Source of the DNA: Obrimoposthia wandeli
Taxonomy: Eukaryota
Assembly (NCBI GenBank): GCA_977020255.1
Contig: CDROCS010001545.1
Location: 62,001 to 126,000 of the forward strand
Length of the DNA stretch: 64,000 nucleotides
Direction of reading: 5' to 3'
The translations under genes were made by a program, and so were the position numbers. The notes under the pieces were generated by a model. That model did no database searches. It was not told where the DNA came from and saw nothing but the letters and a program-made list of their open reading frames with translations. Positions 1-64,000 of this stretch are shown one piece after another. Positions within the stretch are counted from its first letter, which is position 1; each line of letters opens with the position of its first letter.

Positions 1-1667
1 CCACCTGCTTATTAGGTTTTATTCGCTTTCTAAAAGTTAAAAAAAACACGTCTTATAGTGCGGAAAATACAGTACTCCTGTTCAATTCTCCATAATTAAG
101 TTGTTAGCTTCGTTTAATAAATGTATTTTTAAACTTTTAATATTTAGCCATCGACAAATTTGTTGACTGTCTGCGATACCTAAATACTTTCTATTGATTT
201 CGTTTAAAATAAATCAGTTTAGATTTGTCTTAATTCTACCTGGTTTGAATTTAATTTGTCTCTGTAAGCATATTATTTTATAAATTCAAACACCTTTTTT
301 TCGATAAACACTTCTTACAATAATCGTTATTTTATATACGTTAAGGATGTTACATCTACAGTACTTCTGCTTTACCAGATACCACTATGCTCCAAATGCC
401 AGCTATACTGAGGGTACCATCTACTAAATGGTTCATTAGTTTTTTAATCCTTAATGTATGTCTGACGATCGATTTGCACCTCAGAAACGGTTCGATCATC
501 TATCAGAGTTTCCTCTGGCTTCAACCTGTGCTCATCAAAGTCACCATATTTCAGGTATCTTATAGAAAACCATTAATTTGTATAAACCGTATTTATCTGA
601 ATATAAAACCTCCAATTTTTTTAAAACTTGTAAATGAGGCTTATATATGGGTCCAATATCAAAAAATATATAAAACACATTATCACATAGTTTCCTGGAT
701 ATTTTGTCTAAATTTGCCATCATCCCCGAAATGATTGACCCATAAATGCTGCAACGTGGAAACGGATTATTCTCAATAACATATTTTATATAATATACTT
801 TTAATATGTAATTACGTAATTACATAAATGAATACTTTAAAATGCAAATGATCTTAATACACAAAAATTCATAACATCGAAAGTCTGTTAACTTTTTTAA
901 AATTTTCAAAAGATCAAAAGTTAAATTTTACTTTGTTATAACACTGAAATTTTCAATAAATTTTGTGGGAATAAAATTGAATACCTGAAAATATATTTTA
1001 AATTAAGCAAGCGAAATTATTTTTCTATTATTCAATATAGTTTTGATTATTTTCATTTAATGATTTGAATTTTTAGTCAGGATATATATAATTAAAATTT
1101 AATTTTCAATCTTTCGAAAACTTGATTTTTTTATAATTTTTGAAGTAATAATATTAAATTGGAATTTGAAAGGTAATAAAGAAAGCTGCAGAAATCATAG
1201 TGCTGAATAAATTAAAAATATAAAAATGATGAAAGTTTCAAAAGATTGAAAATCAAATTTCCCTTTTCCATAATTCTAAATGATAATTATTTTTCTGATA
1301 ATGGACTACATATTGTGACTAAAAATATTTATATTTACACTAAGTTCTTAGAAAACATAATTCTACTAATTTAAAAAAAATTATATATACTCTTTATTAG
1401 CCTTTATTTAGCCTTATATTTTCCCAATATCATTTTTGATTAACCGAAAATTTACTTTAAAATAATTTTTTAAAACCCGAATCTGAATCCAATTTTGCAG
1501 TTTAATACATAGATTTTAAATGGATTTTAAATGTGTCTTATTTTAATACTGTTATGAATACTTTTATTTTTTGTTCTAAGTATTCTTCAGCAGCCAATAT
1601 ATATTCAATATGTTCAATTTATGTTCATATGTACCATCCGGTTATATAGCGGCCATCCGGCATCGGT

Positions 1668-1790
1668 CAAAACTTGGCGAGAGCTTATGAGGCTGCATCT
1701 CCTCTCCCTGTAGAATCCACAAGCCAGAATTTGAAAAGGACCTGGCTCGATGCTGGATTGGACGATTTTCTGTCAGTACTGGAGACTTCA
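1668..1790 (+). pseudogene. Isolated fragment of a Polinton family-B accessory gene
   Basis: Translates QNLARAYEAASPLPVESTSQNLKRTWLDAGLDDFLSVLETS, clearly homologous to QKLARAWETASPRPTISQNFKRAWDEAGLDEFLAELDTP at ~55963-56080 inside the family-B element. Confidence 0.65.
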
Positions 1791-2173
1791 CAGCAATCAA
1801 CTTTAGACTGTACCTTGTTTCGAAAATATGTTGAACCTTGTTTCTGAATTTATAGAAAATAATTATTTTAAACTAATGTGTGGAGAAAAAAAAAGGTGGT
1901 ATCAAAAATATGCGATTCTCTTTCATATGCTAAAATGCTAAAATGCTAAGTACTTTACATTTTGGCAACATGTTGAACTTTGTTTAGAAATTTTGGCCAT
2001 TTATGACCACTTTCAATAATTTTTTAAACCAGAAGAAGTACTTGAAGGCCACTTTCTTACATTGTGTAATTTTATAATTTTCTGAAAAATCTGGAATACG
2101 AGGAGATTTTTTATAACAACACCTTCAAAACACTTGAAGATTCTCAACCTACCCTCAGTATTTATTATTCAAC

Positions 2174-4300
2174 AATGTCAAGTTTGGAAAAGAGTGAAGT
2201 TGCAAGTGTAAGTAGAATACTTGAAGCAAACAATCAAGACACATCAGCTGCTGAGTGGAACAAGATCGACCAGGAAGAAGAGGATGATTTATAAGGGAAC
2301 TCGGATCCTCCTTCTTTTGAGGTCGAACACACTGGATATTTTACTAGGAGTAAGTCCGTCGAAGAAAGGTCACACAGAAACGATATAGTAAGGCCGCAAG
2401 ACCCCATGCTTTTTTTGCAGTTGCTCAGGGAGATGAATGTGCAGCGACAGGAAGCACTTACTTTTCCATTACCACCTGACGAGGAGTGTACCGATAACAT
2501 CAAACTTAAAATGCTCAATGCCAACAACAAAGCCGAAACAATGCACACCCTGACAGAAAAATACAAGTGATCCTTCCATGAAGCGGAGTCCTTATTAAGC
2601 TTAGTGAGCTCATCGGAGCAGGTCTCCTGGATGCAGCCCAGCTTCAGATTACCTCAAGGATTGGAATGTTGTACAGTGCCACCAAAGTCTGCTGGATTGC
2701 CGCATAAGCGAAATCATCTAATCTGGCGCGGGTCAATGGGCTTTCTGCCGAAGAAATCAATCAGTTTGAGTCAAGAAGGACAAGTTACTGTGGCCGGTGA
2801 CGATTTCCAGGTCGTGGTGGGTTCACCAGAAGAGGCCGGGAACACACGGCGCCTCCTAGAAGCACTGGCTTGTCATAGCTAGCCACAGTACCCACAATGG
2901 TGGCGAGACTATATGTTAGTTAAGATTATGTCGGCGACAATTATCATAATCGCCCTTTTCCATTGGTCAATGCTGCCACCGTAGAAGAATACTTTAGGAT
3001 TAATCACGCAAATCCCAATCCGTACCAGGCAATTGTATCATCGATTACTGAAGCCTCAAACTCATCGCAAGACACGGAACCTGCCTTCTATAATGATTCT
3101 AGCGGATAATATGCCCATCACGCTGCGCTAAGAATGGCCTTATTCAAGAAACCGAAGAACCAAATGTCCCTGGAGGGAGCTTACGCAAACAGCTAGCAAG
3201 ATAACCCCTTTCAGGTGCCAGAAGGTGACGGTGACAGCGTCGATCTCGACGCCAGGATTGTGGCCCTGGCTCACAATGGTTATGTGCTATTTGCCAGTAG
3301 CGTTGCCTCTCGACAACATAAGCGCCGCCATATAGAATCGCAAGAACCTACGCACATCTCTGCATGTTTTAATGCTTTAATTCGCAAAGGAATCTTGGAA
3401 CCATCTCAAAAAGACCCTTATTTCTCTCAAGATTCGGTTCTCAGACGCTGGATAGCGGACGGCAATGAGAATTGACCTCAAGGTGCCTTTTATCAAATAG
3501 CGATAGCAAAAAAGGCTAGGCACCTTACAAATATTTGGTATAATGGAGCCTACTTCAAGTTCACTCACTTGCCTATGGAACTAAGACAGAATCCGACAAT
3601 TTTGCAGTGGACGTTGACTAATATTATGAACTGGTGAAAACCAAGATGGAATGTGCCTCTTATGCATGTTCATATTGATGATAGTCTCATCGTGGATAAC
3701 GAAGATTCGCTTATGTGGCCACATTTTGTGCCATATCTAGAAAGTTGGGGAGTCCAAATCAACTACAACAAATCTCAATTAACTCCTACTTAAATATCGA
3801 CTTCCAAGAACAACAGATTAGTTTTGCACAAGAAACATGGCAGACATGTGATGACATAATTGCAACAAATGACTTTTCTGACGAAGCTGTGGGCTTCCTG
3901 AATTAAACTACACATGTTTTAAAATGGCCACATGTCATAAAGAATCTACATCATGTTCTTCGCCAACAATGTTATGCCTTCCTCAAGAATTATGGTTTTG
4001 GCAAAATCATGCAGAACAAACCACAGAAAATTATTTACCTTGCTCTCAAAATTTCAGAAGATAGAATTTATATACAGGAAGCAAGAGCTCTGTTATGGGC
4101 AATCTGGCTACAACATCATATGATTTTATTCTATGTGACAACCAGGGACTCGCGTAGACTACGAAGCTGAAAAGAATTCCCACAAGAATAGCAAACTGGT
4201 GGATTTTAATTGTCATACAGATACTGGCCACCACCAAGAAAATAGAAGTTCAGTTTGTGCAAACCGACCGTAATTCTGTGGATCTGTCCTGTCGTGACGA
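2174..4300 (+). mobile_element. Degenerate retroelement (gag-RT-RNase H), probably DIRS/YR-like
   Basis: Broken frames give a gag-like ORF (2174-2880), KGILEPS..PYFS, YFKFTHLPMELRQNP (3551-3600, RT motif B-like), VHIDDSLIV (3668-3694, YxDD-like) and IEVQFVQTDRNSVDLSCR (RNase H C-terminal-like). Many stops and frameshifts; no tyrosine recombinase seen. Confidence 0.5.
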
Positions 4301-4435
4301 GACTATGCTTTTAGAAAGAGATTGGACTATAATCTAACAGAACCTTGATTGTTGTGTGTTCACGCTCTGAATTACACAATGTAAGAAAGTGGCAAATGTT
4401 ATATTTTAGCCACTTCAATTATACAAAAACCGAGC

Positions 4436-4776
4436 CAATCACATTACGCCTGGAATATACAATAGGCCGGAAAGAGTGCTTGGACCATAAAAACTTTTCC
4501 CCAGAGGCAAATCCATCTCCCCGAGCAACTGCAAAATTTCCCCAAGCATAGGGTCTTGAGGCCTTGCCATATCGTATATGTGTGGTCTTTCTTCGACGGA
4601 CTTACTCCAAGTAAAATATCCAGTGTGTTCTGCCTCAAAAGAAAGAGGATCCGAGCTCCCACTGAAATCATCGTCTTCTTCCTGGTCGATCTTGTTCCAC
4701 TCAGCAACTGCTGTGTCTTGATTGTTTGCTTCAAGTATTCTTCTTACATTTGCAACTTCACTCTTTTCCAAACTTG
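4436..4776 (-). mobile_element. Second, inverted copy of the gag-like 5' region of the same retroelement
   Basis: EKSEVANVRRILEANNQDTAVAEWNKIDQEEDDDF... matches EKSEVASVSRILEANNQDTSAAEWNKIDQEEEDDL... at 2186-2410 in the opposite orientation. Confidence 0.6.
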
Positions 4777-5451
4777 AAACTGTTTAATTGTTAAGATTAA
4801 AATTGATAAAATTAAAAAATAAAATTAACTATTTATAAGAAAAACAAAACCTTAATTAAGGTTGTATAAAATAAATAAAATTTAAAATTAAAATAAAATT
4901 AAGATTTAACGGAACGAAAATAATTTAGGACCTTGAAGAGGTCGTGTGAGTAGCAGTATATGTAGGGATGATTTTAATTAAATGGGACAGTATAAGATAA
5001 TTCCAAAAAACGCCAAAACGCAAAACAGAAAGAAATAATTGACTAGTGAGAACTCGCCAGCTGCTTGCCCGACATCTCATTAATTGATCTCATGGATCTC
5101 AACCCATTAGTTTGAGTTGCGAGACGCAGCCATCTTCCGCGAGGTAAATAACAATTAGCTCAATACATTAGGCTAATTGTTTTTTTGTAGGTATATATAT
5201 ATATATAAGAAGGAAAAAAGAAGATTGGATAAAAAGGAAAATTTGGAATTATTGAAAAAACACAAAAACGAAGAAAATCAGTAATTGCCAGTTATTTTGG
5301 GTAAGCGCGTGCAGTATCTTTATTGAAATTAAATTTTTGTCAGTTATTGAACCAGCGAATTCGAATTAAAGAAGACCACAGTATCCTAACCCGCGGATCC
5401 GAAACGTCACAGTGAGATCATCATTAATTGGTAAGCGCGTGCAGTTTCTCA

Positions 5452-5684
5452 ATTGTTAAAAGTATATCATATAACCTGAAATTGTTGAAAATAGATTACA
5501 TAACCTGAAATTGTTGAAAGTATATCATATAACCTGAAATTGTTGAAAGTATATCATATAACCTGAAATTGTTGAAAATAGATTACATAACCTGAAATTG
5601 TTGAAAGTATATTATATAACCTGAAAGTGTCGAAAGTATATCATATAACCTGAAATTGTTGAAAATACATAATATAACCTGAAA
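5452..5684. repeat. Minisatellite, ~29-bp unit (ATAACCTGAAATTGTTGAAAGTATATCAT), about 8 copies
   Basis: Direct reading of the sequence; two alternating unit variants. Confidence 0.9.
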
Positions 5685-5899
5685 AGCATTTGGAAATAAT
5701 CTAAAATAGTTTTGAAATTGAGAATAAACTAAAAGAGTTTGAAATTGAGAATAATCTCAAGGTTTTTGTAAAATAAAAGTTGTCTTGTTAAGTGAAACAC
5801 ATTTGACAGCCAGCAACTATTACATAAAATTGAACGTCCAATTTGCTAGGAAAAATAATTAAAATCCATACGTTAGGCTAAGGTCATCCTTGTTTACAG

Positions 5900-6270
5900 T
5901 GTGTTGAAACGAGTGTAATAAGACAAGTTATTGTCATCTGTAGAACCCTTTTTAGCTAAGTGTGAATTTAATATAATCTTTTCCTACAAATCAAGTAGAG
6001 TTAATTAGGTCAATCCCGTATAGGACTAGAACAATATGAATCCTCATCCACACGACACTACATTAGCCGAAACCCTTTTGATGTACTGCAAACACAACTC
6101 TCTACACGACCGCAATACACTAGCACAAAAAACCTTCAGAACTGAGACTAAGTGAAATAAACCCAAAAGATAGACCACATATATCTGTAAGCCCTATTGC
6201 TACAGAACTCACGTTGGGGGCCTCCATACGAAGATCTAGTTTCAAATAGAAACCCCAACATATTAAATTG
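5900..6270 (+). mobile_element. Probable LTR of a Gypsy-like element
   Basis: Shares ATCTGTAAGCCCTAT..GCTACA..ACTCACGT.GGGGGCCTCCATACGA with 51640-51690. Followed at ~6269 by a PBS-like TGGTTCCTCGAG and then gag relics. Exact LTR limits not resolved. Confidence 0.45.
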
Positions 6271-6383
6271 GTTCCTCGAGTGAGAATAGCTCGTCGGACA
6301 CAGCGAATTCACGTAGAATAAGACAGCGAATTGAGAATAAGTTATATAAGAAGAATATATAAGTAAATTGAGATAAGATAATT

Positions 6384-6553
6384 GTGAATAAGTGTTTAAA
6401 TCGAGTTGTTAAGTTTCTCAAAGTAAGTAAATTGAAAAAGTTTTTAAATCGAGTTGATAAGTTCCTCGAAGTAAGTAAATTGAATAAGTTTGTAAATCAA
6501 GTCGATAAGTTACTCGAAGTAAGAAATTTGAATAAGTTGTAAATCGAGTAGAT
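6384..6553. repeat. 48-bp tandem repeat (~3.5 copies) in the retroelement leader
   Basis: TGAATAAGT.TTTAAATCGAGTTGATAAGTT.CTCGAAGTAAGTAAAT repeated. Confidence 0.8.
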
Positions 6554-6868
6554 ATATTCCTCAAATAGATAATTGATACAGAGAGTCGTAAAATAATAGC
6601 TGAGAAATAAGATATAAAAGTAATAATTAAATTGATATCATAAGAAATAAGCAATCACATAATTGATAAGATAACGGATAATAAAGGACCTGCGTTTAAT
6701 ACTAGAAGACAACGTCGGATTCCGGGAGAAGATAGAAATAATAATAGTCTGAGCTGAGTTGAACAGATTCCTCGAGCAGATAAAGAAGTAATAGAAGAAG
6801 TTAGAATCGAAGAAAACGTATCAGAAAAAGACGTAAATCAATCATTAGTTTCAACTGACAGTTTTGAA

Positions 6869-7830
6869 TTGACTGATTTGTTTGGTGAAGTAAACCAAGA
6901 AGAAATTGAAGTTAGGGAAGTCGCGAATCAAGAAGATATTGAAATTGCCAATCCAGAAGAGATTGAGGAAATTGAATTGAATAATATTGAAGAAATAGTT
7001 GAAAACATGGCTCATGCAGGAGCTCAACCAGGAAATAATGCAGGACATAATGTAGATAATATGAATACAGAACAGTTGGGACCCAATTTTTCGAGATGAT
7101 TGCAGATTAAAATGTTTAAAAGAGACGATGAAAGTATTTGCGACTTCCTCGCGGAATATTCGAGTTGCGCAAATGTTCAAGGATGGAACGATAAGGACAA
7201 ATGTGTCCGCGTACAGGCGCATTTAACCAAACAAAAGTATTTGTGAATAAGACAGAATCAAGTAATTTTTAGAATCGGAATTATGGACAAAATAAGTTTG
7301 ATAAAGAGATGAATCTGGTAACAGAAATAGAGATAATTTCAGAAATAGAAATGGAGATGATTCGAGTAGTAGAAACAATAACGATTCATGGAATAGGAAT
7401 CGAGACGATTCGAGAGGTAGAAATAGTAATGATTCGTGGAACAGAAATATAGAGTTAATATCTTAATATATCTTAATATAGATGATTCCAGAAATAGATT
7501 TAGTAGAGAAAATCCAGGAAATCGCCTAACCTGGAGAGGAGACGATCGAAATTATAACGCAAATAGAGGAGAGCGAAATGACTCTCGGTTCAGAAATAAT
7601 GCAGGAGATAGTGATGGAAGATTCAATAATCGAGAAAGCGGTTATGAATAAAATTTCCGAAGAACAAACGGAGAGCAACGGAGAACAAATAATCAGTACA
7701 TGGATAGACAACAGTCGCCAGGAAAATATACTAATTACGCAGATAGACAACATGGAGCAGAGAGATATAATAATGCGGAAGATATAATAATAATGTTGAT
7801 AGGACGAATAGTCGTGAGAGCTCACCAAAA
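6869..7830 (+). pseudogene. Decayed Ty3/Gypsy-like gag
   Basis: Acidic N-terminus, then IKMFKRDDESICDFLAEYSSCANVQGWNDKDKCVRVQAHL (7107-7226; gag capsid-like F..A...GW...K pattern), then Arg/Asn/Asp-rich low-complexity repeats; interrupted by stops. Confidence 0.55.
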
Positions 7831-8378
7831 CCGAAAGGAAATTTTAGTTACATAAATGATGACAGCGACAGGAATTGCGAGACCGAACTTCGACGGGAAA
7901 TAGATTTTGAGGATAATGATAATAAATTTGAACGAATGTTGGGAATAATTAAAGATTCACCACATACAAAGATGACGAATTCATATTCGTTTTCAAGAAA
8001 AGGAAAAAGGTATAACACTAGAGAAGAGATGAATGATTTAATGAACCAAATACTAGAAGCGTATGAGACACCAATATAAAAAACTTCTAACGCACAACCT
8101 ATGACTGATCATATAGAAGCACTAATGAATTCTGAGAGTAGTGAAAATGTAAAAAAGATAATTAGCGAAGCTAAATAATTGTTGAATCAACCACTAGACG
8201 AAGCGAACGAAGTTTCATAAGTTTTAATAAAGCTACAAAAAGTTAAAGCACACAGGTTGGAAGAAGTGTGGACAGAATTGGTTAAACATAGCAATGATAA
8301 CTTGACCTACAAAGAAGTAACACGAGGATTATTAAAAGGATATGGTCGTTATGTACAGAAATCTAATTAAAAGAGATA

Positions 8379-8924
8379 ATGAAAATTTCGCTTCGATTAA
8401 TTATTGAACAGATTATACATGAAAAACTTAACGTATTCCAAACAATGAAAACTATTCAAAAAATGTTAGCAGATAAACTCGGAATAGACGGAATGAATAT
8501 GTTGTTTCATTATAAAAGAAGATCACTCTACGACGAAGATGTACCAATCGAGTGCGGGTTTCCGATAAAAATCGAATTAGAGGAGAAAATTGGTGTAATC
8601 ACTGTAGGACGACAAGAATTAATAGATAATGAAGGATTGGCAGATATATTGAATTCTGCATTAGACATGATAACATTACCTATAGAAATCTTAGATAGTT
8701 CAGCCGAACAAAGCGACAGCGGAAACAATGATATAACTAAAGCTTGGAACAAGAAGTCCACACCTGAGTCGAACGGAACTGAACTGCAAAGTGTAGAACC
8801 GAACAATGAATTGAGAAATTTGGTAATTGAAGTACCACCAGAACAAGTAACAAGTCAAACCAGACAAGATCAAGTCACGAATGTAGCCGAACCAGTTGGA
8901 GAATTTACCTCAATAATAGGATAA
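8379..8924 (+). CDS. Retroelement-associated ORF with a possible ubiquitin/SUMO-like N-terminal domain
   Basis: 181-aa open frame. Residues 1-75 (MKISLRLII...TMKTIQKMLADKLGIDGMNMLFHYKRRSLYDEDVPIECGF) follow the beta-grasp pattern by eye only. Confidence 0.4.
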   Translation: MKISLRLIIEQIIHEKLNVFQTMKTIQKMLADKLGIDGMNMLFHYKRRSLYDEDVPIECGFPIKIELEEKIGVITVGRQELIDNEGLADILNSALDMITLPIEILDSSAEQSDSGNNDITKAWNKKSTPESNGTELQSVEPNNELRNLVIEVPPEQVTSQTRQDQVTNVAEPVGEFTSIIG

Positions 8925-9935
8925 GGAAGTTTATCCTGATGCTCCATTGATGCCTCGGTACACTGTAGAATATTGGTTTTCGCCTTTCTAATGCGTTTGA
9001 TTTTGCGTACCAACGCCTTCTGATTCCACCTACCTGGAATTGTAGTGGCCTCTTTCAGCCATTCTTCAATAAGTGTTGCAGGTTCCTGCAAAGAAACATC
9101 AATAAAATTTAAGTATATGAGTAATTTACCTCAATAACAGGCAGGTTTGCCTGTTTCACCAACTTGGCCTTCTTTTGATGAATCGTCTGGGTTTTGACCT
9201 GATGTCGTCGCGGATTTATAACCACAGCCTGCTTCTATCCACAGGTCGTTTAAGAGTTGCCTCCGACAGAACTTCCTGCACCAAGTTGGCTTCTTATGTG
9301 AATAATTAAAATTATTATCTAATTTAAAATAATTTACCTCAATATTATCCGCTAAGTATTGGTGATCACTCCTCGGCTCCTCCTGGCTGCATTGACTCGC
9401 CAAGTACTACGATTCTATCAGCCTATCCGCCATTGTCCCTGACGGTGCCAAATCGAGTTGAAGTTTCTAAAATTGAAATTAAAAAATATTTGAAATAAAT
9501 TAAGTCTAACCTCATTCGTTGCCTTTATTCTCCTAACAGCCCGTATCGGAGATTGTGGTCTTCTGAATGGTTCAGGCACCGTATTTTCTGCTATCTGAGT
9601 TGGAGTAGCAGAGGAAGTGAGACCATCCCATTCGTCCGTGAACAGCCGCCACTCGTCGTCATCCAATTCTGCCACCATTGACTCGTTTGAGGCAGATGTG
9701 TTGTCAGTAGCTCCGAGACTTGGCTGGATCCATTCGTCGATGAATGGAGTCAAATCCTTCTCCTGATCCGACGGTACCTCATCAGTGAAATGCTCCTCGT
9801 CTGAGTCGGGTGCGAAGACTATCTCCGGCTGAGACAGCGGGATCAATTTCCAGGGGCGTATGATTGCAGCCTCGAAATTGACGAAGAGATGGGATCTCTT
9901 TGCTGCTACTGCCAAAGTTACTGGACGAGCTGCTT
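8902..9935 (-). pseudogene. Multi-exon accessory gene of Polinton family B (acidic, Trp-rich), pseudogenised
   Basis: GT-AG introns at 9510-9467 (44 nt), 9337-9293 (45 nt) and 9129-9086 (44 nt). Exons end in NIE, PVIE and PIIE, each followed by GTAAATT. One in-frame TAG and one frameshift. Lies next to family-B subterminal repeats. Confidence 0.55.
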
Positions 9936-10299
9936 CTGTATTCCATAAAATATTTTATTAAAAAATCATAATATTTTCTCAACAGTGCATATTTGGAGGG
10001 AGGGTATTATGTAGGAAATAATTTGCTTTTTTTGGTTGTATCTGGATATAAATATTTATATGGATTTTTTTCTTCTCAACCCTGTTTTTATAATGCTCGT
10101 TGAGCTACTGCGGGCATGAAGGGCACGCGTTGGCTCTTAGATGGCCTCTCAGGTACTTCCTCACTATGTGGGAGCACTATGTGATTTTCAATTTTAAAAG
10201 GGTGTTAAATCGCGTTAAATCATTTTTTTGGGTGTTAGGGGGCGGATGAGATAGAAAAATACACGTATACGTGACTTTATATAATTCATAAAGTCATAT

Positions 10300-10610
10300 A
10301 TATGGATTTATTGGGAGTGGTGTGGCACGGTTGGTAAATTTCAGATGTTAAATGGGAAGCCAGGAATTGCAGGAACTTGCTCGAATTCGCTCTTGACGAA
10401 ATTAAAATATCCATGCGCTTAATTTCCCAATTTCATTTCCTCACCTTGACCATCGTACCATCCACTGCCAGTAAACTACACTTGTGCATTTGAAATGTGT
10501 ATACACGTCTCAGGACATGTATAGATTTTTGTTCACTCCACACACATGCACGAAATTTCACTCCACACACTCATTCACGAAAGTTCACTCCACACACATG
10601 CAATTTGAAT
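10300..10610 (-). mobile_element. Polinton family-B subterminal region (terminus missing)
   Basis: CACTCCACACACATGCACGAAATTT repeats also found in the TIRs at 55310-55350 and 62300-62340. VKSEFEQVPAIPGFPF (minus strand) is homologous to IKSELEHVTVILGLPF at 32500-32550. Confidence 0.7.
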
Positions 10611-13600
10611 TCTGCACAATAAGTCGCATCAAAATAAAAAATAAATTTTTAAAAAGAAATAACTTTGGAAAAATTGGGATATTTTTCAAAAATTGTTAAG
10701 TATATGACTATCTTACAATTTTGTTGCAGAAAATCAAATAATTTTTTTATTTCAAATCGTGATGCGAACTATTAAAAGAAAAATAATTAAAGATTAAAAT
10801 TTTTACATTAATATTTACTAAGTCTTAGATCAAATCAGCTCATACCTGACTTAGAAAAAAGCCTAGAAAAGGCCCCCAAAGTGAAAAATGACAATTATTA
10901 ATGGTCTTTTTTACCTTCCTTGAGACCTGGAACAATGAGTAAGCAAATGTCGAAACAAAGCGGCCATAATGTAGCTAAGAGTCTAAGCTTTAGTATAAGA
11001 TAGAGAACCACGCATGAAATATTGTAAGAGGGTTAAATTTGATATGGAAAAAACTTTTTTTAAATAAAACTTTGTCCCCAATTTACCCCAAGACCAAAAC
11101 ATATTCCACCAATACATATGGCATAATAAACATGCCTGGGGAAGTAATCTAGATAGTAAAATTAACCGGAACTCAATAGGACTTGTGGTTGTGCTTTAAT
11201 TAACTTCGGTACATCAAAATGGGCATGGAGGGGATCTTGTCACAATTACTATGTGATAGGTAAACATAATTTTAATAAGCCACGTTAGTCATTTCCATTT
11301 TTCTCAATTATACGTACAATGTTCATATGACATTCATAGCGACCTGGGTAAAAGTGGTGAAAATCGGTACTTTGTACTTAAAACCTTTATTTCTCGAATA
11401 TTTCGGATATCCGACCATGTACCGGGGCATAATTGGTGGGCAATGAGAAAACGTTATTTCTACATTCTGAAACACGCATAGGGTTAATTCTTTACGGTCC
11501 AGATGCTAATGATGTCAGATTTTGAAAATATTTCAAGGGTCCAAAGAAATGATCCAATAATCTTAAACCTTTTATAGGAGCTTGTCAGTAGTATATATCT
11601 TGTATTTCTATTTCATTAAACCATACATTATGGCGAATTAAACAAATGTTGTTGTGTTAATTCGATCCAATGAAAGGTTCCAGAGATATGAGGCATCAAA
11701 AGTATGTTTTAGAAGAAAGAAGTGGAAGCATTTGAATAAAACGTTCGATCCTTTCCAAAACCTAATACAAAGTTGAAATAGAGCTTTGCAAGTATTTAAA
11801 ATCATTTGTAAGACATTTGGAGTTGTAGTTATTGCTAAAGTTTGAATCTAGAGAGGAAATGAGCATATTTTATGAAACTTGGGACCATTATTGATGGAAA
11901 AATATAAATAATTTTAATGAACAATAATTGTCATTTCGGTTTGTTTTATCCATATCTACATTTTCTATAAATACCAACTCCATAGCACTTAGGCAGTAGC
12001 CTGCACTAAGCGTTACAAATCTTGTCCTAATATATAACATTTTTCATACTCTCAAAACCAATTCCCAGGGACCATTGCGCAGCTCCAGTTCCTAAACTAT
12101 AAGTTCTATCGACAAACAGCTTTTTTGGTTCATGATCAGGATGGTTCAATCTATCATTCAGTAGGTTTACATTATCGAGGAAGTTAGACCTTGGGATATA
12201 TAATATGGTCATTTTGGAAGTTTTCAATCCCAATTTTAGGTTATTACCCATTTCAATGGAGCAATATAAGCAACACAATCGTGTTCCTGGTCGTCGACAT
12301 AGTATATGTGGAATATAAAATTTTATTTTTAAATTTATAGATAGGCTTCGAAGAAGAAGTAACTCAAAATGTTCATAAAGTGACATTTTACCTAAACTTT
12401 ATCCCAATTTTTCAAATGGGCCTTTTCAGAATCTTATATTTTGAAATTTTCTGGACCTAAGGTATATCAACTCCCCTCTGGCGATTGATGAAGGCCGTTT
12501 TGTAGAGGATAACTTGATCTGGCTTACAGAGGTACCCCAAGTTGGGGTAAACAGTGAAATATGCCCCATTGGACTACAGTGTAAGAAGGAAAAGTAATTT
12601 TGATAAACAATGATATGCGAACCTTATTATCTTTTAATTACTTACAATCGGGTACTTAAATGGATGCTGTAGATTTCATGGTTCAGCCTGTATATGTTGT
12701 GGGCGAATATTGCATATTTAGTTCCTCTGTGTTCCGGACGGAGGAAATAATTTGAAGAGTTGGAATTGTTTTGGAATATATATTTAAATCTAATGCAACA
12801 AGCTTATAACAATTTCCACCGTATTGGAATACTCCTTCGGGTAGTTGAGAAATGTGGGTGTATATTTGGGGAATTTTTGTACCGTAAATCGGGATTTAAA
12901 GCAACTCATAATGTTCAAACACTGCTCTAGATGGCTCGAATGGAATTCCAGTAGTCGAAACTACTTAAAAGTGAAGATTAGAAAAATATTAATATTTTGG
13001 GGAAAGTTTAGTCCCCAATTTAGAGAAATAATGCACAATATGCCTTTTGAAAGTCTCCAATTTTTAAAATCTCTCCTATCCAAATGTTATATTTTCTGAT
13101 TTTCTGGACTTAAGGTATATCACTGACTAAAAACCTGTTGATAAAGACTGTTTCTCTCTATCACTTTCCGTTTTTCCTATACAGCATTGGGAGAATTCCC
13201 AATAATTTTATAAACCACCCATTGTCACCAGCCTTGTGTATACAGATGATACATATTAGGTTTTGAATGATGGCGTATCTAATAGGATAGTCCACGCTCA
13301 AATATGATGTATGGTTGAGATTTTATAAAATGTTGGTGAATTTTATATATATAATTTTCATTTTAATTACGTTCTTATGCTTTTGATCTGATGTTTTCTT
13401 GTTAAATTTTGTTAATTATCATCAAGATAGATTTTATATAATATCGTACATTTTCTAAACATGAAATGAACATAAAATAAACAAACTGAAATGTTCTATT
13501 AATTTTCTTTTACCAAACATATTCTCTTCTAGCGACGCAGCATCTTTCTCGCACACTTACATACATTCTATAGCTACTACCCGCCATTGAGCTCTCTTAA

Positions 13601-13650
13601 TTGGCCGAGTCTTCTTCCGCTGAGTCCACCAATCAGCAGTAATTGCGCCT

Positions 13651-14232
13651 ATGCTTCCCTGGCTGAGCGGTGCCATAAAAGCGACACAGATCCCTAGGCC
13701 GAGTCACAACAGAGCCATGTTCACAAATTTCTCCATTGACTCTATACTCAGACCACCTACCGCCACTACCATCACAACTCCCACTACATTCGCTCCCTCC
13801 TCTACAATCAGCCCAGCTCTTTTCTGCTCACGTATCCCACCACCGCCGCCGCCACCACCGCCACCGCCCCCACCGCTCCCACCATCGTCATTCTTTCTTG
13901 GGACTGGCTCCAACTCCACCTCTGTAGGCGGTCGAAAGAGGACCAAGGTCACCGACAACAGGGTCATCAAGTTTATGGCCGCGGCCGGTAGTAGTGGCAA
14001 CAGCAGCAGCTTGTGTCTGGGGCCACCTCCGCACATGGCACCACACCACGCGCATCAGTATTGGGCTAGCTACATCAGCATGCGCTGTCAGCACCGGACC
14101 ATGGCCTCACTGACGACATTGAGACATCATCACCAGCAACAGCAGCAGCAGCAGCAGCAGAACAGCCACCTGCCTTTCGCCATCCGCAATCTGCGCGAGT
14201 TCTATCTCAATCGACACTCTCTCCGCACTCAG
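13651..14232 (+). CDS. pros: Prospero/Prox homeobox protein, exon 1 (eh1-like motif, poly-Pro, poly-Gln)
   Basis: GC-rich ORF ending ...LRTQ at a CAG|GTGCGC donor in phase 0, which joins exon 2 in frame. An ATG at 13718 is an alternative start. Confidence 0.75.
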
Positions 14233-15794
14233 GTGCGCAATGGATAAAAACACAACAACACCACTAAACAAGCAAGTAGTAAATTTCACAACAGACTAAA
14301 ATGGTGTCACTGTGATTTACTAAATTGATAATATTAGTTATAACATTTCAATCTTTCTTAAACAAATATTTGTATTTTATTATTTACGTGTTTTGTGTAA
14401 TAGTACTAGAATTGAAAGGGTGTTTCTCAGTTTTATCTAAAAATACAAAAATAACTAAAATAAATGAACACTGTGTTTATATTAATATGAATTATTATAG
14501 AAACCAACTGGATATATTTCCTGCAATGAAGACTCCGTTTTTTGACGGGGACGTATTTATGCTGTATCTTCTATGAATTTAAATATTCATACTCGTATAT
14601 TGTGACAGAAACATATTGTATCAAGAATCTGTCGCTCTTCACCAAATGTAAATAAACATTCTAGTAATTATTGTGATTTTTAATATTCCTGTATATTTTA
14701 CATAACAGAAATTCGTTAATTAATTTGAAATTATATTCAAATGTTCAGTTATTCTGTTTTGAATCAAATGTTTTTTCATTTTCTTCATTTACAAAAGTTT
14801 TGCTTCAATTTTAGCTTCTATCGATAGCGAATAAGAATACATTTATAAGAAGATATACAGTTCTTATCTTGTTTCTAATATTTATAATTAGTGATACAGT
14901 TGCTTGTAACTACACATTAAAAATCAATGTCGTACCCAATATAAAAATCAAAATATCTGAAGATAGTTTTATTGGTTGTAACTTTGAAATATAGCATTTC
15001 TTTCCTCCGCCCGTAAATTGGTCTTTAGATAACAGAATACAAACAAATTTTCGGAAAATAATAATAAAAAGACAGGAATACTCTTTTCTAGTTTTCTTTC
15101 GTGACTGTACAATGATTTAATTTTCGAAAATGCAATTTCCTCTAAATATTTCAAATACATTTACAATAAGAAACTTTACTGTTAGACTTTAAACTGATTA
15201 TTATTATATTTTAAAAATGGCTTGAACATCAAAGAACAAAAATATTTAATTAATATGATTTTTTGAAAGCGTTACAAAAATTGGAATTCATCACAATTAC
15301 TTTAAGATCCTACTCAATACAAAAATTTATTTCCTCATAAAGGCCCAAATTTTTATATGAACTTGTTCAAAATTAAAATATTTTTATAAATTATACAGAA
15401 TCAAAAAAAGACAGATTTATAAAATAGGACTTTTATAGTCTTCGAGAAAAATATCTTAAATTAGATGAATTACAGCATAAAGTTTATATTTTTATTTAAA
15501 CATTCAATCGTCAAAATAGTGTATTTTTAAAAGAAATTGATTCAAATTAATCAAAACTTTAAAAGTATACCATTTAAGTAAACAGATCTGTTCAGTGTAA
15601 AATAAAATAATGCAAATAATTAAATAAGCTGACATTACACAATATCCAAAAAAGTTGAATTGGATTCAAATAAATTATTTGATATAGTCGGTTTTTAAAC
15701 AATTGAAATTTAATTATTTCACAATTCAGAACTTGATAAACGAAGCTAAGTTTGTTCATGTAAATATTGATAAATTTTTCATCCAAAATTTCAG

Positions 15795-15949
15795 AGTTTC
15801 ACGCTGACATCTCGTCATTTGCGCAAAGCTAAGCTGATGTTTCTTTACGTCCGCTACCCAAACTCCAGTCTCCTGAAAGAGTATTTCCCTGACGTCTCTT
15901 TTGACAAAAACTCGACCGCACAGCTAGTCAAATGGTTTAGCAACTTCCG
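15795..15949 (+). CDS. pros: Prospero homeodomain, exon 2
   Basis: TTTCAG acceptor; [52 protein letters not shown] is the canonical Prospero homeodomain; CG|GTGAGT donor in phase 2. Confidence 0.97.
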
Positions 15950-16058
15950 GTGAGTTTAGAGCTTGCAATTGGTTAATTGGCGCGTCATTACAAATAAGTG
16001 TCATAATTTTGACTTAACCAATCCTTTATCCTACTGACACCGTTATTTTATTGCACAG

Positions 16059-16206
16059 AGAGTTCTTCTACATCCAGCTAGAGAAATACATCCGTAGCAA
16101 GTTGTCATCACTGCGATACGAATGTGAGTCAGACGTAAAGCTCGACAAAGAGAGCGAGATCTACCGCGTCCTCGTTAATCACTACGACCGGAGCGGACAA
16201 CTACAG
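16059..16206 (+). CDS. pros: Prospero homeodomain/Prospero domain, exon 3
   Basis: TTGCACAG acceptor; EFFYIQLEKYIRSKL...DKESEIYRVLVNHYDRSGQLQ; CAG|GTAAGC donor in phase 0. Confidence 0.97.
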
Positions 16207-19204
16207 GTAAGCCCTACAAGTTCTTCTTCAACTACACTCAGTAAATTTGAATCCCAGAAATATAAAGTTGAATTCCATAATCTATAGTAAAATGAAATTA
16301 ACAATTAACACACACTAATAAAAACTTACCATTCAATATAAATGAATAACATGGCGCAAAATCAATTCCATAAATATATGGACGCATACATACACTAATA
16401 TGCATGGGTAGAAAAAAGTTGGTATGTGATTTTAATACATAATACAATGAAACAAAATGAATACCATAAAAAAACGACCTAAACTCAGTTTTATGTGTTA
16501 TTTGACGTTTAGAACGAATTTATGGGCATAAATATGGCAGAAAATGAATTAGAAGGTACGGTTGAAATATTCACATTTCGTGAAAAAATCAAAAAATGTT
16601 AGGTTTTGGGTATTTTTTTCGCTTAGATCAATAATTTTTGGTATTCTTTAGGAATAAACCAATACTAATGGACGTCGAAATGAATTGGGGAGAATATTTA
16701 CCCGACAATTAAAAAAATATAAACAATTTGCGAGATTTTTCATATTTAGATTTATACAAACAAGACTGTAAGAGGTCCGCGAGGCAGTTCAAAGCCCTAA
16801 ATCACAGCGGCAGCATGAAACTTGCAAATGATTGAAGGAGATAAATCTTGGTAAACTTGGCTCAGTCAATCCGGTGTACGCCAATGACTATGTTCAAGGT
16901 ACACAAAAAGAAAATGAACATACATGTTTTACTTAAAAGTCAAGTAAATAATATGGCTAAGATTGTTGAAGAGGAGCTCAGGCTTGAAGATTACAAAGAT
17001 ATGCAAGCTTACTACAAGCATATAAGAAAGATGTTTGAAAAAAGTTATAGAAAAAAAGTGTTTACTATCCAATTAATAAATTACTCACTTTGTTACTTCT
17101 GCCTTTGATTTGACTTGACAATATTCATAAAATAAATCCAAAATATTCTATTAATCATATAAATAGCAGCATATCCAGCTTGTAGCCAACTTTTGGCCAC
17201 CTTTATTGTTTGTCTTTGTTCTGCAGTTTTACATCCATTTTGATTACAGTTGTTGATATTCAACTTTATAACTGAGCCTCTCAGTTTGATTGGGTGTATA
17301 ACAAGTTAAATATGTGGTTCCTGGCTGATATTTGTTGGAAACCTGTGCCATAACTTTCTCACCTTTTCAGAAGAAGGAAAAATCAGTTTGAAAGATAAAA
17401 AATAGTGCGATGAATTTCGAGGCGTGAAAAATAGTCAAGAGCGCTCAGATAAAGAGAACAATCAGTAATGACAGAACTAGAGCTATTTATGGAAAGAGAG
17501 AAGATGGAGAAACTGGTTTAAGAGTGTGGCCATTAGTTTCTGGAGCTGAAGCTGGCATGAGATTTGTGTTGAAAATATGATGTATAACATGCTTTTTTAG
17601 GTTCATTTATGTTTGCTTCCTCACTGAACATTGCTTAAAACTGGTCCAAATACTCTCTTTCATACTATTTGTCTTTTCTTCGAATTTCTAATTCTACCGA
17701 CTGTTTCAATGATTAAAGTGTGGATTACTTATTTTGTATGGCGGTATTTAGAGCTATTTAATGCATGTTTTGGTCTTTCATTGATCAGAATTTTCAGTGC
17801 TCTCTCCATAATCTATTTCATTTATTTCCAAAATTTGATTGTAATTTTCTCTTCAACATTTTTATTTTGAAATAATTATCAACTTTGAAAAAAATTGTTG
17901 ACGATGTAAGATACTAAAGATATAAGACGTGAACTTGAAAACAGGTTTTTCAGAAAATATGTTCAACTTTCATCCGATTCCCATTTATCATAGTTTGTGT
18001 ATGTTTAAATAATATTGTGAAATGCATCTGTAATTAAATAGTATGCATTTAGCAGATTTCAAAACAACATATTTTCATCCCATTATTATTTCATCTACAA
18101 AACTTTCGAAATAATCTTTTAAACGACAAAATATTTGTTGATTAAAATAAACTCTATATCAATGAATCATTTAAAAATTTACCACGATATTTCCCTTATT
18201 TTCTAACAAATTTTTCTAATCTATTTTCAAAATGTAATATAGATCTATCTCTAACATTTACAGATAGTTTTTCGATACATCTTGCGACTCTTTCTTTCGG
18301 GTTTCCGATATTTGCAAGTTAGGTTTCAGAGAAATTGACGCTTTAAGTCAACCAAACAACTAAAAATCACAATGAGTCATTTCGGGTGATTTCAGGGCCA
18401 TTTGATTGTAAAATATTCACTGTTTGTCAAATATATCCGAATCATAGTTAGTTATCACCCACTGAAAAATACAGTCTAAAATGCCATCAAATCAAACTCC
18501 AGCCCATTCTTTCTCAAAATGAAGTTGGATTTTAAAAAATTCTGCATTTTTTGCTTACTTATTAAAGCATTAAACATATTTTTGTTTGTTAAGCTCCATT
18601 TAAATAAAAAACGGCTGAGAAATATTTCTAATAAAACTTTGAAACGTGATAAATATTAATTTAATTTTCTGATTGTTTCTTTTTTAAGTTGTTGGCTTAT
18701 TATAAATATTAATTACTTGTTTCTCATTTTTCAAATTTGTACTTAGGAGCTGTCAAAAGACGAAGAACCAACAGCCATTGTACATTATAAAGAATGAAAA
18801 GTCTAAAGTTTCCATTCCATTGCCAGACATACAAATCACAGCTCAAGATTTTCTCATTTCCATAAGTATATAAAAAACGGATAAAATGGTACATTAAATT
18901 TTATATTGGAATTCCTATTTTAAATTAGAACTATCGAACCGACCGAATTAAAATGGTATAATATGATCAATATAATCGCAGAGTTTCAGGATTGAAACAG
19001 GGTGTTCAAACTGCATTTTTATCGTTAGAGAAATAATTTTAATTTATATATATATATATGGTAAATAAATAGAGAGTAATTAAATAAAAATGTTAAAATG
19101 ATTTACTGACAAAATTTATGTAGCTTTGTTAATGTCTAACAAATAAGGCAAAAGCTTTTTCACATTTATTCAATTCAACACACAGAATATGCATAACTTC
19201 TCTC

Positions 19205-19550
19205 AGAAACTCTATTGTGGAATCGAATATTTCGACAAGCCTTTGCAAACTCTCCTCTCCCCTCGACAACCACTGCACCTCTCTATGTGGAGGAGTAACT
19301 GTTTGAAAGTTTCGTCATTTTCCCAAACAACTTTGAAAACCATCTTGAGTTGAGGGGTGGGCTTTTATCTTATTGATTGCTTTGACGTAAATCACTACTA
19401 AGCTTCTTGTCCACAAGACGATTTATGTACAATAAACAATGAATGGTAAACTCATTTGGAACATTTTGCTTGAGCAAGGTAACGAAATCTCTGCACCTAC
19501 CACCTCTGATTTACCATCGCCGATGCCCCATCAATTACTCCAAATATACA
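19205..19550 (-). mobile_element. hAT (Charlie/Buster-type) transposase relic in prospero intron 3
   Basis: Frameshifted motifs IDGASAMV, FTIHCLL, FKQLLLH and EVQWLSRG..SLQRLVE correspond to the TDGA.AM / IHC / LLLHTEVRWLSRG signature. Confidence 0.75.
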
Positions 19551-21881
19551 GCACACCTAAATATAAACTATATTATTTTTTTAAACTTCATTATTATTCT
19601 TTTATTAAAAACTTTCTTAAAAAATGTAATTTATTCATAATAATACAAAGTTTAAAAAAGTCATAATGCCTTATATACCTTTTGTTTACCATGATGTTTA
19701 TATTTGCTGTTCCCAGCTGTTCTTCTGTAGCTATTTTCTAGTCACTTTCATACCTTTAAGCCATTTTCAATTTAGATTATTTGTTATACAGATGACAACA
19801 AATAGCTTATTTTTACGAAGAAATGCTTGCAAAGTAGCATTCCAAGATGATGCAGACCTTAATTGGATCTTAATTTAAATATGACTTTACTATAATTAAA
19901 TTGTGATTCGACTTATAAAACATAAATTATATGAAATTTAATTTCATTAATACTCTTAGATTATTCAATAAATTTTGGTTTCGTAAACACACAACTACTT
20001 CATGTTGAAAATATTTCGATTTTCCAACGCTCTTCTTGTTGAATGGATGGATATTTGCTTAGTTTTCTGTCCTTAGCTGATATATAGCATTCTATGGAAT
20101 GACATTTCTTGGAAATTTTGGTTGATTAGCATATAGTGTAGTTGTTCCTAAGTTCCAGGACCGACACTATATACTACTGATTCGATTAGTTGACCTAGAC
20201 CAAAAAGAATAAAATGCAAGTAAACCTATATTTTTATAAAATATTATTAAAAAATATGTTTTAAAAATGATCAAAAGTGATCAACACTATTATATTACAA
20301 AATATAAGGTAGTAATATAATGAAATTTTATCTTCTCAAAATACATAAAGTTGTAAAATTATGAAACAAGTCTATACCTGCTTTATTATTTGACAAAATA
20401 TATATTTAGAAGAATTGACAGAAATAATACATTATCGAGGTTATTCAATCATTATTTGAAAATGTTTCTGATAGAATGAATATTGCAATACGAATTACGA
20501 ATTAAGCTCAAGTAAATTTATTAATAATATAATCATCTTAACACAATAAAATAACTCACTTTAAATGTATTTATTCTTTAAGAATATGGATATTTTGATT
20601 TTTCAAAAACATTTTGAGTTTGTTCTAAATTAATTTACTTCTTTTTTTAATTTAGCGCCTAACGTTCAATATTTTTTTGAGAATTACTTTACATTAAAAA
20701 ATTATTTGACACTATTTACTGTTATTTAGAAATGTAATATATATATAGAATATTTTTTTAGATAGGTCTGAAATTGCCCATCCTGTCGAGTTTATCCTAT
20801 TTTGCCCTAAAAAAATCTTAACTATAAAACCAACATACTCCTGTTCGGAGTTTAAATTATAAAATGTAATTTAAAGTACAAAATAATAAGAAACAAAATC
20901 CTGATTCAGAAAATTTGCTGGATACCGTAATTACATCATTTTTGAATTGACTATTTGGGGTCAAATATTATTTGTACACTTTAAAATGCTTGGTTGTTGG
21001 TCAAGGGGCCATTGTTGGTGCTGAATGATTGGTGGTGTATGTGGTCTGAATTTTGTATAAAAGCCACAGTCTGATGTTATCAGGTCAGTTTTTGTATTTT
21101 GTTGATGTAATGCAAATAAAGAATAAACGACTAATTTAATTACCTATGCGAGTCTTATGTTGGAGATCTGCATCCTAATGTTACTAAAACTGTTATATAT
21201 TACAGATTCCAGCAGCATGGAAATGTCGTGCCTAACAGAGTAAGCAAAGATTTGAATAAGAAAACATATCTTGGTTGTTCCGATGTGAATTAAAATTCTA
21301 CAACTGAAGCAAAGTTATCAATGGATCAAATTAATATCGAGAAAACTTCTTTTTCGCAATACATTTATGTAATTGTCAGTTATTCTGCTATAGAGCGTTT
21401 GAATGATGTCTATTTCCTCGTATTATTTTAGCTCTTCTGATATTCAATCAGGAACCTCCATATACGAGATCTTTCATACCTTTTCAAATTTTCTCTTTAA
21501 TATAAATAATAAGACTATGATGAGGTCAATCTAATAAAGGTACGCTGCGTCAACTGAACATTCGAATAACGCGTTTTGCAACTTGGTGCTTAACATTATC
21601 CTGCTGGTAGATTACATTATCAGTATCGCTCTTTTAAAATAGGAATTAGGTCATTTACCATTGAATCTTTATATCGTTCTCCATGAAGAGTTTAAAAAAT
21701 GTTTTACATTTTTTTTGTAATATAGAATGAAAAATACACATGGAAATAAAACCATTTTACAATTTGCTCGGGTTAAGATGATTTCGAGTTAGTTCTAAGT
21801 TAGTTTTGAGCAATTCGAATATATAAGCGGTAGTTATCTTTTTTAATGATTTTGCCTAGATTTGACATGTGCCATGTGCAG

Positions 21882-22064
21882 ATCCCACCCAACTTTGTGC
21901 AAGTTCTGCAAGCAACTCTGTGGCACTTTTATCAAGCTATTGCAGCCGGACGGGACCGTGACCACTCATGGAAGAAGCCAATCTACAAAATCATCTCGCG
22001 GATGGATGGTACTATCCCAGATATATTCAAGCACACTCAGTGGCTTATCGAGACCGATGATTGA
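21882..22064 (+). CDS. pros: Prospero domain, final exon 4
   Basis: TGTGCAG acceptor; IPPNFVQVLQATLWHFYQAIAAGRDRDHSWKKPIYKIISRMDGTIPDIFK...* matches the Prospero domain. The four exons total 1068 nt, or 355 aa plus stop. Confidence 0.95.
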   Translation: MPPNFVQVLQATLWHFYQAIAAGRDRDHSWKKPIYKIISRMDGTIPDIFKHTQWLIETDD

Positions 22065-22439
22065 CCTCGATATCACTTTCTTCAGATCGTTTACTGAGTC
22101 TCAATATTCGAATATATTTTCTTCCTTGCATTCAATTCAGGTTTTCACTTATTACTACTTGAATTACTGTTTGACATTGACGATCTAGAGGTATTTTTTT
22201 ATGTCTCAGCGTCATTCTTTTAGTCAAAAACGTGTTTGGGCACTTTTTAATGATCCATTTAATATTATTGTACTAAATCTACTACATATTTCTGCAGACA
22301 TAAAAAAGAAGCATTTCCTTCGGTTGTAAAAAAAAATATTTTAAAACGATTTTTATTTTTATTTAGTTTTCTATTTTATTTGCTTAAATAGGATATTCGT
22401 ATATCGCAGATGAATTTTACTAATTCCTGACAAGATCCT

Positions 22440-22935
22440 ATTCTTTGTATATGGTTGTAACATAATTTCTTGCGTATACACAACTTACAACTGGCGGGAA
22501 CTTCATTGACTGTACCACATCAACTCATATGATGTTCTCCTGGAGTTTTCGCTTTATTTTCCTGATAGAAGTTCGTCTACAGTTCTAAGTTATTGAGAAT
22601 GCAATTATTTTCACATTGTTCCAGAAGTTGATAGCAAATGGAACCTTTGTTGTCGCAGTTTTCTAAAGATAATTGATGGGGTTCCATCTAAATTAAAGAT
22701 ATTTTCCCATGACATGAAGGTGTCGAGACATCATCATTGCATTAACATTGAGAGCCACTGCCATTTCCCGATCATTCTCATGATTGTGTTTAGAGAGGGG
22801 TTGCTCCGATATTCCCTTGTCAGTGATCATAAAACCTGCGTACCAAATTTTGACTACTCCTAAGTGTCCTCGTCCCCACTTCCAACGATATTATATGATA
22901 GTACGTAGTTGAATTTTATCTAGTTCCATTTTGGA
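22440..22935 (-). mobile_element. Mariner transposase relic
   Basis: MELDKIQLRTII at the N-terminus and PHQLSLENCDNKGSICYQLLEQ (WVPHEL..R..IC..LL motif); many stops. Confidence 0.6.
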
Positions 22936-24173
22936 TTGCGTGATAAACCAATGGACATTTTTGGTTAGGGCTTGTAATTACTTACTTTATAATTATTTTC
23001 TTGCAATATTAATTAGTTTTAATAAATAAAGAACTAATACATAAAAATATCACATAAAAAATATATGTAGAAGTCTAACAGTTTTGGAAAGATGTGTATG
23101 CACTAGAAATTATGTTACAAGCTGAAACAATACAAACTTGTCTTTTCAAGTTTGAGCTAGTAGATAAAGTTTGTTAAAGAAACTTAATTTTAATCACCGT
23201 TAAATTAAAAATAAATGCTATAATTATTATTTTGTATTATAACTAAAACTAAATTTGGAGCCCCGATAAAAATAAATATGTTAGAACATAGGATATGTGT
23301 TTATTTCTAAATTAAATGAAACTCCTTTGAATCAATTTGTAATAAGTTGATGTTTTTGAACAACTTTAGTAGGAGTGAGTGCTTTAAATTCGATGGTTCT
23401 CATTTTGATTTCATGTTTCACATCAAAAACGCACCACATAAAAATATTATACACAAGAGTGAACATGGTATGGATAAAAAGTATCGAGACTCGACATGAA
23501 TAGAAAATGTTACGAGTACATACCTTAATTCCCAACTTCCTATACTCCAGGGTACTCGTAAAGCTTAAGTCCGGTTAAAATGGTTTTCATAATCAAAGTT
23601 TTGGTTATCGTTAAATTATTTTTTTAATTTGAGGGTGAGGTCACATATATACGTTATCAATGAACTGAATTTCAAGTAAATATTTATTAAATAATTAAAT
23701 GTTACAAAAATTAAATTTGAACCTAAAAATAAATCGAACCCAATAGTAAAGTCAATATTAGTTTTACTTATATGAAAAATCAGTAATTTTAGAATTTTAG
23801 CATTTAAACAAAATTTATTTTCGTCCTTAAGTTCAAAGCTGCTCAATTTCTACAGGTATTTAGCAGTTATGAAATATGTCTTAAACATATTTATCTTCAT
23901 TTAAAATTGATTATTTCAATATTCAGAGATGTCCAGTTGGGATTATTCCTTTATCAAAAGTATGTTTATAATTGTCCATCTCTGCTACGTTCGTTTATTT
24001 GATTTGTTAAAGCTCTTTAAATAAAACTGTGAAAAACGTTTAATTAAAAACCAAAAGTTACTCCTTAAAATTTTTGAAAAACGGATTTAAATAATATGGA
24101 TTTAAACTTAAATTTTCAAACTGTTTTCTATTTGAGTTAAAGAAGAGATTCAGATAACATTTGGGAGATTTTA

Positions 24174-24470
24174 AAATCTGTACCCTACAAACTGACACTT
24201 GCCTCCTGTATTGGCAGTACCGAGTCGAGGACCTCCTTCGTTCACACAGCGTTCGCCAAATGAGGCCCCATGGTCTAATGTATCTGTGATTGTGCACCTG
24301 ATCTGGTCTGCAGCTCCAATCAAGGAGCACTTGTAGCGGGATCTGAAGTCGCGTGCCACAGAGTAAGCGAGCACTTAGGTGCAGGTCAGCTGAGACTCCT
24401 CTGGTCGCATGACCGTCCATCACAGCAGACCCTAATCGGCGATGAGACACGTAATCACGATGCATATGTT
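24174..24470 (-). other. GC-rich island, possible exon(s) of an unidentified gene
   Basis: GC content similar to the prospero exons; CTGAC..CTAAG branch/acceptor-like signal before LAYSVARDFRSRYKCSLIG...GYRF*. No family recognised. Confidence 0.25.
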
Positions 24471-25029
24471 CTGGGCAATATTTGATGGGGATTTCGGGAT
24501 TTCATTAGTATGAAATTGTAACTTTCACAAAAACTAATGACTTCTCTGGGTTTTCTAATGGATTTGAAACTTCTAAAATCTTCATCGTATTCTGGCATCG
24601 AGACTTAACATGAACGTTCAAAATTTAATAGAATATTTTGTTACAAAATCAAAGCTTTTTCTTTTGGAAGAAAAATCTTTAAAATTTGTAACCAATTGAA
24701 CAAATTGAGACTTAGATTTCACTTTTAAGTCTTTATGTTTTGAATATAATTGTTATTTTCTAAAGCACATGTTAACATGGATTTTAACCTGTACCTTTAC
24801 ACTTGACGCAGTCTTATAGACGCATTGGCGATAGGAATCCTCATAATAATTGATTGAGTGCATCGGTTGTAATAAAATTTAATTACAATATTTCAAACAA
24901 TATGTAGAATTTACTTTGATTGAATGATAATTATACTAAATGAATTATACTTTGAATTTAGTTGATAATAACTATGGAAAAATAAATTAAAGGTATAACT
25001 TAAAGTTTGGTTTGCAGTGTAAATTTGTA

Positions 25030-25935
25030 TATATGTTGCGTTGAATGTACATAATCACAAATAAATAATTTATATCTGTTTTATAACTATTTTTAACATT
25101 CTTTTAACACCATGAGATTGTTTTTTATTGTATATAAAATATTTTTTAATAAATTTTTAATTTTATAGATTTATTTAAAAATTTAAATATTAAAAAAAAA
25201 TTTAAATAACTCGAAAGAGCTAAAATTACAACCAGGCTAATTGAAGCAAGTAAAGAATCAATCCACTATAATTTTTATAAAAAAGATTAATAAGAAGTTT
25301 AGATAATACATATTGTAGAATTTTATTTTAATTTATTCCAGTAAATTCCAAGAAATTGAATTAGATGTTTGATAGAAGGTCATTGGTGGAAGTTATGAAA
25401 TTGCTATATCTAGTGGTAATTTAAAGAGCCGTTTTAGCAGAAATCAAGTCGAACATGTAACAATAGACTGATTGTACCTGAAAATGTAATTTCTCTGAGA
25501 TCGGTTGTAAAAGAGCAGTCGATAGGGGATGGCCAAAGGTACATTAAATGCTTTTGCAAGGGAGAATGTGTTACAAGACGATGTATATGTGTAAAAATGA
25601 ATTTAAAATGCAATTTAAGATGTCATAATTCACTTATCTGTAGAAATAAATATATTAATATTTTGTTCTTCTTTATTAAGACATTGGATATTAAAGATTC
25701 AAATTATAAATTAATAAATATTTATTAAAAAATATTGAATCATTAAAATCAAATACTTTTTATTTAAAAAATTAAATATTTATAGTTATAAATTAAAATT
25801 TATAATTTAAATTCTCGTATCTAATTAATTTTAAAAAAATAAGTAGAAATATTAATTAAAATAATGTTAAAAAATAGTTATAAAACAGATATAAATTATT
25901 TATTTATGATTATGTACATTCAACGCAACATATAT
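25030..25935 (+). mobile_element. Internally deleted DNA transposon with inverted repeats and a Cys-rich transposase C-terminus (KRBA2/SCAND3-like)
   Basis: ~70-bp inverted repeat at 25030-25100 and 25863-25935. The centre encodes GDGQRYIKCFCKGECVTRRCICVKMNLKCNLRCHNSLICRNK* (25525-25652). True ends not resolved. Confidence 0.6.
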
Positions 25936-28179
25936 TTTGAAATACTAATTATATTCTAATTATTTTATCTAAATTTAAAGTAATTTTCTACATGATTATT
26001 CTCTTATTATTTATTGAATTAAAATTGTATCAGTTTGAGCTAGCAATGCATGAGTATGTCGTCATGTATTAGGCGACCCTATTCGTAGCGACAAAGTACG
26101 TGTTTGTTTATTTGCCTATTGATAATCATAACCTTGTACAAACTAATGATTCAAAGAAAATTTTACATAAACGTAGATTTAACATTTAAATATACTTTTT
26201 CCGACTCGTTATGAAAATTAATTGCACTATACATCAAACTTTTACTAAAACTTCAGGAAATATCTCATTCAATATTTTAGATGATTTCATAGAAAATTAA
26301 AATAAAACTTTGTGCAATTTAAGGTTAATTATTATTATAATTTACTTTACAATCAAATTTATATCTGCAGTTTCAAAATCAAATTGTCTTAAGGAGTACT
26401 TTTATAAATGATTAGCTATTTAATTATTATAAAAAAAATTAATTTGTAAAATTTAAATTGAGCTCTAATCAAAAAGCTAAAACAAACTAGAGTGAAAAGT
26501 AAATTAAAAAATAATTAAAAAAAAGTATAAATAATGATAATTTTTGGTTTCTAAAAATTATTTTTTTACCGAAATAAAATTTAGAAATATTTGGGAATTA
26601 CATATTTTACAATATGTTTTGGCATTGGATAGTTGGATAAAAAAAATTAAATTTTCTATTACTAACATTAGAAGCAAATAAAAGAAAATAACTCAGATGT
26701 TTGAATAACTGTTTATTTATTATAACGAGTTGTATTTAACTGAAAATTTACTGTTAAATAATAAAAGTAACTTGTTCCATTTCATTTCAATTAGAAACAA
26801 ACAGATCTTTGATGACAGGTGCATATTTTGAAGATCTGACCACCAGTCCACTTACATAAGCCTCAAAGAGCCCAGTCCCAGATCCTCTGGGAACTTATAT
26901 GGCAAATCGGGCCCAGAAGAAGCTTCAGTATCGATCGGTGAATTGTGGAGTTGTCAGAGGCACGGCACGTGTCAGAGTAGCTAACTAGAGAGGACTAATC
27001 AGGCATTAAAGAAGCACCAAACGTAAACTGATAGCCCAAGTCTCCAGGGGGTTCAGAGGCCTAATGCATCTTGCCAGATATTAAAATGTGTATCAGCCGT
27101 GGCTTGCTTGGTCAAAGGGAAAACCTGATTTTAGAAATGAACGAAGGAGCGAAAGTAAAAATACAGATAGAAGCACAGAAAGAGGAAGAGAAATAGTTCC
27201 AAAGAAAACTGCAATCCAATGAAGTTTAGGAGGAGAGAAAGTTTTGCGTACAAAAGACGCAACTTTGCTTATTCTTCCTGTACTTTTTTGTCTTAGGAGA
27301 AGCCGTGTAAAATAGACACAACGGTGGCTTGGAGTTTCCGATATATTGTTCAGAAGCAAGGAGATAGCAGAAGGCTAATCTGTTGAAACTCTCAGAAGTA
27401 TTAACTCCATATCACTCAATCTCTCTCTCTGGTGACTGTGTTGGTGCTGTTTGTCGCTAAAGTTTCAATTAAAGCCCCGATTTTACTAATATTACGAGAG
27501 TTAATACCTTTTAGTAATTTCGATTTTTGCCATCACATCTCAAGTTGAATTCGTATTTTTGTCAGCCTGTGTCACAGCCTTACTGTATTCCTTACTGAAC
27601 TACTTCTAATGACTTCGCACTGCTCTCACCACAGACCTTTGCAATCTTAATCCGTTAATGTGTTTCTGTTACTGCTACTTACACTGATGAGATGGATCGA
27701 CCCAGAGACCGAGAGAATGCGTGACAAAAGTGCCGTGGGTTTAATGATACATTTCGGTTCTTTTTTTCAAATTTATATTTAAAAAATCGTTTAACATTTT
27801 ATTTATTTAAACCTAAAAAAAGTGTTGAGTTATGATAAAAATAAATAAATTATGAAATGAAGTTAAAATTAAGTTTTATCGTAATCATCAATATTTTAAT
27901 AAAAGATATGGACAAATAAACTTGTGTTTTTAATAAAATATCATTAAATATTTCTGCGATTATAAGCACATATTTTTATTTAACAAAAGTCATCCTACAT
28001 CTTCAGCAAGATAATACTTTACTGATTATTGATGATTTCAAACTAATAATACCCGAAGGGAAAGTTAACATTGGTTCTGTTCAAAAATACTGGGTTACTA
28101 ACGATGGGCCATAAGTGATGTATTACAGCGCAGATCAACCATTATCATCATATACAAAGCGTTTACCCTCCTCGGAATG

Positions 28180-28310
28180 AAAGTTGCTCCATTGAATACT
28201 GCGAATGTAGAACAAAGTATTAGAAGGTATTGAGAATTATTGACTTTTCGTCAACAAAGATTCATCGAAGATTTGCTGATGAAACATGTTTCTGTGCAGA
28301 TAAATTAAAA
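28180..28310 (+). mobile_element. hAT transposase C-terminal relic
   Basis: APLNTANVEQSIRRY*ELLTFRQQRF resembles the AP.TS..VERSFS.Y...L..RR..F dimerisation motif. Confidence 0.4.
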
Positions 28311-31049
28311 TGTATAAATTTTATTATTTTTTCAATAATTGTGCATGTTTTTATACTTTTTGCAATTCTGTTCATTTTGTATTACGTAATTTGACATTAG
28401 TAGTTTTGTTACACAATATATAAAGTACTTTATTTAAAGTTTTGACTAAATTAAGTAAAATAATATAATTGCAATTCAGTAACAATTTTATTAATTAGAA
28501 AAATATATTTTAAATGTTTTAATTTTAAGTTAGTTTCCAAAGTTTTGATCAAGACTGTGTTTTGGAATTATTCTTTATTACGTTTTTACTTATTTATTGA
28601 ATACAGAAAAACTGCTCTCAGCTTAATACAATGTTTTTTTATATGACTGTTGCATGTGCATCACTTTATTAATTTGACAAGTTTTTGTCATATTTTCATC
28701 GAGCACACAACTATTTGTTTTGATTTTATTCATTAATAATTTTTCCCATTTCGGAGAATGAGATTTCATATTTTGAAATGACTTTTGTTAAATTTTTGTC
28801 TTCCATTTTAAAATATTTCTTAGAAACACGAAAGAAAGGCTTCATTTTATGTAACATTTCAGAAGGATGTTCTTTGCAGGATAAGTCATAAATTATATCA
28901 TCGAAATAAATTTGATTGAAATATGTCATAAAAATTTTGAAAATTAAATGTACTTAAACGAATATAGGAGTAAAAATTGAAATGATTTATTTAGCTAATG
29001 TAAAGTGTATCTAAACTTTGTACGCACTAGCAAAAAACTACGCAACCATAATTCTTATTTATTTAAACATATATTTAAAAATAAGGTAAACGATATCACT
29101 CATAATGTCAAATAATTATTTTCTTGATTTCAGAAATATTTATTTTTCTTATATTTAAATATTATATTTATTGAACATTTTAACTCTATAAAAACTTTAA
29201 TACCATGCATTCTATCTTCTACAACTATATGTTTTAATTTAAACATTTAAGAGTCTCTAAGAAAGTATGCATATATCTAAATGTTCTTTCAAAATAACTC
29301 TTTAATCTGATGAATATTGGGAAGTAATTTCCTCAGACATTTTCAATCACATTTTATTCGAAGGATTTTTTTCCAAAATTCGAATCTCGTTTTCGTCGAA
29401 CCATTCTTTTTGAATATTTGACAGTATGAAGTGGCCGATTCTCTTGTTCAAATAATTGTTTGTTTGTGACGAATATTGGTAAAAGCCATACGTTTAAAAT
29501 TTATTTTAAACTTCGGCATTGATATTCTCTTCAACAAATACCAATAATATTAAGCCAGTTGATAAGACAGCCCACGTAAATTTGTTTTGACTCCTTTCGT
29601 AAATCAGGCCAAAAAAGATGGCATCTTTTTTTCATTCCCAAATTCCAGTAACGATTTTGCGATTCTTACTCGAGATTCCCCATGACCTTCATAACAATAC
29701 AAACTTTCATATAGCATATATTTGCTTGCTTCTTCTAGCGGTCTCTCTTAATGAATGTCCTATGTCGTCCAATTTTGATCTTCTTCTGGTTTCTTTCAAC
29801 ATATATTAAAAGGATAAATCATTTCAACATAATAATCACACTTAAAAGTGACTGTAAGCTTTAATTTGGTCTGAAAGTCTAAGAAAATTTAAGAGTATTT
29901 CGTGTTTAAAAGTAATTTCGGATCTACAGGACAGTAACTTCACCTTATATTTAAATCTCTAATACACACACACACACATATATATATACATAAAAATATA
30001 TTCCGTAAAAATAGTTGTTTTTTCACGTGTTTACAAATTGCATCTCAAAATTCCCTCTTTTTAATTCATATACGCCATCGCTTATAAAACGAAGATAATA
30101 TATGAAAAAAAAAATTAAATTAAAATTGTGTTTTTCGGGAAATACGCTAAATGTACAAGATATCTGAAACGCAGCGTAAACTTCAAGTGAATGGAATCTC
30201 AGACGCATATTCGCGAAATCTCCATTGCGACAAAGGAGACGACAAAAACAACATAAATTCCAACTGATCAACTGTAGAGGAGTTGATGATGGTTCACATT
30301 AGCATCCCAAAAACATTTATCATTGATATCATCACGAAAAAGATGGCACAATTTTGTCTACGAGAAGCTAAATTCGCGAGACCTGTTTTGTGTGTGTGTT
30401 TGTGTGTCGGTGTGTTTGTAGTGGGTCACAAGGGGAGACTGTGCGGTATCTAATCAGAAATATGTCTCAATTGAAAATTTATTTCGCTCTTTTACTGCTA
30501 CTGATGGTGGAGTTCATACAGTAAAATTAATTCGAGATGACATAAGAAATCTTCCAAGCTGACCAGTGACTCCCATATCAAATTGACGAAAGTTGTTCAG
30601 TCTTTGCTGACAATTTCGGTCATTTGTGGAGAGACGCCAGGAGGAGATTTTTTTCTGGACACTTGTGTCTTCATTAATTGCCTCGAGAATTGACTGGGAC
30701 ACGAACATGCGTAATTTTGTCTTGTTTGAGTCGATTTTGAAATGATTTGTAGCTAAAAAACTGTGAGATGTATATTACCAACTAACATAAATCTGGTTAA
30801 AGACTTTTACATATTATTAGTCAACTAATTGCAAAAAATTAAGACAACCATCTCATTGACGAAATTAAAAAGTTTTAAATATTATACACTAAATTTAATT
30901 CAATATTTTAGGTAATGGATATAAAATTATGAAATGCGACTGTTGCATCTCACATTGCATCCGACAAAGATTTACATATCTACATTTTTGTATAAAACTT
31001 TACAAGTTTATACTGTAATAACTTGACTTTTAAAAAGGTTACAGATAAC

Positions 31050-31880
31050 ATAAATATAATAAGCAAAAATAACCAAAAAAGGGTCAAATATTACAATTAA
31101 CAGTTTTTCTGTAATCTTTCTCGAAATGTTTTTATAGCTGTTTTATGTTTTTTAACTTATTCCATTCTTTAAATATTGCATGTTTGAATCTCTCAAAGTC
31201 TTCATAATTTAAATTATTCATTTGATAATTTCCCCGAAACTTTTTCTTTGTAATAAGGTCTGGAGACTTAGACATTTATATTAGACATCATTTATAAGAC
31301 ACTTCAGCATCAAATTAACAAATGTATCTTTATTTATATTGCCATCGATGAATGATATTTTTATCTATTCAAAATTTATTATATACCTTTCATAAATCTA
31401 TTGTTTTCAAAAATAAATTTTCTGCATTTTTCATAAAACTAAAAAAAATATAGGCAAAATCGTTTTTTATCGAAAATCATCATTTTATTTCAATAATTAG
31501 GGCCTAAAAGTATCTTCTTTGAGAACTTGTTTGTAAACTTTTGTAAACTTTTGTGAGTTTTTAATTTTTACATCATTTAAGAAAACTACTTCTTAAATAT
31601 CGTCAGACAGATTGTTTTTCTTGGAATATCAATTGTTCTTGATATCTTTATATACGATGAATTACTTTTTTAATCTATTACAATATAGAGTTTTGATTTT
31701 TAATTATTTTTTAAAGTTCAATTTTTCAAAAATATTCTCTTAAATTATTTGGCGTATTATGACATTTTCTAACCGTTTAGGGTTTCTTTTAATTGATTTT
31801 GATATAAGATTTAAGACATTTTCTTTCTCTACACCATTTTTTAAAGTTTTCAACATTTCCTATAGCTTAACCATTTATTT
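31050..31880 (-). mobile_element. Tc1-like transposase relic
   Basis: SKSPDL and FKHAIFKEWNKL correspond to SPDLNPIE and L..AI..EW..I; heavily decayed. Confidence 0.4.
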
Positions 31881-33520
31881 TTAACATTCTACTTCCTATA
31901 AATGTTTATTATTAAACAAACTTTATAAATCATTTTACCTGTTATAATTTAATCAATAGCAATACAATGAAATTTATAAATATTAATAGGGATATCTTTT
32001 CGGGAGAATCTGAACTTCCAAAGATATTAATTCTAATAATTAATAGTCTTAATCAAAGCTTCTGCGAAATATTTTCACAAAATATACTGAAACTTTATTA
32101 ATTTGAATTTACATTTATTTATCAAGTTATTGAAGTATAATTTAAAAACGTTTGATGTGAAACTAGAGATATTGTGATCTTTCTGAGACTAACCATATAT
32201 TAATAATGAAATCAATCATATTGATCAGTATATTAAACACTCTTTGTCGTGTATACATTATATTACATATTCAAATATATTAAAAAAATTTAATATTTTC
32301 TTTTTGTAACTGATTAAAATATGGATGTTTAATTTTCTAAATCGCTTTGGAATCAAAATCTGATTGATGTTTACAAATCATAGTTTAAAGTTCTATCTTT
32401 TCCAGTTATATAAGTGGGTAGTTGTCTGGTCTAATCTACACTATATTCAATTGCTCGAGCAGTTTACAACCGCCAAATTGAAAGATAGAATTATTGAATT
32501 TATAAAGAGCGAGTTAGAGCATGTGACTGTGATTCTTGGCCTACCATTTAGATTAAAATAGCTTCTGAAATTCTCAACAGAACTTATTTTAAACTTACTG
32601 ACACTGAATAAGTTCTCCCGTTTACCGACTGTACCATACCAATGTCAATAACTCACTATAAAATACTTCATTAAAATTTATTATATTCTAAAGGTAAAGT
32701 CTACATGTTTTTACAAAAACTTAAAGCACAATCGACTCTCCCACTCACCTTCAGAGTGTGAAATGGATTTTGAGCCCATTTGAGAGTCCTAAAACTGTGT
32801 AGCTTCAAGTGCGTTCTGTGAGGTCTAAGGGTTATCACGGCCTGTGGAGTAGTATATAGTGTCGGTACTAAACCAAAGGAACCTAGCCCCTCCCCGAGGT
32901 AGGGGGGGCGGCTAGGTTCCTTTGGTTTAGTCCCAACACTATAGTGGCTTAAAACATTTCTGTATACTGTCATTTTTTCGAAAATGTCGTTAAAATGTCG
33001 AAAGTTTAGACATAATGTCGTTAAAAATTGTTTAAATTGGCTTAAAATGACTCAAAAAATTTCTGGTGTTGTTAGCATGATTTTGAGACTTGACAAATCA
33101 CGCATACTAAACCAATGGTAATAGCCCCCCTCCGGGGAGTGGGAACCTTTTACTGCAAAACCATTTTTGGCGTTGTATGCGTGATTTCAAGACCTATTTT
33201 CACATATGGCGCTAAATATCTTACCGTTTAAAACAAAAAGTGATTTCAAGACCATTTTAAAATATGGCTCTAAATATCTTGCCGTTTAAAACAAGAGTAG
33301 ATTTTGAGTAGATTTTAAGTGGTCAAAGTCTCCCTTACGGAGCCTCCTAAGAGGGAAGCCCTTCATCCGAAGACCGGGCAGCACCTTTGGCAAAGATTAT
33401 ATTTATATTACTTTTGTTTATAGTTAACCTTTAAAGAATAATAAAATCAATTAATTATTTATTCATATGATAAATAATATTAAAAATAAAATCAATAAAT
33501 CATTTATTCATATGATTACA

Positions 33521-34030
33521 TTAAACTCTCTTAAGTCCTTCAGTAATTCTCCAAATATGCTTCTGTCTCCCGAGTCTATCGAATTTGAATCCTTGAATTT
33601 GAATAAATAAAATTCAATATTTGCTTTTAGAAATTTCTTCTTCAGAGTAAGTATATATTCCTTTAAACATATGTTCATCAGCTTTAATAAAAGCACTAAA
33701 GTTTTCAATTTTGATATCTAATTTCCTTCTTCGGAAAATAGCATTGATATTGTTAATATCATTTTGATGGATCCTTGAAATGACATAGTCAAACTTGGAC
33801 TTTGTTAGCATAACAGGGTATTTTAATCCAAAGGTAACAGGCATCTTGAGAAAGTTCATTGTATAACTGAAATAAGGTACAGATTCTTTGAATAGGTCTT
33901 CTGTTTCTCCATTAAAAATATCCTCTAATTCTGTATCATCAGAATCTATCTGTACAACTTTGCTTGTATTTAAAATTTCATTCTTCCTCTTCTTTGTGCT
34001 CTTCAAAATCGGTTTTTGTAAATTGAACAT
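33521..34030 (-). pseudogene. Polinton accessory ORF of unknown function with one premature stop
   Basis: 138-aa ORF (33614-34030) continues in frame past TGA as ILFIQIQGFKFDRLGRQKHIWRITEGLKRV*. The same stop is present in the mirror copy. Confidence 0.55.
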
Positions 34031-34151
34031 GATGAATGAGAGTAAACTGAAATGTTTCGGTAGTTATAGTTGACTACTTGAATCTGATTGGTTGATTCTC
34101 ATTGGATAATTTGAAACTATATATGTTTGTGACATCATCAATTTTTATACC
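34031..34151. promoter_or_regulatory. Putative bidirectional promoter
   Basis: 121 bp between divergent ATGs (34030 and 34152), with two ATTGG (CCAAT) boxes at 34087 and 34101 and a TATATAT at ~34118. Confidence 0.45.
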
Positions 34152-34870
34152 ATGATGAAAATAATCAATATAAATTATAAAGGTAAATTTAAGGGAAGTG
34201 TTAGTCACTTACTTTTTCGATCAAAGAAACCTATACAACAGCGGTTCCCAACCTTTCTGGTGCGGTGACCCCTTGATAACATTTGCCAAGTTGCGGTGAC
34301 CCCAAGAATATGGGTTAATTGACTATTATAATTAGAGAATAGTGATATTACCGCGAGAATACAACACAAGGACATTCGGTATCATAAAACAACTTTTTAA
34401 AAGGCCTTGTTGCCTTAGGAGACTCCAGGAAAATTGTCAGGCGACCCTTATTGGGACAGGTTGGGAACCGCTGCTATACAATATGTTGAAAAGTTAAAGG
34501 ATTATACTATAGTTATATTTCCAACAGGTATTATTATTATTATTATTAATACTACTATTTAGGTTCATCTAGAATTATGGGTTGCAAACAACCAATCAAA
34601 CATGCTCAAAATATAGAAATTGAACGTATTCAATCTCTAAGTATCCTTGTGAATATCAACAAGAAGGTTAATTTGTATAAGATATCTATGAAAATGGGAA
34701 GAAATTGTATGTTTGAACCAGAATTGTTTCCAGCACTCAGAATTTTAAAATATAATCCTCTATGTGTTAATGTGTTTGCTAGTGGAAAAGTGATTATTCA
34801 TAGTATTAAAGATTTTGATTATCATTGTCAAGTCGAGTCTATTGTATTTTTTCTTGAAAGTTTCTTATGA
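34152..34870 (+). pseudogene. Polinton-encoded TBP (TATA-binding protein)-like gene, two exons, disrupted by a MITE
   Basis: Removing the MITE plus one TSD (34239-34481) and a GT-AG intron (34528-34562) gives an open 146-aa frame with two TBP-like repeats: KIININYKG...YTIVIFPTG|SSRIMGCK and IQSLSILVN...FEPELFPAL...VNVFASGKVII. Confidence 0.8.
34239..34473. mobile_element. hAT-type MITE, 235 bp
   Basis: TIR CAGCGGTTCCCAACCT...AGGTTGGGAACCGCTG; 8-bp TSD CTATACAA (34231-34238 and 34474-34481). Confidence 0.95.
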
Positions 34871-35798
34871 ACAAATATATGTTTTTTAATTTTTTAAAAA
34901 TGCTTGTCAATTATATACTTCATTATATAACTGTTGATGATGTTTTAGTTAGACGAAAAGTAGATTATTCTAGAATGAAAGTTTTACAGTCGAAATATAG
35001 ACGTGAAAGTGAAAGATTAAGATCTTTAATTATGAATTTTAAAGGGAAACAATCTGTACATAATTTAGCTAAAACTGGATTTTATAAACATTATGATGAT
35101 TCAACTGATAAAGTAAAATGTATATATTGTCAAGGTGCAATATCCGAATGGGAATGGTATCTTAAACCAATGAAGCAACATATGAAATCTTTTCCTACAT
35201 GTCCATTTCTTTTAAAGTTAAATGTTTCAAATGTACCAATAATTGAAACTATGGTCAAGCAAATTGATTTTGATACATCACCATTGATTGAAAAGTATAT
35301 GTATCAGATATTGTTGTAAAATTACCTGATATATGATATTCAAAAAAGTTTAAGACCCTATAATGATGCTAATGTTATTTAGAAAAATGAATCAGATTGT
35401 ATAATTGAATATCCTTTAACTACGGAAAATTCGACATGTTGATGGATACCAACAACATCGGATAATTGAAAAGGTTTTTCACGAAAGATAGAATAAAATC
35501 TGTTTTAAAATATAAAATGATGCGATATGGAGAATACAATTCACTATTTGAAATGATTTGTGATTTAAATAATTTAGAAATAAACCCTGAAAAACAATAC
35601 ATAAATATATTTTCATACATGTTAAAAGAACCTGAATGTGTAGTATGTTTGAATAATCATATTGAAGTAGTATTTCTACCATGTGGACATGTAAAATCAT
35701 GTATTTCATGTTCCATAAGGTTACATTCATGTCCAATATGTCGACATATAATTGAAAGGAGAGTAAGAAATGTAAAATTTCATGGTATAAACAATTGA
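34867..35798 (+). pseudogene. Inhibitor of apoptosis (BIR, UBA-like, RING), split by stops and frameshifts
   Basis: BIR: ESERLRS...LAKTGFY...DKVKCIYC...EW...PMKQHMKSFPTCPF. UBA-like: FFTKDRIKSVLKYKMMRYGEYNSLFEMICDL. RING: CVVCLNNHIEVVFLPCGHVKSCISCSIRLHSCPICR. Confidence 0.85.
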
Positions 35799-35992
35799 AA
35801 TTTGATGATGATTTATATAAGAATGGAGAAAAACGATAAATTAATTGATAAAATTGTTCGCACCCATGTCTACAGAGATCTCAAATGGAAAAAGGATTTT
35901 GAAAATTTCATTCAGATTAATCGTTCAAATATGATGTATATAACCTTTTCTGTATCAATTTTTAATTCGTTTTTGGTGTATATATTAATAAA

Positions 35993-36649
35993 ATGCCTAT
36001 AAACAATATTATTATTCTTATTATTATGAAACTTAAAAATGATGCAGTATATCAAATAGTAGGACCTAGTGGTAGTGGTAAAACACATTTTGTAACTAAA
36101 TTATTACAAAACAATCAAATGTTTAATAATCGATTTAATAAATTTTATTGGCATTATGGTGATGTTTGCAAATCCCGGTTAACTAAAAGTGAATTATGTA
36201 AACTTAAAAACATTAAATTTATCAATAGTTTTGATCAAAACTAGTTAAAACGGTTAAAACGTAATGATGTTATAGTAATTGATGACTTGTATGATGAAGC
36301 ACATAAAGAGTCAATCTTTAATAATTTATTTACAAAAATAGCAAGACACAACTGTGTTACCGTAATTTTCATTACTCAAAACCTATTTCATCAAGGCAGT
36401 AAACATATAACACGTAAATTAAACGTATATTACTTGGTTTTGTTTAAGAATCCTCGTGATCAAACGGTTATTGACTATGTTTCACGTCAAGCATTTCCTA
36501 ATAACAAGCAATATTTGATAAATTCATTTCAAGATGCAACTAAAAATCCTCATGGTTACTTGTTTCTTGATTTTACTCAATCATATCCTGATGAATTGAG
36601 AATAAGAACCGATATTTTCAACAAATGTATGGTGTATAAACAAAAATAA
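35993..36649 (+). pseudogene. Polinton packaging ATPase (A32/FtsK-like) with one premature TAG
   Basis: Walker A GPSGSGKT, in-frame TAG at 36242-36244, Walker B VIVIDDL, then RH.....IFITQNLF and YLFLDF motifs. Confidence 0.9.
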
Positions 36650-36788
36650 TATTTCTTTAAAATGAGGATTAATTGGTGCACTTTTACCGATAGTTGCAAC
36701 TTTAATCAGTCCCCTACTTGCTAGAGCTGTTGCCTAAAGTATATGAGAAACAACTTACCTAATTTTGATTTAAAAATAAATTGTTGTA

Positions 36789-37789
36789 ATGGAAACGATA
36801 TGGTACGATCCCGAAGACCCAGTTGGATACAGCGGCGTTGGAACTCTATCAACAAACACTAAGTCGAGCCAAATGAAAACTCAAACATGGTTGAGCAATC
36901 AACTGGCGTACAGTCTGAACAAACCGATGCGAAAAAGGTTCCCGACACGATCGTACAAGACTAGTGGCCTTAATAATTTATGGCAAATGGATTTGATGAA
37001 AATGATACCTTATGCAAGTATAAATAGCGGTTACAAATATATATTAACATGTATTGATGTATTTACTACATTTGGGCGTGCTGAACCAGTAAAATCAAAA
37101 TCCAGTAAAGATATAGATGCTGCCATCAAAAATATGATTGATGTTGTACCCGATAATGTACAAACATATGCTGGAAAAGAGTTTTATAACAAACATGTTA
37201 AAGCACCTTTTGATAAATTAGGAGTAAATCATTATTATGTGTTTTCACACTTTAAAGCGGCCTTGGTTGGACGATTTAATAGAACATTAAGAGATAAATT
37301 AAAGAAACATTTTGTTGTAATTGGATCAAAGAAATGGGTAAAGGTACTACCTAAACTGTTAATTTCATATAATCACTCACCACATCGCGGTTTAGGTGGT
37401 AAGAAACCTATTGATATTTCATTTGATGATTGGTTTTCTCGTAATAAAAATCAATAATAAAGAAACCCAAATACAAAGTTGGAGATTTTGTTTGCATATC
37501 ACGACTAAGTACAACACCTTTTATTAAAAATTTCGATAATAATTGGAGTGATGAAGTATTTGAAATAGCAAAAATCAATTTACATGCAAACCCTGTAATG
37601 TATAACATCATATATGAGTATAAAAGTCCGATATTTTATGAGCAAGAATTACAAGTTATTGATAAACCAAAAGTATATAGGATACAAGAATTCATTAAAT
37701 CTAAAGGTCGAGGTAAGAATAAACAATATTACGTAAAATGGCATGGATATAAAACACCAACATGGATAAATGCGAACCAGATAGAGTAA
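36789..37789 (+). pseudogene. Polinton retroviral-like integrase with C-terminal chromodomain, inactive
   Basis: WQMDL and YILTCIDVF are present. QTD has become QTY and VERFNRTL has become VGRFNRTL. Frameshift near 37455, then KPKYKVGDFV..NWSDEVF and chromodomain YRIQEFIKSKGRGKNKQYYVKWHGY...W. Confidence 0.92.
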
Positions 37790-39160
37790 AAAAATTCTAT
37801 ATTGTATTACCATCTAATAGTTGTCCAAACACTCAACATAATAATACCGCCTCGAAATTTATTGTTGATTGGGAAAATTCGATAGAACTTCAAGGTGAAT
37901 GGGAAGTTGCATTGACAGAATTTACTTATAGTAATACACCCGTTATTTTACACAAGGGTGATGAAATAAATTATAAGGAAACGGTTAGTGCTAAGAAAAC
38001 CGATACTGTCTCATTAAATGTTGAATTTAAAGATGTGGAAATTCATAATGATAAGCATAATATAAAAAAAAAATTTAAAAATTTCGATAATAATTGGAGT
38101 GATGAAGTATTTGAAATAGCAAAAATCAATTTACATGCAAACCCTGTAATGTATAACATCATATATGAGTATAAAAGTCCGATATTTTATGAGCAAGAAT
38201 TACAAGTTATTGATAAACCAAAAGTATATAGGATACAAGAATTCATTAAATCTAAAGGTCGAGGTAAGAATAAACAATATTACGTAAAATGGCATGGATA
38301 TAAAACACCAACATGGATAAAAGCGAACCAGATAGAGTAAAAAAATTCTATATTGTATTACCATCTAATAGTTGTCCAAACACTCAACATAATAATACCG
38401 CCTCGAAATTTATTGTTGATTGGGAAAATTCGATAGAACTTCAAGGTGAATGGGAAGTTGCATTGACAGAATTTACTTATAGTAATACACCCGTTATTTT
38501 ACACAAGGGTGATGAAATAAATTATAAGGAAACGGTTAGTGCTAAGAAAACCGATACTGTCTCATTACATGTTGAATTTAAAGATGTGGAAATTCATAAT
38601 GATAAGCATAATATAAAAAAAAAATTTAAAAATTTCGATAATAATTGGAGTGATGAAGTATTTGAAATAGCAAAAATCAATTTACATGCAAACCCTGTAA
38701 TGTATAACATCATATATGAGTATAAAAGTCCGATATTTTATGAGCAAGAATTACAAGTTATTGATAAACCAAAAGTATATAGGATACAAGAATTCATTAA
38801 ATCTAAAGGTCGAGGTAAGAATAAACAATATTACGTAAAATGGCATGGATATAAAACACCAACATGGATAAAAGCGAACCAGATAGAGTAAAAAAATTCT
38901 ATATTGTATTACCATCTAATAGTTGTCCAAACACTCAACATAATAATACCGCCTCGAAATTTATTGTTGATTGGGAAAATTCGATAGAACTTCAAGGTGA
39001 ATGGGAAGTTGCATTGACAGAATTTACTTATAGTAATACACCCGTTATTTTACACAAGGGTGATGAAATAAATTATAAGGAAACGGTTAGTGCTAAGAAA
39101 ACCGATACTGTCTCATTAAATGTTGAATTTAAAGATGTGGAAATTCATAATGATAAGCAT
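37526..39160 (+). repeat. 551-bp tandem triplication spanning the integrase 3' end and the minor capsid 5' end
   Basis: Units start at 37526, 38077 and 38628. ORFs 37762, 38313 and 38864 are spaced by exactly 551 bp. Confidence 0.97.
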
Positions 39161-40013
39161 AAACCTGTTAAATTTAATATAAAGAAAATTTCAAAAGTAG
39201 AAATAAAATCATCAAAACGCATTGCTAATCTTTATTGTGAGTTTCGTACATATGGCAAAGATAAAATGGAAAATGTACTTTTTATAAAATCTTTAAATAA
39301 ACAGAAATTCTATATAAAACTATCGAAAAAAATCAAAAAATCAATTGGGTTTCCTAAATAATCAATTAAACCATGAAAATTACTTAGCATATGATGATAA
39401 TGGTATTTTAACTGCGCAAAAATCCATACATCATAAATATGTATCAACAAAATTCGAATATTATCAATTAGGAGATAAAAATATCAATTCAAAAATCGTG
39501 TTTGACAACGATTTCAATAGTACAGATTTGAATGCTCTAGTTAAATACGTTATATCTAAATGTAATCATATTTTTAGCATGTTTTATATTGAAAAAGATA
39601 AATTCATTAAATTCAAGTTAAAATCAAATATTTCAAGTATAATGTTTAATAATCGTATGGCATTTGTACTGGGTCTTAATAAAACAGAATTTACAGGTGA
39701 CGGTAAAGGTATTCCTCAATTAATATGTGAGTTTGATCACATGTACCTGTATACCAATTTGATAGAGTCTATAAATGTTGGTGGTGTAAAAATACCATTG
39801 TTAAAATCAATTTGGTTAGATAAAAACAAAAAATATGGTGATATCGCAAAAATTACAATAATTAGACTAATGTATGTTCCTGTAATATCAACATCTATTT
39901 CAAATATTGAAGTAAATATTCGCAATGATAGTGGAATACCGATAAACGTTGCTCATAACGCAAAAACTAGTTTAACACTACATTTCCGAAAAGTTATGTA
40001 TAAACAAAATTAA
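38864..40013 (+). pseudogene. Polinton minor capsid (penton-like) protein, frameshifted near 39350
   Basis: N-terminal FYIVLPSNS...NTASKF...LQGEWEVALTE and C-terminal MYLYTNLIE...VGGVKIPLL...MYVPV...IEVNIRNDSG...LTLHFR are typical of Polinton minor capsids. Confidence 0.8.
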
Positions 40014-40031
40014 ATCATGTAATCGTTAATA

Positions 40032-40415
40032 ATGTCTCTATTTGATGTGTATAGTACAACCCAAACAGGTGGTGAACTACCTTACTTTGTTGGAAAACAA
40101 TATGGTTAAGGTTGGTTGGAAGTTTTGGGACGAATTGCGTTTCCTATACTATCCTGTTTAGGACGAATTGGTGCAAAAACACTTACAAATGTAGTAATGA
40201 ACGATAAACCAATTTTGAGTGAACTAAAATCAAATGCAATATGTGAAGTACCAGGTTTGTTGCCTGAAGCAACAAAAGCTGCTACTCAACTAATGACTGT
40301 AATAAAGAAAAGTCGAAAACGACCAGCAGAAATTCCTGTTGAAATGAAAGAAGAAGTACAGAAAGGTAGAGGTAGTATAAACAAACGTAGAAAAATAGGA
40401 ACAATATTTGAGTAA
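40032..40415 (+). pseudogene. Small basic putative core protein with QxGG/QxGxG motifs; premature TAA at 40107
   Basis: MSLFDVYSTTQTGGELPYFVGKQYG*GWLEVLGRIAFP...; basic C-terminus; lies between the minor and major capsid genes. Confidence 0.65.
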
Positions 40416-40418
40416 GAA

Positions 40419-40649
40419 ATGGCATGTGCAAAATCTGAACTGTGTTTATTTGATCGTCCACTAACTCAAATTGCTATAGAAAATGGATGTTTTGAGAATA
40501 TTTTCCCGGTTAATAATTATAATAATAATTTAACAATTATTACCGGTAGTAATATTAATACAATCGAGTTTAATATCCATTCTAGTGAAACAGACACTTC
40601 AGAATTTGATCATTGTAATGTCGGTTCAATTTCCCTTAGTAGAAATTAA
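40419..40649 (+). pseudogene. Major capsid protein, internally deleted and truncated
   Basis: CAKSELCLF...TQIAIE...IEFNI is the MCP N-terminus. It is joined directly to TDTSEFDHCNVGSISLSRN, which matches TDVTQFDNLNVGSVTLSRN in the MCP C-terminal ORF at 61684-62193. Confidence 0.8.
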
Positions 40650-41176
40650 AGAGTTGAAAATTGAAATTGAGAAGTTAGAACTTCTCATCTTAAAACGTCA
40701 ACTACAAAATATAAAGTTGTAAATTTTTTTTGTTGTTGTTATCTATTTATTCACTTGTATATATTAATACAACTTTTGTGTTTAATCAATTTATTTATTA
40801 TATAGGATTATTTTGATTAGTTGACCAATTATATTGAAGTTAGGTTTTTATATAATCGAAACACTTTAGTTTTAAAAATCATTTCATCATTATGACTCTA
40901 AGTACTTTAGACATGTTATGCACTCTTCGGATTAACCTTAAAGAAGACATTTTTAAACTATATACATCTCAATATTTTTCATTATATTGTGCTCCAGAAC
41001 TTTTTAAATTAAGGAGAATGGAACTTTACCAATATCATCAACGTAAGATTTTTATTTTTTTAAAAATATTTAATGTACATTTAATAGTTATGGGAGATAT
41101 TCAATACTACTATCATCATGAGATGCCGATTTGTAATCATATGAATAGATGATTTATTGATTTTATTTTAATTTTA

Positions 41177-44100
41177 TTTGTTGATAGAGTTCCAACGCCG
41201 CTGTATCCAACTGGGTCTTCGGGATCGTACCATATCGTTTCCATTACAACAATTTATTTTTAAATCAAAATTAGGTAAGTTGTTTCTCATATACTTTAGG
41301 CAACAGCTCTAGCAAGTAGGGGACTGATTAAAGTTGCAACTATCGGTAAAAGTGCACCAATTAATCCTCATTTTAAAGAAATATTATTTTTGTTTATACA
41401 CCATACATTTGTTGAAAATATCGGTTCTTATTCTCAATTCATCAGGATATGATTGAGTAAAATCAAGAAACAAGTAACCATGAGGATTTTTAGTTGCATC
41501 TTGAAATGAATTTATCAAATATTGCTTGTTATTAGGAAATGCTTGACGTGAAACATAGTCAATAACCGTTTGATCACGAGGATTCTTAAACAAAACCAAG
41601 TAATATACGTTTAATTTACGTGTTATATGTTTACTGCCTTGATGAAATAGGTTTTGAGTAATGAAAATTACGGTAACACAGTTGTGTCTTGCTATTTTTG
41701 TAAATAAATTATTAAAGATTGACTCTTTATGTGCTTCATCATACAAGTCATCAATTACTATAACATCATTACGTTTTAACCGTTTTAACTAGTTTTGATC
41801 AAAACTATTGATAAATTTAATGTTTTTAAGTTTACATAATTCACTTTTAGTTAACCGGGATTTGCAAACATCACCATAATGCCAATAAAATTTATTAAAT
41901 CGATTATTAAACATTTGATTGTTTTGTAATAATTTAGTTACAAAATGTGTTTTACCACTACCACTAGGTCCTACTATTTGATATACTGCATCATTTTTAA
42001 GTTTCATAATAATAAGAATAATAATATTGTTTATAGGCATTTTATTAATATATACACCAAAAACGAATTAAAAATTGATACAGAAAAGGTTATATACATC
42101 ATATTTGAACGATTAATCTGAATGAAATTTTCAAAATCCTTTTTCCATTTGAGATCTCTGTAGACATGGGTGCGAACAATTTTATCAATTAATTTATCGT
42201 TTTTCTCCATTCTTATATAAATCATCATCAAATTTCAATTGTTTATACCATGAAATTTTACATTTCTTACTCTCCTTTCAATTATATGTCGACATATTGG
42301 ACATGAATGTAACCTTATGGAACATGAAATACATGATTTTACATGTCCACATGGTAGAAATACTACTTCAATATGATTATTCAAACATACTACACATTCA
42401 GGTTCTTTTAACATGTATGAAAATATATTTATGTATTGTTTTTCAGGGTTTATTTCTAAATTATTTAAATCACAAATCATTTCAAATAGTGAATTGTATT
42501 CTCCATATCGCATCATTTTATATTTTAAAACAGATTTTATTCTATCTTTCGTGAAAAACCTTTTCAATTATCCGATGTTGTTGGTATCCATCAACATGTC
42601 GAATTTTTCCGTAGTTAAAGGATATTCAATTATACAATCTGATTCATTTTTCTAAATAACATTAGCATCATTATAGGGTCTTAAACTTTTTGAATATCAT
42701 ATATCAGGTAATTTTACAACAATATCTGATACATATACTTTTCCAATCAATGGTGATGTATCAAAATCAATTTGCTTGACCATAGTTTCAATTATTGGTA
42801 CATTTGAAACATTTAACTTTAAAAGAAATGGACATGTAGGAAAAGATTTCATATGTTGCTTCATTGGTTTAAGATACCATTCCCATTCGGATATTGCACC
42901 TTGACAATATATACATTTTACTTTATCAGTTGAATCATCATAATGTTTATAAAATCCAGTTTTAGCTAAATTATGTACAGATTGTTTCCCTTTAAAATTC
43001 ATAATTAAAGATCTTAATCTTTCACTTTCACGTCTATATTTCGACTGTAAAACTTTCATTCTAGAATAATCTACTTTTCGTCTAACTAAAACATCATCAA
43101 CAGTTATATAATGAAGTATATAATTGACAAGCATTTTTAAAAAATTAAAAAACATATATTTGTTCATAAGAAACTTTCAAGAAAAAATACAATAGACTCG
43201 ACTTGACAATGATAATCAAAATCTTTAATACTATGAATAATCACTTTTCCACTAGCAAACACATTAACACATAGAGGATTATATTTTAAAATTCTGAGTG
43301 CTGGAAACAATTCTGGTTCAAACATACAATTTCTTCCCATTTTCATAGATATCTTATACAAATTAACCTTCTTGTTGATATTCACAAGGATACTTAGAGA
43401 TTGAATACGTTCAATTTCTATATTTTGAGCATGTTTGATTGGTTGTTTGCAACCCATAATTCTAGATGAACCTAAATAGTAGTATTAATAATAATAATAA
43501 TAATAATACCTGTTGGAAATATAACTATAGTATAATCCTTTAACTTTTCAACATATTGTATAGCAGCGGTTCCCAACCTGTCCCAATAAGGGTCGCCTGA
43601 CAATTTTCCTGGAGTCTCCTAAGGCAACAAGGCCTTTTAAAAAGTTGTTTTATGATACCGAATGTCCTTGTGTTGTATTCTCGCGGTAATATCACTATTC
43701 TCTAATTATAATAGTCAATTAACCCATATTCTTGGGGTCACCGCAACTTGGCAAATGTTATCAAGGGGTCACCGCACCAGAAAGGTTGGGAACCGCTGTT
43801 GTATAGGTTTCTTTGATCGAAAAAGTAAGTGACTAACACTTCCCTTAAATTTACCTTTATAATTTATATTGATTATTTTCATCATGGTATAAAAATTGAT
43901 GATGTCACAAACATATATAGTTTCAAATTATCCAATGAGAATCAACCAATCAGATTCAAGTAGTCAACTATAACTACCGAAACATTTCAGTTTACTCTCA
44001 TTCATCATGTTCAATTTACAAAAACCGATTTTGAAGAGCACAAAGAAGAGGAAGAATGAAATTTTAAATACAAGCAAAGTTGTACAGATAGATTCTGATG

Positions 44101-45323
44101 ATACAGAATTAGAGGATATTTTTAATGGAGAAACAGAAGACCTATTCAAAGAATCTGTACCTTATTTCAGTTATACAATGAACTTTCTCAAGATGCCTGT
44201 TACCTTTGGATTAAAATACCCTGTTATGCTAACAAAGTCCAAGTTTGACTATGTCATCTCAAGGATCCATCAAAATGATATTAACAATATCAATGCTATT
44301 TTCCGAAGAAGGAAATTAGATATCAAAATTGAAAACTTTAGTGCTTTTATTAAAGCTGATGAACATATGTTTAAAGGAATATATACTTACTCTGAAGAAG
44401 AAATTTCTAAAAGCAAATATTGAATTTTATTTATTCAAATTCAAGGATTCAAATTCGATAGACTCGGGAGACAGAAGCATATTTGGAGAATTACTGAAGG
44501 ACTTAAGAGAGTTTAATGTAATCATATGAATAAATGATTTATTGATTTTATTTTTAATATTATTTATCATATGAATAAATAATTAATTGATTTTATTATT
44601 CTTTAAAGGTTAACTATAAACAAAAGTAATATAAATATAATCTTTGCCAAAGGTGCTGCCCGGTCTTCGGATGAAGTGCTTCCCTCTTAGGAGGCTCCGT
44701 AAGGGAGACTTTGGCCACTTAAAATCTACTTAAAATCTACTTAAAAAATCTACTCAAAATCTACTCTTGTTTAAACGGCAATATATTTAGAGCCATATTT
44801 GAAAATGGTCTTGAAATCACCTTTTGTTTTAAGCGGTAAGATATTTAGCGTCATATGTGAAAATAGGTCTTGAAATCACGCATACAACGCCAAAAATGGT
44901 TTTGCAGTAAAAGGTTCCCACTCCCCGGAGGGGGGCTATTACCATTGGTTTAGTATGCATGATTTTCAGGCCAAATGTAGGCCAACTCTCAAAATCCTGC
45001 AAACAACACCAATATAGTTTTGCAGTAAAAGGTACCCCCCGGGGGACCTATTACCATTGGTTTAGTATGCGTGATTTGTCAAGTCTCAAAATCCTGCATA
45101 CAACACCAGACATGAGTTGTATAATTTTTTGTTGTTGAGTCATTTTAAGCCAATTCAAACAATTTTTAACGACATTCTGTCTAAAATTTAGACATTTTAA
45201 CGACATTTTGTCGAAAAAATGACAGTATACAAATTTTTTTAAAGCCACTATAGTGTTGGGACTAAACCAAAGGAACCTAGCCCCCCCAGTTCCTTTGGTT
45301 TAGTACTGACACTATATACTACT
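41177..45323 (-). repeat. Right arm of the ~4-kb inverted repeat, with mirror copies of the ATPase (41384-42040), IAP (42235-43167), TBP-like gene (43164-43885) and ORF 44007-44516
   Basis: Near-identical to the left arm internally; differences seen are one silent SNP, homopolymer indels and one extra ATT unit. The outer ~0.6 kb is more diverged and has an extra subterminal repeat. Confidence 0.97.
43564..43798. mobile_element. Mirror copy of the hAT MITE in the right arm
   Basis: Same TIRs; TSD TTGTATAG (reverse complement of CTATACAA) at the homologous position. Confidence 0.95.
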
Positions 45324-48300
45324 CTGTGGTGGAGGTGGCGAGTGGATTAGACGAGACATATCCATCTACTCATATCAGCTGCATGTTTAAAACGGGAAAC
45401 ATTGTTCGTATTTTATAATATTTGATTTTTAAAATGATTATTATTTTAGACAGAATATTTAGACAGAATATCTATAAATCATAACCGAAAAATCAAGTAT
45501 TTATAATTTTCAATAATAATAATTTTAAAATAACTTATAATAAATCATAAAATCCAACAAAATAACTTTTTTGAACAATGTATACAAATTTTGTTTATAA
45601 AATACAGCCAGTTTTAATGTATGCATTTTGCACACATTTTATGGATGGAATCTATGCAGCACTACTGCCAGTGTTAAATAAATTCTTCTAGCGTCCTCGA
45701 GACAATTTTTACTGAAATTACAAACGATTTTGAAGACACACATTTTTCGTCTTAATTAAAATAGACAAATTTATTCTAAAATATTTTTTTTTCAAGCACA
45801 TAGCTTATACATAAATGAGTTGAAATATACGTATTTGGAAATATTACACGTTTAACTTTTTAGCTACTTAAAAAAAGAATTTTAAAATAAGTAACAATAC
45901 AAAAATTTTATTAAGGGACATTTAAAAAATATTTTAAATAGCAAATTTCATAAAATTTGACAGTTTTAATAAATATAATTAAATAATATTTAGTATACAG
46001 TAATCATTATTAGTTAAATTAGGCTACTTATAACTTTAAGTAAATTATTAAACAATATTTAAATGTTGAAATGTTACTGTAGAACTTGTTAGAAAAAAAA
46101 TTTTTTTGAAAAAATCAATATAAAATTTACTAATAAGATTTTTGTAGCATTGTAAAATGATAATGTCGTTTATTTACAATATTCGAAATCAGATATCAGA
46201 TCAAATTTGTTAGCGCCAGTGTCGTAGTGTTGGAAAATAGTCGACAGCACCATGCCGGTGTTACGTAATAATAAAAGGAAAATTAAAAAGTTAATTTTTT
46301 TAACAAATTCATATTTCATTGCCCATTCTGTCAATATGAATCCATATTAAAACGTAGTAGAACATTAAATTTGTTTAAGGACGTTAAAATAGGTTTTATT
46401 AAAAAAATATAAACCGATATCAAGTCAATAAAATTTATTACAAGCTCTTTTCGTAGTTTGAATGAGGTATTCAACCAAATAAGATCATTCCATGTTGACA
46501 AACATAATTACGCTCCAAACTCAGAAAATGAATGTTGACATAAGTAGTACTTTCACATACCATATATGATTTTGAATTACGATAGATGATTATTTTAAAA
46601 TATGCAAGTATGGTAAAGTAGTTTTGTTCATGTATTTAATATTATTTAACAACTTATTGTCAATAATTTAAATAGGAACAATTGTTTAAACTAATCATTG
46701 AAAATAAGAAGAGAAACAAATAATACATAAAAATTACAAACAATAAAAGAAGAACATCAATTAAAATATGATTACTGCAATTTTTATTCAATCTTTTTAA
46801 ATCTAATTCTTTTAATTTCATACTCAGTTTTTGAGATCACGTGGTTATGACAAAACGAACAGTTACCGAAATTAGTTGAAGTCTTTAAAGGTATCAGCCA
46901 CCATTGGGGTATTTTACGACCCTGCCTGTTGATGTGCACGTTATAGTAAAACTTACAGAGAAGATGGCTAGCGCATCCTGCAACTTATACTGAGCACTAT
47001 TTGCGATGTTATGGCTGAACAATGAGCCTCTTTGATTTAGTTGTAAAGGCACTTCAATTGAAAAATTCTGAAAAATTCTGTCACATAATATGCAGAAGAC
47101 ATAAATAGATCAAAGCTTGGTGTATCCAGAATGTTTTCTGTTGACAACACAGATATAAAAACGGCAAAAACATGTAATGTGACATAACCAATAGTGACTG
47201 TAAGTAAATAACTACCATCTAAAGTGATTAATATTTCAAACTATTCCACAATTTTGTTCTCAATGTAAATATTTCGTTTTTTAACTAGTATTAAATTGAA
47301 CTATTTATAAGTAGCAATTTACTATAGACTCACAATACTAGAAAACATTGTTGTCAGAGTGAGGATACAGAAACCCTTGGAAAATATTGTGTTTAGGTTC
47401 ATCCTAAATCGACATTAAAGAAAGAATATATTGCAGAAAAGAGAGCCTTAAGTCAAGGTCTGATCGACACCGTTTGCAGCAGTATCAATTTGAGATTTGG
47501 GATAAAGATTAAGTAGAAAATTAATTAAGAGATACAATCGAAAAAGTATTAAAATCAACAATGTTTAGACTCACTTTACATATTTCTTAGAACAAATAGC
47601 AAAACTAGTTTAATAATCCACATTTTAAAAACAAATTAACTGGATAAGCCTTCCTGAATAATTTTTCTTGTCATATGAGGAAAACATTGAGTCAATGTAA
47701 TTCTTTTACTTTTTTTCTTAATATCATCAAAACTATCTAGTTAACATAAACACTTTCGTCTGCGGGTTAATGAATAGGTATTTGTTTATAACTCAAATAT
47801 GTTGATAAGCGTCATTTGTAATAATTTGCAACCTAACTTTATAGCTTCTTAAGATTCCAATTTTATAAATTTATAAATTATAATTTTCCAAAATCGATTG
47901 CTTACTATCGTGATCGTTTCCAGTAAACAAATTTGAATTGAGATTGTTATAATAAAATGATTGCCAATATTGTTTGATCTGTTCTTCTATTAGTTATTAG
48001 GTACAATCTGTGAAAAAACATGAAATACATCTATTGTTGCAAATGTGCGCAAGGTATTTCAGCATTCAGTTTAGAAAGATTCAAATATCTTCTTAAGATG
48101 TTAAACTGAATAAAGGTTCTTTAAACATTGGCATTTCATAATCTGTGTATGTTACATCATTTTTCATATTAAACGCAGTTTTTATCTCTGATGTTACAAA
48201 AATGTTACAAAGTACTATGATAACTTAATTAAATGAGGAAAAAATATTAAAAAAACAAAAAGTTTTATTGGTTATCTAAATACATTTTAGCAATGGATGT

Positions 48301-48769
48301 TTATAGCTACAAAGCGTATTTGTACCCTGCCACACAAATCTCTTGTTCTTACCAAGGAGACCACATATGGAAGAATCACAAACACAATACAGTTGAGACT
48401 CGTAACTGAAATAAATAAAGAGCCAGATACAGCACTGATGTCTCGGGAAGACGAAAATTATTATTTAATGTTAGTCTCCTATCACACACTTAACAAAACA
48501 CAGTGAATCAGGGAGGTAAATAAATAATAAATATTTGAACAAGATTATCCCTCAATTTTCGTTTGTCCGATGATTTTTGATCTACAGTTCTTCTCAGATT
48601 TTGTTGTTTTAATTTATAATTTTACAACACTGTGAAAATAATGAATTTTAGAGAATTTGAAACACGAACAATGATTAGTTTACAAGATGGATTTATCGTA
48701 ATATCATTTTATAAAATTAATAAAAAACCTAGAAATACTGAGAAGTGTTATTGAGGAAAAATGTGTAAT

Positions 48770-49865
48770 ATATATACCACTAGATTTATCTGCAGCTTTT
48801 GATACGGTAAATCACGAAGTTATTCTACATTAATTAAAGCCAATAGATGTGTATGTGAGACCTTCTTAAATGATTTGAAAGTATTTAGTAAATAGAAAAC
48901 AAACAGTGATGTTGGGAAATACTTTTTCAAAAGAAGTCACTCTCTATTGGAACAATTTTATTTTTTATTAAAATCCAACTAGAACTTAAATTCCATATTT
49001 TATTTGAAAAGTATTCAAATCTCCGGTAAAGTCAAGAATTGATTAAATTATGTATATAATAGGGTTAAAATTCTAAATTTACTGCTGCATTTAAATCTGT
49101 TAATAATGAAATATTATTAAAATATGTAGAAAAAATTGGCATAATTGGAAATCAGATGAGTTGGTTTAAATGTTATTTACTTTGGTGCAAATTATATGTC
49201 ATAATTGATGACACTGTCTTAGATGCTGACTACTTAAAATGTGGCATTTCTCTAGGTTCAATGTTTGGTCCATTTCCCCCCTCGATTTATACTTCGTTGA
49301 TTACAAAAAAATATAATATTCGTTTCCACCTAACGCATTTATGTTGATTTTGTAACATTTTATGAAATTGAAAATCGAGCTATATTGATGAAATCCAGAC
49401 AATTGCTGAGGAATGAAAATAAAACTGAGGTTATATTTTTCGGATCTAAGAATAAGATAAACTACATTACAAAAATAAGTTTCATACATATCGGTGAAAA
49501 TATTATAAATTCAGAAGCTAAAATAAAGAACATTGGTTGTGTTTCCGATAAAAATATTACAATGAGTTGACAAACTAATAAAATTATATGAACATGTAAA
49601 ATACATATCAAAAAGTTATATAAATATAAAAAGAAAATACCTGACTACTGACCTAACTATAATGCTAACACATGTGATTATTACATCAATACTTGATTAT
49701 CAAAATTCTTTATTGTTTATTATTTCAGTTTTTAATTAAATCCCTTGCAGAAAAATTTTAACAAAACCGTCAGAATTATATACAAATTAAAGAATAGAGC
49801 TATTAAAAGTACATATTTAATGCACCTCCATTGGCTACCTATCACTGCTAGAATTGAATTATAGA
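48770..49865 (+). mobile_element. L2/CR1-group LINE reverse transcriptase relic
   Basis: DLSAAFDTVNH, SWFKCYL, GISLGSMFGP, KTEVIFFG, KNIGC, ITSILDYQNSLL and LHWLPITARIE in broken frames. Confidence 0.85.
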
Positions 49866-51479
49866 AATGACTATTACAATATTATGTATTATCTTACAAA
49901 ATACACATTTATTTATTTTTCTCTAGCCTAATACAGTGAACATGTGTATATATATACATCTTAGGAGGAATCATAATAACTGCAGATTGGTTAAGAAATT
50001 TTCAAATAACAAAAAAAGTGATGGAATATTTTAAGTTTATATTCTAAATCTGTCCAACAATCTATCGATAGAAAGAAAAAACTGTAACAACCTTGAACAA
50101 TTTAATAAGTAGCTGAATACTTCACTACTCAGAAAATATTATGAAAGATAACATCTACCTTAGCGCTATTTTAAATATATTATTGTAATTTTAAGTACAC
50201 TGTCTAAAAACCCAAACAACGGTGTGAAAAGATGTCCATGCCTTATTTTCATCTATATCCATTTTTCCTCCTACTATTTTGAAACAAGTGGTAGATTAGG
50301 AAAAAATTAGAATATAAATAAATAAATACTTATTTATAGTAAACATTTAACATCAAAATATTGAAGGTTAAAATAAAACGATTTAAAATAAAGTATATTT
50401 TTTTAAATAAATTAATAGGTGTTTAGTGAATAAATTGAGACCTTGAAGAGGCCATAAAATATGTATGTAAAAACAAGAAAAATGTATAAAAAAGGTCGTA
50501 GAAAAAGTTAAGTTATCTGAACATTTAGACAAACAAATTAAAGTTCAAGAAGACTATTCGACAGTTGATTTCTGCAAGTAAACGAGATTTACAGATTGAA
50601 ATAATTGACATCCGGCCTTATAATCTTGCACAGTAAATACAGTGCAATTATCTAGATAAACTAATTATTTATCAGTAAATTTGCATTTAAAAGAAACTGA
50701 GCAGAGCCAAAGGGTTGGTATTTTATAATCCGAAATAAATCAGTACCATATTACCGAAGTTGTAAAGATCTATTAATTCAATAAAAAAGAGAAGGTACCA
50801 GGGCAATTCTCCGAAGAGAAACATATGACCGAAAAGGCCTAGGGGACCTAATATCCGACATCTAGTGGCAACTCCGGAATGCAAGAGACTAATATTGGTA
50901 ATCACATATTTGAAATATTTAGTAATTGAATTGTAAATTACGTAATCACGTAAACGAGAATTAAATAAACATATTTGAAAATCCACGTAAGGATTGTAAA
51001 ATGGAATATTAGTAATTGAGTGTATATTTTGTTAGTTCTAAAAATATTGAGTCACACAACAAATCAAACGAATCGCAAAGCCGTTTTAAGTAATGTAACT
51101 ACTATAATCGAAGATCTCTCATTAAAAAATCAGTGAGTGTTGAGTATTTTGTGAACTCTCCAATAGAGACTAAATAATAGTTTTTTGTAATTTTTAGTAG
51201 CGACTTGGTATCTGTATTGTAATATTAATATATTATTTAATTAAATAAAACGCGAATCTTTGAATTAAAATTTTGGAGAAAATCCCTACAAGCTTATATA
51301 AAACTTCATCGAGAACAACTAACTTAATAGTCAGCAGCGAGGTAACCAATGAGACTATAGACCACGCCCTGATATAGTCAGAGGAGTATCGTCGACGTCG
51401 ATTGGTTCTGTCTTAGTTTTGCTTATTTCTGGCCTTGGTTTAGCCAGACCATTTTTGAATCTAAAATCCAAATTGGCCT

Positions 51480-51700
51480 AACTGGCTTGTGCATCAGACC
51501 TACACAACACAACACTAGATTTAGGAACCATCCAGTTATCTTAAACACAGTCCCTGCCAAACAAAACAAACAACACAATTAGAAAATCTTCAGATAGTGA
51601 GACAAACCTTTAGACAATTGAGAATATATAGGCCCCATCTATCTGTAAGCCCTATCGCTACATAACTCACGTCGGGGGCCTCCATACGAGGATTATAATC
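51480..51700 (+). mobile_element. LTR-like fragment related to 5900-6270
   Basis: Shared ~60-bp block ATCTGTAAGCCCTATCGCTACATAACTCACGTCGGGGGCCTCCATACGA. Confidence 0.5.
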
Positions 51701-51844
51701 AGGTTTCATTAAAAAAAAACCAACCGAAGCATTTTCCTAATCTATGGACGTACAAATATTCCGGCTCTTAATTTAGCCCCTGATAAATCTGGAAACATTG
51801 ATCTTATATAACAAAGAGAATTTCATTCAATATTCATATTTTTA

Positions 51845-52400
51845 TTGTATTGCTTCATAAGTCCAAGTTTAATATGTAGAAGTTGAAATTGAAAATTTTG
51901 TATTGGAATTAGTTGATCATGTAGGATGTTGTAACTATCTGAAAGAAGAGTATTCCTAGGAGGTCAGACTCTTCTTTGATATTGTTGAATCTAAGATCGA
52001 ATGTTTTGTATATCCTTGCATTCCAAGTACGAAAGCTAACATTTTAAAATCACCACATTTAACATTTCTAGACGATATTTTAAATTTTTAATGCAAATAT
52101 AGCAATTTAATTTCTTTCCCAACCTTATAATTAATATTTCCTGTCAAAATAAATTCATATAACAAGAAATTGTTGAGCCTAACATTTGCAGACAATTCTC
52201 AAATCATCATAAAAATGTTCGTATTTACTTGAATAATGAGATACTTATTTTATAATATAATGAATGTTAAAAACAACATTTATTTAATATATATCATATA
52301 CAATCGTAAACGTGGGTTATCACCTAAAAAGAATATTGTATGATTCTTTTTTTTTTAATGTGTTATTGAAGATTTAAAAAATCTTTCAAATTTTAGATAT
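51845..52400 (-). mobile_element. Chapaev-like (CMC group) transposase relic
   Basis: DFKMLAFVLGMQGYTK and LHIKLGLMKQ correspond to the DFKM...LG.Q.GYTK and LHIKLGLMKQFVK motifs. Confidence 0.7.
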
Positions 52401-53269
52401 ATTTTTTATCTCACATTTCTAGTGTAAATTCTAGAAAAATTAGTTAAGATACAGTTAAGTAGTTATTTAAAAATAATTAATTCACTCCCTATTTATAAAT
52501 ATGCTTAAAGAACTTGTCATTCAAACGAAACGGCATTACTTAATATAAAAATGTTGCATTTTACTGCAGCATTTGAAACTATAAATCATTAAAGATTTAT
52601 CTGATTGAGAATTAAATTTTAGAATATTCGATAATTGATAGCTAGAATATCCTTTGTTTAATATTCAATCTTCAAATGTTCAATTTTGAGATGGACATTT
52701 TATATGTTTTACTATATCTTTACCAAAACGAGTATTTCTTCATGTCAATCTCGAACAAAGCAATAATGCACATCGCATGTCCATATCCGAGCAGTTATGT
52801 AAGTTAAGCAATCGCAATCGTCCTGATAAGCACTCATGCGATCGCTCATACAGATCCAGTAGTTTCAGTCAACTGAACATCAACTAAACTGAAGCTCATG
52901 CGTTCCAAAATCGCGTTCAGCGTATCAACCGAAGAATAGAACGCATTTTTACGATGTTCGTCAGTGTTTTACGAGGATTCCAGATTCAACGACGAATCCG
53001 CAACTTACAGAATCTTCTAAGATCATTTAACTTATTTTAATACTAGAAAATCAAACTGTAAGCGTAAATCTGTAGATTAATCATCATCAGATGGTAATAA
53101 AGTTATAAAACTAGAAACAATTAATAATATTTCTGTTGAACTGGTTGAAATTTTTTAATTTCAAATAGTTTATAGTTTTTAACGTCCTATTAGTCAAACA
53201 TTTTCAACTTAATGGGTTATGATATTCATCATATTTTAAAATTTGCAAAATAAAAAGATAAAATTATTC

Positions 53270-55076
53270 AATCATACCCAAGTCTAGTGAAAAATTCATG
53301 GCTCTCAAAATAGAATTATCAGCTGGAACATTGAAATTTTTAGATTCGTATGCTTTTACAACAACTAGTTTTGAAATATTGGTTAGTTATCTTCCAAGTT
53401 CACCATATACGTCAAGATATTTTAGAACTGATTTGATATCTAATAAAGGTGCTTTTCCTTATGAATATATTTCTTGTGAATCTAAGTTGTATGAAGATAG
53501 ATTGCCTCCAAAATGTGAATTTCCTAATAGGGTTACAGATGATAAATATAATTTAGCTCACACAATGTGGACAAAACTATGTTGCACTAATATTAAAGAC
53601 TATATGATGGAATATATGCGTCTTGATGTATACTTACTTTGTGATGTATTTGAGTCTTTTAGACAAAATGTTAGATCTGATGATAATCTTGAGGCTTTTA
53701 ATTTCTATAGTATTCCAGGTTTTAGTTGGTGTGGTTCAGTAAAATCATTAACAAACAGGGTAGAATTGATGCATGATCCGGAAATGTATAATCTCTCTGA
53801 AGCAGGTATTAGAGGAGGTATGACTTTTGTCAATAAACATTATTGTATGACCGATGATAGTACATAACTTCTCTATATAAATATAAATAACTTATACGGC
53901 TGGGCTTTAAGCCAACATTTACCAAATATGTAATTTAAGGGGATGTATGCTAATTTGATGATATTTTGAATTTAGTTGGAAGTAATAAGGATTTGAGTAA
54001 AAACGTATGGGGTTTTCTGGTTGAAGTAGTTTTACATATTCTAGATCGTATATATAATAAGGTTGATAATTTACCTATTGAACAACATAAGATGTGTCCA
54101 CCAAATTAAAAACTCCTATATTGATTTTAACACATAATGAAATAAAGCCTTTCATAATACATTTCCGTTTACTACAATTCTATTATTTCTTTATGCCGAA
54201 ATCATTAAAAATTCATAGGGTTATTCGGTTAAGACAAGCATCCGTTTTAAAATAATATATAGATTTTAATTCAAACAAGAGGGCAACTAGTGTCAATAAG
54301 TTTGAATATGAATTTTATAAGTTGAAAAATAATTCCGTTTACGATAAAACGGTTGAGAATCTTAAGATGCGGCTTGATATTAGATTATGTAATAATAATA
54401 AACGGTTTGAAAAATTAGTTTTGAGTGCTTGGTTTAAATGTCATACTCAAATAAATGATGATTTAAACTTAGTTTTTATGCAGAAACAGGAGATATGTTT
54501 AGACCAGCCTGAGTATATTGGTCAAGCCGTACTTGATCTCTCTAAATGACGTATGTATCAATTACAGTATATTTAGCTTGAACGGTATAGGAAAATTTTT
54601 AATTGTAGTATTCGAATTGTAGCTATGGATACAGATTCTTATTTCCTTGAGTGTGTGAATATTAATAAGGATAAATTACTTAAAGAAATGATTAAGGATG
54701 GGTATTTAGATAAGAGTAATTATCCTAAAACACATATCTTGTATTCGGAAAATTTTAAACTGTAATTGGAAAATATAAAGATAAAAGTGAGAGTACTGTA
54801 TAAAAGGAGTGGGTTTTCTTAAAACCAAAATGTTATTAACTTCAAAATAAATTAATGGCTAAGGGTATTTCTTTGAAACAAACTAAATTAAGACATCAAG
54901 ACTACCTCAATTGTTATGAAAATGAAGAAATTATTAGTGTTAACCAGTCACGTATAGCATCGGTTTACCATCAGCTTCACATAACCTTTACCTCTAAAGT
55001 TGCTTTAAAATGTTTTGATTATAAAAGGAGATGGGTTAATAAGAATAAAGCTTATGGACATTTCAGTTTAACTTAA
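53270..55076 (+). pseudogene. Protein-primed family-B DNA polymerase (pPolB) of a Polinton, decayed
   Basis: FLDSY, KGAFPYEY, DVYLLCDVFESFR, GIRGG, NNLYGWALSQ.LP, NNSVYDKTVEN, YIGQAVLDLSK, MDTDS, KPKCY, AKGI and DYKR...AYGHF occur in order, with stops. Confidence 0.93.
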
Positions 55077-55588
55077 CAATTTGTAAATAATATATATTGA
55101 TTTTGTTGTTGTCTGATTTTATATTTAATGTTGTTGTATATTATTATTTTTGTTGTATACTATCATTTGTGTGCATTATTACACACACTCACATACACTT
55201 TCATTTGTATATATATAATACAATTTTTGTCTTAAATTGATAGTAGGTGGATGTGTCCGGTCTAATCCACCCCCACGGGGGGGGGGCTAACACTGTCTTT
55301 TAAAATCGTGCAAGTTTGTGGAGTGAAATTTCGTGCATATGTGTGGAGTGAAATTTCGTGCATGTGTGTATGGAAAAAATATTCTCTTGAAAAATTGCAA
55401 AATTAACGAAAAGAAATTGGGGAGGTCCAAAATATGTTTTGCCCCTTCCGGGGCAAATTACCCCATCTCCCACCCACCCCTTCGGGGCGGGCTCTATTCT
55501 CGTTATCCAGGGGCGAGAATAACTACAAAAAACATACCCTCCAGGCGCTATAGTATTTTTCTTTCACTTTACCCATCTACCTCTCACT

Positions 55589-56436
55589 ATGACAACTATA
55601 CATGTAGATGACACATACTCCACAATTGAGGTAAATTATTTATATGTTTAAATTTAATTAAGGTTTTTTGTTGTTGTATGAACCCGTCCAGATAATTGAG
55701 GAGACATGGGGAGAAATTACTCTTTTCCCCAAGAAACGGACAAACTGAGCAGAGGTGAAGAAGACGAAGCGCTTGAAAAAATGTCGCACCACGAAGCTCA
55801 ATTCTTCTGAGGCGGTGATTGGCCAGCAGGAGATTCTCCCATCTCTAGGTGAACGACAGGCCAATTCTGTACGAGAGAATACATGTCTCTCCGATCGAGA
55901 TTAGTCCGCCACCGAGTCACTGAAACCTGTAAGAGACATCACCAGCTTCATTGAGTATAAAACAAAAATTGGCCAGGGCTTGGGAGACTGCTTCTCCTCG
56001 TCCAACAATCAGCCAGAACTTCAAGAGGGCCTGGGATGAAGCTGGATTAGACGAATTCCTGGCTGAACTGGATACTCCGACAATGCTTCCAGAATTGCGA
56101 GGGCAACAGGATGCCGTCTCACGTCAGCTTCAGCGTGAGAAGGAGGAGAAACTGAAGAAAGCTCCACGGAAGAGGAAGGCTACGACTTCTACGTCGGGAC
56201 CATCAACATCGACTGCACCTCCTCCCAAAAGGTTGCGGCAACTACTACCAAAACCTCAGGGAACGTCAATTGCTGCACAACAATCGGTGAAACCGAAAGA
56301 GAAACCTGGCCGAACAAAGAAGAAGGAGGCTGTACCGTTTACTCCGATAAAACGCAGTCGGAGGGATTTCAATGAGGATGATCCCAATGATGACTTTATG
56401 AAGATTTTTAGAAATAATATAATTTATAAAAAATAA
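55589..56436 (+). pseudogene. Spliced accessory gene next to the left TIR of family B (acidic and basic low-complexity protein)
   Basis: MTTIHVDDTYSTIE|GTAAATT intron (55631-55691) to a CCAG acceptor; broken frames lead into the 161-aa basic ORF 55951-56436. Confidence 0.5.
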
Positions 56437-58129
56437 TTTCATGTGTTTCGTTTTCTTTTTTATATTTATTTAAAAAAAAAATTAATTTCTTTAACAAATT
56501 TAGTAATATTAAAATACTATCTTTAAGTTTATTAAAATAGTTAACTTATTCGAATGTGATTGGATTAATAAGGAATAATTCTTCATTAAATTTTTTCAAG
56601 TTTAAAATTTATATAGAAATGTAATGATTAGTTATAGATTTATTAAACTCTCATTTGGTAAATAAAAATATATCATTTAATTGAATGGGATTGGATTAAA
56701 AATATCTTAAATTTATATATATAGGTTCAAATTTATTAACCTCTTCATAAATAAAAAATGGAATTTATTAAAATTTAAAGTCTCGTGACGAAGATAGAAG
56801 AAAATATCAGGAGAAATGAGAAGAAAGGGGATTTAAGAAAGAGGGTCCTCAATCAGAATCTCTACGCTGCTGTCGCGACCGAGTGGAATCGTCGGGTGGA
56901 GATACAAGATAGAGAAGAGATGGAGGACAATCGGCGAGCTGCAAGAAAGAGAATCCTCCAGATTAAACCGGAAGAGGGTCCTTCTTCAAAAAACTAAAAT
57001 TTTGAATATTATTTTTTCTTTTGTCCTTATTGATTATATATAGTGTTATATAATTGTCTAAAAATTTTGCATAAGCATACTAAATATAAACAATTTTATA
57101 TATTATATTTTTTATAACAAGGATAATAAAAATGGGAATAAATTATACATTAAATTATCTCCTGATTAAATGGAAGATTATAAAATAAATTACTTCATAG
57201 AAAATGATACTTCACAAATTGTTGGAGATAAAATATGTAATTTAATTTCGAAATATTTAGGTATGTTTACATATTATATAATTTATTTTAATTTTCATAG
57301 GAGAATTGACAATATATATCAATCTTAACATGAAAAAATGAATCCTGAGTACTTTGTTATTTTCATAAATTTTTGATTAATGGTTTTTTATTCGTTATAA
57401 ACAAAGGGATTTGCTACAAATTTGGGTAATTATGCAAGAATATATCATAGATTTTGAGGTTTTCATTAACAGAAATGGAGATTATATTATAATATAATTA
57501 TGTATTATGGATGTATGTGACGTTTTTCATCCTTTGCATTTCATATTTCATATAGATATACCGTTAAGAAGTTTAGATTATAAGAAAAAATTTACTAATA
57601 TGTATCTAACTAATTATTTTTATTTATTAAAATGGAAAGAAGGACATAAGGCTTTTTGTGAAATATGTATTTTCGATACAATTAAATCTAATTTTGATAT
57701 TGAAAATGGATTTTTTTATGTTTTAGATGAAATGGATGGCAAAAAGTATAAGACTTTAAAAAAATATTTTACAAATTTGAGATTGAATACTTTAAATATT
57801 TCACGTGATCATCTAATAAAAATTCCACGAAATATTGGCTGTCCAAATCGTGATCATGGTGACCATTGCGCAAATAAAAAATGTTGAAGTCTATCTTATG
57901 ATTACTTGACATGTAGATAAACAATTCTTCTAATTGGAGAAATTCATTATTTACAAAATAAAATTTTCATCCTATTATAAATAATTAAAAATAATCGGAT
58001 AATAAAAGAATATTAAAAATAATATTATCAACCAATAACAAATAAACAATCCTTCTCAGTGAATGAATAAATTCAATATTTTCATCCAATAAGAAAAGAG
58101 CATGTGTGCATCAAATTTAGTATATAAGC

Positions 58130-58636
58130 AAACACTTTCTTCATGTAAATCCCCGACTATTTGAAATAATGACTATGGTAAGAAACTTTATTTTTTATTT
58201 CTTTATTAATATTTATTTTTAGATTACGTGTAACCTGTTTCCAGCATATTGTGGTGCTTCGGCTCCGCATGGAGGAGAGTCCTGCATGGAGATAATGTCC
58301 GCATACTATCGGACAAAGTCTAATGGGCTTCTATTCTTTGTTTGCCCCTTCTGCAGAACAATGGAGGAGTAGGAGTTTCGAGACTACTTCGGTTAACATC
58401 GAGCTCATCTATCCTGTTTCACGGCCAACAACAAGAAGAGGGCTATCGTGCAATTGGTGCGCGATTCACAGGTTGCTCCAGCTCCTGCCCATGTTCCAGC
58501 TGCAGTCGTTCAACCCGTTTACGGTCCTGCGATTAGTCCTTTTCTCCCGTCTCCTGATTCTGCAGTTGCCTCATCCACTCAAATGAATAACAATGAGTGG
58601 ATGAACGACATATCCCAAGAAGATTTTGAGATGTAG
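58130..58636 (+). pseudogene. Spliced accessory gene with a PHD-like Cys/His cluster and acidic tail
   Basis: ATG|GTAAGA 45-nt intron (58178-58222), then ITCNLFPAYCGASAPHGGESC...FVCPFC...NNNEWMNDISQEDFEM*, in one frame with two internal stops. Confidence 0.5.
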
Positions 58637-58907
58637 CAGTCTCAGTGGAGCGACAATGGTTGGTTGGAGACCATATAGGAATCTGATTTCGTCGAGTTAA
58701 CGTACGACAGCTAGATGGATTCCGTCAATGAAGAGGACTTTCAACCAGCTACAGTTGAATTGGCTTCATTAGGTTTTTTTTTATTATTATTTTTCTGACT
58801 ATTTTTTAGAATTGTAATTATATATTTTTTATTTTTATTTTTATTCAGGAAATACCTTGATACAACCATCATCCGCTACGACATCTATGCCTTCTCCATC
58901 GCGAGTG

Positions 58908-58966
58908 AGTAGTATATAGTGTCGGTACTAAACCAAATGATCAATATGGTTTTACAGTAAAAGGTA
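58908..58966 (+). mobile_element. Collapsed family-A Polinton terminus
   Basis: AGTAGTATATAGTGTCGGTACTAAACCAAA is identical to 32848-32877 and is followed by TGGTTTTACAGTAAAAGGT, an inverted family-A subterminal motif. Confidence 0.85.
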
Positions 58967-58988
58967 AAATAAATATGTTATAGTTAAG

Positions 58989-61040
58989 GTGTCATTAGGA
59001 AATGAAATTTTATTAAACATAGGTGTAGATTCAAATATTGAAAATCTTTTAAAATCAGAAGTGACTAAATTAGGACAGGCTAAGGTTCAATTTTGCGAAA
59101 CAGTGCAGTTTAAAAATTTCAATGAGGAGACTAAAACTTGGGTAATTTCACATAAAGCAACTGTTTTCTATAATTATTTTGTAACTGAAATTGGAAGAAA
59201 CCTAGATGAAAAAATTGATAATTATAGCGAGTTAAGTAGTGGATGGACTCTAGTTAGAATTCACGATTTTAACTTTGTTCTAACAAAGTTCACTGACATG
59301 ATATAACTTTCTGGGAGTTCATACATTCCTTCACCTAGATCTCTTCAACTTTCACGTTCCAATGTTAACGTACAAAACAGTGACAACCTTTGCTTTCTGT
59401 ATAGCCTGTTGGCCATCCTCAAAAGGGATGTAATTACTGAGCACAGAGAGTGTGTCAGTAAATATGTCCCTTTTTTAAATGAATTGCAGTATCATGGAAT
59501 AGATTTTCTTTTTAAATTTACTGCGATATCAAGATTTGAACACCTTAATAACTTGAGTATTAATTTATTCAAATATAATACTGATATCCCAGTTAATGTA
59601 ACAGATGAAGAAATTTTTAAAAATCCTTTTGTAGATGTAAATTATAGGAGCAAAAATGAGGGGACTCAGGTCAACTTAATTTTGCTCGAACATAATAAAA
59701 AATTCCATTATGCTGCAATTCCCAATTTATATCATCTTCTAAATTTAGATAATGGAGCCTTACCGGTTAGGATAAGGTGTAAGTGGTGTCATAGATATTT
59801 GCATGGTTTCCGATCCGAGCACTTTTACAGCAAATATCTGACATTATGTACACTGAATCCTGATGACAATACGCTATATAGCATGCCTAAGGATAAGGAT
59901 TTAAAATTCAGGGATTTGGCAAAATGCATACCCGTGGAATTCAGGGTGTATGCTGATTTTGAGTCAATTCTAAGCGTTGGGTACATAATGCTCTTAGGAA
60001 ATTTCATGTATACCTCAAACTTCAGAGAAATATTTATCTTTAACTGCATATACTGCATTCTGCAGTTTAAGATTCATATATTCTCTGCAGTTTTTGAGTA
60101 GGTCATTAAAAAAAAATTAACGGCATATTTATATGCATGGCCAAATACACAGTCGGTGTTCCCAGCTTCGGTTAATGATAAGGGGATTTTTCCGTATAAA
60201 TTTGCGAAAACCTTTGCAGATTTAGAAATTATTACAGAAATCTCACCCATAACTGAATTTGAGGGTGTAAGTCTTGAAGCCTAAAATGAGGCCCGTACAT
60301 TTTGGGAGAATAATTGTCAATTATATGCTTTATTATATGAAGTTAGACATTTATCTTTTAGCTGATGTTTTTGAGTCCTTTCGTGTAAAATCTTTAGCAG
60401 AAGATGGGCTAGATCCCATACATTTCTTTAGTTTACCTGGTCTTTCATGGGCAACAACAATAAAAACTCTTAAAATTAATACCGAGTTACTGCAAGAGTA
60501 TTTGTCTTGATCGACCGAGTTATATAGGTCAAACAGTTTTAGACATTTCTAAACTCAGAATGTACGAGCTTCAATACATAGAATTAGAGAAATATCGACA
60601 AGAATTCAATTGTGAGATCAAGATCGCAGCTGGGAACTTTGACTCTTTCTTTTTAGAATCTAAAAATGTTAGTTTAGATAATCAATTATTACCGGCAATG
60701 TTTAGGGACAACTTGAGTTTAACCCTATGAGTTTAAAGAATATTATCGGGAAATTTAAGGATGAAAGCGAGGGACAGGTTTCGTATGATGATTGTATTTT
60801 CCTAAGCCCTAAATGCTACAGTTTACATGCATCTAATAATACATGTTCAATTAGAGCAAAGGAACATGAGGCCTAACGGAACGTTTATGATGCTGGGTGT
60901 ATTGAAAGCGTTGAGCAAACTAGATTTATTTCAAGAGCCCATCAACTGTATTCCCTTAAATCAACACAAATCACTTTGAGTAGTAATGACGATAGGGTAG
61001 AAAAAAACGCTAGCCTGGCTTATGGACACTTCCGAATTTA
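58989..61040 (+). pseudogene. Second Polinton pPolB, with N-terminal region and internal deletions
   Basis: SGWTL, GSSYIP, NVQNSDNLCFLYS, YADFES, FPYKF, DIYLLADVFESFR, IGKFKDE, SPKCY and AYGH in order. Confidence 0.9.
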
Positions 61041-61322
61041 AACGGTTTTCATTTCTTGATTTTTTTGTTAAGTTTATTAAAATTTTAGATCCTTATGGCA
61101 CCTTGACTCTAACTTTTTGTTATTTCAATACTTTTTTTAGGTTGGGCCTTATCTATGCTGACAAATCTCATTGTGATGTTGTTTTTAATAAATGTATTAA
61201 AAAAATTCGTCTTATGTCTTTTATTATTTTACCCTTATATTTTTTATGGATTTAAAAAATAATTCAAAATAAAACATTAAAATATTTATTTTTATAACAC
61301 ACTAATCGTTTTGCAACGATAA

Positions 61323-61640
61323 CTATAAAATACATAAATGTCCACAGTTTCTCGTCGCAGGATCTTGATATTGTATCATGTTGTAAAATACTCTTCTTTG
61401 TCCTTTTTGAATAATTGAAACAAGTTTGTGTGGATAATACATTGCAAGTGGATCAAATACATTTTTTGTCCACTCTCTAATATAAATAGCTATCCAATGT
61501 TCTCCTGGTAAATTCGAAGTATGAGTATTGATAATGTAACCTCCAGATTGAAAAAATGGAATCATATCAATAGGATAAACTCCATTGAATTTATCACCCA
61601 GGACCTTATCTGCTGATTCTTGTACTTGTACTGAACTAAA
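61323..61640 (-). CDS. Adenain-type cysteine protease of Polinton
   Basis: GVYPID, NTHTSNLPGEHWIA (His), FDP (Asp) and QYQ...NCG (Gln/Cys). The frame is open across the catalytic residues; the start codon is not evident. Confidence 0.85.
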   Translation of the reverse strand, partial: FSSVQVQESADKVLGDKFNGVYPIDMIPFFQSGGYIINTHTSNLPGEHWIAIYIREWTKNVFDPLAMYYPHKLVSIIQKGQRRVFYNMIQYQDPATRNCGHLCIL

Positions 61641-61683
61641 TAAAAATTAATAAATATAAATTTAAAAAATGTCTTACTTCATT

Positions 61684-62220
61684 CTATAATATGACAGTTC
61701 TGTTTTTATTGATTTGTATTTCGGAATCAAACACTCCGTAAATAAGCACCGTAGTAGGATGTGTTAAAGCTGCATTGAACTTAATTTCTAGTCGTAAATT
61801 TCTATCCTTTAGTAGTTGGCATTGGTTTATATCAAAGTCTGGTGTCAAAACAAATGTGAAGAAGGGGCAGCTGCTTTTAAACTCAGTGAAAGAAATACCA
61901 TTGTTTATATTTTTATCTAGTTGGCCCAAATTCCGAATAATAGATTGCGTATAAGCCAAAGCATAAGCGTTACCTTCGAAATCTGTTTTATATGTTTCGC
62001 GATAATCAGTATTTCTTGAAAGTGTCACTGAACCTACATTAAGATTGTCAAATTGAGTTACATCTGTCGTATAATTTCCTAGAAACGTTGCAGTTTTTTG
62101 AAAAGAAATTAAAACGAATTTCGGTAATCTTACATCACCAAAAATTTGATCTTTATTAAAAGCTGTGTACCCGTACCTAAAGAGTAGGGCCAATATGGAT
62201 TCCCGTGGTATTCTCTAATC
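61684..62220 (-). pseudogene. Major capsid protein, C-terminal half
   Basis: FFTFVLTPD...NLRLEIKFNAALTHPTTVLIYGVFDSEIQINKNRTV is the typical Polinton MCP C-terminus. The 5' half is missing and the right TIR follows. Confidence 0.85.
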
Positions 62221-62559
62221 ACCTTTGATATTAGCGGTAAATTTCAAAGTAAAATAAAAAATTGTGGGGGGACCCCCCTCTACCTCTTCGTGTGGAATGG
62301 ACACACACATGCACGAAATTTCACTCCACACACATGCACGGTTTTAAAGGACAGTGGTAGCATCCCTGTGGGAGGGAGAGGTGGGTGGATTAGACCGGAC
62401 ACATCCACCTACTTATGACCACTTAAGCCGTAGTGACGAGTTATCCATTGTTTACTGTACATCACCATAACCATAATTTCTACATTTGATACTATATAAT
62501 TTATATTTTATTTTATTCTCCTGGACCAGGGATGGGAAACTTAGCAATAAATGGAATCA

Positions 62560-62800
62560 GATTTAAGTTTCTGTAGTTTTTTGAATATAACATACCTTGC
62601 AACTGTCAAGAAGCATTTATTAACAAACTGTCTATTTAAAAAAGCCTTAATTTTTCAGTTAAATAACTTCATCCTTCCTGGCTTGTCCAGTAAGGTGTTT
62701 GAATTTATTATTAATAGATGTATTGTAGTGCCTCTCAATGTTTGACACCTTATCGACAGCAAGACTTTCATGTCAAATGAGACAAGTTGGCTGCTTAAAA
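62560..62800 (-). mobile_element. hAT (Buster/Charlie-type) transposase N-terminal relic
   Basis: SNIERHYNT...LTGQARKDEV..LK resembles the NLKRHY.T.H...G..R..K...LK motif; a CAGGGATGGGAAAC TIR-like sequence lies at ~62526. Confidence 0.45.
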
Positions 62801-64000
62801 TGTTTAAAGAAACAATCAATTATCCAGCTGACACGAAAAGGTTTACGCTCAGCCTTTACCTTTCAATGCTTTCATTTCATCAGTATCTAAAAAAATAAAC
62901 TAAAAATTTAGCCTGAGTTGACAAATATTGACATAAAATTAAATTAATCAAAATGCGAATGTTCCAAGTTATAAGTAGAATTTCCATAAACAGTAAAAAC
63001 AAGCGAAATATCAGTAACAGTGATAAAGTCATAAATTATTCAATTAATAAAAGTAAAAGAGGTTTACCAATTTTAAGGAATAGTACAAGGACACATCAAG
63101 TAGATTAAAATATTGACCCTGTAACTCCCGGAGTATGATGTTGAAATCAAATACAAAAATGAAAATTAAATGAAGATGCAGATTGTTTTTCGAGATTCCC
63201 AGATGAAATAACAATATGTACAATTCTTCAATCTGCTTTTAAAAACTTGAAATTAGTAACTTGAAAAGAAACATCATTTATAATTGAAATCATGTTTACA
63301 CAAATTCAGTTTAATACAAAAAATAATATCACCCTAAAAAGTAAATTTATCTCTAAATGCATTTATAATTGCCCCTTGCAATTTTAAGATATTAAGAAAG
63401 GTAAAAATTAAATTCATGTTTTCAGAATTTTAAACATTTTTATTTAGACTTGATTCACGGTATTTAGAATGATTTAAAATAAACTAATTATATTTACTAA
63501 AACATCAAAATAAATACGATTTCAATAAACAATAGATGTGCGGTAAAAACTGGAAACATATGTTGTTGGTGTAATTATCTTGTCATAGCAATACACAAAA
63601 ATGCCACCTCTACATAATTATATTTTTAATATTAAATATTAAATAAAACAATATTGAATTAAAAGACCAGTCTAAGACTATTCAATAGAACAGGCTAACT
63701 CGAAAACTAAGGCGAGAAATTGTGGTGGAATTGAAATCTATAAATCTATGAAAACTAGTACGCTTGAGAACTTCGTTCATTCTTAAATTCATCAGTTAAC
63801 TTATTAGGCATTGTTGCAATGTCAGATGACCAAGTATGGTCCTAGTACTTTTATATATATTTTAAAGGTTTTTACTATTGATGTAATTTACTAACAAGTT
63901 GAATTTGTTCAGAAGTTGGTTCTTTAACCTTATTGCCTTCTTTAAAATTGTCAGGCTGTTTCTATTTTTCTCTCTCGTAGTAGGATTCTTGATATCATTT

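Follow-up and report, generated by a model that had tools for sequence, protein, structure and literature searches.

The window analysed here is a 64,000-nt stretch of Obrimoposthia wandeli DNA (contig CDROCS010001545.1, positions 62,001 to 126,000), in which a Polinton-type element spans positions 32848-45323. Its ends are genuine, as the earlier note had stated: (AGT)2 motifs stand at both termini, and the element is flanked by an identical 6-bp target-site duplication (TSD; 32842-32847 on the left, 45324-45329 on the right). The arms have the lengths given before, 4009 bp on the left (32848-36856) and 4147 bp on the right (41177-45323), and enclose a core of 4320 bp. The original terminal inverted repeat (TIR), whose left copy lies on the forward strand at 32848-33520, measures 673 bp rather than the 0.5-0.6 kb first estimated. 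Within the left TIR there is a terminal palindrome at 32855-32943 (hairpin of -37 kcal/mol), and an internal unit of about 112 bp was originally present twice, one copy having since been lost by recombination. These ends, together with a chromodomain-bearing rve integrase, now split, and a stop-bearing A32-like packaging ATPase, identify the element as a Polinton.

Four genes of the left arm are covered by the right-arm copy. The outermost is an outward-pointing accessory ORF on the reverse strand (33521-34063), whose frame carries a stop at 33614-33616 and runs on to the TIR boundary. On the forward strand lie a TBP-like gene (34140-34870; Pfam TBP, E 6.5e-9), an IAP-like gene with BIR and RING domains (34858-35798; Pfam BIR, E 7.6e-13; RING, E 3.5e-13) and the packaging ATPase (36026-36649), 56% to the ATPase of the relative L002, which itself matches Pox_A32. 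The TBP-like gene is interrupted by a 235-bp MITE (34239-34473) with 19-bp imperfect TIRs and an 8-bp TSD, which we take to be hAT-type from the length of that TSD; the L002 TBP aligns on both sides of it. The same MITE, identical including its TSD, recurs in the right arm at 43564-43798, as had been observed. The IAP-like gene is fragmented in both arms, and both arms share the accessory-ORF stop and an ATPase stop at 36242-36244. These two stops had been read as nonsense codons. The ATPase stop is indeed premature, since a 214-aa relative aligns straight through it at 56%; the accessory stop is not demonstrable as premature, because no homologue of the left ORF was found among 13 candidates. 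As the MITE and the stops are common to both arms, the duplication is established as later than the decay of the element, in the order proposed earlier.

The retroviral-like integrase (36789-37789, forward; Pfam rve and Chromo) is split near 37450 and has 391 relatives, the best at 67%; of its sequence, the right arm repeats no more than the first ~68 bp. A 551-bp unit comprising the integrase end and the start of the following gene is present in about three tandem copies at 37524-39162 (forward, 99.7% identical), so that the core, whose size of 4.3 kb had been given correctly, is not unique as then described. The units carry two private SNPs, zero indels and an identical filler at both junctions. 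The following gene, in two frames (38885-40013, forward), is presumably the minor capsid gene by gene order, and is 33-41% to the post-integrase ORFs of L002 and of a further relative, L001. A stop-broken ORF at 40033-40415 (forward; 44% to an L002 ORF) is given the assumed name PZ/core-protein-like, and is followed by a remnant of the major capsid gene (40419-40649, forward), in which residues ~10-62 are fused to ~290-305 and which ends at 40646. Its 76 codons are 36% to an L002 protein placed among DJR-like clusters (score 0.98); for the major capsid, PDB gave no sequence match and PHROGs nothing useful. The remnant is the trace of two or more deletions that are independent of the inverted copying, and the capsid deletions stop ~530 bp from the inner junction of that copy.

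Inside the element, no similarity to the protein-primed polymerase (pPolB) was detected at E<=0.1 with the L002 polymerase and the window's other polymerase pieces as queries, and none to an adenain-type protease, in agreement with the earlier reading that both are absent. Because pPolB similarity is lacking, the element is classed as a dead, non-autonomous deletion derivative of a Polinton, a product without function of its own that carries a 4-kb inverted repeat. It is not certain that the polymerase was originally on the right side, as its position differs among relatives: left of the ATPase in L002, and after the protease in a second Polinton remnant of the window (55242-62413; polymerase, protease and capsid C-terminus). 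This remnant was considered as the missing half of the element and rejected, for its TIRs are different and the capsid stretch that the two share is only 63% identical. A link between 40646-41131 and the DNA that follows the other polymerase remnants of the window was also rejected, as AT-rich chance: one of eight comparisons scored above all 200 shuffles, but among 678 real tiles an unrelated one scored higher and an overlapping one ranked only fourth. Other family termini at 58908 and 20178 show that the family was busy in the window. A scan of prokaryotic genome contigs for a close relative of full length confirmed 20 of 70 candidate loci, at best 46-61% in the integrase; the ORFs compared with the window came from eight of these 20, and the element ends had no match at any of the 20.

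The divergence between the arms, whose uniformity had been named earlier as the point to check, is not uniform and switches sharply, with the best change point at 33360 (Fisher p = 1e-15). The outer 513 bp differ by 18 SNPs and nine indels, 27 differences reaching the very tip, while the inner 3496 bp (33361-36856 against the right copy) differ by one SNP and four indels, which bears out the description of near-identical inner arms and diverged outer TIRs. This corresponds to 0.03% against 3.5%, an inner arm ~120-fold less diverged (at least 13-fold on 95% limits). The right arm consists of a recent inverted copy of left-arm sequence (41177-44676, reverse) and the old outer right TIR (44677-45323, reverse). 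All but one of the five inner differences are indels in homopolymers or microsatellites and resemble sequencing errors, although the difference spectra of inner arm and outer TIR are distinguished at p = 0.13 only. Beyond the inverted arms and the 551-bp unit, the window has no near-identical repeat longer than 150 bp; three of the five matches lie inside the element.

The two junctions of the copy are of different types, both established by direct comparison. At 41176-41179 the copy meets the core in a non-homologous junction with 3-nt microhomology. On the core side, the inner end of the old right TIR is left stranded exactly where that TIR would continue (41132-41176, reverse); it is 43/46 identical to 33475-33520 and aligns with a score of 75, against 43 for the best of 300 shuffles, while the fresh copy of the same segment at 44517-44562 is 46/46 identical. 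The second junction lies within TIR homology, with zero differences over 33361-33474 (an absence with p = 0.018 given the SNP rate of the outer TIR and p = 0.0025 when all events are counted), and the hand-over to the old TIR falls somewhere in 44563-44676. Since the stranded inner end survives core-side, the inverted copy is a net insertion of 3386 bp (41177-44562), placed at the matching position of the right TIR, and nothing was replaced. The claim that the copy had taken the place of the polymerase half is therefore not upheld; the losses of capsid, protease and polymerase are separate deletions, distinct from the inverted copying. Next to the stranded piece, 40650-41131 (forward) is probably surviving native right-end DNA, judging from that piece and from an outward-pointing 86-codon ORF (40892-41152) that ends within the TIR, is longer than in 1993 of 2000 shuffles and returned no homologues in database searches.

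The most probable explanation, to which we give a probability of roughly 0.7, is a break in the right TIR of an already dead copy, repaired by synthesis on the left arm and closed by microhomology end joining. A Polinton would have integrated and then decayed in place through internal deletions, the MITE and stops, until its TIRs were 3.5% apart; the deletions would have removed most of the major capsid gene here, while protease and polymerase may have been lost here or elsewhere. Much later, a double-strand break would have cut the right TIR some 46 bp short of its inner edge. Of the two ends, the outer one may then have found its partner in the left TIR, 8 kb distant, on the same molecule, the sister or the homologue, and been extended by copying the left arm. 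As the far side offered only ~46 bp of homology, itself diverged, annealing back would have failed, and synthesis would have overrun by 3.4 kb before the end was joined via the 3-nt microhomology, that is, synthesis-dependent strand annealing (SDSA) ending in end joining. Alternatively, synthesis may have started from the inner end, primed by microhomology, and ended with annealing within the TIR, giving the same product, from which the two directions of synthesis are indistinguishable. The break, the pathway and the template are what we infer; the locus itself carries the corresponding signature of one homologous and one microhomology junction, preserved break ends and a copy nearly identical to its template. 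The model requires a break in the TIR; for a break placed at random, the probability of hitting the right TIR is 0.14, and that of hitting its last 46 bp is 0.009. The suggestion in the earlier note of gap repair extending the TIR inward thus comes close to this explanation, whereas its analogy with copy-back defective genomes fails on the 27 differences kept by the outer 513 bp.

It is unlikely, though worth weighing, that the 41176/41177 junction was made by whole-genome-amplification fold-back or a chimeric long read, with the assembler regaining the right flank through the TIR. The arms are near-identical with error-like indels, and the available part of PMC1855051 names as the main MDA artefact inverted chimeras whose priming relies on matches of 2-21 nt; the 3-nt microhomology falls within this range, but is equally expected of real repair. 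A second fresh duplication, the 551-bp triplication, lies nearby, so that two very young duplications fall within 6 kb, a clustering that fits local fragility and local artefact alike. However, the private SNPs, indel-free units and identical filler-bearing junctions of the triplication argue for accurate sequence and real repair. Three 1-bp arm indels are clustered in the IAP-like gene (35289-35425, a stretch of 136 bp out of 3496; p about 0.004 by hand calculation) instead of being scattered. A simple fold-back chimera predicts a single junction running into the template flank, while the copy reaches the diverged right TIR and the unique right flank; an artefact would have to switch twice, the second time returning to a TIR that has diverged, and its first breakpoint would have to land in the TIR by chance (p 0.009-0.14).

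Replication-based readings are considerably less probable. Over-copying on an excised, TIR-paired intermediate that tolerates mismatched ends, the palindromic derivative having since been re-integrated or helper-amplified, is doubtful. Slightly more so is copying back of the left end during panhandle replication of an excised element, yielding a defective genome that re-integrated or moved in trans. A TIR-paired single-stranded replication intermediate has been proposed for Polintons (PMC4196379, as excerpted), and both termini and a perfect TSD are present; yet even at the old divergence level a TSD would remain perfect with p 0.7-0.8. In copy-back genomes one genome end is copied (PMC13506859, in the text available), so that the arms should match to the tip, and the reading fails this prediction of its own because the outer 513 bp keep the old differences. 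The stranded TIR piece marks an insertion, not an end replacement, and by then the genes for integrase, ATPase and capsid had already been disrupted. Least probable of all is crossing-over between TIRs that inverted the interior on one chromosome, followed by non-homologous joining of inverted and normal alleles: C. elegans Polinton TIRs are linked to inversions (PMC11414722, in part) and one SNP with few indels could be allelic, but two independent breaks are needed, one exactly at the TIR crossover point, which is less economical than one break.

The available text of PMC8097293 describes animal Polinton/Maverick elements with the same 6-bp TSD, (AGT)2 termini, chromodomain integrase, A32-like ATPase and capsid genes. 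Intact vertebrate TIRs in that survey measure 46-1447 bp, a range into which the original 673-bp TIR falls, and 96% of loci are degraded; the present element differs in lacking pPolB and protease, in having all core genes broken, and in its ~4-kb arms, nearly three times the longest TIR surveyed. A like extension is known from Galileo of Drosophila (PMC3573991; PMC4168063; both as excerpted), where internal DNA beside one TIR recurs inverted beside the other. Such extended TIRs were attributed to break repair on the other TIR, the mechanism preferred here having been proposed in PMC3573991; secondary TE insertions were carried to both arms, and in one copy the TIRs measure 4246 and 4680 bp. 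The element shares the make-up of the extended-TIR (Galileo 2RT) type, an inverted duplication inside the other TIR with the TSD kept. Nevertheless, Galileo is a P-superfamily cut-and-paste transposon whereas the integrase here is of rve type, indicating a Galileo-like outcome and not a Galileo; moreover, four genes are spanned by the copy here, and the stranded TIR piece allows both of its junctions to be placed to the base. At P-element breaks in Drosophila, SDSA that ends in end joining has been observed as a class of product (PMC2895639, in part), with which the present case would share homology-initiated synthesis closed by microhomology joining; in those products the sister served as template at the same site and filling was incomplete, while here the template would be the other TIR, with an inverted over-copy. 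Copy-back/snap-back defective genomes share the palindromic outline with both ends kept, but in the excerpt of PMC13506859 they arise by viral replication, mostly in RNA viruses, whereas here the ends are old and differing and the copy is inserted. Polinton inverted-repeat expansion had already been reported according to the excerpt of PMC3573991 (its ref. 12, Jurka et al. 2007). No Polinton with the same anatomy was found in the literature searched, whose coverage is short of the founding Polinton papers. In 2006, Kapitonov and Jurka reportedly described a non-autonomous zebrafish Polinton, multi-copy and with TIRs extended to about 3.5 kb, for which the explanation was replication-based; by contrast, what we describe here is one dead copy whose outer TIRs have aged. 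The break-repair reading comes from the assembled sequence of one locus.

Most likely, the inverted arm is a clean example of a known process and not a new kind of defective virus, and no new Polinton biology follows unless the junction recurs at other loci. If the reading on an excised intermediate were true, the locus would be a trace of the hypothetical panhandle intermediate and would itself be a mobile, gene-duplicating defective Polinton. If the structure is real, it is a base-resolution record of kilobase TIR growth without transposon activity, in which the stranded TIR piece documents insertion at a break as the Galileo model predicted. The case would also be a warning that palindromic Polintons or giant TIRs met in assemblies do not testify to replication, and that TIR identity may badly understate the age of an element, as the contrast between inner arm and outer TIR illustrates.

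The element at 32848-45323 carries (AGT)2-type ends and an identical 6-bp target-site duplication (TSD), the genuine ends and perfect TSD recorded in the earlier note, and consists of arms of 4009 and 4147 bp around a core of 4320 bp. Self-comparison of the window gave one large inverted repeat, 33091-36856 versus 44968-41177 (98.9%), which continues outward as a more diverged match. Divergence of the arms shifts sharply at 33360 (2 dlnL = 66 for SNPs; Fisher p = 1e-15), the outer 513 bp holding 18 SNPs and 9 indels and the inner 3496 bp 1 SNP and 4 indels, so the non-uniformity noted earlier is real. The outer differences in the terminal inverted repeat (TIR) are in-place decay; for instance, of two old internal units that both survive on the right, the left TIR keeps a hybrid. 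The left tip bears a near-perfect palindrome of 90 bp (32855-32943; DNA fold -37 kcal/mol), whose right-tip counterpart is 21 bp shorter. Both arms share identical copies of a 235-bp MITE with its 8-bp TSD, as well as the ATPase stop and the accessory-ORF stop, indicating that copying post-dates decay of the element, as had been claimed. Three 1-bp arm differences cluster at 35289-35425 within the IAP-like gene, reflecting either repair-synthesis slippage or local consensus error.

The element derives from a Polinton by deletion and is dead. Pfam scanning of 28 proteins covered 14 ORFs of the element, among which it identified TBP, BIR, RING, a P-loop, rve and chromo domains, and 391 of 505 candidates were relatives of the integrase piece (best 67%). 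Among prokaryotic genome contigs, 20 of 70 candidate loci were confirmed; we infer that these are probably Polinton contigs binned into MAGs, i.e. eukaryotic contamination. One of them, L002, is a near-complete contig of 12.7 kb inside a prokaryotic MAG record, with the order polymerase (opposite strand), ATPase, small ORF, integrase, minor-capsid-position gene, PZ-like gene, major capsid, protease and TBP. Its ATPase, integrase and protease match Pox_A32, rve/chromo and Peptidase_C5, respectively, and its capsid clusters with DJR-like groups. From ATPase to capsid the studied element has the same gene order. Sequence comparison found no similarity to polymerase or protease in it, bearing out the reported lack of pPolB and protease. 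The original TIR measures 673 bp; TIRs of intact vertebrate Mavericks are given as 46-1447 bp, and the TSD, the ends and the 673-bp TIR all resemble those described there (PMC8097293).

Read from the right, the stretch from 41176 to 41132, immediately past the arm junction, is a TIR inner end identical to left 33475-33520 at 43 of 46 positions; the arm's own copy (44517-44562) matches at 46 of 46. This stranded piece scores 75; the highest of 300 shuffles reached 43, and no match elsewhere in the flanks, arm or core exceeded 35. It shares a 3-nt microhomology with the end of the copied tract and starts exactly where the TIR continues from position 33474, indicating that the right TIR was split and 3386 bp were inserted. 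Until then the element was 9090 bp long. The inverted copy, formerly read as replacing the polymerase half, was thus added with nothing lost. On the inner side of the stranded piece, an 86-codon ORF points outward and terminates in the TIR, a mirror image of the left accessory frame (33521-34063, minus strand), whose end is the left TIR boundary. An ORF of this length arose in 7 of 2000 shuffles; homology searches found no homologues, and the ORF is likely native to the right end.

In the capsid ORF, which terminates at 40649, residues about 10-62 are fused to residues about 290-305. This implies at least two deletions, the end lying some 530 bp short of the junction, and loss of the capsid/protease/polymerase module was therefore separate from the duplication. 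The polymerase may originally have stood on either side; in L002 it lies left of the ATPase, and in the other remnant of the window past the protease. The core, described earlier as unique, holds an overlooked 551-bp unit in about three copies (37524-39162; 99.7% identical). The copies carry 2 private SNPs and no indels, and their two junctions have the same filler; the triplication is a further recent event in this element that resembles repair.

Other Polinton remnants occur in the window. A second decayed Polinton (55242-62413) has TIRs of a separate family, 80% over ~110 bp, and no TSD match was seen. It retains accessory ORFs, a deleted polymerase, protease and capsid C-terminus, without the integrase/ATPase half, and starts just downstream of a third remnant (52650-55076), whose polymerase is in pieces (Pfam DNA_pol_B_2) and is 46-56% similar to that at 60313-60688. 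Short termini of the studied element's family lie at 58908-58940 and 20144-20178 (about 30 bp and 18 bp), the former within the second Polinton immediately before its truncated polymerase. The sequence at 45324-45370 looks like a terminus of the second Polinton's TIR family; the studied element sits about 47 bp inside it, a case of Polintons nested in Polintons. Short matches to the second family's subterminal repeats lie at 10532-10602 and 9091-9135. Repeats at 2167-4788, 25029-25935, 5451-5684 and 6374-6554 comprise inverted pairs measuring 283 bp (88%) and 80 bp (96%) along with tandem arrays whose units are 29 and 50 bp long, and a eukaryotic large-subunit rRNA fragment lies at 417-556 on the minus strand (E 6e-18). 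The ORF at 13624-14247 (plus strand), with proline and glutamine runs and no meaningful Pfam match, contains a motif like the eh1 repressor motif and is possibly a host transcription-factor exon.

One junction of the inserted tract lies within TIR homology, the other is a microhomology join, and no sequence was lost, which is the signature of homology-initiated repair synthesis terminated by end joining, a product class observed at P-element breaks (PMC2895639). The absence of arm differences in 33361-33474 (p = 0.018 to 0.0025 at outer rates) suggests a short overwritten tract. After a break close to the right TIR's inner edge, synthesis would have started in TIR homology and been ended by microhomology end joining; the overrun may have occurred because only 46 diverged bases were left for annealing back. 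For a break placed at random, the probability of landing in the right TIR is 0.14, and that of landing in its last 46 bp is 0.009. The same product would also result from the opposite order, in which microhomology priming began on the core side and annealing in the TIR came second.

The serious rival, of lower probability, is an amplification or assembly chimera: inverted chimeras primed on 2-21 nt are reported as typical of MDA (PMC1855051), four of the five inner arm differences are error-like indels, and three of the five near-identical repeats of at least 60 bp in the window fall within the element. Nevertheless, it requires the sequence to switch a second time, returning to the diverged TIR, as well as a breakpoint position improbable by chance, and is at odds with the indel-free triplication and with three 1-bp indels within 136 bp (p about 0.004, hand calculation). 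Viral copy-back replication, described as copying one end (PMC13506859), is very improbable, since it predicts arms identical to the tip, whereas the outer arms differ; nor is the perfect TSD a sign of recent integration, as it would stay intact with p 0.7-0.8 at the old divergence. The earlier note, largely right in observation, was mistaken in its title and copy-back account. An inversion route is given the least credence of all.

Our literature search, whose reach excluded the founding Polinton papers, found no Polinton of this anatomy described; the founding paper reportedly includes a non-autonomous Polinton from zebrafish whose extended TIRs measure about 3.5 kb. For Galileo, it was proposed that a break in one TIR, repaired on the other, copied internal sequence and extended the TIR, and the same paper mentions inverted-repeat expansion as already reported for Polintons (PMC3573991). 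In D. willistoni, one Galileo is described whose TIRs measure 4246 and 4680 bp, and TEs inserted in one TIR were transferred to the other (PMC4168063). With a probability of roughly 0.7, the studied element represents a new, unusually well-resolved case in which chromosomal repair extended a TIR of a dead Polinton.

Follow-up and report, generated by a model that had tools for sequence, protein, structure and literature searches.

The 64,000-nt stretch of DNA analysed here (the window) contains the remains of a gene for a minimal TATA-binding protein (mini-TBP) within a Polinton/Maverick-derived element. This gene belongs to a widespread Polinton lineage, in which the packaging ATPase and presumed capsid genes are commonly preceded by the TATA-like word YATAAAC, and the TBP genes themselves by a canonical TATA box. 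We propose, with a probability of roughly 0.55, that working mini-TBPs are element-specific promoter factors that read YATAAAC and act through TFIIB and Pol II as a late-gene switch like that of herpesviruses. The finding touches on whether animal Polintons make virions and on how their genes are switched on.

A defective Polinton with a broken TBP gene

The element that houses the gene (Table 1) shows the defining features of Polintons/Mavericks, namely terminal inverted repeats, AGTAGT ends and a 6-bp target duplication seen as identical flanks at 32842-32847 and 45324-45329. Its right end is the left 4 kb in reverse, and as the inner arms are more alike (about 100% identity) than the outer repeats (82-97%), the inner duplication seems to postdate the insertion. 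Integrase and packaging ATPase genes, which are expected of a Polinton, are both present, each with one or more stops. No protein-primed DNA polymerase B was found among the ORFs of the element; this gene is present in a sister copy of the window family and in relatives. Protease matches were recovered in other families, and none at E 1e-4 in the sister copy of the window family. Given the missing polymerase and the mere stub of a presumed major capsid gene, the element is best viewed as a defective Polinton derivative. Both capsid labels are presumptive, being based on ORF size and gene order, and neither presumed capsid gene gave a Pfam match in the relatives searched. The broken IAP gene corresponds to one 299-aa ORF in another family. 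Sequencing contigs of one sample (4 runs) cover the element evenly; their joints at the repeat were filtered, and they are silent on splicing.

Table 1. Features of the Polinton-derived element and its mini-TBP gene, in window positions
Feature	Position	Strand	Basis or remark
Defective palindromic Polinton/Maverick derivative, AGTAGT ends	32848..45323	.	Termini and identical flanks
Divergently oriented element ORF	33614..34030	-	No Pfam match; relatives in 5/82 loci
Canonical TATA-like box, putative promoter	34118..34125	+	34 nt 5' of TBP start
Mini-TBP exon 1, 5' piece	34152..34238	+	Like exon 1 of MITE-free copies and N-termini of intronless relatives
MITE inside exon 1, 235 bp	34239..34473	.	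16-bp inverted ends, 8-bp target duplication
Mini-TBP exon 1, 3' piece, ending within conserved F-x-x-G motif	34482..34527	+	
Likely spliceosomal intron, phase 1, GT-AG, (ATT/ACT)n microsatellite, 35 nt	34528..34562	+	Comparison
Mini-TBP exon 2, last N-lobe strand and whole C-lobe	34563..34870	+	Pfam PF00352, PDB TBP
Broken IAP gene, BIR and RING pieces	34867..35798	+	Pfam BIR E 7e-13, RING E 2e-13
YATAAAC word	35998..36004	+	28 nt 5' of ATPase start
Packaging-type ATPase, internal stop	36026..36649	+	Walker A motif; strong tblastn matches in relatives
Integrase (rve), chromodomain-like tail, internal stop	36789..37789	+	Pfam rve E 1.4e-5, under curated cut-off
Presumed minor capsid gene, broken, 551-nt triplication at start	37762..40013	+	Gene order
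Presumed major capsid gene, stub	40419..40649	+	Resembles N-termini of 403-415-aa ORFs in relatives
Mirror copy of broken mini-TBP	43164..43885	-	Intron 43472-43509, MITE 43564-43798

The initial annotation of this DNA had described a TBP homolog in a Polinton, split by a MITE and by a 35-nt GT-AG segment (38 nt in the mirror arm) that together interrupt a gene of 146 codons. All these pieces are present, and the lengths of the three coding pieces add up to 146 codons. Exon 2 recovers the Pfam TBP family PF00352 (E 6.3e-9; 36 bits against a cut-off of 22.9) and TBP sequences from the PDB (E 1.7e-9), which confirms the homology, and whole natural relatives score 64-65 bits against the same Pfam family. 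The MITE has perfect 16-bp inverted ends and 8-bp direct repeats at 34231-34238 and 34474-34481, and belongs to a dispersed family with two copies in the window and 38 others at 88-97% identity (40 scored of 1201 candidates); the label hAT goes back to the 8-bp duplication. As the mirror arm is about 99% identical to the left arm and contains the same MITE, it is a young duplicate and no second observation, and we rejected it as independent support. Besides the MITE in exon 1, the window copy carries changes of its own at two positions that hardly vary across the family, and hence is dead.

In the genome 150 TBP copies were scored out of 28,699 candidates, with identities of 88-100%. We inspected 68 of the 148 copies outside the window, chosen by exon-2 similarity and hence favouring intact ones, and could score 65. 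None of these 65 carries the MITE, and in 29 of them the start codon is present and both exons are open. GT and AG are both retained in 55/65, and none is intronless. The exon-1 variants of the window family comprise 32 non-synonymous against 1 synonymous singletons, pointing to no purifying selection, as expected for decaying copies; likewise, dN/dS among three close D-family copies (0.44-0.66) is uninformative because these copies decay.

Several other sequences were noticed along the way. A 551-nt unit, running from the tail of the integrase into the beginning of the presumed minor capsid gene, occurs three times in near-identical form at 37524-38925. Palindromic Polinton derivatives recur in the genome, with further cases in C5330 (L245-L246) and C625 (L123, L124), and possibly reflect conversion between terminal repeats or an assembly effect. 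Outside the main element the window contains additional sequences resembling Polinton ends, together with a fragment of polymerase B (20142-20184, 53298-53867 and 58902-58969), as well as an ORF with poly-Pro and poly-Gln runs (13651-14247), which is probably a host transcription-factor exon and has a short motif that we take to resemble the eh1 repressor peptide. GroEL genes without introns are numerous in the assembly and sit in gene surroundings of bacterial type (L176-L194); the assembly appears to include bacterial contigs.

Fold and conserved residues of the mini-TBP

The predicted model of a natural 147-residue relative (P0002; pLDDT 96) matches TBP over 147 aligned residues (Z 14.3, rmsd 2.2), as against Z 6.4 for the best non-TBP structure. 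Canonical TBPs have both helices in each lobe; in this model the C-lobe is complete, and the N-lobe retains its strands with no helix of 4 or more residues. The gene thus does encode a minimal TBP fold and belongs to a Polinton lineage, in line with its first description as a minimal, divergent TBP, though the accompanying claim of both pseudo-repeats was overstated, since only the C-lobe is complete and the N-terminal repeat is reduced to strands. To our knowledge it is the smallest TBP core known. A longer clade of the same lineage, with proteins of 167-182 aa (L094 9992-10501 and related loci), keeps both N-lobe helices in a 169-residue model. Hence, the N-lobe was likely reduced within Polintons, and the models suggest that the longer clade is likely an intermediate in this reduction.

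A comparison of functionally important positions in 77 relatives showed that: 1) The acidic positions of the C-lobe stirrup are conserved at the sequence level, with E/D in 77/77 and E in 77/77. According to the accessible part of one report (PMC7221094), two acidic C-lobe residues contact TFIIB, and the N-lobe binds TFIIA, TAF1, Brf1, Mot1 and NC2. 2) Three of the four DNA-intercalating phenylalanines, which the initial annotation had singled out for checking, are kept (76, 77 and 77 of 77), and the fourth is probably lost. Internal symmetry places K, P or S at its site and MAFFT a variable column (Y or F in 26/77), so that by either alignment the conserved fourth phenylalanine of canonical TBPs is missing. 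3) Mutation of I194, V203 and L205 lets yeast TBP read TGTA, as stated in the available portion of PMC1636458. The equivalent positions, mapped by fixed offsets from the conserved phenylalanines, are R in 77/77, C in 77/77 and N in 76/77 relatives. Judged from these alignments, the DNA-reading face is conserved across the relatives yet different from that of TBP.

The loss of the regulatory helices, and probably of one phenylalanine, would also fit a protein that merely bends DNA during replication, integration or packaging and has nothing to do with YATAAAC; this word also occurs close to both element ends (33422 and 44615). We hold this to be improbable, since such a role does not account for the retention in 77/77 relatives of both acidic residues by which, in the available text of PMC7221094, TBP contacts TFIIB.

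A widespread Polinton lineage

Our searches recovered 90 relatives, most of them about 150 residues long, with 62 clusters at 50% identity having E-values up to 1e-30. The neighbours in 82 loci around them include ATPase (28), integrase (18) and polymerase (6) genes, counts to which many of the contigs, being 1-3 kb long, are too short to contribute. Scans of viral contigs with ATPase or capsid alignments turned up no loci for a larger TBP-less control. TBP-like genes on viral contigs were limited to two distant loci and one cellular-type TBP. Five loci were picked from genome contigs by their ATPase alone, and one of these also has the TBP gene. Measured dN/dS, another of the checks suggested at the outset, supports the gene with values of 0.11-0.17 in three metagenome pairs.

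The suggested phylogeny with host TBPs was built from the C-terminal part (63 rows by 119 columns, rooted at the midpoint, without archaeal TBP) and came with a long-branch warning; in it 48 element sequences are separated from 15 cellular-type rows, including a host paralogue, with an SH-aLRT of 99. Subject to that warning, the placement of the element clade apart from this host paralogue argues against a recent capture from this host. The tree of 63 rows, which omits archaeal TBP, names no donor of the gene. The host itself has at least five TBP-family genes (L113-L122); among them are two that stand back to back on one contig, and two divergent paralogues that lack introns. Related elements also encode a ubiquitin-conjugating enzyme, a KilA-N protein and a phospholipase A2-like protein (Pfam; L057 222-719; L094 7142-8002 and 9086-9487); an Atlas search with a neighbouring ORF in L057 returned leads under 0.9 only.

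A recurrent likely intron

Sequence comparison makes it very probable that the segment at 34528-34562 is a truly spliced intron: it has GT-AG ends at a point where intronless homologues run on. In six families of this genome (that of the window and five others) a GT-AG insert of 32-40 nt, 36-40 nt in the five others, interrupts the same codon in the same phase, each time with a different sequence, and one metagenome contig has an insert at this codon and phase too. Intronless genes are found in one family of this genome (L125-L130) and in 71 of the 72 scorable metagenome relatives (8 of 80 being unscored). Between the intron-bearing families, dS in exon 2 has reached or approached saturation, as against a dN of 0.28-0.47, implying that the protein was made.

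It is improbable that the segment is instead a disabling microsatellite in a family that never made the protein. This reading draws on its being a pure simple repeat of 17-857 nt across the copies, with no clear branch point and with AG-GT repeated at both segment ends, but it is at odds with the shared codon and phase of the differing inserts in six families, with the divergence under constraint of the exons of those families, and with the preservation of both GT and AG in 55/65 decaying copies. Host introns are likewise short: the four that we measured are 42, 47, 48 and 85 nt long, so that short introns seem normal in this host. Across copies of the window family the segment is mostly 29-41 nt; twelve copies have introns of 29 nt, which may be too short, and four have shorter ones, all below the host introns measured. 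The preponderance of lengths that are 2 mod 3 (60/65 copies) is not evidence of selection, because the repeat unit is 3 nt.

Placed on the tree, the intron requires two changes, with which a single origin remains compatible. Among 150 listed clusters 13 start at profile position 49, just past the intron site (e.g. P0024, P0036, P0316 and P0319), which is at the sequence level a weak hint of the intron in other genomes. Intact vertebrate Mavericks are described as lacking introns in the available text of Barreat and Katzourakis 2021 (PMC8097293), and the recurrent intron qualifies the view of intact Maverick genes as intronless. In dinoflagellate Polinton-like elements, introns derived from introner transposons are known (PMC12166617, accessible part).

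A promoter word before packaging and presumed capsid genes

We counted YATAAAC 10-80 nt before the start codon in loci from metagenomes, after dereplication at 80% protein identity. The word precedes ATPase genes in 19/20 cases, presumed major capsid genes in 8/10 and presumed minor capsid genes in 8/15; it is also found before two small ORF classes (9/9 and 5/6), a 154-aa ORF (12/17) and phospholipase-like genes (4/6). Integrase genes have it in 5/13 cases, at a greater distance, a PZ-like gene in 1/7, polymerase genes in 0/3, and TBP genes in these metagenome loci in 0/51. The background is 3.2%, and antisense counts are 0 in all classes save 2 at TBP genes. Conversely, the canonical box TATAWAWR precedes 21/51 TBP genes, against a background of 4.6%, and also 6/20 ATPase genes. 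In hold-out loci, outside the set where the word was first noticed, YATAAAC was present in 7/7, and ATAAAC was the top 6-mer of a de novo search. The window element shows the same division, with YATAAAC before the ATPase and presumed capsid genes (further sites at 35786, 36635, 39999 and 40376) and a canonical box before the TBP gene.

TATAAA and CATAAA resemble variants of the poly(A) signal, and ATAAACA resembles a forkhead site; the element genes are co-oriented and tightly packed, and some YATAAAC sites lie within the coding end of the upstream gene. That YATAAAC serves the upstream gene as a polyadenylation signal, or is a forkhead site, and marks no special promoter class is nevertheless very unlikely, as no strand bias is seen for AATAAACA (25 sense, 26 antisense) or for GTAAACA (35, 33), in contrast to TATAAACA (132 sense, 18 antisense) and TATAAACG (24, 3), and the distance from the word to the next ATG clusters at 32-48 nt. 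These strand-bias counts led us to disfavour both readings.

The relation between word and gene was also examined in elements lacking a TBP match. Four distant elements picked by ATPase without a TBP match have no strand-biased word, three of the four being GC-rich (51-56%) and three partial, and one distant ATPase-picked element with TBP has YATAAAC 4 times sense and 0 antisense. Among capsid-picked elements in this genome 3/10 have no TBP match, two of them bounded by inverted repeats; of the seven matches in the others, one is at a stretch edge and may belong to a neighbour. All three TBP-less elements keep YATAAAC before the ATPase and major capsid genes, and over their core they share 81-83% identity with a TBP-bearing family of the same genome, which fits recent loss or supply in trans, but a word read by the host would fit as well. 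The TBP-less family (L151-L152, about 2835-15823; L161-L164) has a dual-specificity phosphatase-like ORF, recognised by eye, upstream of the ATPase.

Hence we considered whether YATAAAC is a core promoter read by the host TBP or a paralogue, with the mini-TBP acting as a decoy by tying up TFIIB or by blocking TATA boxes of the host. Besides the TBP-less family that retains the word, this could draw on the several TBP-family genes of the host, some divergent, and on the fact that YATAAAC departs from a canonical TATA box mainly at position 7. We regard it as rather unlikely, because the word is excluded from the TBP genes, which use canonical TATA, because a decoy does not need fixed, changed base-reading residues, and because distant elements without a TBP match lack the word as well. 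For the element-encoded transcription switch envisaged by the initial annotation, the YATAAAC counts provide sequence evidence of an element-specific promoter class, and the TBP-less family that keeps the word speaks against it; the effect on the host pre-initiation complex, the late timing and the virus-like life cycle that were also suggested are conjectural.

Proposed mechanism

For the reading that we favour, in which mini-TBP reads YATAAAC, the following course of events may be envisaged. The host TBP would transcribe the mini-TBP gene from its canonical TATA box, and in several families of this genome the host spliceosome would remove the short phase-1 intron. The protein, as predicted for the natural relative, would form a ten-stranded saddle whose N-lobe has no helices, and since these are the surface used by TFIIA, TAF1, Mot1 and NC2, it would escape these factors. 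The fixed new residues on its DNA-reading face, whose conservation is observed, would shift specificity to YATAAAC, and through the two acidic residues of its stirrup it would recruit host TFIIB, and likely Pol II, to the packaging and capsid genes. Elements that are dead or lack the gene could be served in trans. More tentatively, we think it possible, if short of an even chance, that an animal-type Polinton lineage in this manner runs a two-stage programme, having reinvented the herpesvirus late switch independently, with the intron tying it to the host spliceosome and with its factor used in trans by families that lack the TBP gene.

Because factor and word would form a dedicated, matching pair, a single small protein and a site of 7 bp suffice to test the proposal. 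The mini-TBP is also a natural deletion and specificity mutant that shows which parts of TBP are dispensable, and it could yield an orthogonal TBP-promoter pair.

Comparison with known systems

The original premise that TBP lies outside the canonical Polinton gene set needs softening, since the legend of Fig. 5 in Starrett et al. 2021 (PMC8502044) labels a TBP for related MELD viruses; the gene is therefore less unexpected than had been stated. The accessible main text of that paper has no discussion of TBP and its supplement text no TBP, and the available parts of PMC11161782, 10.64898/2026.06.19.733378, PMC10748475 and PMC8097293 contain no mention of TBP or TATA that we found. Our search of openly accessible literature found no characterisation of a Polinton TBP or of the YATAAAC word. 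To Polintons/Mavericks and MELD viruses as portrayed in the available text of PMC8502044 and PMC8097293, the present analysis adds a mini-TBP found across the lineage, along with a promoter word and an intron that recurs.

With cellular and archaeal TBPs (PF00352; PDB 7egb_P, 1ytb_A and 1mp9) the mini-TBP shares the two-lobed saddle, the acidic C-lobe stirrup and three of the four phenylalanines, but it is only about 26% identical, some 30 residues shorter, without N-lobe helices and with changed DNA-reading residues, and it falls in a separate clade from the 15 cellular-type rows (SH-aLRT 99). With the TBPs of giant viruses (Nucleocytoviricota) it has in common a viral TBP fold (Foldseek E 7e-9) and, as described in the accessible part of PMC7221094, the loss of N-lobe regulatory signatures. 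However, by the same partial text giant-virus TBPs combine diverged adapter signatures with a co-evolving viral TFIIB, whereas the acidic signature of the mini-TBP is intact; no TFIIB-like gene was seen among the ORFs of three related contigs, part of which were searched with Pfam.

A parallel in function would be the herpesvirus TBP mimics (EBV BcRF1, KSHV ORF24 and HCMV UL87), which, in the available parts of the reports, likewise join a virus-encoded TBP-like factor to a variant TATA word at virion genes, reading TATT at late promoters (PMC4893493; also PMC7498053). As portrayed there, these proteins are large, contact the CTD of Pol II and work in a six-protein complex, in contrast to the bare core of about 145 residues with its TFIIB stirrup and YATAAAC word. 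The Pol II-binding N-terminal domain found in that viral pre-initiation complex is absent from this core. The mini-TBP is thus no member of the herpesvirus system, which serves as a working analogy for a Polinton factor that may pair a TBP fold with a promoter word of its own.
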